Shown here: one piece after another, positions 1 through 64,000 of the stretch
How positions within the stretch are numbered: the first letter of the stretch is position 1
Layout of the letters: every line of letters begins with the position of its first letter
Assembly (NCBI GenBank): GCA_038867615.1
Contig: JAWBYA010000001.1
Span: forward strand, 577,473 to 641,472
Source of the DNA: Sulfolobales archaeon
GTDB lineage: Archaea > Thermoproteota > Thermoprotei_A > Sulfolobales > AG1
Direction of reading: 5' to 3'
Length of the DNA stretch: 64,000 nucleotides
Program-made: the position numbers and the translations under genes
Notes under the pieces: generated by a model
The model's input: the letters and a program-made list of their open reading frames with translations, nothing else
Database searches by the model: none
What the model was told of the DNA's origin: nothing

Positions 1-313
1 TTTCTATAGAACAGCCATGGCTCTCGGGCTGAGGAGGACAAGAATCCTTATCGAGTATGCCCTGAGACCCGGGATCCTCCCCCTCATAACCCTCTTTGGC
101 ATCAGATTCGGAACCATGATGAGCGGTGCCCTGTTAACCGAGATCATATTCTCATACCCAGGTCTTGGGTATATACTCTACCAAGCCATACTTTCGAAAG
201 ACTTCCCCCTGCTCCAAGCCCTCTTCTATATGATAAGCTTCATGATAATAGCGACAAGCCTTATTCTCGACATTCTCTACATGATCCTTGACCCTAGGAT
301 CAGGAGGGGGTAG
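1..313 (+). CDS. ABC transporter permease, DppB/OppB family (5'-truncated by window edge)
   Basis: EAA-loop region ..RTAMALGL..., then ALLTEIIFSYPGLG and C-terminal LDPRIR typical of DppB; frame appears open from window start. Confidence 0.85.
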   Translation, partial: FYRTAMALGLRRTRILIEYALRPGILPLITLFGIRFGTMMSGALLTEIIFSYPGLGYILYQAILSKDFPLLQALFYMISFMIIATSLILDILYMILDPRIRRG

Positions 314-1095
314 TGGTGAGGGCAACAAGGATCCTGATCCTGTTCGTGGCACTCTCACTCATATCAATCCTAGGTCCTTTCATAGCACCATATGACCCGT
401 TCCAGGTCTCTGGAAACCCCTATCAACAACCATCATGGAGCCATATACTAGGCACGGACGGACTTGGGAGAGACATATTCTCCCAACTAATAGTAGGATC
501 TAGGATCACGCTAACCATATCTATCACCGCAGCCGCTATATCCCTAGCTATAGGCCTCTTCCTAGGCCTTGTCTCATCTCTCAGGGGCCTTTTATCCCAA
601 GCAGTATCGTCTCTAATAGACTCCTTCATAGTCGTACCCCCGCTGATAATAATGATATTTATAGCAAGCATTATGGGCCCATCGATAGTATCAACGATAG
701 TCTCGATCTCGCTATCATACTGGCCACAGATAGCCAAGACCATAAGGGCTGAGGCGCTCTCGATCCTTGAGAGGCAATATGTCGAGGCTGCAAGGGCCGT
801 GGGGGCGGGGATCAAGTGGATCTTTAGGAAACACGTGATCCCCAACATGGGGCACGTGATCCTTGCTAACCTAGCCTACGCGGTGGGGATAGCGATGGTG
901 AGCGAATCGATAGTAAGCTTCCTAGGACTCGGTGATCAGAGGTTCTTCAGCTGGGGAATGATCTTCTACTACGCATTTATACAGGGAGCGATATATTACG
1001 GACTATGGCTATGGATCCTCTCGCCAGCCCTGGTAATATCGATAACAGCATATATACTCTTCGAGACAAGCAGGGATATTATCAAGAGAGCATAG
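313..1095 (+). CDS. ABC transporter permease, DppC/OppC family
   Basis: HILGTDGLGRDIFSQL and YVEAARAVGA...IFRKHVIPN motifs; 1-nt overlap with upstream permease. Confidence 0.9.
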   Translation: MVRATRILILFVALSLISILGPFIAPYDPFQVSGNPYQQPSWSHILGTDGLGRDIFSQLIVGSRITLTISITAAAISLAIGLFLGLVSSLRGLLSQAVSSLIDSFIVVPPLIIMIFIASIMGPSIVSTIVSISLSYWPQIAKTIRAEALSILERQYVEAARAVGAGIKWIFRKHVIPNMGHVILANLAYAVGIAMVSESIVSFLGLGDQRFFSWGMIFYYAFIQGAIYYGLWLWILSPALVISITAYILFETSRDIIKRA

Positions 1096-1178
1096 TCTAT
1101 AGATATGAAGAACAGACACACATAGGCAGGATAAAAATAAAAATAGAGATACGATCACACGCTATAGAATTGAAAAAC

Positions 1179-1190
1179 AGTTACGTAACT
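1179..1190. promoter_or_regulatory. Perfect 12-bp palindrome AGTTACGTAACT, candidate operator of SIS-GNAT-anmK genes
   Basis: Palindrome read directly, about 40 bp upstream of the ATG at 1233. Confidence 0.35.
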
Positions 1191-1232
1191 CTCAGCATTT
1201 TAACTATGTCGCGGAAAAGACATGGGGGTTTT

Positions 1233-1970
1233 ATGAGCTCTGCAACGCCCTCTAAGCTACTAGGCATTGTAGTAGATATTCTTGAGAAGGTTATTAAAGA
1301 GGAGATCCGTAACCTCGCTGTGGCTTCCCAAGCAATCTCGGAGGCTATGAGGTCTGGCGGTGTTGAGTATGTCTTTGGTACCGGGCATTCGATGTTGGTT
1401 GCTCTGGAGGCTTCTTTTAGGGCTGGTAATCCTGTTAAGATCTACCCTATAGTGGATCCATCGCTGCTCGGCATCCCATCGGCCCTGAGGGCAAGCAGCC
1501 TTGAAAAGCTCTCTGGCTATGCGAAAGCTATAGTGAGCTCCATGAAGATCATCCCGGGCTCTGTGCTTGTGGTTATAAGCAACTCTGGGAAGAACGCCGC
1601 CCCGGTCGAGCTTGCCCATGAGATGAGGTCTAGGGGTGTTAGGGTTATAGCGATAACCTCTCTAGAGTATTCGAGAAAACTCGTTCCAGAGAATTCCCTC
1701 GGTAAGAGGCTCTACGAGGTTGCCGATATAGTTATAGATAACAAGGTTCCCGAGGGTGATGCCTCATACGATATTGGGGGCGTCAGGGTATTCCCGGTGT
1801 CGACGATTGTTAATAGCTTTATAATCAATGCTATAAACGCGATGGCAGCCGAGGATCTAGCATCCCGCGGGATAGATCCCGAGGTGTGGGCGAGCGTGAA
1901 CATCCCGGATAGTAGGAAGAGGAATAACATCTATATAGAGAAGTACTATGATATCCTGAAACACCTATAG
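1233..1970 (+). CDS. SIS-domain sugar-phosphate isomerase/binding protein
   Basis: VFGTGHS, VISNSGKN, IAITS, DIVIDN motifs; start placed at ATG 1233 after GGGGG RBS rather than 1005. Confidence 0.85.
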   Translation: MSSATPSKLLGIVVDILEKVIKEEIRNLAVASQAISEAMRSGGVEYVFGTGHSMLVALEASFRAGNPVKIYPIVDPSLLGIPSALRASSLEKLSGYAKAIVSSMKIIPGSVLVVISNSGKNAAPVELAHEMRSRGVRVIAITSLEYSRKLVPENSLGKRLYEVADIVIDNKVPEGDASYDIGGVRVFPVSTIVNSFIINAINAMAAEDLASRGIDPEVWASVNIPDSRKRNNIYIEKYYDILKHL

Positions 1971-2010
1971 AGACTCATTTCGCATTAAAACACAGGGTTT
2001 GGTAACAGCC

Positions 2011-2484
2011 ATGGCGGAGATCCTTGTTAGAAATATAGAGTACAGAGATATAGAGAGCGTATGCGATATAATGCTATCAATAGATCCATACAAAACCCTA
2101 GGATATACGCCCGATATATGTATAGAGACCGTTATCTCAAACATAGAGGAGGGGTGGGGAGCTGTTGCAGAGATAGACGGAAGGATCGTTGGCTTCGTGC
2201 TATTCAGAGTATTCGACGGCTTCCCACTAGGTGGATATATAAGAGCCCTGGGAGTTCACCAAGGATATAGATCTATGGGTGTTGGGACAAGGCTTATGGA
2301 CTATGCTGAGGGGGTTATTTTCAAGTATAGGGAGAATGTATTCCTCCTAGTATCCTCGTTCAACGAACAGGCGATCCGGTTCTATATGAAGAGAGGCTAT
2401 AAAGTAATAGGAGTTATAGAGAACGCTATAGTAAAGGGATACCACGAGATCATTATGAGGAAGACCAAGAATAGCCAGAGGTGA
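2011..2484 (+). CDS. GNAT N-acetyltransferase
   Basis: LGVHQGYRSMGVGTRLM acetyl-CoA motif A; NEQAIRFYMKRGY. Confidence 0.85.
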   Translation: MAEILVRNIEYRDIESVCDIMLSIDPYKTLGYTPDICIETVISNIEEGWGAVAEIDGRIVGFVLFRVFDGFPLGGYIRALGVHQGYRSMGVGTRLMDYAEGVIFKYRENVFLLVSSFNEQAIRFYMKRGYKVIGVIENAIVKGYHEIIMRKTKNSQR

Positions 2485-2493
2485 GAATCCCAT

Positions 2494-3690
2494 ATGAACC
2501 CTGTTAAGAGGCTTATAGATATAGCTATGCGTGAAACCAGGATCGTTGCCGGGCTTATGTCAGGGACTAGTGCTGATGGTGTTGATATAGCTATCATGGA
2601 GATCACGGGCAGTGGGAGGGGCGTTAAATACAGGATCCTTGGCAAAGGGGTTGAGAAATACCCGAGCGGTTTGAGGAGCATGATTCTAAGAACCCTTGAC
2701 TCGGGAGGGCTTCACGACATATGTGCTCTTAACTTCCTCATAGCCAGGTTCTTCGCAAAGGCGTTCGAAAACACTAGAGAGGTTCTTGGTATTAAGAGGG
2801 GGGAGATAGATCTTGTGGGGTCGCATGGGCAGACTGTGTACCACTTCCCCGAGCTTATAAGGATCGATGATCTTGTGTCTAGATGCACCCTACAGCTAGG
2901 ATCTGTTCAGGTAGTCGCGGAAGACACAGGGATCATAACGATAGGCAACTTCAGGATTAGGGATATAGCTGCAGGAGGTATGGGAGCCCCGATAATAGCC
3001 TATGTTGACTATGCACTCCTATCAAGCCCAAACACCGGGAGGGCGATCCAGAATATAGGGGGGATAGCTAACGTGACAGTCATACCCCCAGACCCGTCTA
3101 TAGATAGCATATATGCATTCGACACGGGTCCTGGGAATAGCTTGATAGACTATGCAGTATCGATTCTGTATGACGGCATGGAGTACGATCCAAACGGGGA
3201 GATAGCCTCAAGAGGATCCCCCGACCCCGAGATGCTGGAGGAGTTGATGGGCCATCCATTCATAAGAGCACCTCCTCCAAAGACCACGGGAAGAGAGGTC
3301 TTTGGGAAAAGCCTCGTACTCAGGGTTATAGAGAGGGCTAGGGCGAAGGGGCTATCGAGGGAGGATATAGTTGCTACCCTCACAATGTATACTGTAGAGA
3401 GCATAGTATATAATTATAAGGAGTACATACTCCCCAGAGTAAAGATCGGCGAGGTTATAGTGGGTGGCGGTGGTACGAGGAACAAGACCTTGATGGGGTG
3501 GCTTAGAAAACACCTAGAATCCCTCGGGCTGAGGGTGCTTGTCCACGAGGATCTCGGCATAGACTCAAAGATCAAGGAGGCTATGGGTATGGCTCTACTT
3601 GCCCACGAAACACTCAACGGTGTTCCAAACAACGTACCAGGGGCTACAGGGGCTCTCAAAAGGGTTGTGATGGGTGAGATAGCTCTCTAG
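2494..3690 (+). CDS. anmK: Anhydro-N-acetylmuramic acid kinase
   Basis: GLMSGTSADGVD, GSHGQTVYH, DIAAGGMGAP, NIGGIANVT, FDTGPGN, PKTTGREVF, GGGTRN motifs. Confidence 0.92.
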   Translation: MNPVKRLIDIAMRETRIVAGLMSGTSADGVDIAIMEITGSGRGVKYRILGKGVEKYPSGLRSMILRTLDSGGLHDICALNFLIARFFAKAFENTREVLGIKRGEIDLVGSHGQTVYHFPELIRIDDLVSRCTLQLGSVQVVAEDTGIITIGNFRIRDIAAGGMGAPIIAYVDYALLSSPNTGRAIQNIGGIANVTVIPPDPSIDSIYAFDTGPGNSLIDYAVSILYDGMEYDPNGEIASRGSPDPEMLEELMGHPFIRAPPPKTTGREVFGKSLVLRVIERARAKGLSREDIVATLTMYTVESIVYNYKEYILPRVKIGEVIVGGGGTRNKTLMGWLRKHLESLGLRVLVHEDLGIDSKIKEAMGMALLAHETLNGVPNNVPGATGALKRVVMGEIAL

Positions 3691-3695
3691 GCTCT

Positions 3696-4136
3696 CTAGA
3701 GATTAAAGTTCTCCATAAACCACTGTGCTGCTAGCTCTAGGTTTACGGGTTTATCCTGCATCTTCATACACTCCCTGGTTTTCGTTGCGACATACTCCAT
3801 CTTCTCAAGATCGCTTTCCGAGAGATCAAGAGACCCCAGGATAGCTCCATCCCTGGCCAGCGAGATCCTCCTAGACTTAGAAGCACCCTCTATGATCCCC
3901 AGCGTCGCCGGGTCGAGAGGATCTAGGAATGAGGCTATCAAAACCTTCTCACCACCCATTAGAGCATCAATACCTATGACAATCACACACCCATGGGGAG
4001 TCGAGATCGCAAGCCCCGTGGTCCTAGAACCCCTGGGGAGGGAAACCTCTCCCCAGAGATCCTCCCCCTTAACGTCTATCACCACCGAGCCGTTGGAAAG
4101 CCTCAGATACCCTCTCACGATAAACAAAAACACCAC
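3696..4136 (-). CDS. Hypothetical protein
   Basis: 146-aa ORF with protein-like composition, convergent with anmK. Confidence 0.6.
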   Translation of the reverse strand: MVFLFIVRGYLRLSNGSVVIDVKGEDLWGEVSLPRGSRTTGLAISTPHGCVIVIGIDALMGGEKVLIASFLDPLDPATLGIIEGASKSRRISLARDGAILGSLDLSESDLEKMEYVATKTRECMKMQDKPVNLELAAQWFMENFNL

Positions 4137-4238
4137 CTGAAAAAGAATCTCCTAAGGAGCTATAATACTACCTCTATAAAAACCTACTCCTATCTATACA
4201 TTGATAGAGGGATCCTGTGGGATCGTGGTTGTCCAGGA

Positions 4239-4565
4239 TCAATTGCCAGGTATGTGGGATTTAATCAGGCTTTCCTCAGCGATCCATGTGGCTCCAAGAG
4301 AGCATGAGATATTGAGGCACTTAGCGCTCTCAAGCCTAGCCAGATCGAGTTCGCACGTACACACACCACTATCCCCGCTGAAAAGCCTTATAATAGCCCT
4401 CTTCTCATCCATAACCTCTATAGAAACCCTATCAGGCTTTCTAGGCAGCAGGGGAATATAGACCCTATACGTTTTACCAAGCTTCTCAAGCCTAACATAG
4501 ACGTCCCACCTATCACCTCCAACCTTAATAACCCTCTCTAGAGATACCTCCACAGCCCCCACCAA
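4239..4565 (-). CDS. Hypothetical protein (Cys-containing)
   Basis: 108-aa ORF co-oriented with neighbours. Confidence 0.6.
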   Translation of the reverse strand: MVGAVEVSLERVIKVGGDRWDVYVRLEKLGKTYRVYIPLLPRKPDRVSIEVMDEKRAIIRLFSGDSGVCTCELDLARLESAKCLNISCSLGATWIAEESLIKSHIPGN

Positions 4566-4620
4566 GAATAATATGGCTGGGTAAGGAATAAGCTGAGCCG
4601 CAGATCTCTAAAGCAGATCT

Positions 4621-5427
4621 CTAGGGATAGATCATGTTAGAGCTAAACCCAAGGATCTCCTTATCCTCCAAATAGTACGCTTTATCCCAGCCCTCGCTGA
4701 TCATCCTGTTAACTATGGATTCGATAACCCATATGGTATTGCAAAAAGCACCTCTGCATCTACTCCTATGAACCCTAGCGAAGCTTGCCTCAAACCCCTC
4801 CCTAGGATCGCTGCTCGAGAGGATCACAAGATCCCTACCCCTAGATCCAAACACCGGGGCGTGGAAAAACTGCTCCAGCCTCTCATAATAAGCCCTCTCA
4901 CCAAAGATCTCGAATACCTTGAGTGCAGCATAATATGCTACTCCGTAGTTCTCCCTACGTCCTATAAAGATAGGCTCTCTAGGCATGACTATAGGACGAT
5001 CCCTCTCAGAATCTATCTCCTCACCGGCTAGCGAGTATAGGGCGCTTAAACACATCAAGAAAGATCTCACGCCGGGGATTCTGCGAGGCTTATATGGTAT
5101 CTTGATAACAATATCGCCCAACTTAGCCAAAGGGCTCTCCTCATCAGCAGTTATAACATAGATCTTAACCCTACCTCTATGTCTCCTAGCAAGCTCTACA
5201 TTAGCCCTAGTCCTCCCAGAGACCGAGACGATCACGAGGGGCAGATCTAGATCTGCTTCAAGCCCATCATAAGGATCCAGAGCTTTAACCCTACCCCTAC
5301 TCTTCCCCTCAATAGCCAGTGCAGCTGCATAGGAATCACCAGCACCAGCTACGTATGCCCTCTCAAGCTTTACATCCACATCCACAATATAGTCCTCCTT
5401 AAGCTCCTCCAACATCTCCCTGATCAC
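4621..5427 (-). CDS. SIS-domain phosphosugar isomerase-like protein
   Basis: AGAGDSYAAA, VSVSGRT, ITADEESPLAK, EQFFHAP motifs (GlmS/AgaS-like double SIS). Confidence 0.8.
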   Translation of the reverse strand: MIREMLEELKEDYIVDVDVKLERAYVAGAGDSYAAALAIEGKSRGRVKALDPYDGLEADLDLPLVIVSVSGRTRANVELARRHRGRVKIYVITADEESPLAKLGDIVIKIPYKPRRIPGVRSFLMCLSALYSLAGEEIDSERDRPIVMPREPIFIGRRENYGVAYYAALKVFEIFGERAYYERLEQFFHAPVFGSRGRDLVILSSSDPREGFEASFARVHRSRCRGAFCNTIWVIESIVNRMISEGWDKAYYLEDKEILGFSSNMIYP

Positions 5428-5596
5428 TGATAAACCCCTGCTAATTATCCAGAGAGAGCCAAAAAGAACCTCACAGCCTATAGAATTCTAGCTATGCCAT
5501 AGCTAGCTGTTCGGATTTCGTGAGGGTTTATGTGGATTAATATTAGATCATAGTTATGTGGGAACATCATATAAGCTCTGAAATATTTATGGATAT

Positions 5597-5835
5597 CCGC
5601 CCAACAATGAGGGTGGCTATAAAGACCCGAGTGGGCGGGTTAAATAAAACCAATATGTTGGGGTTTCCCCACAGCTATGAACCAGAGAAAAGCTATGAAG
5701 GAGGTAGCGTGTGATCCTGGTTACTAAAAACCGCGGCTGGATCAGCTGCTATATGGTTGAAGAAGAATCTACATATTTACGGTTATTGTGGTTGCGACTA
5801 TAGAGTGGAGCGGTAAGAGGGGTAGGGAGCCGCTT
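5597..5835 (+). mobile_element. Possible non-autonomous IS200/IS605-derived remnant
   Basis: Hairpin CCGCCCA(5597-5603)..TGGGCGG(5632-5638), short MLGFPHSYEPEK tract, weak hairpin AGCGG..CCGCT near 5810-5834; 13-mer shared with 10256-10268. Confidence 0.3.
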
Positions 5836-5968
5836 GTGTGGTTAAGGTGGCATGTAGTATATTATGGGGTTAAAGGAGGGCTGTTTATTGTATTTTGAAT
5901 GTTTTGAGATGCTTTGAAGGGCGATAAATATATATACCATTAATATAAAGCTTATCTGGAGATATAAT

Positions 5969-7426
5969 ATGGCGGAGGAAGCGGCAACCGAAAAAATGCC
6001 TCTGCTTGAGAGATTCGGGTTAAAGCTTTCGGAAAAAGTGGAGAAGGTTATGCCGGACCCGCTGATCTTCGCCATACTGCTCACCATAATTACATGGATA
6101 CTTGCGATCGTTGTGATAAGACCCTATGAGAAAATGGGTGTTATAGCCACTATCCAGTGGCTCTTTGTGGATTCGTGGTATAGGGGCTTCTGGGATCTCC
6201 TGGCCTTCGCAATGCAGATGGCCTTGATACTTGTCACAGGCTATGCTATTGCCTACCACCCCGTTATATATCGGGGTGTCAAGAGGCTAGCACGCATACC
6301 CAAGAGCACGAAATCAGCAGCTGCTCTCACTGCATTGGTTTCACTCTTACTAGCATGGCTCCACTGGGGGCTTAGCCTAATACTATCGGCTATCCTCGCA
6401 AGGGAGATCGGGCTGGAGTTCTATAGGAATAAAAGGCCTCTCCACTACCCAGCGGTTGTAGCCTCAGCCTATGCCGGTTTAGGGCTGAACTGGCACTGGG
6501 GTCTCTCGGCTTCTGCACCGCTTATCTCAAACACTCCTGGTCATTTCTTTGCAAAGCTCTTCAAGGATCTATATGGTGTTGAAACCATACCGCTCAGCGA
6601 GACGATCTTCCACCCATATACCCTTGCCAACATGATCCTGATAATAGTCTTTGGTACCCTTGCATTCTACGCAGTAGCACCTAGAAACGTATCGAGAGGG
6701 GTTGATGTTGTTGCACCACACGTGATAGAAGTAGCTGTGAAAGAAGGGGAAGAGGCTAGAAAACCAGAGATAAAGACCATAGCTGATAGGCTTGAGAACA
6801 GCAGGATCCTAGCACTCCTCATAGGGATCCCAGCACTAATAGCAATGTGGTTCTGGTTCAGCAGACTCGGATTCTTCCGGGGACTCGACCTCAACTCCCT
6901 GAACTTCATATTCATACTAGCAGGCTTCCTACTATACCTCAACCCGATCGCGTATATGAGGGCTATAGCCAGGGCTACGCCCGCTGTTGCGGGAATCCTA
7001 ATCCAGTTCCCATTCTACGCAGGGATAATGGGTTTAATGAGATACACAACCGTTGATGGCGGGCCAAACCTCGCAACAGTGCTATCTGTAGCACTAGCCC
7101 AGCTCGCAACACCAGTAACCTGGCCAGCGATAAATCTATACCTATCCGGCTTCATCAACCTCTTCATCCCTTCAGGCGGCGGGGAATGGGCTGCTATTGG
7201 CGAGATAATAACGAGAACCTCGCACCAGCTGGGAGTCCCGATCGGAAAAGCCATAATAGCATATGCAGCAGGAGACCAGTGGACAAACCTATTCCAGCCC
7301 TTCTGGGCAATACCCCTGCTCGCAATAACAGGGACCAGGGCTAGAGATGTCTTTGGATACACAATAGCAGTCATGATCCTAGCGACAATTCCATTCTCCC
7401 TCGGACTAGTTCTCATTCCATACTAA
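5969..7426 (+). CDS. Short-chain fatty acid transporter, AtoE family
   Basis: MPDPLIFAILLT, GFWDLLAFAMQMALILVTGY, QFPFYAGIMG, PSGGGEW, GDQWTNLFQPFWAIPLL. Confidence 0.9.
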   Translation: MAEEAATEKMPLLERFGLKLSEKVEKVMPDPLIFAILLTIITWILAIVVIRPYEKMGVIATIQWLFVDSWYRGFWDLLAFAMQMALILVTGYAIAYHPVIYRGVKRLARIPKSTKSAAALTALVSLLLAWLHWGLSLILSAILAREIGLEFYRNKRPLHYPAVVASAYAGLGLNWHWGLSASAPLISNTPGHFFAKLFKDLYGVETIPLSETIFHPYTLANMILIIVFGTLAFYAVAPRNVSRGVDVVAPHVIEVAVKEGEEARKPEIKTIADRLENSRILALLIGIPALIAMWFWFSRLGFFRGLDLNSLNFIFILAGFLLYLNPIAYMRAIARATPAVAGILIQFPFYAGIMGLMRYTTVDGGPNLATVLSVALAQLATPVTWPAINLYLSGFINLFIPSGGGEWAAIGEIITRTSHQLGVPIGKAIIAYAAGDQWTNLFQPFWAIPLLAITGTRARDVFGYTIAVMILATIPFSLGLVLIPY

Positions 7427-7595
7427 ACAGACTGAAACCTTTTTCTTGTTCGATTTTATGGTAGATCAGGTTTATTCTGTTCTATTCATATGCTGTTCGT
7501 GGGTTTTGCTAAGATGATCTTTATTGATAGCTTGCTGTCCTTGTGTTTTTAAACCAAGGAAAGGATATGGGCATCAAAAATATTATGGTTGAGGG

Positions 7596-8183
7596 CTAAT
7601 TCGTTAAATTAATTGGAATGAGTGTTGTGAAGTTCTTCCCGGTTGTTAGGTCGTATATCTCTAGCGCTAGGTATATGCTTGCTATAAGCCCGCTTTCTTT
7701 GGATGATATGGATATGTTTATAGCCTTGATCGATAGTGTATCGCCTTTCCTGATCTCTCCCAGGAAGATCAGGTCTTGTGGTGTTGAAACACGTTCGCCG
7801 TCGAAGAGCCTGGCAGGGATAATGATCTTCAATAGCTTCTGGTCGCTCTTAACCAGCGCAATGCTATTTTCTATAAAAACCAGTGTACCATTAATCGTTG
7901 TCCTAGATATGCTTACATTAATACTAGAATAATTCCTAAGAGCCTGTAACATGGCGAGCTGAGAGGCAAGATTGCTGAAGCTATCCTGGTTCTCGCGTGT
8001 GCTCAAGATCCTCTCTATATATTGATCCTGGTAACTAGATACAAGACCTCTTGAAGCTTGCGAAGACATGGGCTGAGCAGTACTGGAACCCGTATCACCA
8101 GTCCTGCCAGCTATAGCGGCAACCGAGATCATAACAGCGCCTAGTAACACCAACGCTAGAAGCATGAATATCTTCTTATCCAT
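7596..8183 (-). CDS. Hypothetical secreted/membrane-anchored protein
   Basis: N-terminal KK plus hydrophobic signal anchor, Ser-rich linker. Confidence 0.65.
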   Translation of the reverse strand: MDKKIFMLLALVLLGAVMISVAAIAGRTGDTGSSTAQPMSSQASRGLVSSYQDQYIERILSTRENQDSFSNLASQLAMLQALRNYSSINVSISRTTINGTLVFIENSIALVKSDQKLLKIIIPARLFDGERVSTPQDLIFLGEIRKGDTLSIKAINISISSKESGLIASIYLALEIYDLTTGKNFTTLIPINLTN

Positions 8184-8635
8184 AGACCTCCCCAGGACAT
8201 ATACCGTTGAAAACCTAATATCCCGTTACACCCATGTATCCCGCAGCCCTACTATTTATCCTCGTACCAGGGATCTCCATCTATGGTTTGCAGGCTACCA
8301 TTAGCACTATTAAGTGCTACTCCTATTCAATAGATCGGGTCTCGGTGACTCTTGAACATCGGTAGAGGGGGCTAGTTGCTTGCATAGGTCTCTCGTGTTT
8401 AATAATGCTGACATGTCAACGACCTCTAGAAGATCTATAATAAATCCCTAATATACCGATACCCTCTCCGCTTTTTGATCTCCTAGGCGTTATTTGGGTG
8501 TTTGCTTTTAATCAATAGCTATCTATAATCATAGTGATTCCAAGCCTATTAGGGGTTATAGTCAATACTTATCCATATATTTATTTATCTATATATTTAT
8601 AAGGCTTAATACACATAGTATCAGGTGAGAAGAAG

Positions 8636-8965
8636 ATGCCCGTGAGCTTTGAGGAAGTAGATTATAAAAAGGTACTCGAACTCCTCAAACAAGGGGCAGT
8701 AATAATAGATGTGAGGGAGCCTAAAAGCTATGCTAAAGAACACATAAGAGGGGCTATAAACATACCTGCCAGCGAGATAGAGAAAAGAGTCGCAGAACTC
8801 CCAGCAAACAAACCCCTGGTCGTGTATTGCTCTAGCTACACATGCACAGCCTCACTAGCAGCAGCTAAGAAACTCACAGAGCTTGGTAGAAAGGATGTCT
8901 ATAGATTCGTAGGCGGCCTCCTAGAGTGGAAGACAGCCGGGCTCCCCACAGAGTCTTCCGCATAA
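8636..8965 (+). CDS. Rhodanese-like domain protein
   Basis: IIDVREP..Y..HIRGAINIP, VVYCSS, GGLLEW. Confidence 0.9.
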   Translation: MPVSFEEVDYKKVLELLKQGAVIIDVREPKSYAKEHIRGAINIPASEIEKRVAELPANKPLVVYCSSYTCTASLAAAKKLTELGRKDVYRFVGGLLEWKTAGLPTESSA

Positions 8966-9069
8966 ACGCTCCGCCGATCTTTCTTACATATTGATATATG
9001 TTTCGACGCGGAATCCGCAACATATAGCTGATCCTAGCCAGCCTGGTCTTTCGCAGAAGCGCTCTAGAG

Positions 9070-10092
9070 CTATCCAAGAATTTCTGAGACAGCGATGGGC
9101 GTTCTATTTATCGCGGATCTCTTAGAAGCTTCTGCCAAAACACAAGCCCTCCATCCATCCTCCTCGTTTGGAGCAGGCTTCTCACCCCTAGCTATGGCTT
9201 CCACGAAGCTCTCGATCTCTCTATAATATGCCTCGCGGAACCTCTCAGCAAACCATGGTAGCCTGGGCAGCCTGGCAGTGTTTCCCCTACCATATATGTA
9301 TACCTGGGTCTCTGGTATGTTCTCAAGCCTGGCAAGGCCCTCGCTGCCAAGGATCTCTAGCCTTAGATCATAGCCATAGGCCGAGCACCTCGTGACCTCG
9401 ATATCCACAAGCAAGCCGTCTTTATAGCTAATGCTCACCACAGCGCTATCATAATCCCCGCCCCCAAGGCAGAGGCTTGAGGCTATAGCATTGACCCTCT
9501 CTGGCGGGTAGCCGAAGAGCCATGAAACGAGATCGAACTCGTGGGTAACCATGTCATCGAATATAGCGCCTAGGTATAGCCTGCCAATCCCTATCCCGGG
9601 CTCGGGCATGGGGTCTCTCGCGATGAACTTTGCTATGAATAGCCTTCCCAGGCTATTTGTATCAAGGATCCTTTTGATCTCCTGGTAGCCCTTATCAAAC
9701 CTCCTCTGATAACCCACCTGGGCCAGTATGTTTCTCCTCCTCACAATACCCACGATCTCTCTGCACTCACCAAGACTTGGGGCAAGGGGCTTCTCTATAA
9801 ATATATTAAGCCCAAGGTCCCCCGCAGCCCTGACATTATCGAGATGAGCACTTGTCGAGGAAGCGATCACCACGCCGTGAACCCTATCCCTGTGGATCTT
9901 AACAGCATCCTCGAGATCTGTGTAGTATGGGACGTGAAGTCTCTCAGACAGTGTCCTAGCCCTCCCCTCATCAGGATCCACTATAGCGATGAGCTCTGCA
10001 GAGCCAACCCTCCTTATATTCTCGGCATGTATCGAGCCCATCCTACCAGCCCCAACAACGATAAGACCTATCCTCAAGAGAGAACCCTCCAT
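9070..10092 (-). CDS. Gfo/Idh/MocA oxidoreductase (inositol 2-dehydrogenase-like)
   Basis: VGAGRMG, IFIEKPLA, VGYQRRFD, DMVTHEFD. Confidence 0.9.
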   Translation of the reverse strand: MEGSLLRIGLIVVGAGRMGSIHAENIRRVGSAELIAIVDPDEGRARTLSERLHVPYYTDLEDAVKIHRDRVHGVVIASSTSAHLDNVRAAGDLGLNIFIEKPLAPSLGECREIVGIVRRRNILAQVGYQRRFDKGYQEIKRILDTNSLGRLFIAKFIARDPMPEPGIGIGRLYLGAIFDDMVTHEFDLVSWLFGYPPERVNAIASSLCLGGGDYDSAVVSISYKDGLLVDIEVTRCSAYGYDLRLEILGSEGLARLENIPETQVYIYGRGNTARLPRLPWFAERFREAYYREIESFVEAIARGEKPAPNEEDGWRACVLAEASKRSAINRTPIAVSEILG

Positions 10093-10492
10093 AGATACGT
10101 GTAAATCATAAAATCTATATATCTATATAGCAAGCCCGGGGTTCAGGTTCCATTAATACTGCTTTTTATACCAACCGCTTTTCCCTCGACTTCCCTGGTC
10201 TTCACGTATTCAGGTAATCCTCTCAAACCTCTTCATGGCATTGACCTGGCCCGCTGCTGTGGGGAAACGCTGCATCATTGTTTTATCGCAGAATGTATGG
10301 GCTTATACTATGTTTTTACAGAACTACGAGTTAGCATCAATCCATATAAACCACCATGAACAATAAACAGCTGGCTATGGCTTATAGAGGTGGGGCTTTT
10401 CTAGATCTTCTCTAAATATTTGACTTTTGTCTAGCCTAAATAGAGCATGTGTTTATTTTCCGTTTAATTCTAATCTACCTTGGTGTATGTTT

Positions 10493-11896
10493 ATGTCAAC
10501 ATTTCCATCTGGGTTAAAAACATTGACAGATATTTATAGAGAGGCGTATTATAGGAAGACAGTCAAGTCCGGAGAGCTATGGCTTAAGCTGTCAAGCTTT
10601 ACGCCTCACGGTGTTCATAGTAACTGGAGGATCTTTCCTCCCCACCCTATAATAGTTTCTAGAGCACGTGGCTCCAGGCTCTGGGATGTCGATGGGAATG
10701 AATATATTGATTATAACATGGCTTTCGGCGCACTAGTAGTTGGTCACGCTAATCCTATTCTGATCGAGAAGGTGAAGCAGAAGCTCGATGATGGCAGTAT
10801 ATATGGTCATGAGACGGAGTATAGCTATAAGCTTAGCGAGATCTTAACGCGCCGGTATGGCTATGACATGGTTAGGTTCTCAAGCACGGGTCTTGAGGCA
10901 ACACTCCTAGCCATCAGGCTCGCTAGAGCGGCCACGGGGAGATCGAAGATACTGAAGTTCGAGGGTCATTACCACGGTTCCCACGAGCTCTTAATGGTTG
11001 GCGTTAAGCCTGATATAAGGCATGCCGGGCATCCCAAGAGACCTAGATCTGTTCCGTCGGGGTATCCCTATAACGTTGTCCCCAAGGAGGTGGCGGAGAA
11101 CGTTGTTGTTGCTCCTTGGAACGATGCCGAGGCGGTTGAAGAGATAATGAGAGCCCATGGGAACGAGATAGCAGCCATAATTCTAGAGCCCGTGGCTATG
11201 AATATGGGTGTTGTTCCTGGTAAAAAGGACTTCATAGCCCTTCTAAGAAAGCTAGCGGATGAGTATAACTCTATGTTGATATTCGATGAGGTTAAGACAT
11301 CGGGCATGTGGTATAGAGGAGCCCAGGAGTACTTCGGGGTCAGGGCAGACATCATAGCTGTAGCTAAAGCTATCGGTGGAGGCTTCCCCCTCTCTGCCGT
11401 GCTATCAAGCAGGGATGTGATGGAGCTAGTGGGGCCGCGGAGGGTGCCCCACGGCGGGACATTCAACGCCAACCCGCTGGCCGTCTATGCGGCCTATGTA
11501 ACGTTAACCGAGCTTTTAACAGAGCCAAACCTAGCCTATACACATAAGCTGAGCGAGGAGCTGGCTAAGGGTTACAGGGATTTGATAGAGGATAAGAAGA
11601 TAGACGCACACGTGGTTCAGATAGCTAATAAGGGTACTGTGTATTTCGCTAAAGAGGAGATAAACACCTGGAGGGACTTCGTAACCAAGGTTAACTGGGG
11701 CATCTGGTATGTATGGACACTAGGTATGGTGCTAAATGGCGTGATACCCCAGCCAATGGCTGTGGATGAGCAGTGGACTGTATCGATAATGCATACTAAG
11801 GAGGATATCCAGAGAACCATAGAGGCTGCTGATAAAGTGTTGGGCGAGGTTAGGGGCAAGCTTGTGGAGAAACTAACCGTGGAAGAAGCGATCTAG
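10493..11896 (+). CDS. Class III PLP aminotransferase, glutamate-1-semialdehyde aminomutase-like
   Basis: DVDGNEYIDY, KFEGHYHG, LIFDEV, AKAIGGGFP (PLP Lys), GGTFNANP; start placed at ATG 10493. Confidence 0.88.
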   Translation: MSTFPSGLKTLTDIYREAYYRKTVKSGELWLKLSSFTPHGVHSNWRIFPPHPIIVSRARGSRLWDVDGNEYIDYNMAFGALVVGHANPILIEKVKQKLDDGSIYGHETEYSYKLSEILTRRYGYDMVRFSSTGLEATLLAIRLARAATGRSKILKFEGHYHGSHELLMVGVKPDIRHAGHPKRPRSVPSGYPYNVVPKEVAENVVVAPWNDAEAVEEIMRAHGNEIAAIILEPVAMNMGVVPGKKDFIALLRKLADEYNSMLIFDEVKTSGMWYRGAQEYFGVRADIIAVAKAIGGGFPLSAVLSSRDVMELVGPRRVPHGGTFNANPLAVYAAYVTLTELLTEPNLAYTHKLSEELAKGYRDLIEDKKIDAHVVQIANKGTVYFAKEEINTWRDFVTKVNWGIWYVWTLGMVLNGVIPQPMAVDEQWTVSIMHTKEDIQRTIEAADKVLGEVRGKLVEKLTVEEAI

Positions 11897-12148
11897 ATCC
11901 TAAACCTCCTAAAAGTCTCCCTAACACTCCCTCGGAAAACCACACAATTTTTTCTTGCAATAGCCCTTCATTCATATCAACACCTTAGCCTGGACTCATA
12001 ACACATTATTATCGCTATCTTGGGACTATGAACCCTGCACGAGGCTTTGGCTCCCACATTTATTACGGATCTTCTATAGATGTGAGGGCTTAGAGATATA
12101 TAGGCTATGTTGTTAAAGAACTAGGGGTTGTTATTGTATATAGTCAAT

Positions 12149-12535
12149 ATGGAGGCTGTGGAGTTTAAGGAGTATCTGGAGAGAGGCGCTAGAGGCGTTA
12201 AGAGGAAGATCCTTGTTGATGATTCCTCGGGTTCTAAGAGATTCTATCTTAGGTATTATAGATTAGAGCCCGGGGGTCAGACGCCCTTCGATATACATGA
12301 TTATGAGCATATTGTTGTGATCACGAAGGGTAGGGGGTCTTTGTTAACGATGAACAATGGTGTGCCCTCGATGAAGGGTATAAAGGAGGGCGATGTGATC
12401 TTCATAGCTTCTAGAGAGCCCCACCAGTTTATAAACACAGGAGGCTCGGAGCTCGAGTTCCTCTGCTTCAGAGGCGCTGAGATCCTCTATAGAGAAGATG
12501 TTAAGAGGATCATTGAGGGTGGCGATAAGGCTTGA
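12149..12535 (+). CDS. Cupin domain protein
   Basis: PGGQTPFDIHDYEH and EGDVIFI..EPHQFINTG cupin motifs. Confidence 0.85.
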   Translation: MEAVEFKEYLERGARGVKRKILVDDSSGSKRFYLRYYRLEPGGQTPFDIHDYEHIVVITKGRGSLLTMNNGVPSMKGIKEGDVIFIASREPHQFINTGGSELEFLCFRGAEILYREDVKRIIEGGDKA

Positions 12536-13278
12536 GACTCCCATACCCCAGGTGGGTTTATCTCCAAGAGTTTGGGAAGCCCTCGAACCTTGATGAGGCT
12601 CTAGGATCTCTGGCTGCATTCTCAGCCCAGGTTGAGGTGTGCAAGATCCTCTCGCTCTCAGGGCTTATGCATATGGAAAGGCTATCGTGGGAGGATATAT
12701 ATAGTATTATAAGGATTATTGCTAGGGATTCTCAACACATATCCATGCTCTCGATCTTCGGGGATCCTTTGAAACCTATTGCGAAAGGCAGCATCGATCT
12801 CGACTATGCCCTGGGATCTATAGCCGAGGTTAGGGATCCCGGGGTTCGAGCAGCTGTCGCGATCTCCACAATCCTCCCAGCATATATATCGATCCTTGAT
12901 TTCGTTTCTAGGAAAACCTCTGTTGAGAAGGCGAGGGAGATCTTCTCAAAGATCCTTGAAGACGAGGAAGAGGATCTCGAAGCGCTCTCAAAGATCCTCG
13001 CAGGCAAATTCGAGGGGGAGAGCGTGGCCCAGGTTCTTGAAGAGAGGGCTGTGGTTCTATTTGCATCAGCTGGTTCCGAAGATAATATGAAGATCTCTAT
13101 AGCCACAGCTATAAAGGGGAGTCTTGTTAATGAGAATGAGGCTAACACGATCCTCGGAAGTCTCTATAGAGAGATAGATAGCAAGAGGATCTATACTGCC
13201 CAGAGGATGCTGAAGGATCCTTTGAGAGCAGTTGATGTTATTAAGAAATACGGGTTGTCTGGGATAGGGCTCTGCTGA
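12532..13278 (+). CDS. Hypothetical helical protein (possibly degenerate ferritin-like)
   Basis: 4-nt overlap with cupin gene; ARDSQH and ILEDEEEDL helical motifs. Confidence 0.55.
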   Translation: MRLPYPRWVYLQEFGKPSNLDEALGSLAAFSAQVEVCKILSLSGLMHMERLSWEDIYSIIRIIARDSQHISMLSIFGDPLKPIAKGSIDLDYALGSIAEVRDPGVRAAVAISTILPAYISILDFVSRKTSVEKAREIFSKILEDEEEDLEALSKILAGKFEGESVAQVLEERAVVLFASAGSEDNMKISIATAIKGSLVNENEANTILGSLYREIDSKRIYTAQRMLKDPLRAVDVIKKYGLSGIGLC

Positions 13279-14319
13279 TCACTGGATCCTATCCCTCAGG
13301 CTTGGATCGACATAGCCTCTATGAGACACCACTATGACTTTCAATGCCTTCTCAACATCTAGGGCTGTTTTGAAGGCATCCTCAACCCTTTCTAGCTCGA
13401 ATATATGGGATACTATTCTCTCCGCAGGGATCTTATCGCTACTGAGGATCCTGATCGATGTCTCCACATCCCTCTCGGATGCTGAGTATGATGGTGTTAT
13501 CCTCACCTCGTCATAGAAGATCCTCGATATCGGTAGCTCTGCCGAGGCTCCTGGTGGAGGGGCTCCGAAGAGGAGGATCTCTCCTCCTCTCCTCACAAGC
13601 CTGAAGGCATTCTGGATGGCTTTTGGGTTTCCTGTCGATAGGATCGCTATATCGTGTTTTCTAAGATCATCTATCGATTCTGGGTGCACGCATGAATCTG
13701 CTCCAAGGGCCGTTGCTGCTGAGCACCTGGTTTTCGATAGATCTATTGCTGTGATCTCAGAAGCCCCCATGGATCTTAGAAGCATTATGAATAGAAGCCC
13801 CATAGGTCCAGAGCCTATTACCGCTGCGCTATAGCCAGGTTTATAGGTGCTCTTCGAGAGACCCCTTATAACTGTTGCTAGGGGCTCTATAAAAGTCCCC
13901 CTGATCCACGAGATCCTCTCTGGAAGGATATGGACAGATCCCCTCTCAACATTGATTCTAGGGACTAGGAAGTACTCAGAAAAACCTCCCGGATATATAT
14001 TTGTCTCCTTGAACAGGGGGCACATGGTCTCCGAGCCCGTGTAGCAGTACCAACACTTCCCACAAGAGATGTGGTGGTGCACAAAAACCCTCAAACCCGG
14101 CTGGAGATCCTTAACACCCCTGCCGATCTCCTCAACAATCCCCACAACCTCGTGCCCCAGGATCGGGGGTGTCTCTGTACCGCTCTTGATCTTCTCGAGA
14201 TCCGTTCCACAGATCCCGCACGCGGCCATCTTAACAACGATCTCGCCCTCACCCGGCTTGGGGATCTCGACATCTATTACCCCGAGCCCTCCGCCCCTCT
14301 TAACAACAGCGGCCTTCAA
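13279..14319 (-). CDS. Zn-dependent alcohol/polyol dehydrogenase
   Basis: CGICGTD, GHE, CGKCWYC...C, GSGPMG. Confidence 0.92.
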   Translation of the reverse strand: MKAAVVKRGGGLGVIDVEIPKPGEGEIVVKMAACGICGTDLEKIKSGTETPPILGHEVVGIVEEIGRGVKDLQPGLRVFVHHHISCGKCWYCYTGSETMCPLFKETNIYPGGFSEYFLVPRINVERGSVHILPERISWIRGTFIEPLATVIRGLSKSTYKPGYSAAVIGSGPMGLLFIMLLRSMGASEITAIDLSKTRCSAATALGADSCVHPESIDDLRKHDIAILSTGNPKAIQNAFRLVRRGGEILLFGAPPPGASAELPISRIFYDEVRITPSYSASERDVETSIRILSSDKIPAERIVSHIFELERVEDAFKTALDVEKALKVIVVSHRGYVDPSLRDRIQ

Positions 14320-14424
14320 GTATCTCCACTACTATGCTCTACCTTAGTATGCTTATAATCCCTCTCACAGATCTATAGATCGCTGGGCAGATCCGCCCTT
14401 ATTAGTCCGTTATGGGAAATAGAG

Positions 14425-15474
14425 ATGGCTGTTTATATGAGGGCGGCTGTTCTCCACGCTCCGGGGGATTTGAGGGTTGAGGATGTAAGGGATCCGGAGC
14501 CGCGTAGAGGATCTATCGTTGCCAGGGTCCTCCTAGCCCTAACCTGCGGGACTGATGTTAAGCTCTATAGGAGGGGTCACCCCCTTGCAAAGCTACCCAA
14601 CATAATTGGGCATGAGTTTGTAGGGGTTGTTGAGGAGGTTGGCGAGGGGGTTCCCGAGGATCTTAGGGGTAGGCGTTTTGTTACGATGAACACCTCGCCA
14701 TGTGGTGTGTGTTTCTACTGCAGTGTGGGTAGGGAGAATCTTTGTGAGAGGCTTGGGGAGCTCATAATAGGTTTCACAATCCCTGGAGCCTATGCCGAGA
14801 GGATCGAGGTTCCCGAGAGGATCTGGAGGAGATATTTCTACCAGATCCAAGAGAACCTAGACCCCGTCGAGGCTGCCTTTCTAGAGCCGCTATCCACGGT
14901 TGTTCATGGGCAGAGGGTCTTGGGAAGGGTTGAGGGGGAATGGGTTGCTGTGATAGGCTCGGGACCTATAGGGCTCCTCCACCTACAATTATTAAAGCTA
15001 GAGGGCTTGAGGGTTGCTGTGATCGATAGGCATTGGGAGAAACTCTCCATAGCGGAGAAACTAGGGGCTGACATAGCGATCAACTCTAAAGAGACCAGGG
15101 TAGAGGATATGGTTAGAAACATAAACGGGGGCAGGGGCTTTGATGCGGTGATAGAGGCTGCGGGGAAGCTCGAGGCGTGGGAGCTGGCCTTAAGGCTTGT
15201 CAGAAAGGGGGGAAAGATCCTCTTCTTCGGAGGGCTACCAAGGGGAACAGGGATCACTATAGATAGCTATAAAATCCACTACGAAGAAGTAGAGATCCTA
15301 GGAGCATTCCACACAACACCAAGGGATGTTGAGAAAACATATAAAATCATAGAGAGCAGAAGACTAAGGCTAAAAGAATTGGTAAGCGGTACAAAACCCT
15401 TGGAAAAAGTGCAAGAGGCTCTCGAAGGCATGGCAAGCGGTCAGGGGCTTAAATACATAATAACAAGCCACTAA
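14425..15474 (+). CDS. Zn-dependent alcohol/polyol dehydrogenase
   Basis: TCGTD, GHE, CGVCFYC...C, GSGPIG; divergent from paralog. Confidence 0.92.
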   Translation: MAVYMRAAVLHAPGDLRVEDVRDPEPRRGSIVARVLLALTCGTDVKLYRRGHPLAKLPNIIGHEFVGVVEEVGEGVPEDLRGRRFVTMNTSPCGVCFYCSVGRENLCERLGELIIGFTIPGAYAERIEVPERIWRRYFYQIQENLDPVEAAFLEPLSTVVHGQRVLGRVEGEWVAVIGSGPIGLLHLQLLKLEGLRVAVIDRHWEKLSIAEKLGADIAINSKETRVEDMVRNINGGRGFDAVIEAAGKLEAWELALRLVRKGGKILFFGGLPRGTGITIDSYKIHYEEVEILGAFHTTPRDVEKTYKIIESRRLRLKELVSGTKPLEKVQEALEGMASGQGLKYIITSH

Positions 15475-15807
15475 ACCGTAGATCGTTCCATGTCATCTTA
15501 TGAGAACGCCTGGGGAGAGATCCTCCTTTCATTTTATATGGGATCAGCAGATCTGGTTGAGATCTTTTTGATGTTTATACAGCCATGCCCCTGAGGATCT
15601 ATATCTATAGCGGATCGATGAATGAGATCTCTTTTTGCAATATCCAGTTCTATAGTAGACTGAATCTATCACTATATATCTCCTATCATCGGAGCCCATA
15701 TCCTCGGCCTCCACGCATCCAGAGAGACCCAGACCCACGGCTCTTCTTTCTATAATGCAGCGTTTTTAAAGCCTTTATCTCTTTATACATTACCAGAGAG
15801 GGTTTCT

Positions 15808-17709
15808 ATGAATCCCAACGATCCTTATTTATGGCTCGAAGATCTTAGCGATAAAAAGGTTATCGAGTGGGCTTATGAGCAGGATAGGATTGCCAGAGAA
15901 TATGTTAGGGCTCCCAGCGAGAGGCTTTATGAGAGGCTTTTAAAGCTCTACGAAGAACCCTTTCCCTATGCTTTTAGGGTTACTAGGGCTGGGTATATCT
16001 ATATGGTTAGGGGTAGGGATTATAGACTGAGGATCAGGTATCGCGATGGTGAGGAGAGAGATATTGTTTCCTCAGAGAATCTAGGATCTGATGCGATTAT
16101 ATCGTGGTATGCTGCTAGAGACGAGGGCGACGTGATCGCCTATTACCACTCCTCAGGCGGTAGGGATGTGGGTTTTCTCGACGTGGTTGATATCGAGAGT
16201 GGGGAGCTTATAGACAGGATCGAGGGTTCTGTGCACGGGATAGTGTTTCTCGGGAGGGATAGGTTTTACTACTCAAGGTTCTATAGATCTGGTAAATGTC
16301 CCGATGGTGTTGGTGCTCCGTGTGATAGGGTTTTTCTGAGGAGCTCTGGTAAGGAGGAGATGGTTTTCGGGGCTGGGATTCCTACGTCGAATTTTATTCT
16401 GGTTAAGAGCTCCTCCGATATGGGTTCTGCTCTCATCACTATATCTTATGGCTGGCATAGGTCGAGAATATATTTCGGGGATCTTCTGAGGCCTGAGGGC
16501 TGGACTGAGATCTATGGGGGTGATTTTGTCTCCCACCCGATCGATCGGGTTGGGGATTGCGTGCTTATTGCTACATATGATCAGGGTGGGATGGGCAGGA
16601 TAGTCTGCGTCTCAAGCAACCATGTCGAGGAGATCGTGGGAGAGAGGGATGAGCATCTCAGCTCGGCAGCGATCCTTGACAACGTGATCCTTGCCGTGTA
16701 TACGGATAAGGATTACTGCTACAGCAAGATCCACTATTATAGTGTTAAGGGGGATCTTCTGGGTAGATATATCCCCGAAACACCCTCGACTATAAACCTC
16801 CACATGGATCGCGGGTTCGAAGGCGAGATCCCTGTCGAGATGACATCCTATGTGCAGAGGTACAGAGTGCTGAGGATAGGGAGGGATCTCAGCATAGGGG
16901 TTATAGCCGAGTCTAGGAGGCTTGAGGATATCGATATAGACCATGGATGGGCTAGGTCTCACGACGGGGCTAGGATACATTATTTCATAGTGGGTAAGAG
17001 GGGTTCGAAGCCCTCTAGGATTGTTCTCTACGGCTACGGGGGTTTCGGGATATCGCTTACACCTAACTACTATCTATGGTCGATCCCCTTGATCGAGGAT
17101 GGAGCTGCCCTTGTTGTCGCCAACCTTAGGGGAGGATCCGAGCTTGGTGAGAGGTGGCATAGGGAGGGGATGAGGGAGAAGAAGATCAATGTCTTTATGG
17201 ATTTCATAGCGGTTGCAGAGGATCTTAGGAGGAGGTTTGGCGATATAAAGATAGCGATCCATGGGAGGAGTAATGGCGGTCTCCTAGTAGCGTCAGCTAT
17301 AACCATGAGGCCGGATCTTTTTGATGCTGCTGTGATAGGCTACCCAGTCATAGATCTACTTAGGTTTGACAAGCTATATATAGGCAGGGCGTGGGTTCCA
17401 GAGTACGGAGACCCAGAGGATCCGAGGGATAGGAGGTATCTCGAGGAATACTCACCATACCATAGAGTAAAACCCGGGGCTGACTATCCCCCTGTCTTTA
17501 TCTATACAGGGCTTAACGACGATCGTGTTCACCCTGCGCATGCTTTCAAATTCCACGCCAGGCTTAGGGAGTATGGCTATGAGAGCTACCTGAGGGTTGA
17601 GAGATCCTCGGGACATATAGGCTCTTCACCAGAGATCCTTGCGAGAGAGGCTGCCGACTATCTCGGCTTCATCTACACAGCATTAGGGCTTTACACGCGA
17701 TCTAGTTAA
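15808..17709 (+). CDS. Prolyl oligopeptidase (S9A)
   Basis: DPYLWLED, YGYGGFG, NLRGGSE, GRSNGGL (Ser), DDRVHP (Asp), GH (His). Confidence 0.95.
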   Translation: MNPNDPYLWLEDLSDKKVIEWAYEQDRIAREYVRAPSERLYERLLKLYEEPFPYAFRVTRAGYIYMVRGRDYRLRIRYRDGEERDIVSSENLGSDAIISWYAARDEGDVIAYYHSSGGRDVGFLDVVDIESGELIDRIEGSVHGIVFLGRDRFYYSRFYRSGKCPDGVGAPCDRVFLRSSGKEEMVFGAGIPTSNFILVKSSSDMGSALITISYGWHRSRIYFGDLLRPEGWTEIYGGDFVSHPIDRVGDCVLIATYDQGGMGRIVCVSSNHVEEIVGERDEHLSSAAILDNVILAVYTDKDYCYSKIHYYSVKGDLLGRYIPETPSTINLHMDRGFEGEIPVEMTSYVQRYRVLRIGRDLSIGVIAESRRLEDIDIDHGWARSHDGARIHYFIVGKRGSKPSRIVLYGYGGFGISLTPNYYLWSIPLIEDGAALVVANLRGGSELGERWHREGMREKKINVFMDFIAVAEDLRRRFGDIKIAIHGRSNGGLLVASAITMRPDLFDAAVIGYPVIDLLRFDKLYIGRAWVPEYGDPEDPRDRRYLEEYSPYHRVKPGADYPPVFIYTGLNDDRVHPAHAFKFHARLREYGYESYLRVERSSGHIGSSPEILAREAADYLGFIYTALGLYTRSS

Positions 17710-18350
17710 ACCATATTACCAAGGATCATTTTTAGGAATGGGTTGCTTCTCTTCTCATCCCCTATCGTGCTTGGCGGTCCATGGCCTGGATAGACTATTA
17801 GATCTTCGTTGAGGGTCGCGATCTTCTTGAGACTCTCCATCAAGTCAGCCCAGGATCCTCCGGGGAAATCTGTCCTACCCACACTACCCCTAAACAGGGT
17901 ATCTCCCGTGAACACTAGATCCTCCCCCACGAGACACACGCTCCCAGGCGTGTGGCCAGGTGTTTCTATCACCCTCAGCTCCTCATCCCCGATCCTCACT
18001 ACGCTTCCCTCGGCCAGGTCGGCGTCTGGGTCGCTGATCTCTTCCCCCATGATACCATAGCCCCCTGCTACTCTATGGGCTATCCTAACAAGCCATAGAT
18101 CTTTCTTGTTAATTGCAAAGGGGGCTCTATACCTCTTCCTAAGATCCTCCACGGCTAGTATATGGTCGAAATGACCGTGGGTGGCTATTATTGCTGTTAC
18201 TTTAAGTCCTTTCGAATCAATGATTCTCGAGATCTTCTCAGCCTCACCCCCAGGATCTATTATTATTGCCTCGTTATGGTTTGAGACGATATAGCAGTTC
18301 GTGTAGAGAGGCCCCACAACTATTCTCTCTACCTTCAGTTTTCTCCCCAA
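17706..18350 (-). CDS. MBL-fold metallo-hydrolase (glyoxalase II-like)
   Basis: THGHFDH, TPGHTPG, FTGDTLF, PGHG; start set near TTG 18350 because the longer ORF overlaps the MetE-like gene. Confidence 0.9.
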   Translation of the reverse strand: MGRKLKVERIVVGPLYTNCYIVSNHNEAIIIDPGGEAEKISRIIDSKGLKVTAIIATHGHFDHILAVEDLRKRYRAPFAINKKDLWLVRIAHRVAGGYGIMGEEISDPDADLAEGSVVRIGDEELRVIETPGHTPGSVCLVGEDLVFTGDTLFRGSVGRTDFPGGSWADLMESLKKIATLNEDLIVYPGHGPPSTIGDEKRSNPFLKMILGNMV

Positions 18351-18393
18351 GATTTCTTGTGATGTACTATTTATTTTACGCTGACCCATATTC

Positions 18394-19566
18394 TTGGTGA
18401 GCATTGTGTTCGTGACATCTGTTGTTGGGAGTTTCCCACGCCCCAAGTGGCTTATCGAGGCTAGAAGGGCTTTTGAGGAGGGTAGGATTTCGAGGGAGGA
18501 GCTTAGGGAGTATGAGGATGATGCTGTTAAGGTTGTTGTTAAGGAGCAAGAGATGGTTGGGGTTGAGGTTATAAGTGATGGTGAGTATAGGAGGTTCTCT
18601 TTCCTCGGCTTTGTTGGTGAGAAGGTTGAGGGTTTCTCGCTAGTCCCGGTCTCCAGGCTTGCAGTCTCAGCAGAGGCTAGGAGTGCTATTGAGGCTATGA
18701 GTTTCCCCGAGCGTGCTGTGAGGAATCCTGTTGTTGTGGGTAGGATTTCGAGGCCAAGGCCTATGGCTTTGGATGAGCTTCTATTCCTCAAGGGTGTAAC
18801 GTCGAGGGCTGTTAAGATAGCCCTGCCCTCTCCTTATACGATCTATTGGAATGCTTGGCACCACGAGCTCAGCAAGCCCTACTACCCATCACCAGACGCA
18901 ATGATCCAGGACTATATAAAGGTACTTAGGCAGGAGATAGCGGAGCTCTTCGAAAAGGGGGCTGATTTCGTGCAGCTAGACGAGCCTGCCATGGGTAACC
19001 TTGTAGAGGCTGGCGATGATAAGCCTGACAGGTATAAGAGGCTTCTCACAGCACTCAACGGGATCAGGTATAGAGGGTTTAGGGACGAGCTAGCCCTCGC
19101 AGTAGACCTGATCAACGAGGCTGTGAAGGGCTTTGGAGGAAGGATCGGTGTGCATATATGCAGAGGGAACTGGCCAGCCCCAGAGGAATACCTAATAAAA
19201 GGAGGCTACGAGAAACTAATGCCCGCAATGCTTGATATGAAGGCAAAACAACTGGTCCTCGAATACGCAACACCCAGAGCAGGATCTATAGAAGCTTTCA
19301 AGGAATACACGTGGGGGGGAGAGATAGGGCTGGGCGTTATCGATGTTAAGAACCCCGAGGTCGAGACCCCCGAGGTTATAGTAAAAAGGGTTGAGAGGGC
19401 ACTAAGATACTTCGACCCGGAGAAAATCTGGCTCAACCCGGACTGCGGCTTCGCATCAGGCCTCCCATGGCCGGTAAGCACTAGAAATATAGCCCTGGAA
19501 AAGCTGAGAAACATGGTCAAGGCCTCGGGGATCCTGAGGATGAGGTATAGAGCTTCTGAGAGGTAG
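18394..19566 (+). CDS. Cobalamin-independent methionine synthase II family (MetE C-terminal domain type)
   Basis: VGSFPRP, SDGEYRR, VQLDEP, HICRGN, LEY, NPDCGF zinc ligands. Confidence 0.9.
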   Translation: MVSIVFVTSVVGSFPRPKWLIEARRAFEEGRISREELREYEDDAVKVVVKEQEMVGVEVISDGEYRRFSFLGFVGEKVEGFSLVPVSRLAVSAEARSAIEAMSFPERAVRNPVVVGRISRPRPMALDELLFLKGVTSRAVKIALPSPYTIYWNAWHHELSKPYYPSPDAMIQDYIKVLRQEIAELFEKGADFVQLDEPAMGNLVEAGDDKPDRYKRLLTALNGIRYRGFRDELALAVDLINEAVKGFGGRIGVHICRGNWPAPEEYLIKGGYEKLMPAMLDMKAKQLVLEYATPRAGSIEAFKEYTWGGEIGLGVIDVKNPEVETPEVIVKRVERALRYFDPEKIWLNPDCGFASGLPWPVSTRNIALEKLRNMVKASGILRMRYRASER

Positions 19567-19570
19567 TTCT

Positions 19571-20143
19571 GTGGGTTTAGAGGATCTATTGCTCATAATA
19601 TTATCAGTAATAATAGGTGTCTTTACCTATATATTGCTCCCAATGAGGTGGGGAGCTGCTTATTCCCCATCGCCCAGGGCAAAGATCTCCACGGTCTTGA
19701 GGAGTGTGATAGAGACCTACTATAAGGATAAAGATGTAGTGAGGATAATAGATCTAGGCTCGGGCTTCGGGAGGGTTTGTTTCGAGGCTGTCAAGATAGA
19801 CCGCAGGGTTGTGTGCCACGGGGTAGATATAGATCCTCTCAAGATCCTCTGGAGCAAAGCTATAGCCAGGATCAAGGGTATTGATGCAAGAGCCACTTTC
19901 ACCAGGGGGAATATACTTGAGATAGATCTAGAGGGCTATGATATTATATACATGTTTCTATGGCCAGGGATCGTCTTGAAAATCGAGGAAAAGATCCTGA
20001 AGGAGGTGAGGAAAGAATGCATAGTCATATCCCTGGAACACCCCCTCAGACTGCTTAAAAGCGAGAAGGTAGATGACTTCTACATAGCATTCATAGACAG
20101 TGCCAAAGAAATCAAAAACAAAGAGGCGGTGAACATAGCATAG
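19571..20143 (+). CDS. Class I SAM-dependent methyltransferase with N-terminal TM anchor
   Basis: IDLGSGFGR motif I, GVDID, YMFL. Confidence 0.8.
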   Translation: MGLEDLLLIILSVIIGVFTYILLPMRWGAAYSPSPRAKISTVLRSVIETYYKDKDVVRIIDLGSGFGRVCFEAVKIDRRVVCHGVDIDPLKILWSKAIARIKGIDARATFTRGNILEIDLEGYDIIYMFLWPGIVLKIEEKILKEVRKECIVISLEHPLRLLKSEKVDDFYIAFIDSAKEIKNKEAVNIA

Positions 20144-20505
20144 AAACCACCATACCCATAGCTACTATTTAGAGGATCTCTTTAAAACCTTAATAGACCG
20201 CAGAAGGCTTTGAATATGATAGATTAGGAGGCTATTATATCAACAAGAGATAAGAGAAGTGGGAAGAAAGGAGCCTCACTGGCCATTCTAAGAGAGAAAG
20301 GCTTTAAGAGAAGTTTGAGGGCTCATTAAAGACGTGATAACCTATATAGACTTCTACAGAAGCATCTCGCCTAAAGTCCTGGGGATACTCTGATGCTGCT
20401 AGTCTTGTTGATATTATGAAAAGTGTTAACTAGCGATGCTAGAATCTATCGTTTTTATAGAGGAAAAATAATATGGACGGTTCAAAAATTCGATGGTGAT
20501 GCGTT

Positions 20506-21225
20506 GTGAGCTCTGTGAATATAAGTGTGAGGATAGGGAGAGGGTTTCGGGATCTTGTGGAAGAGATACAGAGTGCTAGGAAGCGTGTGTGGGTTATGAG
20601 TCCGTGGATATCGCCTGAGTATGCTCAGCTGCTTGTTAGGAAGGCTTCGGAGGGGGTTGATGTGAGGGTCTTTACGACAGATGATCTTGGGAATAGGAGT
20701 CATGTGGGCGGGTTAATGGAGCTGATTGAGGCGAGAAGAGTGGTTATAAGGCCTGCGAGCCCTCTCGCTAGAAGGTTAGGGTTTATATTGTTTCTCCTAG
20801 GTCTTGTGGCCGTATTTATCGTGCTACCTGCTGGGGTTCTCATGATGATCGCTGGTGCGGCTATATATCTAATGTGGGGAAGGGATAGGCTTGGGATTCG
20901 CTATTTCTCGAAGGTTGGTGAGGGAAGGCTTGTAATATACCACTCAGAACCCCTTAACATGGTTCATGCTAAGATATATGTGGTTGACGATCATGCAGCG
21001 GTCGGTTCTGTTAACTTTACGAGAAGCGGTGTGGAGAGTAATTTTGAATGTCTGGTAAAGATCAGAGATCCCTTAGTAGTGGAGGAGATCGTTAACAGGC
21101 TAGGCTCTCTAGGCAATGACCCAGAGTTGCGGGAAATACCTGTTGACAAGATAGGGTGGGAAATTCTACCAGTTGAGGAGAAATCCCGCATCATGGGACT
21201 GATCGAATCTCTCTTCAAGAGATAA
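20506..21225 (+). CDS. Single-HKD phospholipase D/nuclease-like protein with internal TM hairpin
   Basis: IQSARKRVWVMSPW, GVDVRV, HAKIYVVD...GSVNFT...NFE. Confidence 0.85.
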   Translation: MSSVNISVRIGRGFRDLVEEIQSARKRVWVMSPWISPEYAQLLVRKASEGVDVRVFTTDDLGNRSHVGGLMELIEARRVVIRPASPLARRLGFILFLLGLVAVFIVLPAGVLMMIAGAAIYLMWGRDRLGIRYFSKVGEGRLVIYHSEPLNMVHAKIYVVDDHAAVGSVNFTRSGVESNFECLVKIRDPLVVEEIVNRLGSLGNDPELREIPVDKIGWEILPVEEKSRIMGLIESLFKR

Positions 21226-21300
21226 ACTTTTTGCTAGTGAAGGCTGAGAGCCGCTATATTTAGGTTTTTTACCTACACCTCGATATAGCTTGCTAGCTAA

Positions 21301-21978
21301 CTAGCTTACTAGCTGTGCGTAGTAGCTATCTATATCGCCTTTCCATTTCTCGTCTTCGTATTCTGGGAATTTCTTTACGCGGCATCTTGGTTTGGCTATT
21401 ATTTCTCTCACCTCGAAGTCTTTGAAGAAGTTCATGCTATAGGCTGTTCTCACGACGAGCGCTGTGTCTAGCCCTTTGTATGTACCTCCGCATGATACTA
21501 CCTCCTCGCCCTCTTCTATCTCGCCTGCGTCTGTTGCTATTATTGCGGCTTCTATTGCTATTTTTGTGCCTGCTCCGAAGATCTCGAGGGTTTTGTCTAT
21601 GATAGCCTCCGGAGTCGGGTATTTCCAGTTTAGCGAGCGTGATGGTGGTGCGAACGGCCTTGTTCCCTGAACGATCCTGCATCCATGCTCCTCGAGCTTT
21701 TTGAGATTCTTTAGATACTCCTTTCGCTTCAGCCCTATCGGGATGCTCCCCCTAGGCCCCCAGGTCTCGGCTGGGTAGTGGGTCACAACAATGATCCTGA
21801 TATTTGTTCCCCTGAATATCTCTAGGGCTTTCAAAGCACTCCTCCCCGTTTCCGAAGCGATCACGACTTTATTGATACCTGTGTTCTCGCAGTATAGCCT
21901 AACCAGTGAGAGAAGCTTCTCAGTGTTCACCTCACCGCAGTACTGGAAATAGGTAACCTTCCTCTCAATATCAGCCAT
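21301..21978 (-). CDS. Pyruvate kinase C-terminal alpha/beta domain protein (MTH1675-like)
   Basis: VVIASETGRSAL, VVTH, AIIATDAG, GGTYKGLDTALV. Confidence 0.8.
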   Translation of the reverse strand: MADIERKVTYFQYCGEVNTEKLLSLVRLYCENTGINKVVIASETGRSALKALEIFRGTNIRIIVVTHYPAETWGPRGSIPIGLKRKEYLKNLKKLEEHGCRIVQGTRPFAPPSRSLNWKYPTPEAIIDKTLEIFGAGTKIAIEAAIIATDAGEIEEGEEVVSCGGTYKGLDTALVVRTAYSMNFFKDFEVREIIAKPRCRVKKFPEYEDEKWKGDIDSYYAQLVS

Positions 21979-22411
21979 AAACGTTCACCCATGAGCAGAA
22001 TTCCAAGTCTCTATAAATACTACACATAAGATCTTCAAGTGTTTTAAGACGATCCGAGCGTGTAAGCATTCTGTGAGTATATTTATATAGTTTCGGGGGT
22101 AAGATGCTTAAGAAGATCATTCTATGAAAGATCGACAAACTACACCGAGCCTGTGTCCAAGGGTCTTGAAAAATACATCGAGCATTACATCGCTGAAAAG
22201 CGGCAGGGGTTGATAGGCTTACACATCTCTCCAAGGGGTGCTGGAAATCTGTAGAAAGAAGGCTCTCTAAAGAATCTGCTCTAGGCTGTCATGGGCTAGA
22301 CAAGCGAGTTACGAAGATCTGGGTCGAGATTCCAAGTCCCTAAAACAAACCTCCGCATGGATATAAACTTTATAAACTATGAAGCATAGATTCTAATGAA
22401 GGGAGTCTAAC

Positions 22412-23845
22412 TTGAGAGAGGAAACTATAAGACTTGGGCTTAACCTTCCTCTCTTTGTAGCTGCTTTGGTCGCGTTAGGAACAGGTACTCTTGTAGGTAT
22501 GATGGGCATTTGGGGAGCAGCGGCTTGGGGGAGGCCTGTTCCAGAGTGGGAGAAGGTTGGCCATGCCCATGCTTCGTGGTGGGCTGTTCTTATCATGATA
22601 GCCTCGATGGTCTTACCCAGCCTGCAGCTAAAGCCATGGGCTAAAAAGCTGATAATAGCGGGGACCTTTGCTGGACCAGTCCTCTGGGTTGGTGTGTTGG
22701 CCAGCTACTATGAGATAGGAGGGCCAAAGATATGGAGGTTTGAGGCCATAACTGCTCCTGGGAGTTATTACGAGATCCCCTTGCTGGGGCTCTTGGCCGG
22801 TATTTTCGAGTTTCTGGGATTGCTAGCCCTTGGTGCGGTTGCCCTTTCAGCCTCGGGGGTAAAAATCCCCATAATATCCTCTAAAGAGCCTCCGCCTAGA
22901 TCTAAGTACGAGTTTGTCTCCGATATTGAGGTGCCTCGAAAGATCTTCCTGCTCCCCACGGTGATGGTGGTTATCAGCGTTATAATAGGTTTCGCTATTA
23001 CTACGACCTTCAAGATAACCCATAGCCCGATATCGCCAGCCGCTCTGGTTCAGCTGCACGACCATATAGCCCTCATAGCTACTAGCGCTGTGATAGCGCT
23101 GCTGACCCTCAGAATCCTGGGCGTTGGGGAGAGGATCTTCAACCTAGGCTATCGACTCATGCAGATAGCCCTCCCCTTACTCCTAGTCGGTTTGTTAGCC
23201 TTCACCCTCGGAGGCTTCCACAGCATAGTCTGGGTCGCGCCTGCCGGGATATACTATCTACTCTTATTGATCGCGCTCTCAGCCTGCATAGGGTTCTTCA
23301 TAGCCAGAGGTCGAGCAGACCCGACCCGCACTCCTCTTAGAACAGCGCTTGCCGTATGCTTTGTCGGCTTAGCAATCCTAATACCTGTGGGCGCATATAT
23401 AGCCCTGGTATGGGATACCAATCCAAACGTCACGGTTACGTATAAGCAGCCTGCAGGAGAAACCTACCCAGGGCCCTATCCTAAGCAGTACATAGGCACG
23501 GCCCCGGTGGTGGGCACGCCGAGAGGTCTTGAGAACGCCCATCTAAGCCCTGGAAGCTGGTTCCACGTAGCCATAACGTGGCTCTTGATACTAATCCTCG
23601 TGGGGAACCAGCTCTTCACAGGATTGATCAACAAGCCCGGGATGATCTACCTCTACGCCGTTACAATTCCAATGGCACCGCTCTTCAACATGCTCGGCAG
23701 ATTCCTAGCCTGGCTAGGCATACCCAACGGCATAGGAGCCCTCTGGTTCGCAGGACACCCCATCAAGGGCTTTAACCTCATCAGCCTCTTCATCGTAGCA
23801 CTGATAGCCATATACATACTTTCCAAAAAGCACCGCAGCGAGTAG
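22412..23845 (+). CDS. Polytopic membrane protein with His motifs, function unknown
   Basis: About 12 hydrophobic segments; HAH, HDH and NAH..WFH motifs. Confidence 0.7.
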   Translation: MREETIRLGLNLPLFVAALVALGTGTLVGMMGIWGAAAWGRPVPEWEKVGHAHASWWAVLIMIASMVLPSLQLKPWAKKLIIAGTFAGPVLWVGVLASYYEIGGPKIWRFEAITAPGSYYEIPLLGLLAGIFEFLGLLALGAVALSASGVKIPIISSKEPPPRSKYEFVSDIEVPRKIFLLPTVMVVISVIIGFAITTTFKITHSPISPAALVQLHDHIALIATSAVIALLTLRILGVGERIFNLGYRLMQIALPLLLVGLLAFTLGGFHSIVWVAPAGIYYLLLLIALSACIGFFIARGRADPTRTPLRTALAVCFVGLAILIPVGAYIALVWDTNPNVTVTYKQPAGETYPGPYPKQYIGTAPVVGTPRGLENAHLSPGSWFHVAITWLLILILVGNQLFTGLINKPGMIYLYAVTIPMAPLFNMLGRFLAWLGIPNGIGALWFAGHPIKGFNLISLFIVALIAIYILSKKHRSE

Positions 23846-24294
23846 AAGACCACCTTCCATCAACCATTTTCTTTTTACCCGATACCTGGCTTATCGATGG
23901 AAGATATATATTATATTATGATGTATGGTAAAAAGCGCTTCTTCTCAAGAGAGACTTATAAACATTAGATCTTCCGGCTATAGAGTTCCGAACAGCAATG
24001 TAAAAAAACGATCTCGTAGCTCGTAGATAGAATCCTACACTGCAGGCTCAGCTGCGCTCATGAACCCATAGAGATCCCTAGATCCTTTGTAAACGGGGAT
24101 AGGAGCCCTAAGCGGTGAACAGCCATAACCATATGAACATAACCGCCCTTGAGCTAAAAATCAATGCTGAATCGCTTTTAACCCCTGGCAGATCGACTTT
24201 ACCTTAGCCATCCTTACCCTGCTTATAAGCTTTTATCGGGGTGATCCTTAGGTGTTAATATCTGGAGAAGGGTAGAAAGGAGGCTAAGATAGGT

Positions 24295-25008
24295 TTGAGT
24301 AGCGAGAAAGAAATAATTAGCATGATAAACACCAACAGCATATTTAGAGATAGGTTGAAAGAATGTTTAGACATCCTCGGCTTTACCCTTAAAGAAGAGA
24401 TTAAGGCTTATAAGGATAATGTAAAGACAGATATCCTTATAAGAATAGATGATGAAATAGGTATAAGCGTAAAATCTAGCACGGGAACAAGTTTTCATAA
24501 TCTCGATAGAAGACGCCTTGAAGAATGGAGGAGCATATTAAATATGCCTGATGAGATCTTCGAGACTATAAAGAGATCAATACTGCGGGTTGCCAGGAAT
24601 CCGAGAGATAAATTTATAATGGAAGCAGATAGAGCCAAGATAAAGGAATTCCTCACCATGCACGTCAAGACAATAATAGATGAGATCTTTGTGAAAGGAG
24701 AGCGGAATCTAAAAATACTAATGATAAACAATAAACAAACGAGAAAAATCTATGTCTTCAATATGGATGACGTTCTCAACTTCCTATATAATAATGCCAG
24801 GAACATAGGCTTCAGCGATAAGGGGATTATAAAGCTCGGTGATTTTATTACAATCCAGAGAAAAGGCGGTGATGGGAAGCATGTAACCATTCCTAAGACC
24901 GACTGGAATCACCCGGGTAACCAGTTACAGTTTAAATTCTCACCTTTAAAATTCGCAGAATATGTTGTGGAAAGAAGGGTTATTAGGTTTTGTGTTCTCG
25001 AATACTAG
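24295..25008 (+). CDS. Type II restriction endonuclease, HinP1I-like
   Basis: KTDI...ISVK catalytic core, FHNLDRR, and C-terminal TIQRKGGDG...NQLQFK, which I recall as the HinP1I-family signature; AT-rich. Confidence 0.7.
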   Translation: MSSEKEIISMINTNSIFRDRLKECLDILGFTLKEEIKAYKDNVKTDILIRIDDEIGISVKSSTGTSFHNLDRRRLEEWRSILNMPDEIFETIKRSILRVARNPRDKFIMEADRAKIKEFLTMHVKTIIDEIFVKGERNLKILMINNKQTRKIYVFNMDDVLNFLYNNARNIGFSDKGIIKLGDFITIQRKGGDGKHVTIPKTDWNHPGNQLQFKFSPLKFAEYVVERRVIRFCVLEY

Positions 25009-27073
25009 ATTCATAGTTGAGTAATAATTGATAAAGGTTTCTAACGGTTTTGTCAGCGTTCTCCAGTTTGATCGCCTCGGCTATGGATAGGTCTAGCCTA
25101 TATCTATACTCTTTATCTAGCTGATCCCAGAAAGGTGGTAAGGGTTTATCTAGTATGTCGCTAACATTTTTACACAGCTTGGAGGCAGTCTCATCATCGA
25201 TTATGCTTATGTTGATTATGGGTAGCTCAAGGTAATCGCTTTCCAGGAATCTTGTCCATGTCTCCGAGATTTTTCTACCCAGCAGTATGAGTGTTGAGAT
25301 GAAAATCGCGCTATTGAACCATCCTGTGAGGATCTTGGAAGCCTTTTCATCTATATATTTTATTATATAGAAGTTCTTCGAAGCAGCTATTTTCTCGCTG
25401 GTATAGTTTGCGAAAACTCCTCTTCGCTTGAAGGTCAAATCCACTTTATCTGGTATGAATATGTGTCCAAACGGTTTTTTAGTCATCATCTGTTTATAAA
25501 CATGGCTATACCAGTATTTCCCATAGGAGTTTATAGCCGGCTTTGCGGTACCAGACTTAACTCCCCACTCAATATAATGTTGCAAGTCCTCTGGCAAGCT
25601 CTTAAGCTCTAGCGGGGGGATAGAGAGCATATATGTATCTGCTTTTGCTTCAATTGTATAACTATAAAGGCTTGGCTTACGAAGGGTCCTTACTAAGAAC
25701 TCCCTGCTTATGGTTAATCTAAGCCTGCTCTCAATATTCTCTATTTCTACAAATCCGTTATTCTCTCTTAAAATGCGCCAATACTTATTAGGTAGGAAAA
25801 AGAATTCGGGTCCATACATCTCAACCCCTCTGATAATGCTTTTTCTACCCAGCACATCGTTCCAGTATCCCAGCGTACCGTTTTTTAAACCCTGCCTAAA
25901 TATGTCGACCACGATATTTCTAAGCTCATCCTCCCCAAAGAGTGCTAGCCAGTTAATATCAAGGAATCGTGGTAGATCGTTAATATTGAATAGGTTTACT
26001 TTATGATAGGGTTCGCGCCTATCCATGACAGCCTTGGCAAGCTCTTCAGGATTGTCATCTAATTCGGCAAACACTGTTAGCCTGTTCTTATCCTTATCAG
26101 GCTTTTTAACAGCTATTAAAATAACTTCTTTAAACCCACTATCCTCAGAGAACGATGGTCTAGATGAATGCTCAACCATGCCGAGAACCTCATAGCTTTC
26201 TTTTAATAAAGACTTGTACCCCTTTCCATATATTGTGTAGAATGTGGATGCTGGTAGGACAGATACTATCAAGCCGCCTTTATTTAATGCGTAGTCAGAT
26301 AGGAACATAGAGAGTGTTTGGAGGCTGACTTCCCCTCTAGTAATGTATCTCCCATAACCCAGCATATTTATAACCCTAAGTATGTAGTTCCGATAATTCC
26401 CCTCTAGATATTTCCACCTAGTGAAAGGCGGGTTTGTTAAAATAATATCTGCTCTTGGTAGTTTAGCCTGAGCAAGTCGAGGCATAGCTTCGGGTATAAC
26501 TTTAAACGCGTCTCCCACAATCACGGTGATAAGATCCCTCCTCCCCCCTGTTGCGGAGAGTAGTGATGCGTATGCAACTAAAGCTGGTAAAGGTAGAGGC
26601 TCGATACCCCAAACCTTCTGTAGCCTTTCAACCCCGATTTTTCTTATTGCCGCTGTTAGGGTTCGTGCTGAGCCGAGGAAAGGGTCTGCGAGAACTACCT
26701 TATCTTTTTTTAAATTCCTCAGATAGTGCTGTGTTACGGAGGACATGAAATGAGTACCCGAATCAATAGTATAATAAGCAGCAAACCTCTTCCTCACAGC
26801 CTGAGGTATAAGCTTTTGAACTTGAACCTGACAATCACTAATAGAGATATTTGGCTTTGACAATTCCGACTTAATAGCTCTAATCTCTTCAGGGTTTAAC
26901 CTTTCTAGGTTAGGGAGTATCGGAGCATCCCAAGTTCTCAATGATTCCAGATCTCCGTCCTTGTTGTATAGCATTATAACATTTAAACTAGCTATGAGGA
27001 TCCTAAAACTCTCAGGAATAGCAGGCTCTATGCCCAGCTTCTGAAGTATACTATTCAGCTTTACACCCACCAC
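24983..27073 (-). CDS. DNA amino-methyltransferase (N6-adenine/N4-cytosine), gamma-class order
   Basis: YYT, DPFLGSA (motif I), GDAF, TNPPF (motif IV), long C-terminal TRD-like region; AT-rich; overlaps the REase 3' end. Confidence 0.85.
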   Translation of the reverse strand: MVGVKLNSILQKLGIEPAIPESFRILIASLNVIMLYNKDGDLESLRTWDAPILPNLERLNPEEIRAIKSELSKPNISISDCQVQVQKLIPQAVRKRFAAYYTIDSGTHFMSSVTQHYLRNLKKDKVVLADPFLGSARTLTAAIRKIGVERLQKVWGIEPLPLPALVAYASLLSATGGRRDLITVIVGDAFKVIPEAMPRLAQAKLPRADIILTNPPFTRWKYLEGNYRNYILRVINMLGYGRYITRGEVSLQTLSMFLSDYALNKGGLIVSVLPASTFYTIYGKGYKSLLKESYEVLGMVEHSSRPSFSEDSGFKEVILIAVKKPDKDKNRLTVFAELDDNPEELAKAVMDRREPYHKVNLFNINDLPRFLDINWLALFGEDELRNIVVDIFRQGLKNGTLGYWNDVLGRKSIIRGVEMYGPEFFFLPNKYWRILRENNGFVEIENIESRLRLTISREFLVRTLRKPSLYSYTIEAKADTYMLSIPPLELKSLPEDLQHYIEWGVKSGTAKPAINSYGKYWYSHVYKQMMTKKPFGHIFIPDKVDLTFKRRGVFANYTSEKIAASKNFYIIKYIDEKASKILTGWFNSAIFISTLILLGRKISETWTRFLESDYLELPIINISIIDDETASKLCKNVSDILDKPLPPFWDQLDKEYRYRLDLSIAEAIKLENADKTVRNLYQLLLNYESSIREHKT

Positions 27074-27487
27074 ACTCCCTACTATTATATTTATGCTTAT
27101 TTAGGTTTTCTACCTATTTCCCTAATCTCTTAAGCCATTTTTCTCACAATCTCTCCATGCTTTTAATCCTAGTAGATCAACTTTAACCTTATCTTACTTA
27201 TAAGCTATTACGCAATTGACGATCCATAATGTTAATGATCGAAACAGCTCTGACCTTGATGAAGGTAGGAGTGATAGAGGCTGATGTGTTGAGATATTAG
27301 CAGCTATGAAACTCGAAACCATAATGGAACAGGCTTTAATGTTATCGACAAACCGTCGTTAATAGTGAAAGTAATGATCGCTGGGAAGCTTGGTGAATAA
27401 TAAAGAGAGCTATAGTAGATCTTGTGGTAAGGATTTTAGACATGTGAGCGCTTTATTACCAAGCATGCCTTCTTATTTTAATGGGCT

Positions 27488-27976
27488 ATGAATGAGCTGC
27501 CAAAAACAATAGCTGAGGAGCTTGCTAGAAAGGCTAGCAGCGTGGGGATCTCTATTGAGGAGTATTTATTTGACTTACTCTTCAGAGATCTAGATCCTGT
27601 TGCAAGCGCTGAAAAATATATAATGGGTGCTCAGCAGCTCCTCGAACAGGCGGAGCAGGAGTTAAGGGCAGGAGATCTTAGGCAGGCCTCTGAGAAGATC
27701 TGGGGGGCGTGTGCGCTCAGCATAAAAGCCCACGCCCTGGCTAAGAAGGGGCTGAGGCTCGAAACCCATGGGGATCTATGGGTTTATAAGAACGAGGTTG
27801 CCAGGAAGCTTGGTGACTGGGTTAGGGTTGCATTCATGATGGCCGATTCAATGCGTAGGAACTCTTACGAGGATATAGCCACTGGAGAGGATATCGAGAG
27901 TGCACTTAGGGAGGTTAGAAACCTTGTTAACAAGATCTCTGAAACATTAAGCCTCAACCGTAGTAGATCATCATAG
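27488..27976 (+). CDS. PaREP1 family protein (HEPN-like)
   Basis: GDLRQASEKIWGA...IKA..A...HGDLW. Confidence 0.88.
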   Translation: MNELPKTIAEELARKASSVGISIEEYLFDLLFRDLDPVASAEKYIMGAQQLLEQAEQELRAGDLRQASEKIWGACALSIKAHALAKKGLRLETHGDLWVYKNEVARKLGDWVRVAFMMADSMRRNSYEDIATGEDIESALREVRNLVNKISETLSLNRSRSS

Positions 27977-28202
27977 CTTTATTACAGATCAGCTTACTCC
28001 TTTCTAAATTACATATCTTCGGCTTAGGATGATCCTTATGTATTGATCTCTAAAACATTCTCGAAGCCCGTGAGGCTGAGGACTAAGCAACCAGATCAAA
28101 TAATACTAGTTGCTATGAAGCTGAACCATGATCTGGGTAGGGTTTTGAAGCCCTACATTTAAGGTGGAATAAAAAGGTGTTCGGGCTAGAGAGGCGTTAG
28201 GT

Positions 28203-28445
28203 TTACTCGATAGCGATCAGAGTTACTGTTTTCTCAACACCCTCAATCTTATGTATACTCCCAGCCACCACGTCTTTAAGATCCCTAAGCTCTCCAACCT
28301 CGATCTTGGCTATAACATCATACTCCCCGGTTACTGTGTATGCTTCTTTAACACCACTAATACCCCTGATCCTCTGCACGACATCGCCCGCCTTGCCGAT
28401 AGAGGTTTTAATCAAAACATACGCTACTACTGGGAAGAGCACCAC
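28203..28445 (-). CDS. Lrp/AsnC ligand-binding (RAM) domain protein
   Basis: AYVLI, GVKEAYTVTGEYDVIAKI, GVEKTVTLI; no HTH. Confidence 0.88.
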   Translation of the reverse strand: MVLFPVVAYVLIKTSIGKAGDVVQRIRGISGVKEAYTVTGEYDVIAKIEVGELRDLKDVVAGSIHKIEGVEKTVTLIAIE

Positions 28446-28626
28446 CCTATAGCATCGGCTAACAAGCCCTATATTTACCCTATAATATCTTTGCTGCGTA
28501 GGTCGCGGATAGCTAACATGTATTTATAATCATAGCTCTGCTTTAACGTAGTTTATTATAATGTATTTCGAAACCTCTGACTATTTTTCCCAGCCTTACG
28601 GCTCTCGCTATCTCCTCTCCGAGTTC

Positions 28627-28650
28627 TTTTCAATTCTATAGTAGATCGAT
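28627..28650 (-). repeat. Solitary CRISPR repeat-like unit
   Basis: TTTCAATTCTATAGTAGATC (28628-28647) equals 20 contiguous nt of the array repeat. Confidence 0.7.
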
Positions 28651-28749
28651 TTTGTCCTCATATCTATTATATTAGGCTTATAAGCGTAGATCTCGTTTTA
28701 GTCTATGTTTTTGATATGACGATCCGCTGTAAAACTGAGAGTCTATATA

Positions 28750-30093
28750 CTATATAGGTCTTGTGAATCCCCATTTCTCGAGGGCTCTTCTGAGTTCCAC
28801 GTGCTCTTCTGCGTATTGGTCTAGGGGGATTCCTTTGGATATGGCTTCTAGGGCTTGTCTTACGGCCGCAGCGCCTGCTCTGGGGCCGTCTGGGTGTCCT
28901 ACGACTCCTCCTCCGACTTGTATGACTATATCGATGCCCATGTGTTTAACTACCTCTGGTAGTGTTCCTGGGTGTAGTCCTCCCGATGCTACTGGGGCTG
29001 CTGGTTTTATGTGGTAGAATGGCTGGGGCATTCTAACCGGGTCGTCTGGTGTGGGTTTGAAGATCTCTTCTCTGAGGATTGAGCAGTTCCTGATCACGTC
29101 TATTGTTTTTGCTTCCAGCTTCCCAACCTCTGGTGTTCCGACGTGTAGCTGGTCTACGCCAACGATTCTGAGGAGTTTGGCGAGTGTGAACATCGATATC
29201 CCGTGATCCGGGTTTCTGGTGAATGCTGCGTGCATTGCTCTGTGGGCGTGTATCGCTAACCCATACTCCTCCGCGAGATCCCTGATATAGGTTAGTGAGG
29301 ACCAGCCTGCCACTACCACGTCGACCATGATGTATGGGTTTCCATAGTCTGCGACAAGCTTGATCCTCCTAGCCATCTCTCTAGCATCTGCAGTCACGTT
29401 GGCGAGCCATGCCTTCCTCTCCCCAGTCTCCCTCTCAGCCCTCTCTATAGCCTTCATAATACTCCTAGCCCTGGTCTCGAACTTGCAGTAGCTGGGGCTT
29501 GCCAGGTTCTCATCATCCTTAACATAGTCAAGCCCTCCAGAGAGTATCTCGTAGGATAGCCTCTCAACCTCCTCCGGGGAATAGCCGACCTTGGGCTTTG
29601 GCACGGTGCCAACAATAGGCCTCCCATAGATCCTGAATATCTCCCTAACACCCCTCAAACCCCTAAACGGGCCCTTAAAATGCTCCAGAAACCTCCTCGG
29701 AAGATATATATCCTCAACCCTCAGCCACCTAACCCTCCTCATACCAAACACATTACCAGCAACAGAGGCCAGGAACGCCGGCATATTACCCTCCTCAAAC
29801 AGCTCAACGGGATAGGCAACCCTAACCAGATAACCCCCACCGCCCAGGTCTAGAAACTCATACGCTCTCCCCATAAGCCTGGAAAGCCTGGCCTCATCAT
29901 ACCAAGTATAAAGGGTGGTCCAGGTCCCAACACTACTCTCAGCAGCAACACCCCCAGCCGTATCCTCAACCGTAAACCCGGCAGCTGGGGTTACTTTAAA
30001 GCTAACGATCACATGATCCTCTGGATCCGGTTTAAAGCTCTTATCAATAAACAAAGGATATGGCTCGAAATCCTGTGACACGAGTTCCACCAA
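28750..30093 (-). CDS. rbcL: Ribulose-bisphosphate carboxylase, archaeal form III
   Basis: AAESSVGTW, GNVFGM, KPKVG, GGLDYVKDDE catalytic motif, HAHRAMHAA, GKL, SGGLHPG, GGGVVGHPDG. Confidence 0.95.
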   Translation of the reverse strand: MVELVSQDFEPYPLFIDKSFKPDPEDHVIVSFKVTPAAGFTVEDTAGGVAAESSVGTWTTLYTWYDEARLSRLMGRAYEFLDLGGGGYLVRVAYPVELFEEGNMPAFLASVAGNVFGMRRVRWLRVEDIYLPRRFLEHFKGPFRGLRGVREIFRIYGRPIVGTVPKPKVGYSPEEVERLSYEILSGGLDYVKDDENLASPSYCKFETRARSIMKAIERAERETGERKAWLANVTADAREMARRIKLVADYGNPYIMVDVVVAGWSSLTYIRDLAEEYGLAIHAHRAMHAAFTRNPDHGISMFTLAKLLRIVGVDQLHVGTPEVGKLEAKTIDVIRNCSILREEIFKPTPDDPVRMPQPFYHIKPAAPVASGGLHPGTLPEVVKHMGIDIVIQVGGGVVGHPDGPRAGAAAVRQALEAISKGIPLDQYAEEHVELRRALEKWGFTRPI

Positions 30094-30381
30094 TAGTTTA
30101 ATCCGTATAACGCAATATAACCCAGCTAGATCCTACTATCTAGAATCGAGGACAGGGCTATAATGTCCCGCTATAGGACTTCGAGACGCTCCCTATAGTG
30201 GTTGATATAGTTCCCAACGATCCTGCATCGATGATCTGGTGTTGAGGAAAGGCTTCTCAGATCTAACCGCTATAGTTCTAACCATCACCGCTCTCTCCCC
30301 CTTGGGGAGAGCATTGCGAACTGTTAGGGCTATCAACCCTCAATGCTACGCCTCGTTTTGGCTTCTACTCTTTAGCTTGAA

Positions 30382-30405
30382 GTAGATCTGCTATAGAATT
30401 GAAGA
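30382..30405 (+). repeat. Solitary CRISPR repeat-like unit (trailer-variant type)
   Basis: GTAGATCTGCTATAGAATTGAAGA matches 21/24 of GAAGATCTGCTATAGAATTGAAAG. Confidence 0.7.
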
Positions 30406-30418
30406 GCATGTTTTAGGC

Positions 30419-30925
30419 TTAGAGTGGTCCCAGCCATGGTGCTATTACCTTGTAGTTCTTCTCAATGCTATTTCTTCTCCACTCCTCCTCAGCCCACCAA
30501 GGTATTCTTGGGTTTCTGACTATGTCGTAGTAGTCGTAGGGCTTTATATCGAGTACGGGGCTTCCTGTCCACGCGTCCAGGCCCTTAACCCTGAGCCTGT
30601 TCTCCTCGATTGATAGGAGCTCTACTACTGTTAATGCTATCGGGTTTGGTCTTGGTGGGAATCTTGTTGCGAAGATCCCTACTTCTGGGTATCTTTCTAT
30701 ACCCCACGGCTTGAGCCTGGGTATGTATCTCTTCTCCTCATGCATCCAGTATAGAATAATAATATGTGAGTAATCCTCTAATCCTTTAAGGGCTTCGACA
30801 TACTCATCAAAGATCCTGATGATAGATATCTTCTCATAACGAGACCTAGGCCTCTGGGGCTCTCCAGGCCTTGGAAGACCATCCTCAACAACACCTATAG
30901 GTTTAAAACATATTGGCTCAGACAG
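30419..30925 (-). CDS. trmO: tRNA t6A37 N6-methyltransferase TrmO/TsaA family
   Basis: ICFKPIGVV, ALKGLEDYSHIIILYWMH, GIFATRFPPRPNPIAL, GLDAWTGSPVLDIKPY; frame extends 60 codons beyond the ORF track to a CTG after GGTGG. Confidence 0.88.
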   Translation of the reverse strand: MSEPICFKPIGVVEDGLPRPGEPQRPRSRYEKISIIRIFDEYVEALKGLEDYSHIIILYWMHEEKRYIPRLKPWGIERYPEVGIFATRFPPRPNPIALTVVELLSIEENRLRVKGLDAWTGSPVLDIKPYDYYDIVRNPRIPWWAEEEWRRNSIEKNYKVIAPWLGPL

Positions 30926-31180
30926 TAAGAACCACCATCTATATAGAGAAACCAGGAACTAATATCTAGCCAGATCGACTTAGCATGGCCCTGCGTGGTT
31001 TAGCTTCTGCTTAAACTTTACCGCTATCTCCAGTCTGAACAGGATCTTAATTCCTAGCCATTATCCATAATATTATAATATAATGAAAATCCCTATTTAA
31101 CATTCTTGTGGTTTCCCTTTAGCTGGTGAAGATCCCTTATAGAGCTGAAAGATATTTTCTAATAATACGTATGTTTATGC

Positions 31181-31579
31181 TTATAATACGTATGCTGAAA
31201 CGTTAACATATAGAACTCCCCTAATGCTTCTGAGATCCCTCAATATAGCCCCTATCATCTCCCAATAGCTTTCAACAACCGCTATGTTGAGGCAGAGGGT
31301 ATCCCTGAGGATCTGATGGTAGAATGCCTTAATGCTCTGCTGGTTTTCATGTATAACCTCTAGTATCTTTCTATCCGAGGCCTTGTATATGCTGTGATCG
31401 CTTAGGACTGTTATAATGAAAATACCTCTTCCGGCTTTCATGGATACATCGTAGGCTTCGAGCATCCTCCTAACAGCTTCTCTAACAAGCTCCGACCTTC
31501 CTGTGAAGCCTAGCTTGCTTACTGCCTCGTCAACCTTCTTGAGCAGATGATCTGGTATTGAGACACTCACTATAACCAA
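31181..31579 (-). CDS. NikR/CopG-type ribbon-helix-helix regulator
   Basis: IVSVSIPDHLL..VD....GFTGRSELVREAVR plus ACT-like C-terminal domain with His/Cys. Confidence 0.85.
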   Translation of the reverse strand: MVIVSVSIPDHLLKKVDEAVSKLGFTGRSELVREAVRRMLEAYDVSMKAGRGIFIITVLSDHSIYKASDRKILEVIHENQQSIKAFYHQILRDTLCLNIAVVESYWEMIGAILRDLRSIRGVLYVNVSAYVL

Positions 31580-31699
31580 GCTTCCAACACCTTATTAACC
31601 TCTGCTAATGTGGATTAATAAAGATTAATAATAATTCTTTAGGGCGTTAACAGTTAAGGTTATTAATTTACTTTTCCGCGTTGATCGGAGGAGTTTAAA

Positions 31700-33511
31700 T
31701 TGCGAGAGAAAGGATCTAGACTGCTAATATGGATAGCTTTAACCCTGGCACCCTCCCTCGCAGGCGTAGTATCATCTATAGCTTTCGAGCCCCTGCTCCC
31801 CCCTGTTTACCGAGCGTTTCTCCTCCTCCTACCCACATTATATCTATGGTACCTATTCCTCCTGGATCTTTTAAGGGAAAGGCATTTTAGCGGAGAATAT
31901 GTCCTTATGGGTCTTGTAGGTCTGGTCACGCTAATCCATGGCTTCTATTTTGAGGGCCTCATACTCATGCTACTCTACTCCCTAGCCGAGGTTATCGAGG
32001 AGGCTGCTGAGCGGTATGCGAGAAGAAAGCTCGATACCCTCTATAGACTTGTACCCTCCAAAGCCCTCGTAGAAAAGGATGGTTTAATAGAGAGCGTTGA
32101 GGCTAGCAAGCTAAAGCCCGGCGATGTAGTGGTTGTGAGGGTTGGTGAGGGCGTCCCAGCCGATGGAGTAAGCATCGGTTCGGGTCTTGTGAACACCTCC
32201 CTGGTAACTGGGGAGCCCTACCCGGTTGCTGTGAATCCGGGGGACTTCATTGCTAGCGGCTATATAAACGTTGGCAGGGCTCCTCTAAAAGTTAGGGTTT
32301 TGAGATCTCCAAGCGAGTCTACGCTTCAAAGGGTTATCAGGCTCGCGATGGAGGCTTTGGAGGAGAAGAGCCGGGTTGAGAGGATAGTTGAGAAGCTTAT
32401 GAAGCCATGGACTGCGGTTGCGTTATCCTCGTTCGCCATAGTCTACATGATCCTAGACCCCCTGAGAGCCATACCCATATTAGTAGTAGCATGCCCCTCA
32501 GCCTTCATAATAACCTCGGCTTCCGCAACAGCATACTCAATAGCGGTTCTAGCCAGCAGGGGCGTGGTTGTCAGAGGGGGTAGCGTGCTTGAGAAGATAT
32601 CCGAGATCGATACCATAGTTCTGGATAAAACCGGAACTATAACTATCATAGGATCCCTAGAGGTTTCAAGAATAAAAACCCCAGCTGGGCTGGGCGAGGA
32701 GGAGTTTAAAGCCATAACAGCCTCGCTAGCAGCAGCTAGCACGCACCCAATATCCAGGACTCTAGCACAGATATCGAAAACAAGGGTTGGTGTTAAAAAC
32801 GTTGTAGAAATCCCGGGAAGAGGTGTTAAAGGAGTGGTGGATGGATTAGAAGTAATAATAGGTAATAGGGAGATGATGCTAGACCACGGCCTCAAAGTAG
32901 TTGGAGAATGCAGCGAGGAGGAAACAGTTGTCTATGTAGCTGTAAACGGCTCGGCAGGCCATATATGCCTTAAAGAGAGCATAGATCCTGCAGCCGCCCA
33001 GATCCTCAGAACAGGAGGCTACGAGCTCGTTATAGCTAGTGGGGATAGAGAGCAGAGGGTTAAAGCAGTAGCTAAAGCCCTTAGAATCGAAAAATACTAC
33101 TCAAACCTAAGCCCAGAGGATAAAATAACGCTGGTTAGAAACCTCAAAGCTAAGGGCTCAAAAGTCATGGTAGTCGGAGACGGTGTCAACGATATAGCAG
33201 CCATGGCGGCCGCAGATGCAGGGGTAGCGGTGGGCAATATAGATGCCGTAGTCTCGACGGCCGATAGCGTTCTACTTAGAGGGGTTAGACAGTTACCCCT
33301 ACTACTAAAAGCAGCAAAAACCTATACCAAGACATTAAAAATAGCGCTAGCAACCCCGGTACTGATAAAAACTATAGCCCTAACAGGAGGACTCGCGGGA
33401 GCATTACCCCTATGGCTAGTAGCCCTACTAGGAGACGATGGAGCAACAATAGCGGGGCTCCTAACATCAACAACTCTTATAGCTTCCAACATCCAAAAGC
33501 GTGTATCGTAA
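31700..33511 (+). CDS. Heavy-metal P1B-type ATPase
   Basis: TGE, ACPSA, DKTGT, THP, GDGVND; no N-terminal metal-binding domain. Confidence 0.92.
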   Translation: MREKGSRLLIWIALTLAPSLAGVVSSIAFEPLLPPVYRAFLLLLPTLYLWYLFLLDLLRERHFSGEYVLMGLVGLVTLIHGFYFEGLILMLLYSLAEVIEEAAERYARRKLDTLYRLVPSKALVEKDGLIESVEASKLKPGDVVVVRVGEGVPADGVSIGSGLVNTSLVTGEPYPVAVNPGDFIASGYINVGRAPLKVRVLRSPSESTLQRVIRLAMEALEEKSRVERIVEKLMKPWTAVALSSFAIVYMILDPLRAIPILVVACPSAFIITSASATAYSIAVLASRGVVVRGGSVLEKISEIDTIVLDKTGTITIIGSLEVSRIKTPAGLGEEEFKAITASLAAASTHPISRTLAQISKTRVGVKNVVEIPGRGVKGVVDGLEVIIGNREMMLDHGLKVVGECSEEETVVYVAVNGSAGHICLKESIDPAAAQILRTGGYELVIASGDREQRVKAVAKALRIEKYYSNLSPEDKITLVRNLKAKGSKVMVVGDGVNDIAAMAAADAGVAVGNIDAVVSTADSVLLRGVRQLPLLLKAAKTYTKTLKIALATPVLIKTIALTGGLAGALPLWLVALLGDDGATIAGLLTSTTLIASNIQKRVS

Positions 33512-33769
33512 AAAACAGGATCTTTTATAACCTGGAACCCCAGATCCAAAGCCTAAGCTTAGCACGCCAGCCTCGACTAAGCTATAGCCCGCTTTTAACG
33601 TTAGTAAGTAAATATTGCCAGAATTAAGTTGAGGATTTAAATCTCCTAATATCTATTAGCTCTCTTTAAGCTCGGTATAATGCGGTCGAAAGTATATTCC
33701 TAGCCTGGTCGGGTTTTTGCTCTAACTCTAGAGATGTGGTTGAGGATCTTTTAACATTTAAATATATCC

Positions 33770-34399
33770 TTGGCAATAATACGCGGAGTCGGAGGCAGCT
33801 TGGATGATATTTATAGGGAGAGGGTTAGTCTCTTCCTCGACTGCTGGGAGTATAGGTTTGGGTTGAGAACCCTCGGCGGGGCTTATATTAGGCATATGCT
33901 TCTATTCACGGACTCCTATCTAGTTGATGTAGAGACAGGCGAGGTCTCAGAGGTGCCGGGGCGTGCTCACGGTGGTCTTGCTAGGTGGGCTGCTTATCGC
34001 TCTTCAGGCGGTTTGTTGAACTATATAGCTACATATGTATTCTGGCGTATTATAGAGGAGGGTATTAAGAGGGCTTTTAAGATTAGGGAGAGGAGCACTG
34101 CTGAGGAGATCAGGGAGATAAGATCCATGCTTGGTGAGAACGCATCTGTTGGAGAGTTTATAGAGGTGGCTAAAAATGTTCTTGCTAAGAGTGGTTTGAA
34201 GAAGGTGAGGATCGGGTCTATATATAGATACATGGATCTAGAGAACATCAGGGTTGATGTTGATAAGCATAAGAGCACCATAACCCTCAGATTCACAGCA
34301 GGTGGGAAGAAGCGCAAGCTTATAGCTAACTGCGAGCTCGGAGAGCTCTCAGAGCTCGAGCAAAGGATAAAAAGCCTATTACCAGTCTCGCTGGGGTGA
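33770..34399 (+). CDS. Hypothetical protein
   Basis: 209-aa ORF, 4-nt overlap with next gene. Confidence 0.6.
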   Translation: MAIIRGVGGSLDDIYRERVSLFLDCWEYRFGLRTLGGAYIRHMLLFTDSYLVDVETGEVSEVPGRAHGGLARWAAYRSSGGLLNYIATYVFWRIIEEGIKRAFKIRERSTAEEIREIRSMLGENASVGEFIEVAKNVLAKSGLKKVRIGSIYRYMDLENIRVDVDKHKSTITLRFTAGGKKRKLIANCELGELSELEQRIKSLLPVSLG

Positions 34400-36315
34400 T
34401 TAGCATGAAGATCATCCATATCCTGGCTATAGCTATTACCATCGCTATAGCTATCAGCGTAGCGATACCAATCCTCACAGGACCCAGAGGAGGTGAGCAG
34501 ACATACACCACAACCACACAGCCCCCTGGTAGGGGCGATAGGGGTGGGCTGGATACCATATCGCCAACCACAACCAAGCCGGGCGAGACCCAGATAACCA
34601 CAACCCCAGTAGCGATACAAACCCCCGCGATACCGGTGACAACTACAGAGACGAGAGCAGTAACTACAACCCCGTTGATAACCCAGACTAGGCCGAGGTA
34701 TCCGGAGTATAGTGATCCTCTCTTCATGGTTGTCACAACACCCAGGGTTTATGCTGAGTATGGAGGGGTTTTTGATCTCAACATAACCGTGGTTTCTCTC
34801 AATGGTTTCAAGGATCCTGTTGATCTGTATGTGCTGGGCCTAGCCTCTGGCTATGGCTTCTCCGATATAAAGCCCATCGATCACAGCCTGTCTCCCCAGA
34901 GGATAAGGCCTGGAGAGATCTCTAGGGCTAGGTTTGCCCTGGATACAAGCATTCCGCCTGGCGAGTATATCCTCCTGATCTACGGATCCTCAGGGGATCT
35001 GGTATCAACAGCACCCGTTAGGCTCACCATATATCCAAAGCCTTTCTACGCAATAGTCGCTGAACCAGTAGGCCCTAACGGAGAGCCCCTGAGCTATGTA
35101 GTGGCTGGAAAACCATTCAACCTGTCTGTGAAGGTTATCCCCGTTGGTGGTGAGTATAAAGCCCATGTGAGGCTGGATCTATGGAAGAGGGGGAGTTTGA
35201 GTGGTGTTGTAATCCACAAGATCTGGGGGGAGCTTGAGGGGATCCCGCCGTTTAATGTGACAATAACCGTGGAGATCACGGATGCGTGGAGTGGTTTTGA
35301 CTATTCTAGGCAGAGTAGCAATTATGATGCGAGGTATATTATGATCACGGATTCTCCGGGCTTCTCCAAAGCCGTCTTGATCTTTAATAACGAGCCCTCT
35401 CAACGTCGCGGCGGTCTTCTAGAGACAATACTATCGATAATATTCCTACCAATAGGCTTTGCATTGGGGCTAGCAATAGGCTTTGCCCTGCTACCAATAC
35501 TCCCACAAGCGTTCCAAGATCTTGTCACAGGATCTATAGTAGCGTTTGCACCATGGATCCTTGGATCTGTGTATCCGAAAGCACCGCTGAAGGCTATCTC
35601 GATAGCAGCTAATGGTAAGGGTTTCGAATACTACGCAAAAGTCCCAGTATTGAGCGAGGGTAAAAAGGCCTCTCTAATCATCCCCCAGGCTAATATCGAG
35701 GTTAGAGAGGATCAGGATCTCTCGATCCCGTTCTTCGCAGTGGTTAGAACAAACAGCACCAGCGACCCCATATCAATAGATGCCAGTATAAAGGGCGGGG
35801 AAAGGCTTGCGGTGAGGATAGCTAACCATACTAGGGAGCGGGGCGATGGTTACTACCTATCATACCTAACAGGATATCTAACAATACCCAGAGACATGCT
35901 CGGAAAAGCCGAGAATCTTGATATAGAGATATGGGTCTCATCCAACAACATATTCCTAGATAGAGTATCACTCTCCACAAGAATTACAAAAAGCACATTC
36001 CACGAAGGACCCTACATAGCTCTTAAAGGAAAGCTAGCCATAGCGCCCCTCATATCAGGAGAACAAGACCTCCGAGAAGCAAGTATAGAGATAAGAGAAA
36101 CCCAGATATTCAATCTAACCTCAAAAGAACTCATAACAGCCCAGCCAGACACAGTAATAGAGAGAATATGGATAGCAAGATCCGGAGACACATTGCTACT
36201 AATCATAAAAACCAAAGAAGAACCAAGATACCCCTTCTCCATCGAATACATGATCACATCACCCACAGGATCCTCACTAGGATGGAGACTCTACATCCTA
36301 CCCACAGGATCTTGA
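34396..36315 (+). CDS. Hypothetical cell-surface protein (signal anchor, Thr/Pro linker, beta-rich domains, internal hydrophobic segment)
   Basis: N-terminal TM, TTTTQPP..TTTP linker, alternating beta-strand patterns. Confidence 0.7.
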   Translation: MISMKIIHILAIAITIAIAISVAIPILTGPRGGEQTYTTTTQPPGRGDRGGLDTISPTTTKPGETQITTTPVAIQTPAIPVTTTETRAVTTTPLITQTRPRYPEYSDPLFMVVTTPRVYAEYGGVFDLNITVVSLNGFKDPVDLYVLGLASGYGFSDIKPIDHSLSPQRIRPGEISRARFALDTSIPPGEYILLIYGSSGDLVSTAPVRLTIYPKPFYAIVAEPVGPNGEPLSYVVAGKPFNLSVKVIPVGGEYKAHVRLDLWKRGSLSGVVIHKIWGELEGIPPFNVTITVEITDAWSGFDYSRQSSNYDARYIMITDSPGFSKAVLIFNNEPSQRRGGLLETILSIIFLPIGFALGLAIGFALLPILPQAFQDLVTGSIVAFAPWILGSVYPKAPLKAISIAANGKGFEYYAKVPVLSEGKKASLIIPQANIEVREDQDLSIPFFAVVRTNSTSDPISIDASIKGGERLAVRIANHTRERGDGYYLSYLTGYLTIPRDMLGKAENLDIEIWVSSNNIFLDRVSLSTRITKSTFHEGPYIALKGKLAIAPLISGEQDLREASIEIRETQIFNLTSKELITAQPDTVIERIWIARSGDTLLLIIKTKEEPRYPFSIEYMITSPTGSSLGWRLYILPTGS

Positions 36316-36611
36316 ACACCGATCTATAATCCAACCTATGCTCTACCCTCAACACAGTTCATCAATTCCACAGCAGATAGAGCAGATAGAAGTTTGGGTT
36401 TCATAGCAGTTGATATGGAAGACTGTCTATCGTGACCTTTATCATATTTGCTTTCCGTGTAAAAGAGAAATCATTCGGCTCGCCTATATGTAGAGCATAT
36501 GATCCTCGTTTAAGAAGCCCTATTTTTCGTTTCCCGCTGGGTTTTTCAAATTTGGAAAACTCGATATTTAATCAGATCGCTGCTCATAAACCTCGGAGCC
36601 TATAGATACTG

Positions 36612-36899
36612 GTGGTTGTGATCGAGGCTATAAACCAAGACGATGCTATTGAGGAGCAGGATCACGATGAATATATAGAGCTGGAGGAATATGTTATAAG
36701 GTTCTTCAACCATATGTATGTTGAGATAATGTACACCGATATAGAAAACCCCCGACACCTGGGCGTATACGAGCTGGATCCCCAGAACTATAGGAGATTA
36801 TTATTGAAAGCAAGAAGCATAAAGGATCTCGATGAAGAAAAAAACCTCGTGAAAGAGATAATGAGAACAGGAAAGGAGTTCCGCTTAGGGACTAAATAA
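36612..36899 (+). CDS. Hypothetical acidic protein
   Basis: 95-aa ORF, protein-like composition. Confidence 0.55.
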   Translation: MVVIEAINQDDAIEEQDHDEYIELEEYVIRFFNHMYVEIMYTDIENPRHLGVYELDPQNYRRLLLKARSIKDLDEEKNLVKEIMRTGKEFRLGTK

Positions 36900-37154
36900 C
36901 AAGAGACCAAGTATTAATACTGCTTTACACACATGAAGGGCAAAACAAAAAGAATATCAATATTGTTACTAAGGTAGGTGAGCGAAGCCGAGATAAAAGA
37001 ATCTTGAGGATCTTATGGAGAGATCCGGCGGGATTTAAATACCAGGTTTTACTGGTTGCTTGGGATCCAAATATCGATGTGGGTAACGATGATCCCAGCT
37101 ATCTTATTTAGGTAGTTTTGAAAAAGCTGTTCCCATGGTCTTATATATTCGCTT

Positions 37155-37784
37155 CTATGATGAGGCTATGTAGAGCATTCCTTTTTCTGTGGTTTTTATT
37201 CTGAGTTTTCTGCCTTTTCTTTCTGTAGTCACCATGTTTCTTTCTTCCAGTTTCTTCACTCTTCTCCAGATTGTTGGTTTTGGTTCTCCTAGTTTTTCTG
37301 CTAGTTCTGCTAGCTCTACTTCTTTCAAAGCTTCGCTGAGGATCCTTATGTCTAGACTATCTATTTTTTCTCCGCATAGGTGACTTGGTTTGAAGCTTAT
37401 TACGTGGGATCCGTCTTCGAACTCAACCTCTATCTCTGCATCTACACCGCTTAGCAGTGCTCCTCCTAGGGTTTCTATCACCAGTGCCCTCATAGACCCG
37501 CTTATATTTATATAGACGGGTCTTTCCGGTCTTGATAGTATTATGTTTCTAACTATAGAGACTGCTTTTGTGAAATCCTCTACCGGGATCTCGATCCTCT
37601 CTACCCTTGGCTCGCCCACTATTTGTTTAAGAATACTTATGAGATTACTGACAGCTTTCTCAGCCCTCGTGTCTCTTCTACCAGCTGGTGTTAGGATCAC
37701 TATTAGGTCGTTCTTATCTATATTCCTCCTAATAAGGGCTCTGAGGGCGAACTTCTCGTCAAAACCTAGTGTGAATATTGCCAT
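37155..37784 (-). CDS. csa3: CRISPR-associated CARF-wHTH regulator Csa3
   Basis: FTLGFDEKFALR, NISGSMR, C-terminal wHTH; divergent from Cascade operon. Confidence 0.9.
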   Translation of the reverse strand: MAIFTLGFDEKFALRALIRRNIDKNDLIVILTPAGRRDTRAEKAVSNLISILKQIVGEPRVERIEIPVEDFTKAVSIVRNIILSRPERPVYINISGSMRALVIETLGGALLSGVDAEIEVEFEDGSHVISFKPSHLCGEKIDSLDIRILSEALKEVELAELAEKLGEPKPTIWRRVKKLEERNMVTTERKGRKLRIKTTEKGMLYIASS

Positions 37785-38088
37785 CAATTTGTCTCAGCTC
37801 GATATAACTATGCTACGAGGGTTAAATCTGGTTTACCGTTATATTGATGTTGCATGCCAAATATACGATCTCTGTGTTTATTTAACTATATATAGATATT
37901 TCCTTGATCAAGAAACAAGCATGCTAAACAGGGCCTTAGAATCACAGCCTCGTAGATCCCCTCACGGTTTCATTTAATTTATACGGAAAAATGTTGTTTC
38001 ATATTAATTCTATAATCACATATTTCATTAACTACAAAACATTTCAGTAAATATATAAACCCCAATGCATATAATCTGCGGTGATAAA

Positions 38089-38493
38089 ATGTTGGCCGAA
38101 ACACGTGAGATAACAAGAGAATATAGATCTGTGGCATGTTTGGTAGCAACCGCATCGATCTATACAGAGTCGCTGAATTTAATAGATAGACTCGCATATG
38201 CACTAAACCCCGAATCAGCTATAAAATCCCTCAACGACTCCCTAAGGATCGTTGAGGGAGCTGTTAGGAGGGGGGAAGTGGGAGAAGCTGTTGAAAAGAG
38301 CGAGGGGGGAGGAGATCGCAGCGTCATAAAGATCCGTGTGGGGGATGGGAGAGAATATAGATTGCTATACTGCTCCTTCCCCAACGTAGAGGTTGTGAGG
38401 AGATTCCTCGAAGAGGTTAGGAGAAACATAGAGGTTGCCAGAACTATTGGAACGCTTGCTAACTCAATGGTTCTAGAAGCTAGGCTGAGGTGA
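38089..38493 (+). CDS. csa5: Type I-A small subunit Csa5 (Cas11)
   Basis: LIDRLAYALNPE..L.DSLR; position directly before cas7; GGTGA RBS before ATG 38089. Confidence 0.8.
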   Translation: MLAETREITREYRSVACLVATASIYTESLNLIDRLAYALNPESAIKSLNDSLRIVEGAVRRGEVGEAVEKSEGGGDRSVIKIRVGDGREYRLLYCSFPNVEVVRRFLEEVRRNIEVARTIGTLANSMVLEARLR

Positions 38494-39536
38494 TCGAGAT
38501 GTTCGTGAGCATGTCGTTCAGATTGGTAGTGAATGTTGAGAGCCTCAACGGTGTGGAGACTGTAGGCAATCTCTCTAGGCATAGAACAGCACCAATAGTG
38601 ATCCCTCTGTCCAAGACCTCTGGGGGCTCATACACAGTAAAATACGTCCCAGCAGTATCTGGAGAAGCCCTGGGCCATGCTTACCAAGAAGCCCTAGTAG
38701 AGGTTGCGAAGAAGATGGGGCTCCCGGTCGGTCTCTACTCATCCAGGGGAGAGTTCATAAAGTTCAGCGAGGATGAGTATTTAAAAGAAGAGGGTATATC
38801 GCCTCCAAAGGATCATAGTGATGCTAGGAGATTCGAGGTTGACGTGATACTCAAAGACGTTGTAGCGGATGTCGGCGGCTTCCTATACACGGGGAAGTAT
38901 CCTGTTAAGAGAACCTCGAGGTTCCAGGTAGGATATATGATCCCAGCGCTCGAGACAGCTGCAGAAGCCTCAGCCCTCGAGGCTCAGTTCCATGTAAGGT
39001 TCCTGGCATCCAGGCCCCAGAGGGGTGGGGAGGCTATGCTGGGCCAGATACCATATAACGTTGAGGTTGGATCGGCGCTCTATACATTCACCTTTACACT
39101 AGATCTGGGAAGTATCGCTGAGCCCTCTACAAAGTATGGAAACCCCCATCCCAGGGAGAATGATCTCAAGAACCAGGCTAAGTCTAGGAGGCAGGCTGCG
39201 ATTGGAGCCCTTACCCTCATGACAAGTTCATGGCTCTTTGGAGCAAAGAGATCCAGGTTCCTTCCCAACGCTGAGCTGAGATCTGCTGTGGCTTCTATCT
39301 CGACAGTGCCATTCGTAGTTAGTCAGGGTAACTATGGGACATATATAGCTGATACTGCTAAGAGGGCTGAGAATCTCCTCTCCGTGCTAAGATCCTTCGG
39401 AAGGTCGGAGGAGATCTCGATCCTAGCGGTGGATAGAGAGGGTCTCGAGATACCGCAGAATGTTTCGAAGGCTTCAAGTGTGGAGGAGATGATAAGAAGG
39501 ATCTCCGAGACTCTTAGGCAGAAGAACCTAGTATAA
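38490..39536 (+). CDS. cas7: Type I-A Cas7 (Csa2)
   Basis: NVESLNGVETVGNLSRHR, VPAVSGEALGHAYQ, DVGGFL, VKRTSRF, QFHVR, GAKRSRFLP. Confidence 0.95.
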   Translation: MIEMFVSMSFRLVVNVESLNGVETVGNLSRHRTAPIVIPLSKTSGGSYTVKYVPAVSGEALGHAYQEALVEVAKKMGLPVGLYSSRGEFIKFSEDEYLKEEGISPPKDHSDARRFEVDVILKDVVADVGGFLYTGKYPVKRTSRFQVGYMIPALETAAEASALEAQFHVRFLASRPQRGGEAMLGQIPYNVEVGSALYTFTFTLDLGSIAEPSTKYGNPHPRENDLKNQAKSRRQAAIGALTLMTSSWLFGAKRSRFLPNAELRSAVASISTVPFVVSQGNYGTYIADTAKRAENLLSVLRSFGRSEEISILAVDREGLEIPQNVSKASSVEEMIRRISETLRQKNLV

Positions 39537-39555
39537 AGATCCGCTATAACCGAGA

Positions 39556-40479
39556 GTGGAGATATATATGAGGTCTCCCACAGGGGCCGAGGATCTTGAG
39601 GCTCTGGTTGTTAGGGTTAGGTTTCTCTGGGGCTTTAGTATAAGGAGACCCTCGGTTTCTAAGGCTCAGCCCTCGTATAGTACGATCCCCCCGACAACAC
39701 TTATAGGGGCTCTCTCCGCACCTATAGCCGTGTCTAAGAAATACGGGGAGGTTGTTGCGAGAGGTAAGAGTATCTATAGCGCCTCTACAATAGCTATGGA
39801 TTTTGTGGCTGCTGCATCGTTGACGTTTGAGGAGAGACGTGGAAGGGCTCCTGTAGGGATATATTGGGAGGATCTCAATAGATATGCTATTCACCAGTTC
39901 CAGAGGCGTGAGAGAAGGGCTGAGAGAGAATTTATGTTTGGTGCTATAGGTGTTGGGAAGATCTATGCTCCTGACGCTATAGCAAAGATCGTGTATATAC
40001 TCGATACTGCTAAGGTTAGATCTGTGCTTGGTGATACATGGAGAAGCGATCTGATCAGATATGCTTACCAGATAACAAGGATCGGAAGCAAGGAGAGCCT
40101 AGTAGCTGTTGAGGATGCAAGGCTCGCGAGGGTAAAGCCTGTTGGTAGGGAGTTCTGCACATCTCTATACCAACCGCTAGAGTATCTGGAGAGGTTGGAG
40201 AGCCCGTATAACCCTGATATACCATACTATGCCAGATGCCCTGGTAGCGAGAAGGTTCCGGAAGCCTATATAGAGACCTTCTGGGAAGAATCCTTCGAAT
40301 TCGGCGTACAGCCTGGGGAGAAGCTATACCTTGTCCCGGGTACTAGAAGCCCGATAATGCCTGGAGAGGTTAGGATTAGGCTAAAGCAGGGCTATCAAGG
40401 TTATGAGGTTGAGGGTGAGAGGGGTCTTATTATAGCTCTTCCCGAGAGATCCTCCGCAGGGCTAAGGCGTGGGGGCTAG
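39556..40479 (+). CDS. cas5: Type I-A Cas5
   Basis: WGFSIR, PPTTLIGAL, RIGSKESLV. Confidence 0.92.
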   Translation: MEIYMRSPTGAEDLEALVVRVRFLWGFSIRRPSVSKAQPSYSTIPPTTLIGALSAPIAVSKKYGEVVARGKSIYSASTIAMDFVAAASLTFEERRGRAPVGIYWEDLNRYAIHQFQRRERRAEREFMFGAIGVGKIYAPDAIAKIVYILDTAKVRSVLGDTWRSDLIRYAYQITRIGSKESLVAVEDARLARVKPVGREFCTSLYQPLEYLERLESPYNPDIPYYARCPGSEKVPEAYIETFWEESFEFGVQPGEKLYLVPGTRSPIMPGEVRIRLKQGYQGYEVEGERGLIIALPERSSAGLRRGG

Positions 40480-40484
40480 GAGTA

Positions 40485-42290
40485 ATGGGTCAGAGGCTAG
40501 GGCTTGGAGAAATATATAACAGGGTTTGTAGCGCGCTTGGCTGGCAGCCTAGAAGACTTATAATGGAAACCCTAAAGAAGCTTGATAATGCTGTGCGGAG
40601 TAGCGATGGCGGGGCTGTTCTTGTTAGGGCTCCTACTGGTTATGGTAAGAGCACTATATCTCTAACGCTATATGTGGCGATAAAGCAGTTTGGGAGGACT
40701 GATCTGGGTTTCAGGGTGATCCATGTTCTCCCAATGAGATCTATTGGGGATAAGATGGAGATCGATATGAGGGGTAGGATAGAGGCTTTGATCGATAGGG
40801 GGTTTGATAAGCTCTCCCCCAATGATCTTGGGCTGCAGCATATGGGTTCTCCTGGAAGCCCTTATCTTGCTAGGAGGTTTGTGATAACGACTGGTGATAC
40901 GCTTATATCGAGTCTATATAAGGTTCCCCCGGTCGAGATCCGCAAGATCTTTTTATACAACATATCTCATTACGAGATCCCGAGGGGCTTTATATACTCC
41001 TCAGTTGTTGTTTTCGACGAGTTCCACCTATACCCGAGACCCTATCTCTGGTCAGCAAGTGATAGCGAGCAAGGGGATAAGGCGCTCACCTCTATGTTAG
41101 CTGCGGTCAAAGCTATACTTGATAGCGGATCCCCTGTTGTGATAGCAACAGCTACTCTTCCGAAACCTGTTCTCGATGCTCTTAACAGTGTTCAAGGGCT
41201 TAGAGGGAGGATCTTTGAGATCCCTGGTAGCAGTGATAACCCGGTCTCTAGGGATGTGGGGGTTTATTTGGAAAGCGTTAGGGATCGAGATACAATGATC
41301 GCTGTTATTGCTGAGAAGGCTTTAGAGCTCTCCATCAAGGGCTCTGTGCTTGTGGTTCTCAATACTGTTGAGTCGGCTGCTAGGGTGTATAGCAATATAA
41401 AGGATCTTTTGAAGGCTCAGGGATCTGTAGATAGTGTTGATTTGATGCTGATCCATGGGAGGATTGTTGAGAGGGATAGGAAGAGCATTGTTGAGAAGCT
41501 ATCACGCGTTTCTGCTAATAACCAGCCTGTTGGGAGGATATTGGTTTCTACACAGGTTCTAGAGGCTGGTGTTGATGTTAGCTTTAATTATCTCTTAACA
41601 GAAATAGCTCCTCCAGAGAGTATTATTCAGAGGCTTGGACGTGTTGCTAGATATGGTGGGTATGGTGAGGCTTATATCTATATTATAGTTGGGGCTAGTG
41701 ATCCTGTCCCTATATATCCTGCAGAGATCCTTGAGGAGGTTGTTAAAGAGCTTGGGGCGATAGCAAAGAGCTCTGGTGGTGCTTTATCCCACAGGGATGT
41801 GGAGGGTCTTCTGAGGATCTATGATAGGATTGAGAATCCTAATATTATTATGCGCGACTATGGAAGGGCTCTTGATGCGATAGATAGGAGTATGGATATA
41901 TCGTCAATAGATGTTAAGGGGGTTCTGGAGAAGATATGCTCCTTCCTAAGGGATAGCGATCTTGTAAGGCTACTGCCAGCCGAGCTCGATGAGGTTGCCT
42001 CATGCCTCGAGAGGGGTTTGAGCGATAGGAGTCTGTCTGATATCTCGATCCCCGCCGAGAGATCTATTCTAGGAAGGCTCTGCACGGGTAAGAGGATTAT
42101 TGGTATTTACACGGATAGCGGGAAGTGTATTAAGATAGATGCTGGGAAGGATCTAGAGGATATGGTGGGGAAGATCTGTAGGTCTAACTGCCCCTCGATA
42201 GAGATGATGAAGACACATAAATATGTATCAGAACCCGTATCAGGGCTGATTGTTAAGGGTTATGATAAGGAGAAGGGGTTGGTATTATGA
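40485..42290 (+). CDS. cas3: Cas3' helicase
   Basis: APTGYGKS, VLPMRS, DEFH, TAT, LNTV, IHGR, STQVLEAGVD, QRLGRVAR. Confidence 0.95.
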   Translation: MGQRLGLGEIYNRVCSALGWQPRRLIMETLKKLDNAVRSSDGGAVLVRAPTGYGKSTISLTLYVAIKQFGRTDLGFRVIHVLPMRSIGDKMEIDMRGRIEALIDRGFDKLSPNDLGLQHMGSPGSPYLARRFVITTGDTLISSLYKVPPVEIRKIFLYNISHYEIPRGFIYSSVVVFDEFHLYPRPYLWSASDSEQGDKALTSMLAAVKAILDSGSPVVIATATLPKPVLDALNSVQGLRGRIFEIPGSSDNPVSRDVGVYLESVRDRDTMIAVIAEKALELSIKGSVLVVLNTVESAARVYSNIKDLLKAQGSVDSVDLMLIHGRIVERDRKSIVEKLSRVSANNQPVGRILVSTQVLEAGVDVSFNYLLTEIAPPESIIQRLGRVARYGGYGEAYIYIIVGASDPVPIYPAEILEEVVKELGAIAKSSGGALSHRDVEGLLRIYDRIENPNIIMRDYGRALDAIDRSMDISSIDVKGVLEKICSFLRDSDLVRLLPAELDEVASCLERGLSDRSLSDISIPAERSILGRLCTGKRIIGIYTDSGKCIKIDAGKDLEDMVGKICRSNCPSIEMMKTHKYVSEPVSGLIVKGYDKEKGLVL

Positions 42291-43192
42291 ATAAGCCCTG
42301 TGCATTCTCAGGACAGTCGCTTATCTCGCATATCGAGGGCTCCCTCAGGATCGCTAGGATGCTGATCAGCGAGGGCTATGTAGATACAGTATCCCTGAGG
42401 CTGGCCAAGACCCTCAGGGGTAAAGTGGATCCCGGGGTTCTTGGGGATGTTGTTAGAGATATGATCGAGATCTCGGTGATCTTCCACGATATAGGTAAGG
42501 CTTTGAAGGTGTTTCAAGATTCATATAATGATAACTGCCTATGTATTCGTGAGGGGAGGTGTGGTTTCCCATACCATGAGATCTTTTCAGCGATCTATCT
42601 TTACATGTTCCTCGTTGGATTGTCTAAGGATTTCTCGAGGCTTTATGGGGATGCGCTTTTAGAGCCTATGCTAATGATTCCGGTAGCCTCTGTGATCAAC
42701 CATATGCATGCTTTGAGGAGCTATAGGGAGCTGAAGAGCGAGATCAATAGTATTGTTACTCGCAAGACTGGGGATATTGCCAGGTTAATAGAGAGGGGGA
42801 TATATTTTGAGGATCCTGAGGGACTGGCTAGGGAGATCCTTAGGTTCAAAGATCTATATTACGGCGTTAAGGTTAACGAGGATACGCTAGCCAGCTTGCT
42901 TGGGACAAGGCTGGATTCAACAGGCATGTTAAGTACTGCAGAGCAGATCGTTAAAGAGATGGGGAATGCAAGCACACAGCCATGGTCAAAGCTATATCTC
43001 TTGGTGCTAGTTCCCCTAAGCATTGGGGATAGCTGTGATAGTGCAGATAAAAGGGTCTCCGATCCTGGGGAGTTTGGTGGTAGGAAAGCCTATATCAGGG
43101 AGCTCTGCTGCAACTCGCTTGGATACTATTTAGGGAGTAGCGTGGGTGGTTTGGAAATGTGTAAAGACATGTCGAGGACTATGGGTGATTAG
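42287..43192 (+). CDS. cas3'': Cas3'' HD nuclease
   Basis: SLISH, FHDIGKA, YHEIFSA, NHMH, D..D..SA; ATGA overlap with cas3'. Confidence 0.92.
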   Translation: MNKPCAFSGQSLISHIEGSLRIARMLISEGYVDTVSLRLAKTLRGKVDPGVLGDVVRDMIEISVIFHDIGKALKVFQDSYNDNCLCIREGRCGFPYHEIFSAIYLYMFLVGLSKDFSRLYGDALLEPMLMIPVASVINHMHALRSYRELKSEINSIVTRKTGDIARLIERGIYFEDPEGLAREILRFKDLYYGVKVNEDTLASLLGTRLDSTGMLSTAEQIVKEMGNASTQPWSKLYLLVLVPLSIGDSCDSADKRVSDPGEFGGRKAYIRELCCNSLGYYLGSSVGGLEMCKDMSRTMGD

Positions 43193-43290
43193 AATGATGC
43201 CAAGTAGTAATATTAGTGTTTTTATTTCTGTGGGGTCTCGTATGTCTCGTTTTGTAAAATATGTTGAGGTAATAGGTGTGGGTGGGATCC

Positions 43291-44400
43291 ATGGCGGGTG
43301 TTAACCAGATCGAGATTAAACTCCCACCGACAATAGCTAGGGGATTCATACTAGCCTTGGTTAGACACATAGACGTGGGTCCCCAGAGAGGTGTTGAGGA
43401 GATAGAGCTTAGAGGCGATTCGGTTATCCTTAAGGGCCGCGATCCTGTTGGGGGGCTTGCAGATGCTATTAACCTTATCGCTGACTACATAGCTGACCAG
43501 GCGGGGCAGGATATTGGGGTTAGGCTGCCTATGAGTGGTAATGATAAGGGGATCGTTTCGAGGATCTTTCAATGCTACCAGGCGTCTTTAAAAGACGATC
43601 AGGAGAACCTTGCCCAGGTTGTTAGACAGATAGGCTCTACAATCTATAAGGTTAAATGCGGTGAGTCCAAGCTCCCCTCTATCCTTAAGCCTGAGATGTA
43701 TGAGTATACAAGGATTCCTGGATACCTGGGCGGGGATAGTAAGAGAAAGTTTGATGAGGAATACCCAGCCGAATCCGTTGTCCTAGCACTCATCGGGTAT
43801 CTCGGTGCAAGGGTTGGGGGTTATGGTGAGAGGAGAGCTGTGGCTCTTCTACCTCCTGATGAGGGTGGCTATAGTGCTAGGTATTTCTTTGAGAGGTACT
43901 CGAGATCTCTTAGGAATATGTGGGGTAGACAGATTAAGAGGAGGATGAGGTTTCCGGGTATAAATCCCGAGCCAGCTCTCACTATATGGCTTGCCCTCCA
44001 GCTCCCCGAGGTCGATAAGATCAACCTGGTATCGATTAGGGAACCTGCTGGGCAGGAGTCTGCAGTGCTTATCTCCTCCCTCTCCTTAACCCTTGATAGT
44101 GTCAAAAGATACGCGGATCTATGGGAATGTGTTGTTAGGGCTAATGAGAAGGGGCTCGTTGAGATGATCCTTGAGAGGGCTCTTAACCCGGATCCGAGGC
44201 GGAGGTCCGATCTTGCTGTTAAGGCCTCTGTATGGTTGTACGAGACGCTGGTGGGAGTTAGGAGGTTTGAGGAGACTGTATATATGATGTCTAGGGACTA
44301 TGTTTCAGCCTTGCTGACGAACACCGAGGCTGGGGAGGATGCTAGGATTCTGGCTATGCTTGCTAGGAGTCTCTATAGATGTTATTCCGGGCGGTCTTGA
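43291..44400 (+). CDS. Type I-A large subunit Cas8a/CsaX-like
   Basis: Position after cas3''; PMSGND, PSILKPEMYEYTRIPG motifs resembling CsaX. Confidence 0.7.
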   Translation: MAGVNQIEIKLPPTIARGFILALVRHIDVGPQRGVEEIELRGDSVILKGRDPVGGLADAINLIADYIADQAGQDIGVRLPMSGNDKGIVSRIFQCYQASLKDDQENLAQVVRQIGSTIYKVKCGESKLPSILKPEMYEYTRIPGYLGGDSKRKFDEEYPAESVVLALIGYLGARVGGYGERRAVALLPPDEGGYSARYFFERYSRSLRNMWGRQIKRRMRFPGINPEPALTIWLALQLPEVDKINLVSIREPAGQESAVLISSLSLTLDSVKRYADLWECVVRANEKGLVEMILERALNPDPRRRSDLAVKASVWLYETLVGVRRFEETVYMMSRDYVSALLTNTEAGEDARILAMLARSLYRCYSGRS

Positions 44401-45527
44401 TGAGTGCTCCAGCTTCTCTGACGCCCAATGCTTTTCTTGCTATCAAGATGGTTGTCGAGGCTCTCAGCTCTGTTGAGAGGGATATTGTCTATCTAGGTCT
44501 CTCTGAGAGCGGTTTCTATGAGGAGAGGGAGTTTAACGTCTATCTCTACGACCCTCTAGGCTCTGGTCTCGGTTCTTTCGATGCTACCGACTATCTCTTG
44601 AGCTTTTCTGACGAGAGGCCCTATACTGGTTATCTCGATAGCTCCTCTAGATCTATTTCTTTCCTCGGCGCAAGGGTTTTTGTCGGTTCCGGCTATGCCT
44701 TTGATTCTGGGAGGCATCTCCTAATCCCCCAGGGTCTAGGCTTCCCATTCCTCGCTGTCAAGGCTGGTGGGAGGGCTATAGAGGCTCTTAGAAAGATCAT
44801 CGGGGGTATTGCTTTTCTTGAGAGTCCTTCTGGCGAGATCTATGGTTCTGATTATAAGGATGATAATATTCTTGACGAGCTCAGGCTGAGGATCGAGAAC
44901 CGCCTGCTAAGCCTTATGACCCGCAAGCTGATCCTTATAGATGGTCCTATCTTTCCAGTACCGCTTGCCTATATAGAGACCTTTGGTGAGAGGTACCGTG
45001 CTGCTTTTGAGAAGCTCTATGAAGAGAGATCCAGTCTGATCGGTAGGCTTGTTGGTATTGTTAAGAGGCTTGAGCAGACCTACAAGCTATACAGGGTTGA
45101 GGAGGTGAGGAGATTCTTCGAGAACACCGTTGGGGGTAAAAATATAGGCCGTATCCCCGACCCTGTTATCCTCTCAAGGCTTGCTGGGAATAAGAAGATA
45201 TACTCGATGGGTGTTTTTAAGGAGGAGTTTACTGATCTTGGTAATAGGTATATGATCTATGTTTATGTTAGGAGCCCCTCGGGTGCTAGGGTTTTTAGGG
45301 TTGAGTCTATGGATAGGGTTGCCTTGATGGAGGTTGCTGGCTATCTACTCAAAAGCCTCTCCCACACAGGGCTCCCGATCGATATAGAGGTTGCTGATAG
45401 GATCTCTAGGAGGCTCTCGGCCTCAGCCTATATGGCTCTATATGCTCTTGGCTCTAGATCCCTCGGCGTCTCTCACGATGAGAGGTCAAGGCTACCCCTG
45501 ATCCTGGGTGAGGTTAATGAGGCCTGA
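44400..45527 (+). CDS. nurA: NurA-family nuclease (CRISPR-associated)
   Basis: YLDSS, LILIDGP, VGIVKR, GLP....AD..SR motifs; TGATG coupling with the cas8a stop. Confidence 0.8.
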   Translation: MSAPASLTPNAFLAIKMVVEALSSVERDIVYLGLSESGFYEEREFNVYLYDPLGSGLGSFDATDYLLSFSDERPYTGYLDSSSRSISFLGARVFVGSGYAFDSGRHLLIPQGLGFPFLAVKAGGRAIEALRKIIGGIAFLESPSGEIYGSDYKDDNILDELRLRIENRLLSLMTRKLILIDGPIFPVPLAYIETFGERYRAAFEKLYEERSSLIGRLVGIVKRLEQTYKLYRVEEVRRFFENTVGGKNIGRIPDPVILSRLAGNKKIYSMGVFKEEFTDLGNRYMIYVYVRSPSGARVFRVESMDRVALMEVAGYLLKSLSHTGLPIDIEVADRISRRLSASAYMALYALGSRSLGVSHDERSRLPLILGEVNEA

Positions 45528-47223
45528 GGATCTTACGAAGGATCTCGGGCTAATGGTTAGGGAGGCTGAGGAGAAGGCTTCAAGGGCTGGGGAGATGGTT
45601 ATAGGGCATGTCTCTAGAGCCTCTCCAGCCCAGGTTTCCCTCGAATCCAGGGTTGTCTCTGTCTATATCTCCTTCGAGGATTACTTGAGGAGCAGGGGTA
45701 GGGTTAGGGTTGGCTCCTACCTAGGGATCTCTGTCCCTATCCAGAGGGTCTTGATCCTTGCTAGGGTTGTTGGTGTTGAGAGGCAGGATATCTTATCGAT
45801 AGCAAGGCTTCCCGACCTATCGGGGCAGAGGGATCCCGAGGGCTCTGTGACGCCTGTGCTTGTTAGTGTTGAGGCCGTCTCTGAGAGGTCTTTCGATGGT
45901 GGTGATACACTCCCAGCACTCTCACCCATAGAGCCCCAATCCCCCGTGTTTATACCGAGGGCTTCTTTCTTATCCGAGATGCTCGGGCTCCCGGGTAGTG
46001 GTGTTCTTATTGGTTCTCTGTTTGAGTCTGGTGTTGTTAGGGGGGATGTTGGTGTTAGGCTTGATGAGAAGATCCTGAGGCACCATGTGCTTGTTATAGG
46101 GACGACTGGTAGTGGTAAGACCACTCTTCTCACAAGGATCTTTCTAGACCCCTCGTACCAATCCCTCGCACTCGATATCCAGGGTGACTATGTTAGGAGG
46201 CTTGTGGGTAGGGGTGGGGGTGAGAACTATATCTTGCTCCCCCTCACGCGGGAGCTTGTTAGAAGCCTCTGTAGATCTCGGGCGTGTGATGAGAGGTTCT
46301 ACACAGAGGTTCTGCCCGAGTTCTATGCTAGGTTGAGGGGGCTTCCCAGCCCCATGGTGGTTGGTGTTGAGAGTATCGCTGACCATGGTGGTGTGAGGGT
46401 TGGTTTTGGTAAGATCGAGTCTGTATTGATCCCGTTTGCCTTCAGGTTTTCAGAGATCTATCCAGAGGCTAACAGGATCCTACCCCTCCTCTCTCAACAG
46501 GCCTCGGTGTTCTTCAGATCTCTTGCTGAGAAGTGTGTGAGGGAATATACCCAGGGTCGAGGGCTCGATGCCTTTATAAACTGTATCTCGAGGGAGGGGG
46601 AGAGGATCAAGCTCCATAAATCCACGATAGATAGTATTGCGAGATATATCATAGCCCTCGCAAACTCCGAGGTTGTTGATGTAGCCATTGGGAGGGATCT
46701 TGTGGGGGAGCCGGATTATGGGGCCCTCTTTAGAGGGGGATCCAAGGTTGTCCTCGATCTTGGTATAGCGCGTGACTATGGATCGAGGTTCGCACCCAAC
46801 ATGATCGCGTATAGAGTGCTCTCAAAGGTCTTTAGCTATAGGGATGAGCTCTACAAGAGTGGAAGGGTTAGTGATACGATACTCCTCATCATAGACGAGG
46901 CCCACGAGTTCTTCCCACAGAGCGGGAGGGATTTCGAGAAAGAACCCCTCGAGGAGATGATCAACAAGATCATGAGGCTCGGAAGACTAAGAGGACTTGG
47001 ATGCATCATGGCGACCCACAGGCCCCAGGATCTAAACAACCTCGTAATAGAGCTAGCAAACACAAAAATAGCGCTGAGAAGCGATGAGGAAACACTCAAG
47101 AGCATAGGTATGGAGAAATACACAAAAATACTCGAAACAGCCCCAGAAGGCCTGGCCGTGATAAAAACCCACGGATACAGAGTGCCAGAGCTAACAATAA
47201 GGGTTTCCCCACCAGAGCAGTAA
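45517..47223 (+). CDS. herA: HerA-family ATPase/DNA translocase
   Basis: N-terminal HAS-barrel-like region, HVLVIGTTGSGKT (Walker A), LDIQGDY, IIDEAHEF (Walker B), RLGRLRG, ATHRP. Confidence 0.9.
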   Translation: MRPEDLTKDLGLMVREAEEKASRAGEMVIGHVSRASPAQVSLESRVVSVYISFEDYLRSRGRVRVGSYLGISVPIQRVLILARVVGVERQDILSIARLPDLSGQRDPEGSVTPVLVSVEAVSERSFDGGDTLPALSPIEPQSPVFIPRASFLSEMLGLPGSGVLIGSLFESGVVRGDVGVRLDEKILRHHVLVIGTTGSGKTTLLTRIFLDPSYQSLALDIQGDYVRRLVGRGGGENYILLPLTRELVRSLCRSRACDERFYTEVLPEFYARLRGLPSPMVVGVESIADHGGVRVGFGKIESVLIPFAFRFSEIYPEANRILPLLSQQASVFFRSLAEKCVREYTQGRGLDAFINCISREGERIKLHKSTIDSIARYIIALANSEVVDVAIGRDLVGEPDYGALFRGGSKVVLDLGIARDYGSRFAPNMIAYRVLSKVFSYRDELYKSGRVSDTILLIIDEAHEFFPQSGRDFEKEPLEEMINKIMRLGRLRGLGCIMATHRPQDLNNLVIELANTKIALRSDEETLKSIGMEKYTKILETAPEGLAVIKTHGYRVPELTIRVSPPEQ

Positions 47224-47244
47224 CAGATCAACAGGGCGACGGGG

Positions 47245-47490
47245 TTGGGAGGGCTAGAGTCTGACGAATCGGCCGAGCTAGAGCAGCTGGCCGAACTAAA
47301 AGCAAGGGTTATCTGTTACCCGTTTAAGGATGAAAGCAAGAGATCCAAGTGCGTCGAGTTTTTAACAAAAATGATGACCTATGGAGAAGCCGCTAGAGAC
47401 GCCTCCGAGGAGATGAAGAAGAGCTTCAGCAATGAAGAGATAGGGTTGATTCTTAAGAGGCTTAAGTTTCACATCACAAAATTCGGCTAG
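47245..47490 (+). CDS. Small hypothetical protein at end of cas operon
   Basis: 81 aa, helical, 21 bp after the herA stop. Confidence 0.6.
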   Translation: MGGLESDESAELEQLAELKARVICYPFKDESKRSKCVEFLTKMMTYGEAARDASEEMKKSFSNEEIGLILKRLKFHITKFG

Positions 47491-47570
47491 AAAGTAGGAT
47501 TAAGCAGAACAGCCTCTAGCTCTAGAGGGCCATAATAGGAGAGCATTGCTGACTCTCGAGGAGATCTGTT

Positions 47571-48749
47571 CTATTTTTTCCAAACCCAGTATTCGTAGCC
47601 ATGGAGTGGTTCTTTTAGCAATTGCTCTTTGATTAGATAGTCTATCGCCTCGCTGAATACTAGGTGGTATAGCCAGCAGAAGAACTCTGGGAAGTTAGCA
47701 TATTCGCTTGCCCTCATTTTCCTAAATGTGCTCTGGATCTTGTCGAGGTTTTTGTAGATGGTTTTGAGGATATGTTTTGACATGTGGTCTATGAATTCGT
47801 CTATGATCCTCATGTCTTCTTTTGTATATATCGGGGCTTGGGGGCTTAGGTTCTCGTCTAGGTATAGCCATTCTTTTAGATATTCTGCTGCCTCTCTGTT
47901 TATCTCGTAGCTGGGGTCTTGGTATTTTCTCTCATACTCCCCCATGATCCTTGTTACCATGTCTTCTAGCCTCTTGTTTATTGTTTCTCTCTCGCGGGCT
48001 GGGAGTTTTACATATTTTTCCAAAGCCTTTGAGATGTTCTCCTCGCCCAGTATTTTTGCTAATAGCCTGAGCAGCGAGTAATCCGGTGGAGGGATCCTCC
48101 GCCTCTCCCTCTCTCCCCCGAAGGTTGCGAACCCGTATTCGCCTATCTCGGCGCTGTGCATTCCGTAGCGGCCTAGATTCTCCATCCCATCTTCAACGCC
48201 CCACATGTAGTAGCGCCCGCCCTTCCTTACAGGGGCTTCCGGCATGATCCTCCCCTCCTCAGCAAACTTTCTCAACATACCCATATCTAGGGAGTAGGCA
48301 CCAATCAAGACGAAACCGACCCTGCTGAACGGGTATCTCCGCGAGGCGGAGAGCCTATTATAGGTCTCCAGAACAGTATCCCAGTTAGCCCTGTAGAGCT
48401 CGCCAAGCTCAACGCCTAAACTCCTAGCAAGATCTTTAGCGATCACCACATCCTCCCTCAAAGCGATAAAGAAGCCGGGAACCAGGCGTTCTTCCCTCTC
48501 CACAACGAGATCTGCTTCCCTCAGATACCCCAAATGATCCTCCACATCCTGCTTCGAAACGCCGAGCAGCCTGGCTATGCTCTCCACGGAGTAGCCCAGA
48601 TGGAGCCCTACCACGATACCCCTGCGAACATGATCACGAAGGATCTCGTAGGGATCGTATTCCGTGCAGCAGCTACCAGCAATAATTATGCTAAGCCTCG
48701 CAGCCCTCTCGTTCAAATCCCTAATAAGACCCACACCTACAGCACCCAC
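47571..48749 (-). CDS. Hypothetical protein with N-terminal winged HTH
   Basis: SVESIARLLGVSKQDVEDHLGYLREADLV HTH pattern; unrecognised C-terminal ~290 aa. Confidence 0.7.
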   Translation of the reverse strand: MGAVGVGLIRDLNERAARLSIIIAGSCCTEYDPYEILRDHVRRGIVVGLHLGYSVESIARLLGVSKQDVEDHLGYLREADLVVEREERLVPGFFIALREDVVIAKDLARSLGVELGELYRANWDTVLETYNRLSASRRYPFSRVGFVLIGAYSLDMGMLRKFAEEGRIMPEAPVRKGGRYYMWGVEDGMENLGRYGMHSAEIGEYGFATFGGERERRRIPPPDYSLLRLLAKILGEENISKALEKYVKLPARERETINKRLEDMVTRIMGEYERKYQDPSYEINREAAEYLKEWLYLDENLSPQAPIYTKEDMRIIDEFIDHMSKHILKTIYKNLDKIQSTFRKMRASEYANFPEFFCWLYHLVFSEAIDYLIKEQLLKEPLHGYEYWVWKK

Positions 48750-49269
48750 ATAGATAAACCTAATCCTCTAATAACACTTTCAATTCCCATGATAATCGAT
48801 GTCTGCCCTAGGCTTGCTCTTTTCCCACGGATTGTGAGGAAAGAGACAGCTTGGGGATCCCAGAGACCCCAATACTCCTTGGCGTGTTAATGTTGGCTTC
48901 ACAACCCTAGCTAACCTCATGCTGATCTGTAGTTGCTGAACTTTTACGGCATGGGTGAGATAAAGGGGATATCAGCATTTACCCCCTAGCAGGCTGCCTA
49001 GAGAGGCTGGGGCTGCTACTAGGCTAGCTAGCGGAACAGGTTCCTGAGGCTATATTGAGCTTGCGGAGCATAGGTAGGATATGCAGGGAGGAGAGCTGGG
49101 AGGCCGAGGCGTATCTCTTCCCTAGGTGTTACTCTATGTCTTGTTTAAATACGCTTTCCATGAGATCTTTTGCCATATGTGTTGCTGTATGTCTGTATTC
49201 TGATCCTCCCACCAGATCCATATGGTTGGTATTTTAAAGTTCATGCCGCCATTATTATAGGCGACTAAG

Positions 49270-49406
49270 GTGTTCTCGGCTAGAAAGAGACGTTTGCTAG
49301 TGATCTTATCCGTGTTGGTGTTATCAGCATTAATGATACCTATTATCGCACCTATGCTGTTAAAAGCTCCTTCCCCAGGTGTTCCTAGTGCTCCTGGAAA
49401 GATCGT
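49270..49406 (+). pseudogene. 5' fragment of a signal-anchored protein gene running into the terminal repeat
   Basis: MFSARKRRLLVILSVLVLSALMIPIIAPMLLKAPSPGVPSAPGKIV, then repeat sequence. Confidence 0.4.
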
Positions 49407-52400
49407 CTTTCAATTCTATAGCAGATCTTCCTGGATAAAAATCGGGGCGAGAAAAGTAAGGCTATACTGTCTCCTTTCAATTCTATAGCAGATCTTCTTC
49501 AAGCATACACAAGAACCAAAAAAGCATTCTATGCATCTTTCAATTCTATAGCAGATCTTCTAAGACCTTGGGAAGGGAAAGATCTCTTTAGGATCGAGAT
49601 CTTTCAATTCTATAGCAGATCTTCCACGTATTGCGTGTGCACTGACTTTAACCGCGCTTACTGAGGTCTTTCAATTCTATAGCAGATCTTCACACGGTGG
49701 TTTGGTTTAGATCCGGTGATCCGGGGTTTACTTTCAATTCTATAGCAGATCTTCATATGTAGGCGGATAGCTGATAAGATTAACGATGTGTTTGCGCTTT
49801 CAATTCTATAGCAGATCTTCACTAGTCCCCCCTATGCAGATTCAAGCAGTAGTGAAAGTAAGACTTTCAATTCTATAGTAGATCTTCTAATACATTTGGT
49901 AGATTTCAAGTGCTTCTGCTAGAATGTCACCTTTCAATTCTATAGTAGATCTTCCTACGGCTACAAATGTTAGCCTTGGCTATCATATTACTTCCTTTCA
50001 ATTCTATAGTAGATCTTCAGGGCTTATAGGAAGCATAGGATCTGGGCTGGGAGGTGCGGTAGCCTTTCAATTCTATAGTAGATCTTCCCCCGGCCCCACC
50101 CCCCCACCACACCCCCAACCCCGGCCTTTCAATTCTATAGTAGATCTTCGGTATGACGATCTTGCTGAGAAGCTTTTGAAGGTTGGTGTTCTTTCAATTC
50201 TATAGTAGATCTTCTATGTTTTTTCGAAGGTTGGTGAGGCGCCGTATCTGGCTCTTTCAATTCTATAGTAGATCTTCGGATCTAGAATCTGTATAGATAT
50301 AGACGCACTCTGTATATCTTTCAATTCTATAGTAGATCTTCAGGGCTGGTGGTCCGCAGGTCCACAGGTCCGCAGTGTGGGCTTTCAATTCTATAGTAGA
50401 TCTTCGCGGGGTTTTGCTGGGGTCTCGGGTGTTACCCCCCTTTGTCTTTCAATTCTATAGTAGATCTTCCCGATGTCTGTGCCCTGATGCTTGTTACGAG
50501 GCTTGTGTTCTTTCAATTCTATAGTAGATCTTCTTAACAGTAGCAGATGTCGCTGAGGCAGAGGCCTGGGTTGCCCCTTTCAATTCTATAGTAGATCTTC
50601 AGGCTAGCTGGATTTGTGATCACAGGCGTAGCTACATATACCTCTTTCAATTCTATAGTAGATCTTCCCGCCGTGGCCCGTGAACATGTAGTGATGATCG
50701 GGCCACCCTTTCAATTCTATAGTAGATCTTCGAGCGATACTCAACCCACGGAGACCCCGAGGCCCTGTTAACTTTCAATTCTATAGTAGATCTTCTACAG
50801 GGCTGCTAGATATCTTACTAGGGCGCTCTCACGCTTTCAATTCTATAGTAGATCTTCTGGATACACTGGCTATAGGCACATCCTTCCAGTGTTTGATCTT
50901 TCAATTCTATAGTAGATCTTCGAGATAAGCTGTATGTGATCGTTATGGCGTTAGTAATAGTGCCAACTTTCAATTCTATAGTAGATCTTCCCACGCAATG
51001 AAGCTATAATCACACTGAGCGAGTTGAATGATACTTTCAATTCTATAGTAGATCTTCAGAAGAAGCAACACTATACGCTAACATAGGGGATCTCCAGCTT
51101 TCAATTCTATAGTAGATCTTCTTGATGAATGCTATTGCTACTGATATACAGAAATTGGCAGAGCTTTCAATTCTATAGTAGATCTTCGGGATTTCTCACT
51201 GGAGGTGGTGGGGGTGGCTTGAACCTGCTTTCAATTCTATAGTAGATCTTCTTAAGAAAATGGATAGGGAAACCGCACTAAAAGAGTGTCTTTCAATTCT
51301 ATAGTAGATCTTCCTCTCCCAACCACTCCCCACCAAACTCAAAGACGTGCCTTTCAATTCTATAGTAGATCTTCTCCACCTTTACAAGGCATACTCTCTA
51401 AAGTTTACGGCTTACACTTTCAATTCTATAGTAGATCTTCTATAATGCCGAGCCAGTTCCTTGATTCCTCGACACGCCATATCCTTTCAATTCTATAGTA
51501 GATCTTCCCTTAGCGTGGTGTGGAGACCCGCTCTTAGATGCTTGGTCTTTCAATTCTATAGTAGATCTTCTTGGTGCTCTAGTAGCAGCTCTAGCTAGGG
51601 TAGCTGGTAGAACTTTCAATTCTATAGTAGATCTTCCGAGGCAGACACCGATGAACCCGGCCCCTGCCCAAGATCTTTCAATTCTATAGTAGATCTTCAC
51701 GGGGCGGAAACATATATCATCACATGGGACGACTTTCAATTCTATAGTAGATCTTCGCTCCCAAAGAGATGCGACGAGGAGCCCGGCATATGTATAGACT
51801 TTCAATTCTATAGTAGATCTTCAGGTATTTCGATGCCTCGTCCTCCAATGTTGAGAGCGATATATGCTTTCAATTCTATAGTAGATCTTCTGCTGAGACA
51901 AACACCCCACCAACCATAGAATAGCAGACTTTCAATTCTATAGTAGATCTTCAATCTACCAACAACTACGGACATATACCCACCTATATCTTTCAATTCT
52001 ATAGTAGATCTTCTGGTCTCACCATTGCCGATGCGAAGGCGTATCTCTCGAGCTTTCAATTCTATAGTAGATCTTCTATATCATTGGGAGGGTTGTCATG
52101 CCGCTTAAGGAGCCTGAGCTTTCAATTCTATAGTAGATCTTCGAAGATAAAGGAGCTGCTGAGCCCAGTCCTTGTGAAGATCTGAGCTTTCAATTCTATA
52201 GTAGATCTTCTCGCGTATTACAGGGACTATGGTCTGAGGCTCGTCTGTAGGACTTTCAATTCTATAGTAGATCTTCAGATATTCTCCAGGCATGTGAGCA
52301 GGGCCTCGGCGACTCTTTCAATTCTATAGTAGATCTTCGGGGGTCGCTGAAGCTGTCGGCAGCTGGTATGGTTGCTGTCTTTCAATTCTATAGTAGATCT

Positions 52401-55400
52401 TCGCGACGATAATTGCGATTGTGGTGGTTGCAGCGATCATACTCTTTCAATTCTATAGTAGATCTTCCTTACAATCTTATGCTCTTCCTCGACGCCACCT
52501 TCTATAACTTTCAATTCTATAGTAGATCTTCAAGGCTTTGAAGCAGGTGCTTCAAACACCAAGTATAAAGCTTTCAATTCTATAGTAGATCTTCGAGATC
52601 GAGAGGATGCTTGGGAGGAGGAGGCTTGCGGCTGCTTTCAATTCTATAGTAGATCTTCGAGGTTGTTGACTATGCACCTCTCGAGTGGGCATATATATCT
52701 TTCAATTCTATAGTAGATCTTCGCTAGAAATGGTATCCTTATCAGAAATATGTAGCTTTTTCTTTCAATTCTATAGTAGATCTTCGAAATCAACTGAGAG
52801 TATATCGAGTGATGCTGATACCTCTGCTTTCAATTCTATAGTAGATCTTCTCTTCCGGGGGATCCCGCCGGGGCGGATCGTATTACGCCTTCTTTCAATT
52901 CTATAGTAGATCTTCTGGCGAGGGTGCTGGGGAGCCGCTCAGGCCAGAAGATGTTCTTTCAATTCTATAGTAGATCTTCAGTTCGTAAACATACACCGGT
53001 TTAACTTAGTGAGTGCTATCTTTCAATTCTATAGTAGATCTTCACAGACCTCTTTATAGCATCCGCAACGGCTAGGGCCTCCTCTTTCAATTCTATAGTA
53101 GATCTTCCTGGGTATGTTTGGGTTGTTGAAGAGCGTTGGATATATTGTTCTTTCAATTCTATAGTAGATCTTCATGATTAAGGATAGCAATGGTGTGAGA
53201 GTTGATAGAGTGTTGCTTTCAATTCTATAGTAGATCTTCAGACAACAATAGCTAAAAAGCTATATGAATACTGCTATGCTCTTTCAATTCTATAGTAGAT
53301 CTTCCCCTGGCGTCAGTGTCGTGTTACTCGTAGTCCTTACACTTTCAATTCTATAGTAGATCTTCAATACCGCTTGACCAATACCGAGAGAAACTAGCAC
53401 GCATGCTTTCAATTCTATAGTAGATCTTCGCTAGATAGACCATACCTAACACTAGTAGACCTTACCCCAGTAAGCTTTCAATTCTATAGTAGATCTTCCC
53501 TTATTATATAATATACGCTGGAAAACGGCATGTTTAGCGTCTCCTTTCAATTCTATAGTAGATCTTCATTGCACGGTCTATTGCCGCGTCCAAGTCCTCC
53601 GGGTCTTGCTTTCAATTCTATAGTAGATCTTCTCTCTGCACAGTGGTCTCGCCGCTGTCTTCGCCGAGAAAGCTTTCAATTCTATAGTAGATCTTCAGGG
53701 GCATTGCCCCGAGGCAGCTGAAATGCCCTAAGTGTACTTTCAATTCTATAGTAGATCTTCGAGGCAGGTAAAGAGCTACATTGACTGGGCTGTTAGGAAC
53801 ACCTCTTTCAATTCTATAGTAGATCTTCTGTGTTTGTTGGTGTGAGGATCCCTGTGAAGATCAGGTCGCTTTCAATTCTATAGTAGATCTTCGGCTCCCC
53901 CCAGCGGAGTTTGCTCCGCCGGGTAGCGGCCTTTCAATTCTATAGTAGATCTTCAAGACCCAGAGAGAACCGCTACAATTGTTGTAGGTGGTCTAGACTT
54001 TCAATTCTATAGTAGATCTTCTCAGAGTGAGCCCTGTCAGAGTGGTTTGAGAAGTTGGAGAACTTTCAATTCTATAGTAGATCTTCTATAAGCCCAGCAC
54101 TGGAGACAGAGGGGTATAGAAACAACACTTTCAATTCTATAGTAGATCTTCCCTGGGTTGTGGCTGGTGGGCAGGGTCTGCAGCTTGTTTTTCTTTCAAT
54201 TCTATAGTAGATCTTCATCGAGGATCCCATTATTGCTTTAGAGTTAGCGGATATGCTCTTTCAATTCTATAGTAGATCTTCTGATCTTCGAGAGCAAGAT
54301 AATGGATAGGATAAAGAATCTTTCAATTCTATAGTAGATCTTCATGGCGATAGGCCTCTTCATAATACTTATAAAGATATATAGCCTTTCAATTCTATAG
54401 TAGATCTTCCGAGATCGCAAGCGAGATCGACGACATCTTACAGGAGTTAACTTTCAATTCTATAGTAGATCTTCTTAATAGCCTCTCCTCCTATTATAAG
54501 CTCTCTTTGGTATTCTTTCAATTCTATAGTAGATCTTCAAGCACTAAGTATCTACGAAGACTTCTACAAGACTACACTTTCAATTCTATAGTAGATCTTC
54601 ACACGTCCCTGTTTTCATAGAACCTCTCTGGTATGAGCTCCACTTTCAATTCTATAGTAGATCTTCAATATGGTTTTGTTTTAGAACCTTATAAGCATAA
54701 CGGCCTTCTTTCAATTCTATAGTAGATCTTCATGGATCGAGATCCTAATGAACATGATAATGAACATGACCTAGACTTTCAATTCTATAGTAGATCTTCC
54801 AGGGAATAATCCTTGGCTGTGCTCGGGGTGTCGGTCTTGCACTTTCAATTCTATAGTAGATCTTCCGGGGTTTTTACTCATGCTCAACCCCAATCCTAGA
54901 GTAGATCCCTTTCAATTCTATAGTAGATCTTCAAAGCAACAGAGGTGGAGCTTGAAGCAGAACAAGAATCTGATCTTTCAATTCTATAGTAGATCTTCAT
55001 AGGGTTATTGCCGCGATTAATTATGTAATTAGAGTTGATCTTTCAATTCTATAGTAGATCTTCGGTTGTGGTGCTTGCAGTGTTACGGGTGGCGGTAGTG
55101 TCCTTTCAATTCTATAGTAGATCTTCCTAAGCTTGAGCAGATATTAATCGAGTTACGGAAACTAAATAGTCTTTCAATTCTATAGTAGATCTTCTCCACT
55201 ACTCTTACCTTGATATAGAAGGTTATCGGGGTTGCTTTCAATTCTATAGTAGATCTTCCCATCAACTCCAGATATTCCGGTAAAAAAAGAAAGGAAGCCT
55301 CTTTCAATTCTATAGTAGATCTTCAATGCATGGTTGAGGAGAAATGTTTAGAGCCTTTCTCTAAGACTTTCAATTCTATAGTAGATCTTCCAGAAGGATT

Positions 55401-57289
55401 TGATGTTGGTAGATCATACGTTATTCTCTTTCTCTTTCAATTCTATAGTAGATCTTCGCAATTACTAGTACGGGGAGAAACATGGTGGCCAGGATAGCTT
55501 TCAATTCTATAGTAGATCTTCTCAATAGATTATCTTTCTCGTGGAACGAAACATTGAGGACCGCTTTCAATTCTATAGTAGATCTTCATGTGTCTTATCA
55601 CGTTTATTCGGCACTGCTCCTCGTGCCTTTCAATTCTATAGTAGATCTTCCGTCACAACCGCAAGCCTCTCCAAAAGCCTAGCCTCTGGGACTTTCAATT
55701 CTATAGTAGATCTTCAGGTCAGGAGTTGTTGCCCGGGTTGCCACTAAAAAACAAACTTTCAATTCTATAGTAGATCTTCAAGAGAGGTGGTTAGAATGAG
55801 CTTTCCACCCCAAGGCGGAGGGCAGAGCCTTTCAATTCTATAGTAGATCTTCAAGCGGACTAGGAGGAGTATACCTATATATATCAAAGAAAATCTTTCA
55901 ATTCTATAGTAGATCTTCCGAGGCCCTGGACAGATCCGGCATCTTCCCCAAGGGTGTTCTTTCAATTCTATAGTAGATCTTCTGGAGGATACCGTATAGT
56001 GAAGTTGAGAGGATTCTTAACTTTCAATTCTATAGTAGATCTTCGTTGGTACTCGGCAGAGGCTCCGTATACACCACAGAACCCTCTTTCAATTCTATAG
56101 TAGATCTTCCAAATCTCTCCCTGAGTGTCTCCTATATGTATCCCCCATCTTTCAATTCTATAGTAGATCTTCCACTTGTAGCAGCAATAGGTATCGAGCT
56201 TAGCAAGGATACTTTCAATTCTATAGTAGATCTTCGCTGTCACAACCTCGTGATTAGCCTGGAAACATATCCTGGACTTTCAATTCTATAGTAGATCTTC
56301 TTGGTGGCGCTGTTGCCCAGTATCTAAAGAAGGTTGTTGACTTTCAATTCTATAGTAGATCTTCAGGAATACTTCATACACTTCTTAATATGGTGGAAAC
56401 AAAACAACATCTTTCAATTCTATAGTAGATCTTCCGAATACTTTGATGATGCAATTGTGATAGAACTATATGAGTGCTTTCAATTCTATAGTAGATCTTC
56501 GAGTCAATAGCAAAGTTCCTGTTGGAGTCATACCCATACTACTTTCAATTCTATAGTAGATCTTCTATGACTTCATCCTCCCCCCCTCCCCCAGGGGTTA
56601 CCTTTTTACTTTCAATTCTATAGTAGATCTTCGATAACTTGGGGAATAAACTTTGCTGGGTGCATGTAAAGGCTCTTTCAATTCTATAGTAGATCTTCAA
56701 CCTTCTACCAATAATTATTATTGGTGATAGTATGGCGAGACTTTCAATTCTATAGTAGATCTTCGCAACAAACACAATCTACATACTCAACAAGAACTGG
56801 AGAGCTTTCAATTCTATAGTAGATCTTCGCCTTCTGCCCCCTACCATCCGCAGCCCTATAGATACTCTCACTTTCAATTCTATAGTAGATCTTCGGGAGA
56901 CTGAGGCGAGGGTCAGGCAGATCGCGAGGATAATAGAGTCTACTTTCAATTCTATAGTAGATCTTCGCTGAGAAGTCTATCAGAGGAGCTCGACACAGTA
57001 GTGGCCACTTTCAATTCTATAGTAGATCTTCTGTTTATGTAATCGCGATAATGCGTGCAATAGCGAGTGTTTCTTTCAATTCTATAGTAGATCTTCTCTG
57101 GGATGTGGATGCGTGGTTTGTCATCTTTTCTCTTTCTCTTTCAATTCTATAGTAGATCTTCGAACCCAAGCTTGCCTCTTGTTCCCTTTGGCAGCAACGT
57201 CCTTTCAATTCTATAGTAGATCTTCCAGCCCCGTATCATCCTACGATGGTGTTGCACTTGTGGACCTTTCAATTCTATAGTAGATCTTC
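49407..57289 (-). CRISPR. CRISPR array, 24-bp repeat GAAGATCTACTATAGAATTGAAAG, about 122 repeats and 121 spacers of about 34-49 bp
   Basis: CTTTCAATTCTATAGTAGATCTTC recurs about every 64 bp on + strand; ATTGAAAG end, leader at right and variant repeats at left give minus orientation. Confidence 0.99.
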
Positions 57290-57674
57290 CGATCTAGCTA
57301 CGGATCTTTTTTGATATTTATAGCTATGTAGGGGGGCTTTGCCCCCGAGGGGGCCTGTCTCTATAGGAGATCGTCTCGCACGGGATCGCTGTATGGGATG
57401 CTCAGTTCTATAGGAGATCGACTATACCATTATTTCTATGCTTATCTAGCTTATAAGCATAGATTCCGGAATTGATCCTTGTTTTTGATGATAGTAATGC
57501 TTATTAGCCTCAATGTTTTTCGATCTTCTTTTCCCTGGGATCTTTTGGGATTTCTTCTCAGATCTTTTTTCTCCACTGGATCTTTTTTGTTGTGTTGTTT
57601 ATAAATTTTTCGGATCTTTTTTGATCATGTGGATCTTTCTCTCTACTCTATCCCTGTTGATTCTGGGAGTCTCT
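57290..57674 (-). promoter_or_regulatory. CRISPR leader with BRE/TATA-like AAAAATTTATAA (57599-57610), palindrome 57436-57462 and degenerate repeat-like motifs
   Basis: Non-coding, adjacent to the non-variant end of the array, conserved in second copy at 63734-64000. Confidence 0.85.
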
Positions 57675-57724
57675 TTGTTTTTATTTTTGTTTGGTATTTT
57701 TGTTTGGTGGTTTTGGTGGTTTCT

Positions 57725-58531
57725 GTGTATAGGGTTGTTCATGTTGTTCCTGTGGGTACTTCTCTTCTTTCTAATTTTCAGAGGGCTTTTCCGAATGTTG
57801 TTGAGGAGTGGGGTTTTGTTGGTTGGGATCGCTGGGCTCCTGATGATCCTGGGCAGGCTAGGCTTTGTTCCAGCTATCCCTTGGTTTTGGAGAGGCTTTC
57901 TGGCTTTGTCTCCTCCCAGGGTTATGGTGCTTCTGCCGAGCTTTCTCCTTTCTCGAGGGCTGTTAGTGTTTTTGGCCATGGGAGGGATGGTGTTCTCGTG
58001 ATCCTCTACTCAACCTCCACCTGTAACTCAAGGCTTGCTAGGGAGGCTATAGCCCGCTTCCTTAGAGGCGAGGGTTACCATGTCCAGGAGGCCGAGATCA
58101 GGAGCACTAGGAGTGTTGATGAGTTTGAAGATGGCCTGGTAGAGCTCCTAGACAAGGTTGTGAGACTAATAGTAGATTGGAAGAGGAAGGGAGCCAGGGT
58201 CTATGTCAACGCAACCCCGGGCTATAAAGCCGAAGCCTCATTCCTGGTAATAGCGTCCCTCCTAGCAGGGGCCGACGCTGTCTATTATATGCACGAAGCC
58301 TTCAGAGATCTCGTAATCTTACCAGCAATACCCATAAAGATCAGAGAGGATGTGGAGAAGATCATAGAGATCTTCAAGACACCGAGAAACCCGAGAGAGG
58401 CCGAGGAAATCATAGGAAGCCCCCAGATCCTGAGAGAACTAGAGCTAAACGGAATCCTAGCAAGGGATACCAAGGGGTATAGGGTGAGAAAATGGCTAGC
58501 CAAGCTCCACGAGATCTCGAGAACAGGCTAA
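57725..58531 (+). CDS. APE2256/SSO1393-family CARF protein (putative cOA ring nuclease)
   Basis: VGTSLLSNF, LYSTST, YVNATPGYKAE, YYMHEAF..LVILP; start at GTG 57725 after GGTGGT. Confidence 0.85.
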   Translation: MYRVVHVVPVGTSLLSNFQRAFPNVVEEWGFVGWDRWAPDDPGQARLCSSYPLVLERLSGFVSSQGYGASAELSPFSRAVSVFGHGRDGVLVILYSTSTCNSRLAREAIARFLRGEGYHVQEAEIRSTRSVDEFEDGLVELLDKVVRLIVDWKRKGARVYVNATPGYKAEASFLVIASLLAGADAVYYMHEAFRDLVILPAIPIKIREDVEKIIEIFKTPRNPREAEEIIGSPQILRELELNGILARDTKGYRVRKWLAKLHEISRTG

Positions 58532-60213
58532 AAATCCTGCTCATCGCCCCCTGGGGTAATCCTACAGGATGGAGAGAAGTAAGCTACAAACCACAGAGGA
58601 TCCCAGACAAATGCAGACCCACAGAACAAGAAGGATATAGCGAAGCAGTAATAAAGAAATCCTCTACACTAGCTATAGTAGAGAGCATAGAAAAAGGCAA
58701 ACACCTCCAAAAGACCCCGCAACTCATAGCAAAAATAATAGTAGCTGAAACACTAGCAAAGAAAGAAGAAATAGACCGATGCAGAGAAAACCTAGACAGA
58801 GTAGAGAAAATAAAAGAATGCATAGACCAACACGTAGAGAAAGAGATCCGAGAACAAGTAGAGGAACAAATAAGAGAACCCAAAAACCACCTCGAGATCA
58901 AAGTAGCACCAGCAATAGGAATCTTCCCCCCAATAGCCTTCAAAGGCCACGCATATAACTACTGGGCCTATATACTAATAGAGACTCTCAAAAACCTCAA
59001 CAAAATAGATCCAGACGTAGTGATAGTAGACATAACCCACGGAATAAACTATATGCCAGTAACAACCCTAGACGCTGTCAGAAAAGCAGTAGAAATACAC
59101 CTCCTAAGGAGAAAAACAGAGAGAAAAACCAAAATAATAGCGATGAACTCAGACCCCATAAGAATAGGCAGAGAAGCAGAGAAAAACCAAAAGCCCCAAG
59201 AACTCCACATACATATAATCAAATGCGAAGAGCTAGACACAACAGAAGCCATGGATAGAGCCTATAGAGAGATCGACAGCATAGAGATAGGGAACAGATT
59301 CACGATCTATAACAGATTAAGAGAAGAAACAGAAGAAACCCAGGCCGAGGACGAGGCGACACTCAACACTCTCGACGAATGCGCAAACGAGTTGAAAGAG
59401 AGAATCAAAGATCTCAAGGTATTTGTGAGAGCAGCACGCCTAGGACTCCCAATAGCTATAGCCATTCAGGCCGAAAAACTATCCGAGGAACAAAACAGAA
59501 CAAACCCATGCATTGAGGACAAACTCGCAGAAGCCTTAAAAATAATACGAATAAAGAGCGAGGGAGAACACATTATAGTTAGAAGAAACATAGCAGTTAA
59601 GCCAGAAAGCCTTATAGTCGCCCTTATAGCAGAAATACTTCCGAGAGATATATTAGACACAATTAGCAACAAGAAACACGAGATCAAAAAACATGGTGAC
59701 ACCATTCTCTTTACACCAAGACACCTCAGAGAAGTGATAGAGCGATATATCGTTGACAATGCTGCCAGAAAAATTGCATCCCACGAGCTAAGCGATATAA
59801 AGGATCGCCTGGAGTGCGTTAAACATAACGATGGCTATGAGGTTATGAAGAGCAAGGGAACCCCTATCCCGTGGGGAGCTATCTACGATGCTATGGAGAA
59901 AGCGGTTGATAGGGATCAAAGCTTTATAGATATGTGTAGAAGATCTAGGAGTGGGGATCGTTATAGACTAGATCAGGAGCTAGCCTCTAAGCTGCGCGAG
60001 GAGCTGGAGAAGAGCATTAAAGGCTATGAAGCCTTAAGGGTGAGAAGGCCGTGCACCTACGGCGATCCCCAGCCGAGGAATTTCTATGCCCATGCTGGTT
60101 TTGAGAAGAATGTTGCGATGGTCTATATAGATCGCGAGGATCGTGTGTGGATCGGTTATGAGAAAGGGTGTTGGGAGGGAAAGATCAGGGGTATGATCGC
60201 TGGTTCTAGCTAG
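58492..60213 (+). CDS. csx1: Csx1 CARF-HEPN ribonuclease
   Basis: IAPWGNP..W..V.Y, DITHGINYM (DxTHG), NSDP, RNFYAHAG HEPN motif. Confidence 0.92.
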   Translation: MASQAPRDLENRLKILLIAPWGNPTGWREVSYKPQRIPDKCRPTEQEGYSEAVIKKSSTLAIVESIEKGKHLQKTPQLIAKIIVAETLAKKEEIDRCRENLDRVEKIKECIDQHVEKEIREQVEEQIREPKNHLEIKVAPAIGIFPPIAFKGHAYNYWAYILIETLKNLNKIDPDVVIVDITHGINYMPVTTLDAVRKAVEIHLLRRKTERKTKIIAMNSDPIRIGREAEKNQKPQELHIHIIKCEELDTTEAMDRAYREIDSIEIGNRFTIYNRLREETEETQAEDEATLNTLDECANELKERIKDLKVFVRAARLGLPIAIAIQAEKLSEEQNRTNPCIEDKLAEALKIIRIKSEGEHIIVRRNIAVKPESLIVALIAEILPRDILDTISNKKHEIKKHGDTILFTPRHLREVIERYIVDNAARKIASHELSDIKDRLECVKHNDGYEVMKSKGTPIPWGAIYDAMEKAVDRDQSFIDMCRRSRSGDRYRLDQELASKLREELEKSIKGYEALRVRRPCTYGDPQPRNFYAHAGFEKNVAMVYIDREDRVWIGYEKGCWEGKIRGMIAGSS

Positions 60214-60229
60214 GGTTAATTATTTATGG

Positions 60230-60799
60230 CTAGATTGCTGCTAGTGGGCATATTCTTCTATACTGGCATGGTGTGCATTCCCTCGGTGTCCTGTTGACTG
60301 GTGGTGGGTCTTCTCTATCGAGGATCTGTTTGAGCCTGGCTATCTTCTTCTCGATTGTCTCTATATGTTCCCTTGTTATCGGTATGTCTAGCTCTACCCT
60401 CTCCTCCATGACCAGTATTGCTCTCTCTACTGGTGCTATTTGTTTGTTTGCTAGGTATGCGTATGCTAGTAGCTGTGTTCTGAAGTGCTGTGATCTTCTC
60501 CTCCTATACCTCTTCGCCTCGACTATTGTTATTCTCTTTGATCCTGCTGCTATGTCTATACATCCCGAGAGCCCTGTCTCCCTATCCCTGAGGCAGACCT
60601 CTATCCTGTATGGCTTCTCAAGCCCTAGACTCGATGCTATCCTCTCCTTATAGCTAGCGTCTGTCTCTTCTTTAGCCGATCTCATGCTCTCTGTTGGGGG
60701 CTCTATCCAGCCCGTCTTGCTGAGTATCCAAGGTATTGCTGGGCAGAAGTCCATCTGTTTCAGCATTGATGGCGATATGCTATAATATGGCTGTGGCAC
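60230..60799 (-). CDS. cas4: Cas4
   Basis: FCP, G.ID, VEAK, QLLAY, C..C.Y..IC Fe-S cysteines. Confidence 0.92.
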   Translation of the reverse strand: MPQPYYSISPSMLKQMDFCPAIPWILSKTGWIEPPTESMRSAKEETDASYKERIASSLGLEKPYRIEVCLRDRETGLSGCIDIAAGSKRITIVEAKRYRRRRSQHFRTQLLAYAYLANKQIAPVERAILVMEERVELDIPITREHIETIEKKIARLKQILDREDPPPVNRTPRECTPCQYRRICPLAAI

Positions 60800-61061
60800 T
60801 CAACCCCAGCCCCCATTCCCTGCCTATGACTATTCTTTTCTCCCAGTCCCTCAGGCCGAGCTGGAAGATATGGATCACATCGCCCTCGGATCTGACATAC
60901 CTCCCAGAGATCCTTATGAGGTCCTTCATCCTCTGCGTATCAATCTCCCCGGCGAAGGCGCTCCTCTGTATCCTTGTAAGCCCTAGTTTGAATAGATTCT
61001 CGGCAAGCCTTAGCCTATCCTGGTTATCGCTTATATCATATACAACCAGGATCCTCACCAT
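60780..61061 (-). CDS. cas2: Cas2
   Basis: LVVYDISD..R, GLTRIQRSAF. Confidence 0.95.
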   Translation of the reverse strand: MVRILVVYDISDNQDRLRLAENLFKLGLTRIQRSAFAGEIDTQRMKDLIRISGRYVRSEGDVIHIFQLGLRDWEKRIVIGREWGLGLSATAIL

Positions 61062-62011
61062 ACTTCTACAAACCCCCTATACCTAGTCCTCTCCCTAAGA
61101 GACGATGCGAGCCTTATAGCAGCAGCCCTTAACGCTTGGGAGAGCTTCTTGGGGTTATGATCCCCCTCCTCCCTCACAACCCTCTCGAGAGACTCGGCTA
61201 CTGCTTTCGCGAGCTCTGCTCTATCAGCCCTCTCTATCAACCCCCCGGAGATCCTTGGTCTATAGCCCTTCCTAAAGATCTCGATCAAGGCTCTATCAAC
61301 CACCGAGGGTTTAAACATCTCTGAGAAGTCATAGACAAGGCTCTCCTTCCCAGATCTATCTTTATGTATATAGCCAGCATATGGGTCTAGGCCAGCTATT
61401 ACGAGGGCTTTCCAGCATTCTGAGTAGAGTATTGCGTAGGAGTAGTTGAGTGAGAGGTTAAACGGGTCCGGGGAGTCGTGGTTCCTCCCCTCAAACCCAA
61501 TGTTCTTTGGCAGTGCCTGGGCTATTGATTGCCAGTATATATGGGCTGCCTCGGCCTCAACCTTCACCGGGTCCTCTATATCTAGCTGTGGTATTAGGAG
61601 CTCTATCTCTCTATGCGGTGTCCCCTCTATATAGCCCTTCCTCTTTAGGCTTTTGATCAATCCTGCTTGGTTTTTCAGCTTAGCCTCCACTATAGATCTG
61701 GCTATCTCCCTCGCATCACCGTTATATATTGCTTCGTACTGTGCTCTTCTCGAGCTTGTTGTTGCTGTTGGTGTTGACATATATATCCTTGCCCAGGGCT
61801 CTCCCCTCGTGTTTATGAATACAATGTCTATTCCATGGGTTATTGCTAGTCTTACTGCTCTAGATGTTATCGATGCTCCCCCGGTTATTATTAGTATCTG
61901 GTCTATGTCTGCTGGGCTTACCCTTATCTTCTTATTCTTTGTCGCTATTACTAGGCTTCCGTTTTTTGCTGAGATCTTCACGCCGTATTCTGATACTACT
62001 AGTGTTCTCAT
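61055..62011 (-). CDS. cas1: Cas1
   Basis: EAEAA.IYW, FEGR, DPFNLSLNYSY, GLDPYAGYIH, SLVYDFSEMFK; ATGA overlap with csa1. Confidence 0.97.
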   Translation of the reverse strand: MRTLVVSEYGVKISAKNGSLVIATKNKKIRVSPADIDQILIITGGASITSRAVRLAITHGIDIVFINTRGEPWARIYMSTPTATTSSRRAQYEAIYNGDAREIARSIVEAKLKNQAGLIKSLKRKGYIEGTPHREIELLIPQLDIEDPVKVEAEAAHIYWQSIAQALPKNIGFEGRNHDSPDPFNLSLNYSYAILYSECWKALVIAGLDPYAGYIHKDRSGKESLVYDFSEMFKPSVVDRALIEIFRKGYRPRISGGLIERADRAELAKAVAESLERVVREEGDHNPKKLSQALRAAAIRLASSLRERTRYRGFVEVW

Positions 62012-62889
62012 CTCCTCACCCCGCATATTTCGAGGAATGGGCATGTTTCGGGGCAGTTTCTCGCTATCCCTGGGTCCTTTGAGCTCAGGATCATGTCTAT
62101 GGCCTCGTCCCTAGCGTCTATGAATTCTTTCCTCGTGTCTGGTGAGATGTAGTGGGGTTCGAGTGTTATTTCCGGCTCCTCCCCTACTGGGTTTATGTAT
62201 ATCAATACTCCGTAGTCTATCGGTGTTTCTAGGCTTGATTCTAGGGCTAGTGCGTATCCCGCTAGGGCTAGTTTGTGGAAGTTCTTCTTCTGGCCTGTCT
62301 TGATCTCTATTACTATTGAGGCTTCTGCTATTGCGTCTACTGAGAGTCTGTCTGAGAGTCCTACTAGTGTTCCGTCTACCCTCAGCTCTGTTATCCATGG
62401 TATTAGTCCTGCTGCGTCTTGCGAGCCGTAGGCTATTCTGGCTTTTGCTATTTCTGCGCTCCACATTAGTGCTAGGTATCTATATATCTTCTCACATGTT
62501 ATTCTAAGATCCTCTGGGCATGTTGTCGAGGCTATCCTCGGTGCTTCTTTCGAGAGTTCTTCGTAGATCTCTGGGCCTGGTTTTCCTAGTAGGGCGAGTT
62601 TTCTAACCCCTCTCGAGGCTTCTGAGAAGATCTTGTGGATCGCTGCCCCGTTTACTAGGGGTGCTTTTCCACTATCCCCTTTTATTCCTAGTACTCTTCT
62701 TAGGTAGAGGTCTCTCTTTGTCTCGCAATATCTATATGCTATCTCCCCAACCCCTAGTCCTAGGTAGGCTCTAGGCTTTACCGGTGGCGTGTTGTGGCTC
62801 CACCCCCTGAGCTCTTCTGGGACTGGGTCTCTTGCTCTTATTGTGTGGAGTTTCTTCAAACCTCTTATTATCTCGAGCCTTGTGAGCAT
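62008..62889 (-). CDS. csa1: Csa1 (Cas4-like, type I-A)
   Basis: EELRGW, YCETKRDLYL, VDG..VGLS, EIK, LAGYALALE, C...CPF...C. Confidence 0.92.
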   Translation of the reverse strand: MLTRLEIIRGLKKLHTIRARDPVPEELRGWSHNTPPVKPRAYLGLGVGEIAYRYCETKRDLYLRRVLGIKGDSGKAPLVNGAAIHKIFSEASRGVRKLALLGKPGPEIYEELSKEAPRIASTTCPEDLRITCEKIYRYLALMWSAEIAKARIAYGSQDAAGLIPWITELRVDGTLVGLSDRLSVDAIAEASIVIEIKTGQKKNFHKLALAGYALALESSLETPIDYGVLIYINPVGEEPEITLEPHYISPDTRKEFIDARDEAIDMILSSKDPGIARNCPETCPFLEICGVRR

Positions 62890-63069
62890 GGTATTACCCC
62901 AATCCATGGGATCTCCCGTTCTTTTTAGCTATAATGGTAATACCCTGGATCCTTCTCCCAAAAGATCCCAGGATAGCGCTCCAAACCCTCCTAGGAGCCT
63001 TTGGATAGATCCCGCGGGGGATCGATGGATCCCCAGGAGATCCCGGGAAAAATATTAACCCCCAAACCC

Positions 63070-63765
63070 ATGATAGCCAGGGCATTGGCTAGCTTCATAT
63101 TCACCCTAGGCTTCCACGAGGACTTCATACTAAGAAGACTCGCAAGCGAGAGAGCCCAGCCAGGAAACAGGATAGTAGTTATGGCTGCAAAACCACTGAC
63201 AGGAGCCTCGAAAGGAGCATTCCAAAACCTCACAGCATACTGCGTAAGAACAGGACTATCCGAGCCAGAGCTTATAGAGATAGCCCCGGGGGACTTCACA
63301 ACAATGCTCCAAGCCGCATCGGAAACAATAGATAGGCTTGAAGAGCCGCTCATAGCGGACCTCTCAGGCGGGATGAGAATACTCGTGGTAGTAGTATACA
63401 CAGCAATAATAACCTCGGGCAAGAGATACAGAGTATATATAGTCCCAGAAGCCCAAGACCAATCAGCACAAATAGAGATAGAAACAACACACATAGAAGC
63501 ACTAACAAAAGAACTCCCAGAAGAAAAAACAAAGATCCTGGAAACAATAGTCAGAAACCCAGGAATAACAATACCACAGCTAGCAAGAATAACAAAAAAG
63601 AGCGAAAAAACAATAGCAAACCACCTAACAGAACTCAAAAAACTAAACCTAGTAATAACAAGAGGAAAAACAAACAACATATACCCAACAAAACTAGGAG
63701 AACTAAAAATAAAAAGAAAAACAACAAAAACCCAGAGACTCCCAGAATCAACAGGGATAGAGTAG
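63070..63765 (+). CDS. csa3: Second Csa3 CARF-wHTH regulator (start may be 63025)
   Basis: FTLGFHEDFILRR, DLSGGMR, wHTH KSEKTIANHLTELKKLNLV; divergent from csa1. Confidence 0.9.
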   Translation: MIARALASFIFTLGFHEDFILRRLASERAQPGNRIVVMAAKPLTGASKGAFQNLTAYCVRTGLSEPELIEIAPGDFTTMLQAASETIDRLEEPLIADLSGGMRILVVVVYTAIITSGKRYRVYIVPEAQDQSAQIEIETTHIEALTKELPEEKTKILETIVRNPGITIPQLARITKKSEKTIANHLTELKKLNLVITRGKTNNIYPTKLGELKIKRKTTKTQRLPESTGIE

Positions 63766-64000
63766 AGAGAAAGATCCACATGATCAAAAAAGATCCGAAA
63801 AATTTATAAGGAATACAGCAAAGAAGATCCACGTGGGATCTAGATCCCGAGGAATCATCCCAAAAGATCTGCGGGAAAAAGAGATCAAAAAATATTGGGG
63901 TTAATAAGCATTACTATCATCAAAAACAAGGATCAATTCCGGAATCTATGCTTATAAGCTAGATAAGCATAGAAATAATGGTATAGTCGATCTCCTATAG
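63734..64000 (+). promoter_or_regulatory. Second CRISPR leader copy (inverted duplicate), truncated by window end
   Basis: 63734-63809 is the reverse complement of 57599-57674 and 63902-64000 of 57408-57506. Confidence 0.9.

Follow-up and report, generated by a model that had tools for sequence, protein, structure and literature searches.

The locus studied here raises the question of why a RuBisCO gene in the chromosome of a Sulfolobales archaeon should stand beside isolated copies of a CRISPR repeat, when the CRISPR array itself lies 19.0 kb away. A sequence-only reading of the window (the whole stretch of 64,000 nt that was analysed) had described two solitary repeat units, inverted with respect to each other, that bracket rbcL. 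Our answer, to which we assign a probability of about 0.62, is that rbcL was inserted, or less likely deleted, by recombination within a solitary repeat unit.

Unit 1 (28627..28650, minus strand; sense ATCGATCTACTATAGAATTGAAAA) reaches a weight-matrix score of 38.4 bits. Its core at 28628-28647 (plus strand, TTTCAATTCTATAGTAGATC) equals the array repeat over 20/20 contiguous nt, lies 102 nt past the rbcL stop, and reads in crRNA sense (...ATTGAAA) on the minus strand, the same strand as rbcL. Unit 2 (30382..30405, plus strand; GTAGATCTGCTATAGAATTGAAGA; 33.9 bits) carries the trailer-type G variant, and it is from its end that the distance of 19.0 kb to the array is counted. Both units are present where the sequence-only reading had placed them and on the strands it gave, and the 20/20 core match of unit 1 was reproduced; the 21/24 match claimed for unit 2 holds against the trailer variant but not against the main array repeat, for which a manual count gives 20/24. 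The G variant had been said to be limited, within the array, to the seven trailer repeats (49405-49820, C on the plus strand), and this is so; outside the array it also occurs in solitary units, for example at C7:43773, C17:8567 and C17:8622 (contig and position). The picture of two inverted units around rbcL, correct as to the existence of both, had overlooked a degenerate unit at 28718..28741 (plus strand; GACGATCCGCTGTAAAACTGAGAG; 16.9 bits). This left direct copy has the same orientation as unit 2, the right direct copy, and matches it at 14/18 core positions, the two differing at 6-7/21 positions. A fourth unit, also degenerate, is located at 31128..31151 (plus strand; GAAGATCCCTTATAGAGCTGAAAG; 16.5 bits). 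In repeat identity, units 1 and 2 are what would be expected of members of a CRISPR array; the three or more regularly spaced direct repeats (~60-70 nt) with unique spacers that an array comprises are absent here, the four units being spaced 67, 1640 and 722 nt apart in mixed orientations (-, +, +, +), and the locus was rejected as an array. A possible further unit-like stretch was seen upstream of rbcL at ~30127-30148, the alignment of which needs two 1-nt insertions.

A scan of the window for the 20-mer with up to three mismatches returned 124 matches, namely the 122 repeats of the array and units 1 and 2; dinucleotide shuffles of the window gave a mean of 0.03. That such matches could be expected from the enrichment of CTATAG and AGATC in this genome had been named as what would refute the earlier reading. 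CTATAG and AGATCT are over-represented, 4.1-fold and 5.7-fold respectively, but under an order-5 Markov model with the arrays masked the expected copies of the two 20-mers per genome are 7.5e-6 and 8.6e-6, below 1e-5 in either case, and this refutation fails. In genome-wide scans, ~40-50 solitary CRISPR-repeat-like units were found in the 2.2-Mb genome (28-contig assembly); at the weight-matrix threshold of 14 bits there were 44 real matches outside the arrays versus 0 in the locally shuffled genome. Units 1 and 2 are real, and chance is excluded as their origin. The solitary units are distributed on contigs C1-C8, C10, C17 and C27. Since the units of the RuBisCO locus are only two of ~40-50 that stand beside unrelated genes, the association with RuBisCO is probably incidental, and so, probably, is the apparent signal of "RuBisCO regulation".

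The array (49405..57290, minus strand) contains 122 repeats with the sense sequence GAAGATCTACTATAGAATTGAAAG at a start-to-start spacing of ~58-73 nt, and its leader extends from 57291 onward. The distal part of the leader (57399..57460, minus strand) holds a module in which GCTTATAAGC is followed, after 29 nt, by the degenerate unit GTCGATCTCCTATAGAACTGAGCA (29.5 bits). A similar arrangement is found beside rbcL, where unit 1 and its partner unit are separated by a leader-like promoter spacer (28651..28717) with the palindromic TATA-like box GCTTATAAGC at 28676-28685, ~25-35 nt from the outward-facing unit on either side. The local alignment between the unit 1 module and the distal leader scores 32, which was reached by none of 1000 shuffles and none of 2000 random genomic segments; judged by this alignment, the outward-facing unit pair around the palindromic TATA box is homologous to the distal leader of the array. 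The module of TATA box, spacer and unit occurs in the distal leader of a mini-array as well. The units are thus best explained as members of a genus-wide family of solitary units that would derive from CRISPR leader and repeat DNA. As for the cas genes, csa3 (37155-37787), cas1, cas4 and csa1 are in the window, and the genome encodes a type I-A gene set and two Cas6 proteins, one in an operon on C11 and one at C1:283248-284219, that match Pfam Cas6_N and CRISPR_Cas6 above cut-off, while a search for a type III signature with one model, that of Cmr2 (TIGR02577), gave no match. The nearest cas gene is csa3, 6.7 kb from unit 2, and the genes flanking the units are not cas genes.

The relation between the units and rbcL became apparent from a comparison of the genome under study (G000) with two syntenic congeners, G002 and G003 (85-96% identity). 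On the left, G003 (contig C15) aligns to window positions 27836-28738 and G002 (contig C67) from 28027, at 85-87% identity; on the right, positions 30385-33558 align at 91-96% identity in both. In both congeners the left and right blocks overlap by 18 nt, and therefore the rbcL segment is missing there and a single unit occupies the site. The missing segment is a cassette of 1640 nt (28742..30381, minus strand), in which the ORF at 28750-30093 is accompanied by 8 nt on its 3' side and by ~290 nt of DNA upstream. At the junction, the sequence is GATCCGCTGTAGAATTGAAGGG for G003 and GATCCGCTGTGGAATTGAAGAG for G002, against GATCCGCTGTAAAACTGAGAG for the left copy and GATCTGCTATAGAATTGAAGAG for the right copy in G000. 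The single unit of the congeners is a hybrid, with a 5' half equal to that of the left copy and a 3' half equal to that of the right copy: every difference between the left copy and the relatives' unit lies 3' of position 11, and those of the right copy lie 5' of position 11, save for one position that is also variable between G002 and G003. The idea that the units might be scars of a repeat-mediated capture of rbcL is supported by the comparison of rbcL synteny that had been proposed, since two congeners lack exactly the rbcL segment and carry a hybrid unit at the empty site. The geometry proposed for the capture has to be revised, since the recombining pair would be the direct copies at 28718-28741 and 30382-30405, not the two inverted units. 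Unit 1 has the same plus-strand reading (TTTTCAATTCTATAGTAGATCGA) in the three genomes, whose flanks differ by 9-15%; being kept in relatives without rbcL, it predates the cassette on this comparison. Immediately 5' of the unit at 31128, G002 and G003 carry an additional 92 nt, which include a TATA-like box.

The filled arrangement is bridged at both junctions by contigs from independent runs (X8 records 23 and 25, X12 record 4) and is no assembly chimera. A contig joined without the cassette was found in none of four DNA runs, but the contigs of these are fragmentary and often end at units, which deprives this negative of weight. A single scan of metagenomes yielded two contigs with the same filled arrangement, at 100% and 98.4% identity, the second of which spans the right-hand junction only.

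The product of the cassette gene matches the Pfam families RuBisCO_large (5.8e-86) and RuBisCO_large_N (1.6e-40), and is assigned to form III by TIGR03326, with 617.8 bits against a curated cut-off of 497.45. The usual partner of archaeal form III RuBisCO is the AMP / pentose-bisphosphate pathway; the AMP phosphorylase model TIGR03327 gave at best 32.1 bits in G000, against a cut-off of 535, and no match near the cut-off was obtained in any of the five congeners either. In GC content (52.2%) rbcL ranks at the 98.4th percentile among 924 long ORFs, and in GC3 at the 90.5th percentile. TIGR03326 matched 11 of 31 genomes, including none of six in genus g2, one of 13 in the family, and none of the five congeners searched, whose completeness of 81-96% makes a missed copy conceivable. 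The sole family copy (in G007) is 56% identical, copies in other families reach 73-74% identity, and the closest RbcL proteins share 86% and 85% amino acid identity. The repeat is absent from all five genomes with the five nearest RbcL loci (80-86% identity). Among 80 related rbcL loci none is flanked by units, the sole match with up to two mismatches being one unit 1.2 kb upstream of rbcL in L088. The search for a donor, a circle junction or another context of the cassette found none, and of 14 genomes G000 alone has the right junction. Within 2 kb, the ORFs encode PaREP1, an AsnC-type domain protein, RbcL, a TrmO-like protein, a NikR-like protein and a P-type ATPase. The TrmO-like ORF (30419..30745, minus strand; 108 aa, covering only positions 49-111 of the 116 of the TrmO_N profile), for which G002 and G003 have a counterpart with 91% identity, is placed between unit 2 and the degenerate unit at 31128. 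A Pfam scan detected no integrase, recombinase or virus gene among the eight flanking ORFs of the window.

These observations can be combined into the following scenario. The older state, as in G002 and G003, would have consisted of two outward-facing units around the palindromic TATA box, that is, of a homologue of the distal array leader. A single reciprocal recombination in the right-hand unit of this module would then have led to the gain or loss of the 1.64-kb rbcL segment. The crossover point would be the central TA of the unit, and therefore the filled genome would have two direct, half-different copies and the empty genomes an exact hybrid. The likeliest direction is an insertion of horizontally acquired DNA that brought its own repeat-like unit, for example as a circle, and the reaction may have been catalysed by the general recombination machinery, acting on short homology, or by a dedicated enzyme. 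The incoming side seems to derive from the array, as positions 30375-30403 (unit 2 with its left flank) match a trailer repeat and the first 7 nt of the adjoining spacer at 28/29 nt. The reverse reaction would be a deletion in the relatives after an earlier gain, which is less parsimonious. However, G002 and G003 are closer to each other at the rbcL site than either is to G000, and the junction is therefore explained equally well by one deletion in the lineage that their loci share. It also counts against our explanation that only ~11 nt of near-identity would be available for homologous recombination, and that no recombinase gene stands beside the cassette. If rbcL did move by recombination within a unit, the units here act as a portable recombination site, any regulation of RuBisCO by them being hypothetical.

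Similar reactions are known from other systems. In repeat-mediated spacer loss, recombination between two direct repeats of an array deletes the intervening DNA and leaves one hybrid repeat. The rbcL locus is like it in the direct copies and in the one hybrid left in the empty allele, but the "spacer" here would be 1640 nt long with a functional gene, and the copies are degenerate and 19-21 kb from the array. The gene cassettes of integrons recombine between attI and attC sites, the latter being hairpins. Likeness to them is found in the single gene, the tight ends (8 nt past the stop), the short imperfect repeats, the adjoining promoter-bearing module and the presence or absence that differs between close strains. 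Unlike integron cassettes, however, this one has no integrase nearby (eight flanking ORFs, Pfam) and repeats that are CRISPR-derived and no attC hairpins, rbcL faces away from the module promoter and has its own upstream region, and only one clean cassette is documented. Solitary repeat units (SRUs) have been described on viruses and other mobile elements, where they include RNA anti-CRISPRs (Faure et al. 2019 via PMC8616872; PMC10651486), and it has been proposed that they let DNA integrate by homologous recombination with resident repeats (PMC8616872). The units at rbcL are likewise lone mimics of the host repeat, and the recombination proposed for SRUs is the reaction that would have occurred here. 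As far as the available accounts go, SRUs are viral or plasmid-borne and have the CRISPR array as their target, whereas here both partners would be solitary units of the chromosome, and the cargo consists of one metabolic gene, beside which neither a viral nor a plasmid gene is found. The units were rejected as SRUs of a mobile element, with no integrase or virus gene among the ORFs within 2 kb.

An alternative that we regard as unlikely, although it would be compatible with recombination, is that the units are transcribed and that Cas6 processes the transcripts to crRNA-like RNAs, which would guide a type I-A or type III effector on rbcL or its neighbours. Standalone repeat-like elements and degenerate mini-arrays are described as sources of regulatory crRNA-like RNAs (CreA/CreTA, CreR, crlRNA, scaRNA; Shmakov et al. 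2023 preprint, PMC10120712; PMC9458426; 10.1101/2023.03.10.532045), which were sought and found in or beside cas loci together with a partially matching, PAM-bearing target (PMC10120712). The survey of standalone elements covered, in its available text, CRISPR-cas neighbourhoods and not whole genomes (PMC10120712). Like these regulators, the units at rbcL are lone units outside an array, with a conserved 3' handle region and a promoter-like box upstream, in a host with a type I system (here a type I-A gene set) and two Cas6 genes. The 20/20 repeat nt of unit 1, identical in three genomes, include most of the ATTGAAAG handle. A TATA-like box stands 28-38 nt upstream of unit 1. The same applies to 12/26 of the solitary units that do not belong to the dispersed-element family, compared with 8.6% of random positions, a control uncorrected for AT-rich intergenic DNA. 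The predicted rightward transcript from the central TATA box would be antisense to the 3' end of rbcL, 8 nt past the left copy. On the other hand, the 44 nt after each of three units gave a best genome match of E = 0.055 (blastn-short; seed-only matches are indistinguishable from chance), and the handle is changed in all three (GAAAA, GAAGA, CTGAGAG). The nearest cas gene is at least 6.7 kb off, unlike the regulators described, which in the available accounts lie inside cas loci; further unlike them, the ~40-50 units here are spread over many contigs by unrelated genes, and none at the rbcL locus is at a cas operon.

The units might instead be putative DNA sites for a repeat- or leader-binding protein (Cbp1-like or Csa3), by which promoters would be tied to the CRISPR system. 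Many units follow a TATA-like hexamer at 24-42 nt, where transcription would be expected to start, the module of box, spacer and unit is shared with the leaders of the main array and the mini-array, and the csa3 gene is within the window. But the genes flanking the units are functionally mixed, and it is variable or mobile DNA, not conserved promoters, with which the units coincide. We consider such a role distinctly unlikely.

Very improbable, in our view, is a duplicative integration that copied its target, by off-target Cas1-Cas2 or by a transposon-like target-site duplication, with later divergence of the copies. In its favour, leader-like promoter, repeat, insert and repeat follow one another as they do around a newly acquired spacer, the window contains cas1, cas4 and csa1, and the left copy adjoins the array-leader homologue. 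However, the insert measures 1640 nt against an array spacing of ~58-73 nt, the 6-7/21 differences between the copies are strictly half-and-half and match the relatives' hybrid, and the 7-nt spacer-like continuation left of unit 2 is unexpected from a target duplication. Against our own explanation it counts that under duplication and later divergence the half-and-half pattern is only moderately improbable: we estimate the odds of the partition at ~1 in 15, and the probability of 4 changes within 10 nt, given the local divergence, at ~0.02. The cassette was also rejected as a spacer product of Cas1-Cas2, given the 1640-nt insert and the non-identical repeats, though a leader-like module is present. 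That the matches are a by-product of composition, or the contig mis-assembled at a short repeat, has next to no probability despite the enriched hexamers and a 28-contig assembly whose public contigs often break at units, as the Markov expectation, both kinds of shuffle and the independent contigs across both junctions all speak against it.

Among the solitary units of the genome, family A comprises 12 units (10 full, 2 partial) on a dispersed 215-nt element; in an unbiased search for this element, the unit was present on only 11 of the 56 copies with the 3' end present. Selection on the family A unit, considered in view of a pairwise identity of 87% versus 67% for the body of the element, was dropped, because the copies had been chosen by presence of the unit and the gap is therefore not evidence of selection. 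In favour of our explanation, further differences between G000 and G003 are likewise located at units, among them the 92-nt indel at 31128 and a three-unit cluster in G000 that occupies the place of 7.9 kb of genes in G003. The synteny of G000 and G003 breaks 2 nt past the unit at C1:450529, and a ~35-kb segment between this unit and that at C1:485790 is found in G000 only. Several unit-associated differences between G000 and G003 are units carried on the mobile element, and there are unit-free indels between these genomes too (e.g. L118 12280-15394). Around a mini-array at C1:487753-487965 a segment is inverted in G002, but a role of units in this inversion was rejected, as no unit is present at the far junction. 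Rfam gave no match in the window at the gathering score, and E-value searches of 14 and 3 loci returned only tRNAs, a fluoride riboswitch and weak matches below threshold, to C/D-box RNAs among others, none of them on units or on the dispersed element.

It is tempting, though doubtful, to extend the explanation to a CRISPR-derived, integron-like system, in which escaped units on leader-derived modules and on the subfamily of the 215-nt element would be genome-wide portable recombination sites that exchange genes or islands between strains, possibly by means of Cas proteins or a repeat-binding factor. If such a system existed, the rbcL cassette would be its clearest product, and the ~35-kb segment specific to G000 and the cluster opposite the 7.9 kb of G003 would be further candidates.

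Solitary CRISPR repeats have already been recognised as decoys on viruses and, inside cas loci, as regulators. Here, dozens of them are dispersed over a chromosome, one at the exact junction of a metabolic gene that was apparently acquired horizontally, and the natural pair of filled and empty alleles with a defined crossover provides a concrete test case. Should recombination at stray repeats occur regularly, CRISPR sequences would not only block gene flow but also promote it, and genes flanked by repeats could be searched for in hyperthermophilic archaea as a sign of recent transfer.

Besides the main CRISPR array (49405-57290; 122 repeats, crRNA sense on the minus strand), which is the only long array in the window, two solitary repeat units beside the form III RuBisCO gene (rbcL, minus-strand ORF 28750-30093) are confirmed as real. 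The array repeat reads CTTTCAATTCTATAGTAGATCTTC on the plus strand and GAAGATCTACTATAGAATTGAAAG in crRNA sense. Its 20-mer, with up to three mismatches, has only two matches outside the array in the window, one at 28628-28647 in minus-strand crRNA sense without mismatch, and one at 30385-30404 on the opposite strand with two mismatches. The sequence-only reading had described the same strands, distances and outward orientation around rbcL, and we agree with it in all three. It would have been refuted had the CTATAG/AGATC enrichment of the genome led one to expect such matches, and this refutation fails. Dinucleotide-shuffled windows contain a mean of 0.03 matches to the 20-mer; both hexamers are indeed enriched, yet under an order-5 Markov (hexamer-aware) model fewer than 1e-5 copies of either 20-mer are expected per whole genome. 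With the arrays masked, CTATAG occurs 5016 times (4.1-fold) and AGATCT 7038 times (5.7-fold), a strong genome-wide over-representation. Palindromic hexamers are more often avoided in genomes, so this excess is unusual; dispersed elements may contribute to it.

The source genome G000 (2.22 Mb in 28 contigs, 46.3% GC), in which the window occupies C1:577473-641472, contains 178 matches to an 18-nt repeat core at up to three mismatches, 38 of them outside the two long arrays, against a calculated chance expectation of about 1.5. In a genome-wide scan with a weight matrix trained on 31 solitary units, 44 non-array sites score at least 14 bits, compared with none in the locally shuffled genome, and 54 score at least 12 bits, compared with two. 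Nine of these 54 fall in the 64-kb window, and four cluster within 2.6 kb, at 28627 (-), 28718 (+), 30382 (+) and 31128 (+). The solitary units have the consensus GTCGATCTACTATAGAATTGAAAG, which departs from the array repeat in the first three bases only. In addition, the array repeat is present in all five other genomes of the genus, and isolated exact 21-mers are among the matches listed for the congeners G003 and G005. The genes adjoining units across the genome are functionally mixed, and solitary units are not special to RuBisCO.

A search of the region 26000-33600 against five congeners found collinear sequence in two close ones, on contig C15 of G003 and on contig C67 of G002. Identity to G003 and G002 is 87% and 85% over 27836-28738 (from 28027 in G002), 91% over 30385-31129 and 96% over 31133-33558. 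In both relatives the first two blocks share 18 nt, and therefore both lack 1664 bp of the source genome, namely one unit copy and the 1640 nt of the rbcL cassette (28742-30381). Their junction starts with unit 1 (28627-28650, minus strand), identical to that of the source genome. Then come 73-75 nt that include the palindrome GGCTTATAAGCG, a single oppositely oriented unit (in G003 GATCCGCTGTAGAATTGAAGGG, in G002 GATCCGCTGTGGAATTGAAGAG) and a TrmO-like gene. At the same position the source genome carries GATCCGCTGTAAAACTGAGAG at 28721-28741, within a degenerate left copy of the unit (28718-28741, plus strand), followed by 8 nt, the rbcL stop and gene, about 290 nt of upstream DNA, and GATCTGCTATAGAATTGAAGAG at 30385-30406, the site of unit 2 (30382-30405, plus strand). 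The single unit of G002 and G003 equals the left copy through position 11 and unit 2 thereafter, a hybrid of exactly the kind that a single reciprocal crossover within the unit's central TA leaves behind. The same crossover is readable both ways, as insertion or as deletion of the rbcL segment.

The comparison of rbcL synteny suggested earlier thus yields two collinear genomes with no cassette and a hybrid unit at its site, which speaks for the idea that the repeats are scars of repeat-mediated capture of rbcL. The geometry proposed for that capture, however, with two inverted units, picked the wrong pair. The older pair, which faces outward, is made up of unit 1 and the left copy; the cassette is bounded by two direct copies, namely the left copy and unit 2. 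The interpretation is therefore partly supported, in that the capture scar holds with its geometry corrected. The TrmO-like ORF (30419-30745, 108 aa) also lies between two direct units, as rbcL does; it covers only positions 49-111 of the 116-position TrmO_N profile, and may therefore be an N-terminally truncated gene remnant.

The main array has its leader to the right of 57290 and a trailer of seven repeats with a G variant at 49408-49817. The distal leader module consists, in order, of GCTTATAAGC, 29 nt and the degenerate unit GTCGATCTCCTATAGAACTGAGCA. Excluding unit 1 itself, the adjacent 98 nt align with the DNA beside this degenerate unit at a score of 32, which was reached by none of 1000 shuffles and none of 2000 random genomic segments; this homology indicates that unit 1 is a copy of a leader module and not a stray array repeat. 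The leader of a mini-array at C1:487753-487965 carries the same module. Meanwhile, unit 2 with its left flank (30375-30403) matches an array trailer repeat and the first 7 nt of the adjoining spacer in 28 of 29 nt, with an estimated chance of roughly 0.01 for 122 repeats and two sides, and the match hints that the DNA that brought rbcL had once passed through an array-like context. Within the main-array leader (57291-57460) there are, besides a G+C-rich hairpin, two degenerate units resembling the repeat, at 57399-57422 and at about 57360-57375, and a second TATA-like box (CTATAAATA) stands about 35 nt upstream of the first repeat; it looks as if a newer promoter had been superimposed on an older leader and repeat. 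The window also holds csa3, cas1, cas4 and csa1 of a type I-A gene set, and two Cas6 genes lie elsewhere in the genome. One of these is a stand-alone gene at C1:283248-284219 (locus L136). The other belongs to a second type I-A-like gene set (Cas7, Cas5, Cas3, HD, Cas6) on contig C11, which adjoins a second array of 17 repeats, each five mismatches from the main repeat (C11:15505-16574 and C11:18500-24327, locus L135).

As to the direction of the event, the rubisco_III model finds matches in 11 of 31 genomes, including one of 13 in the family, none of the five congeners (81-96% complete) and none of the six genomes of the neighbouring genus. The sole copy within the family (G007) shares 56% identity with the source protein, and proteins of other families reach 73-74%; the closest relatives in a species-level collection show 86% and 85% identity. 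The CRISPR repeat is absent from all five genomes in which the five nearest RbcL loci (80-86% identity) occur, and the GC content of rbcL lies at the 98th percentile of 924 long ORFs. AMP phosphorylase is the usual partner of form III RuBisCO; no true AMP phosphorylase (TIGR03327) was detected in the source genome or its congeners, the best match in the source genome scoring 32 bits against a cut-off of 535. Taken together, these data favour horizontal acquisition of rbcL and a single insertion in the lineage of the source genome. An earlier gain of rbcL followed by one deletion in the relatives is less likely, although at the rbcL locus G002 and G003 are more alike than either is to the source genome, in contrast to 40 kb elsewhere, where G003 (93-95%) is closer to the source genome than G002 (89-90%). 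We therefore prefer insertion to deletion by about two to one. A mis-join of the assembly at the 20-nt repeat is unlikely, because both cassette junctions are bridged by contigs from other public runs (X8 record 23, 27800-29648, with 2 differences; X8 record 25, 29670-30602; X12 record 4, 29680-30463), and two metagenome contigs also show this order, with identities of 100% and 98.4%, the latter beginning inside rbcL and covering the right-hand junction only.

The units of the genome fall into three groups. In group (a), 12 units (10 full and two partial by the first alignment) stand at the end of a dispersed element about 215 nt long. The element has a TATA-like box and a conserved hairpin (CTGGATGG...CCATCCAG) showing some compensatory changes; examples among loci L001-L012 are C1:114345-114585, 143593-143833, 232903-233143, 239131-239371 and 535911-536151. 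The element body has 77 nhmmer matches in the source genome, and of 56 copies with the 3' end present only 11 finish in a CRISPR repeat unit, the remainder mostly running into another conserved tail; the unit is thus carried by a single subfamily within a larger repeat family, for which an Rfam search gave no match. Group (b) is leader-associated (the main array, a second array end on C27, the mini-array, and a lone leader with repeat on C7), and group (c) comprises all other units, as singles and pairs. Outside group (a), a TATA-like hexamer starts 24-42 nt upstream of 12 of 26 units, compared with 8.6% of random positions, a control not matched to AT-rich intergenic DNA. A MITE-like element of about 350 nt has 66 BLAST matches in the source genome, e.g. 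C1:235500-235864 (L117 6001-6365), and dozens in G002 and G003; one copy splits a copy of the 215-nt element, and G003 and G002 have a further copy inserted immediately to the right of the compared region (about 33560).

The comparisons show units often sitting at differences between the source genome and its relatives, also beyond the rbcL cassette; as a general rule this is a hypothesis. At the 5' edge of the degenerate unit 31128-31151, G002 and G003 have 92 extra nt with a TATA-like box, and the join in the source genome improves the match to the first bases of the repeat (GAAGATC). A 132-nt cluster of two direct units and one inverted unit lies between divergent genes in the source genome (C1:429078-429219; L119 9079-9220) and in G002, and at this site G003 has 7.9 kb with seven ORFs of at least 260 aa and no unit (C15:80496-88382, L134). 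Synteny also breaks 2 nt past the unit at C1:450529, beyond which G003 and G002 lack tens of kb of the source genome, up to the units around C1:485790-488037. The segment between these units, about 35 kb from C1:450555 to about 485900, adjoins a tRNA gene and may be an integrated island; its searched parts, C1:450555-460900 and 478000-485920, have no long match in G003 or G002. At syntenic sites G003 has unrelated DNA in place of three copies of the 215-nt element, which simply reflects a mobile element, and indels without units also occur between the source genome and its relatives.

The mini-array (L118 9754-9966) has a leader, two repeats and one spacer. An ORF of G003 contains a match to this spacer at 36 of 39 nt (C15:109023-109061; L132 2024-2062), preceded by CCT, a CCN-type motif. 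In G003 about 300 nt separate this ORF from the orthologous tRNA gene, and the source genome has no counterpart of the ORF at that place; the spacer looks as if it were directed at DNA of kin or self, beside a deletion. Relative to the source genome, G002 has an inversion (C18:83216-86418, L129) of the segment that holds the mini-array leader and a protoglobin gene; the leader is followed there by a single G-variant repeat, and a unit is present at one end of the inversion, none at the other.

The type I-A gene set and the two Cas6 genes would provide the means for RNA processing or protein binding at the units. In either direction, a transcript predicted from the central TATA box would start roughly at a unit, and in the source genome the rightward one would run antisense into the 3' end of rbcL. 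A genome search with the sequences after the units gave no convincing trans target. Standalone repeats yielding regulatory crRNA-like RNAs are described inside cas loci (PMC10120712; PMC9458426; 10.1101/2023.03.10.532045). In addition, solitary repeat units occur on viruses, and integration via recombination with host repeats has been proposed for them, according to a review (PMC8616872). The rbcL case has the recombination idea in common with the latter; unlike these systems, both recombination partners are chromosomal, dozens of units are dispersed, and a single metabolic gene makes up the cargo. The full-text literature searched, in which few subscription journals are covered, yielded no report of chromosomal gene cassettes flanked by solitary CRISPR repeats. 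The best explanation of the locus, to which we give a probability of about 0.6, is that recombination took place inside a solitary repeat unit of leader origin and most likely brought in an acquired rbcL.

What the first reader, a model, noticed from the sequence alone, without database searches (positions are those of the whole stretch)
43291..47490. NurA-HerA plus small ORF translationally coupled to the type I-A Cascade operon, where cas6 normally sits
Seen: cas8a stop and nurA start overlap (TGATG at 44398-44402), nurA and herA overlap by 11 nt, an 81-aa ORF follows, and no cas6, mre11 or rad50 is recognisable in the window. Known: housekeeping HerA-NurA resects double-strand breaks with Mre11-Rad50, and CRISPR-linked nurA/herA copies have been noted mainly beside type III accessory genes in Thermoprotei without an established function. 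Inference: a dedicated resection machine co-expressed with Cascade-Cas3 could degrade Cas3-cut DNA, supply prespacers or repair self-cuts, and the small ORF could be an adaptor.
Basis: partly seen in the sequence, partly recalled or inferred. Interest (0 to 1): 0.8.

Follow-up and report, generated by a model that had tools for sequence, protein, structure and literature searches.

The report
CRISPR-associated NurA-HerA pair in type I-A operon
A third, divergent copy of the archaeal NurA nuclease and HerA motor sits at the end of a type I-A CRISPR interference operon; it belongs to an accessory gene family already catalogued beside CRISPR systems, whose function is still untested.

Summary
The order csa5-cas7-cas5a-cas3'-cas3''-cas8a(CsaX)-nurA-herA is real. 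TGATG lies at 44398-44402. nurA and herA overlap by 11 nt, with a GGTGAGG ribosome-binding motif just before the herA ATG.

The pair is not the housekeeping one. The genome also has nurA-herA-mre11-rad50 on contig C2 and a second pair on C5. In both the HerA and the NurA tree the window pair falls in a separate clade (SH-aLRT 100).

Its best HMM matches are the PADLOC models 'NurA/HerA, Type III coevolved'. These are the CRISPR-accessory families described by Bernick 2012, Vestergaard 2014 (listed as 'Types I + III-specific') and Shah 2018. So this is a new member of a known kind.

Of 31 related loci, 20 carry cas genes or arrays within 10 kb, against 0 of 15 in the sister subclade. Four of the 31, from three lineages besides the window's, show the same fusion behind cas8a/csaX.

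The catalytic residues are invariant: NurA D80, E166, D181, K222, Y287, and HerA Walker A and B.

The 81-aa ORF has no homologue anywhere and is unsupported as a gene. No Cas10 or RAMP gene was found in this 94%-complete genome.

The function remains inferred: ATP-driven degradation of Cas3-opened DNA, possibly feeding adaptation.

The parts
37155..37787 (-). csa3 (CARF + wHTH regulator), divergent from the interference operon
   Evidence: Pfam Csa3_N 8.3e-29 plus HTH domains
38065..38493 (+). csa5 (small subunit)
   Evidence: Pfam Cas_Csa5 1.4e-19
38490..39536 (+). cas7/csa2
   Evidence: NCBIfam TIGR02583, 280.5 bits against a cut-off of 212.6
39556..40479 (+). cas5a
   Evidence: NCBIfam TIGR01874, 61.3 bits against a cut-off of 23.05
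40485..42290 (+). cas3' helicase
   Evidence: NCBIfam cas3_core, 166.8 bits against a cut-off of 102.45
42287..43192 (+). cas3'' HD nuclease
   Evidence: NCBIfam cas3_HD 3.9e-9, below its cut-off; Pfam Cas3_HD 8.9e-4; position in the operon
43291..44400 (+). cas8a / CsaX-like large subunit (ATG 43291; a GTG at 43276 is also in frame)
   Evidence: PADLOC Cas8a 3.1e-27 and CsaX 1.5e-25. A 369-aa database homologue at 99% identity fits the ATG start.
44400..45527 (+). CRISPR-associated nurA (an alternative ATG lies at 44379)
   Evidence: Pfam NurA 50.8 bits. PADLOC NurA 'Type III coevolved' 2.6e-30. AF2 model with pLDDT 83, whose 10 best PDB hits are all NurA. Invariant D80, E166, D181, K222, Y287.
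45517..47223 (+). CRISPR-associated herA (an alternative GTG lies at 45508)
   Evidence: PADLOC HerA 'Type III coevolved' 5.5e-65. Walker A at 195-202 and Walker B D460-E461 are invariant. AF2 model with pLDDT 86 matches HerA structures at E about 1e-21.
47245..47490 (+). 81-codon ORF with a TTG start; doubtful gene, possibly 3' UTR
   Evidence: No family hit. Only itself found among 5.8 billion protein clusters. No tblastn hit in any other locus.
47571..48749 (-). 392-aa HTH protein, convergent with the operon
   Evidence: Pfam HTH_20 1.1e-4; PADLOC Csa3 wHTH part 8e-6
49407..57289 (+). CRISPR array: 122 repeats of 24 nt, spacers 34-49 nt
57629..58531 (+). csm6-like CARF protein (Cas_APE2256)
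   Evidence: Pfam 4.9e-30
58492..60213 (+). csx1 (CARF-HEPN)
   Evidence: Pfam Csx1_CARF 9.3e-36 and Csx1_HEPN 1.3e-5
60230..62907 (-). adaptation genes: cas4 (60230-60799), cas1 (61055-62044), csa1 (62008-62907)
   Evidence: Pfam Cas_Cas4 1.2e-13, Cas_Cas1 1.1e-61, Csa1 1.8e-88

Best explanation
The pair belongs to the already catalogued CRISPR-associated ('Cas') NurA/HerA accessory family. It is a paralogue lineage distinct from the Mre11-Rad50-linked repair pair. Here it is fused to the 3' end of a type I-A interference operon, directly behind cas8a/csaX.

Most likely mechanism, which is inferred: as in the repair complex, a HerA hexamer uses ATP to thread DNA into a NurA dimer. The substrate would be the nicked or unwound target DNA left by Cascade with Cas3' and Cas3''. 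The complex would then destroy the invader processively, and its fragments could serve Cas4/Csa1-Cas1-Cas2 as prespacers.

Shown here: gene identities, intact catalytic motifs, separate paralogy, purifying selection, a recurrent link to cas genes and arrays, and the same operon fusion in three further lineages.

Inferred: complex formation, the substrate, any dependence on Cascade-Cas3, and a role in adaptation.

I put identity as Cas NurA/HerA at about 0.9. The confidence given below is for the mechanism.
For: Family membership:
- The window NurA and HerA have the PADLOC models 'NurA, Type III coevolved' (2.6e-30, 104 bits) and 'HerA, Type III coevolved' (5.5e-65, 218 bits) as their best hits.
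- Control: this genome's C2 and C5 NurAs hit no PADLOC model, and their HerAs score best on a different HerA model, with only 64 and 61 bits on that one.

Paralogy:
- The genome has 3 NurA hits. The C2 pair is followed by Mre11 and Rad50.
- HerA tree of 70 rows: the window protein lies in a 44-row clade (SH-aLRT 100, stem 1.91). The 12-row clade holding C2 and C5 is apart from it.
- NurA tree of 45 rows: the same split, 36 against 9 rows, support 100.

Enzymatic competence:
- NurA D80, E160, E166, D181, K222, Y287 and D333 are invariant in 15 of 15 clade members.
- hhalign against housekeeping NurAs (probability 92.5%) aligns D80, E166, D181, K222 and Y287 with their DSS, LEV, DGS, SK and tY motifs. 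These correspond to Sulfolobus NurA D58, E116, D133, K202 and Y298 (PMC3326311, passages read).
- HerA Walker A (G195-T202) and Walker B (D460, E461) are invariant.
- Folds: the 10 best PDB hits of the NurA model are all NurA. The HerA model matches HerA at E about 1e-21.
- Purifying selection against a 95%-identical relative, synonymous to nonsynonymous codon changes: nurA 60 to 20, herA 27 to 10.

Linkage:
- 17 of 25 loci of the window's subclade, plus 3 of 6 further loci, have cas genes or arrays within the fetched flanks of at most 10 kb.
- The sister subclade has 0 of 15 by the same method.
- The order csa5-cas7-cas5a-cas3'-cas3''-csaX-nurA-herA recurs in L044 and L045 (same genus), L047 (another genus, HerA 50% identical) and L053 (another family, 42% identical). 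In L047 and L053 the junctions range from a 4-nt overlap to a 23-nt gap.

Other points:
- No Cas10 or RAMP gene was found in this genome, so type I-A is the only effector seen.
- Precedent for the model: Csa3a binds nurA-herA promoters in S. islandicus, and NurA-HerA is proposed there to make prespacer fragments (PMC5587795, passages read).
Against: - No experiment or prediction here ties NurA-HerA physically or functionally to Cascade or Cas3.
- 11 of 31 related loci have no cas gene or array within about 10 kb. In 8 of them a Pfam tally of 75 neighbouring ORFs showed transporters and metabolic genes and no Cas family among the 25 most frequent of 82 families. The module can therefore stand alone.
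- The family is labelled 'Type III coevolved' (PMC6546367). Many loci place it beside CARF proteins (csm6-like, csx1, csa3) rather than Cascade genes, and this window also has csm6-like and csx1 genes.
- The genome is 94.4% complete in 28 contigs, and the window ends at a contig end, so a type III module may be unassembled.
- The fused arrangement occurs in only 4 of 31 loci, and two of those are near-identical kin.
- Metatranscriptome coverage of nurA and herA was at most 0.4x and of mixed strand. Co-transcription is not shown.
Confidence: 0.5

Rival explanations
1. It is an autonomous defence or DNA-processing module, a HerA motor with a nuclease partner like bacterial HerA-based antiphage systems. 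It travels in defence islands and has only landed in the cas operon. It would work without Cascade or Cas3.
For: - 11 of 31 related loci lack cas genes and arrays nearby.
- Rows of family f2 nest inside family f11 in both trees, suggesting horizontal transfer.
- The best structural and profile matches of HerA include antiphage HerAs: DUF4297-HerA, Sir2-HerA and TdpAB. The NurA model also matches TdpAB chain G at E 3.7e-3.
Against: - The link is enriched: 20 of 31 loci against 0 of 15 in the sister subclade.
- The same in-operon position behind csaX, with tight junctions, occurs in three other lineages at 42-98% HerA identity.
- Three independent surveys class the family as CRISPR-associated (PMC3396285, PMC3973734, PMC6546367; passages read).
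Confidence: 0.22
2. It is a type III / cyclic-oligoadenylate-linked accessory effector. It would be regulated through neighbouring CARF proteins, as in the Pyrobaculum nurA-csm6-herA clusters, and its place behind cas8a would be incidental.
For: - PADLOC and Shah 2018 label the families 'Type III coevolved' (PMC6546367).
- Bernick 2012 found csm6 between nurA and herA (PMC3396285).
- CARF genes (csm6-like, csx1, csa3) adjoin nurA-herA in L050, L055, L058, L063, L064 and L068 and in L128, L129 and L133.
- This window has csa3, csm6-like and csx1.
Against: - No Cmr2, no Csm1 above threshold and no RAMP family hit in this genome; it is 94.4% complete, so absence is not proven.
- Here the genes are fused to the type I-A operon, not to the CARF genes. 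The CARF genes lie beyond a 7.9-kb array.
Confidence: 0.18
3. It is a redundant housekeeping double-strand-break resection paralogue, repairing self-damage or array integration intermediates, with no role in interference.
For: - Bernick 2012 proposed repair of the array incision during spacer integration (PMC3396285, passage read).
- The catalytic machinery is the same as in repair NurA-HerA.
Against: - It forms a separate deep clade.
- BLASTP identity to the housekeeping copies is only about 22-33% over partial alignments for HerA, and nothing significant for NurA.
- NCBIfam repair-HerA equivalogs score far below their cut-offs: 41 against 970 and 24 against 800.
- There is no mre11 or rad50 beside it.
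- The genome already has two other pairs.
Confidence: 0.07

Closest known systems
CRISPR-associated 'Cas HerA' and 'Cas NurA' accessory families (Vestergaard 2014, PMC3973734, 14 instances, 'Types I + III-specific'; Shah 2018, PMC6546367, clusters 57/58; PADLOC PDLC01055/PDLC01056)
   Same: They are the best HMM matches. NurA is always paired with HerA, the pair lies in or next to cas cassettes and arrays, and it occurs in crenarchaeal thermophiles.
   Different: Here the pair is translationally coupled behind cas8a/csaX inside a type I-A interference operon, in a genome where no type III gene was found. Whether this exact fusion is already listed in those papers' supplementary tables could not be checked, because supplements are closed.
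Pyrobaculum/Thermoproteales nurA-csm6-herA clusters (Bernick et al. 2012, PMC3396285)
   Same: A third nurA-herA paralogue pair that lies next to CRISPR arrays, is separate from the recombination pair, and has a csm6-family gene nearby.
   Different: No csm6 lies between nurA and herA here. The csm6-like gene is on the far side of the array, and the pair is fused to Cascade/Cas3 genes.
Housekeeping HerA-NurA end-resection complex with Mre11-Rad50 (Blackwood et al. 2012, PMC3326311; PDB 2ygk, 4d2i, 9x1m)
   Same: The folds match, as do the NurA D-E-D plus K and Y residues and the HerA Walker motifs. The genes are adjacent and overlapping.
   Different: It is a separate clade with very low sequence identity, has no mre11 or rad50 beside it, and sits in a cas context.
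Csa3a-activated nurA-herA operons of Sulfolobus islandicus, and the RecBCD-like model of prespacer generation (Liu et al. 2017, PMC5587795)
   Same: NurA-HerA expression is tied to a type I-A system, and a csa3 gene heads the operon here.
   Different: There the link is regulatory and in trans, on repair-type operons. Here the genes are in cis, inside the interference operon. Which clade the second S. islandicus pair belongs to was not tested.
Bacterial HerA-based antiphage systems (Sir2-HerA, DUF4297-HerA, TdpAB)
   Same: The HerA fold matches at E about 1e-20 to 1e-22, and the TdpAB NurA-like chain matches the NurA model.
   Different: Their partners are Sir2 or DUF4297, or the system belongs to a phosphorothioate cluster. 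They are bacterial and not cas-linked.

Membership tests
CRISPR-associated NurA/HerA accessory families (PADLOC PDLC01056 / PDLC01055; Shah 2018 clusters 58/57) | The family-specific HMM is the best match, and the repair paralogues do not match it in the same way | tested here: met
   NurA 2.6e-30 and HerA 5.5e-65, both as top hits. The C2 and C5 NurAs hit no PADLOC model. Their HerAs rank this model 12th, at 64 and 61 bits.
CRISPR-associated NurA/HerA accessory families | nurA and herA are adjacent and lie within or beside cas genes or a CRISPR array | tested here: met
   They overlap by 11 nt. They lie directly after cas8a, 2.2 kb before a 122-repeat array.
CRISPR-associated NurA/HerA accessory families | Co-occurrence with a type III effector module ('Type III coevolved') | tested here: inconclusive
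   No Cmr2 hit. One 22-bit Csm1 fragment hit, far below the 170-bit cut-off. No RAMP hit. The genome is 94.4% complete in 28 contigs.
NurA nuclease (Pfam PF09376) | Pfam score above the gathering threshold | tested here: met
   50.8 bits against 21
NurA nuclease (Pfam PF09376) | RNase H-like NurA fold | tested here: met
   AF2 model with pLDDT 83.1. The Foldseek top 10 are all NurA, with 2ygk at E 8.1e-9 and TM 0.44/0.51. A sequence profile alone found no solved NurA.
NurA nuclease (Pfam PF09376) | Catalytic Asp-Glu-Asp plus the conserved Lys and Tyr (Sulfolobus D58, E116, D133, K202, Y298) | tested here: met
   D80, E166, D181, K222 and Y287 are invariant in 15 of 15 sequences and align to the housekeeping motifs. 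Residue numbers of the Sulfolobus enzyme come from PMC3326311.
NurA nuclease (Pfam PF09376) | Toroidal dimer that docks on the HerA hexamer | not tested
   No oligomer prediction was run.
HerA / FtsK-class hexameric DNA translocase | DUF87/HerA core above threshold, Walker A and B present, HerA fold with an N-terminal beta-barrel | tested here: met
   DUF87 34.6 bits against 23.2. GTTGSGKT and DEAH are invariant. AF2 model with pLDDT 85.8, with beta strands over residues 25-125. Foldseek HerA hits at 2e-22 to 6e-19, including 4d2i with TM 0.55/0.67.
Housekeeping HerA-NurA-Mre11-Rad50 resection system | Linked mre11 and rad50, and membership of the repair clade or equivalog | tested here: not met
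   No Mre11 or Rad50 in the window; they lie on C2 with another pair. The clades are separate. NCBIfam repair-HerA equivalogs score 41 against 970 and 24 against 800.
Type I-A CRISPR-Cas interference operon | csa5, cas7, cas5a, split cas3' and cas3'', and cas8a in one operon | tested here: met
   The gene order is as given for I-A operons in PMC4141822 (passage read).
Sir2-HerA / DUF4297-HerA antiphage systems | HerA paired with a Sir2 or DUF4297 effector | tested here: not met
   The partner is NurA.

The most novel reading that the evidence does not exclude
In this lineage the Cas NurA-HerA module has been captured as an integral downstream subunit set of the type I-A effector, with no type III system present. 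It would be the processive DNA-destruction and prespacer-generating engine that I-A Cascade-Cas3 lacks, recruited through Cas8a/CsaX. That would be a RecBCD-like arm built into a CRISPR interference operon.
Probability: 0.2. Interest if true: 0.65.

Novelty: new member of a known kind. Interest (0 to 1): 0.35.

Why it matters
CRISPR-associated NurA-HerA pairs have been catalogued since 2012, but none of the papers found in my searches reports a functional test. A version hard-wired into a type I-A interference operon, in a genome with no visible type III system, is a clean natural configuration. It lets one ask whether this helicase-nuclease finishes off Cas3-opened targets, feeds adaptation, or does neither. 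The same fused operon occurs in a member of family f11 (locus L053), which may offer a more tractable host. Otherwise the locus is an ordinary instance of a known association.

Tried and rejected
- Complex prediction of Cas8a/CsaX (alignment A3, 8 rows) with NurA (A1, 15 rows) gave 'no answer', score 0.00. It is not evidence either way.

- Expression. No RNA holder was listed for the stretch. Four RNA runs were laid on 37000-49300. X4 and X5 gave 0 reads, X8 gave one 39-nt contig piece, and X6 gave 45 reads (43 at 99% or more). Depth reached about 2x over csa5-cas7 and 0.4-1.1x over cas3''-cas8a. It was at most 0.4x and of mixed orientation over nurA, herA and ORF81, and no junction was informative. 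This is too thin to show or deny co-transcription.

- ORF81 as an adaptor is rejected as unsupported.
  - It has no family hit.
  - Only itself was found among proteins of 44-142 aa (longer and shorter forms were not searched).
  - There is no tblastn hit in other loci or elsewhere in the genome.
  - Codon-pattern evidence is impossible, because the window is almost identical to the relative G030 from about 46010 to 48400 (0-4 mismatches per 200 nt, against 5-22 upstream).

- An internal promoter before cas8a. The window has an 83-98 nt AT-rich gap there, read by eye. The gap is 26 nt in L047, and L053 has an 11-nt overlap, so a promoter is not conserved. I did not pursue it.

- A sequence profile of the NurA clade against PDB sequences found no NurA, only two chance hits at E 0.25 and 0.32. 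The fold search was needed.

- A literature search for 'CsaX' alone returned synchrotron beamline papers, so I refined it.

- The Pfam family PF27795, precomputed for the Cas8a/CsaX homologues, is not in the local library, so its name remains unknown to me.

- The 144-aa ORF at 37543-37977 overlaps csa3 on the opposite strand. I take it for a shadow frame, not the first operon gene.

No earlier findings were used.

- Supplementary tables of PMC3973734 and PMC6546367, which may already list this operon type, could not be seen.

Full report
WHAT IS THERE

The window is G000:C1:577473-641472 and ends at a contig end. On the + strand lies an operon of nine clear genes:
- csa5, 38065-38493
- cas7/csa2, 38490-39536
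- cas5a, 39556-40479
- cas3', 40485-42290
- cas3'' HD, 42287-43192
- a 369/374-aa protein, 43291/43276-44400
- nurA, 44400-45527
- herA, 45517-47223
- an 81-codon TTG-initiated frame, 47245-47490

A csa3 regulator is divergent upstream. A 392-aa HTH gene is convergent downstream. A 122-repeat CRISPR array follows at 49407-57289. After it come csm6-like and csx1 CARF genes and the cas4-cas1-csa1 adaptation genes.

The protein before nurA matches PADLOC Cas8a (type I-A large subunit, 3.1e-27) and CsaX (1.5e-25). Daume et al. note that the cas8a of I-A operons is often annotated csaX (PMC4141822, passage read).

THE JUNCTIONS

The junctions are as described. TGATG lies at 44398-44402. nurA and herA overlap by 11 nt, and a GGTGAGG Shine-Dalgarno-like motif lies 3 nt before the herA ATG.

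No ORF in the window resembles this genome's Mre11, Rad50 or Cas6. Two Cas6 homologues lie elsewhere. One sits directly after a second cas3'' on contig C11.

IS IT THE HOUSEKEEPING PAIR? NO

The genome has three NurA hits and ten DUF87/HerA-class hits. C2:181079-187306 encodes nurA-herA-mre11-rad50. C5:16341-18886 encodes a second nurA-herA pair.

The window proteins are barely alignable to either pair. HerA shows 22-33% identity over partial alignments, and NurA has no significant BLASTP hit. NCBIfam repair-HerA equivalogs score 41 and 24 bits, against cut-offs of 970 and 800.

The HerA tree was built with IQ-TREE in quick mode on 70 rows; 5 of 75 rows outside 440-720 aa were dropped. The window HerA lies in a 44-row clade (SH-aLRT 100, stem 1.91). 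The 12-row clade containing the C2 and C5 copies and their orthologues is separate.

The NurA tree (45 rows) gives the same split, 36 against 9 rows, with support 100. These are quick trees with SH-aLRT support only, and several long branches lie outside the clades of interest.

WHICH FAMILY IS IT?

The best PADLOC hits are 'NurA, Type III coevolved' (2.6e-30) and 'HerA, Type III coevolved' (5.5e-65, nearly full length). As a control, the C2 and C5 NurAs hit nothing in PADLOC, and their HerAs prefer another HerA model. The orthologous pair of locus L053 behaves like the window pair.

These models correspond to clusters 57 and 58 of Shah et al. 2018 (PMC6546367, passages read). The association was first reported by Bernick et al. 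2012 as nurA-csm6-herA clusters next to arrays in Thermoproteales (PMC3396285, passages read). Vestergaard et al. 2014 listed it as Cas HerA / Cas NurA, 14 instances, under 'Types I + III-specific' (PMC3973734, passages read). A 2023 survey again lists NurA and HerA among putative CRISPR auxiliary genes (PMC10910872, figure legend read).

My searches found no paper reporting a functional test of the CRISPR-associated pair. That covers only the open-access library searched.

ARE THE ENZYMES INTACT?

Across 15 clade members, NurA D80, E160, E166, D181, K222, Y287 and D333 are invariant. Profile-profile alignment to housekeeping NurAs (probability 92.5%) puts D80, E166, D181, K222 and Y287 on their conserved motifs. 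These correspond to the D58, E116, D133, K202 and Y298 described for the Sulfolobus enzyme (PMC3326311, passages read).

The AF2 model of NurA (pLDDT 83) has only NurA structures among its ten best PDB matches.

HerA keeps Walker A (GTTGSGKT, 195-202) and Walker B (DEAH, 460-463) in all 15 sequences. Its model (pLDDT 86) matches both repair and antiphage HerA structures at E about 1e-21.

Against a relative with 95.5% nucleotide identity, synonymous changes outnumber nonsynonymous ones: 60 to 20 in nurA, 27 to 10 in herA and 36 to 14 in cas8a.

IS THE LINK TO CAS GENES CONSERVED?

A search of 351 genomes of the class with the window HerA found full-length orthologues (38-100% identity) in five families. 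I fetched up to 10 kb either side of 40 hits. I annotated them with jackhmmer profiles seeded from this genome's Cas proteins and with a k-mer array finder.

In the window's subclade, 17 of 25 loci carry cas genes or arrays: L044-L050, L053, L055-L059, L063, L064, L066 and L068. Eight do not: L051, L052, L054, L060-L062, L065 and L067. For those eight, a Pfam tally of 75 neighbouring ORFs showed transporters and metabolic enzymes and no Cas family among the 25 most frequent of 82 families.

In the sister subclade, 0 of 15 loci had any cas gene or array.

A pattern scan of titled genomes gave 17 loci. Eleven were duplicates of loci already held. Of the 6 new ones, 3 adjoin csm6-like plus cas4, csx1, or csx1 plus an array, and 3 adjoin nothing recognisable. 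These six were not placed on a tree.

The total is 20 of 31. Kin are not independent, so this is a description, not a test.

The exact arrangement csa5-cas7-cas5a-cas3'-cas3''-csaX-nurA-herA occurs in four loci:
- L044 and L045: same genus, HerA 98-100% identical.
- L047: another genus of the family, 50% identical; 9-nt gap and 4-nt overlap.
- L053: another family, 42% identical; 23- and 13-nt gaps.

In L059 and L046 the pair lies divergently beside a I-A operon. Elsewhere the neighbours are CARF genes, cas6, cas1 or arrays. The nearest titled record is 'Desulfurococcaceae archaeon AG1', with 99% NurA identity.

THE 81-AA ORF

It has no family hit. It has no homologue but itself among 5.8 billion clusters in the length range searched. 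It has no tblastn hit in any other locus or elsewhere in the genome.

Its perfect conservation in one relative is uninformative, because the whole stretch from about 46010 to 48400 is nearly identical there. I treat it as unsupported.

TYPE III

No Cmr2, no significant Csm1 and no RAMP-family hit was found in the genome. The genome is 94.4% complete and fragmented, and it carries csm6-like and csx1 genes. Absence is therefore not proven.

EXPRESSION AND BINDING

Metatranscriptome reads were too few to judge. The Cas8a-NurA complex job gave no answer.

READING

It is an instance of a known CRISPR accessory family in a configuration that the 2014 survey already implies (type I linkage).

The most likely mechanism is inferred from the repair complex, the intact active sites and the operon position. 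HerA-driven feeding of Cas3-opened target DNA into NurA would speed clearance, and the fragments could reach the adaptation proteins, as proposed for Sulfolobus NurA-HerA (PMC5587795).

Two rivals remain live: an autonomous defence module, and a CARF/type III-regulated effector. Both are compatible with part of the data.

Noticed in passing
L069-L083, L106, L108, L114 (other genomes): A sister subclade of NurA-HerA pairs, with HerA of about 600-620 aa. Its HerA also scores best on the PADLOC 'Type III coevolved' HerA model (tested on L075 only), but its NurA misses the NurA model. It had no cas gene or array within 10 kb in 0 of 15 loci. In several family f9 loci it lies 4-7 kb from the housekeeping nurA-herA(-mre11) genes.
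   Followed up: partly
HerA and NurA trees: Rows from family f2 (L052, L060, L061) nest inside family f11 rows in both trees. This suggests horizontal transfer of the module between families.
   Followed up: no
window 46010-48400 compared with L045: Divergence from a same-genus relative drops abruptly in mid-herA, from 5-22 to 0-4 mismatches per 200 nt. This looks like a recent recombination tract covering the herA 3' half, ORF81 and the HTH gene.
   Followed up: partly
G000:C11:20021-24327: A second type I module (cas3 helicase-like ORF, Cas3 HD, then Cas6) runs off a contig end. Here cas6 sits directly after cas3'', with no cas8a, nurA or herA.
   Followed up: partly
window 57629-60213, and the whole genome: Csm6-like and Csx1 CARF effectors are present, yet no Cas10 or RAMP gene was found in the 94%-complete assembly. 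Either these are orphan CARF proteins or a type III locus is unassembled.
   Followed up: partly
window 37543-37977: A 144-aa ORF overlaps csa3 on the opposite strand by 245 nt, and a similar antisense frame exists in L047. It is probably a shadow ORF rather than a gene.
   Followed up: no
window 28627-28650: A solitary degenerate copy of the CRISPR repeat (4 mismatches) lies 20.8 kb upstream of the array, just before the form III-like RuBisCO large-subunit gene (28750-30093, - strand).
   Followed up: no
window 49407-49820: The first seven repeats of the array carry a T-to-C variant (TATAGCAGATC). This suggests that this end, next to the HTH gene, is the old trailer end and that the leader lies at the csm6-like side.
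   Followed up: no
L044 12835-14985: In the 98.7%-identical relative, a 716-aa Cas3-helicase-like ORF follows the HTH gene where the window has its CRISPR array. The loci therefore differ just downstream.
   Followed up: no
window 33770-36315: Two ORFs of 209 and 639 aa overlap by 4 nt and have no Pfam hit. They lie between a P-type ATPase gene and the cas locus.
   Followed up: no
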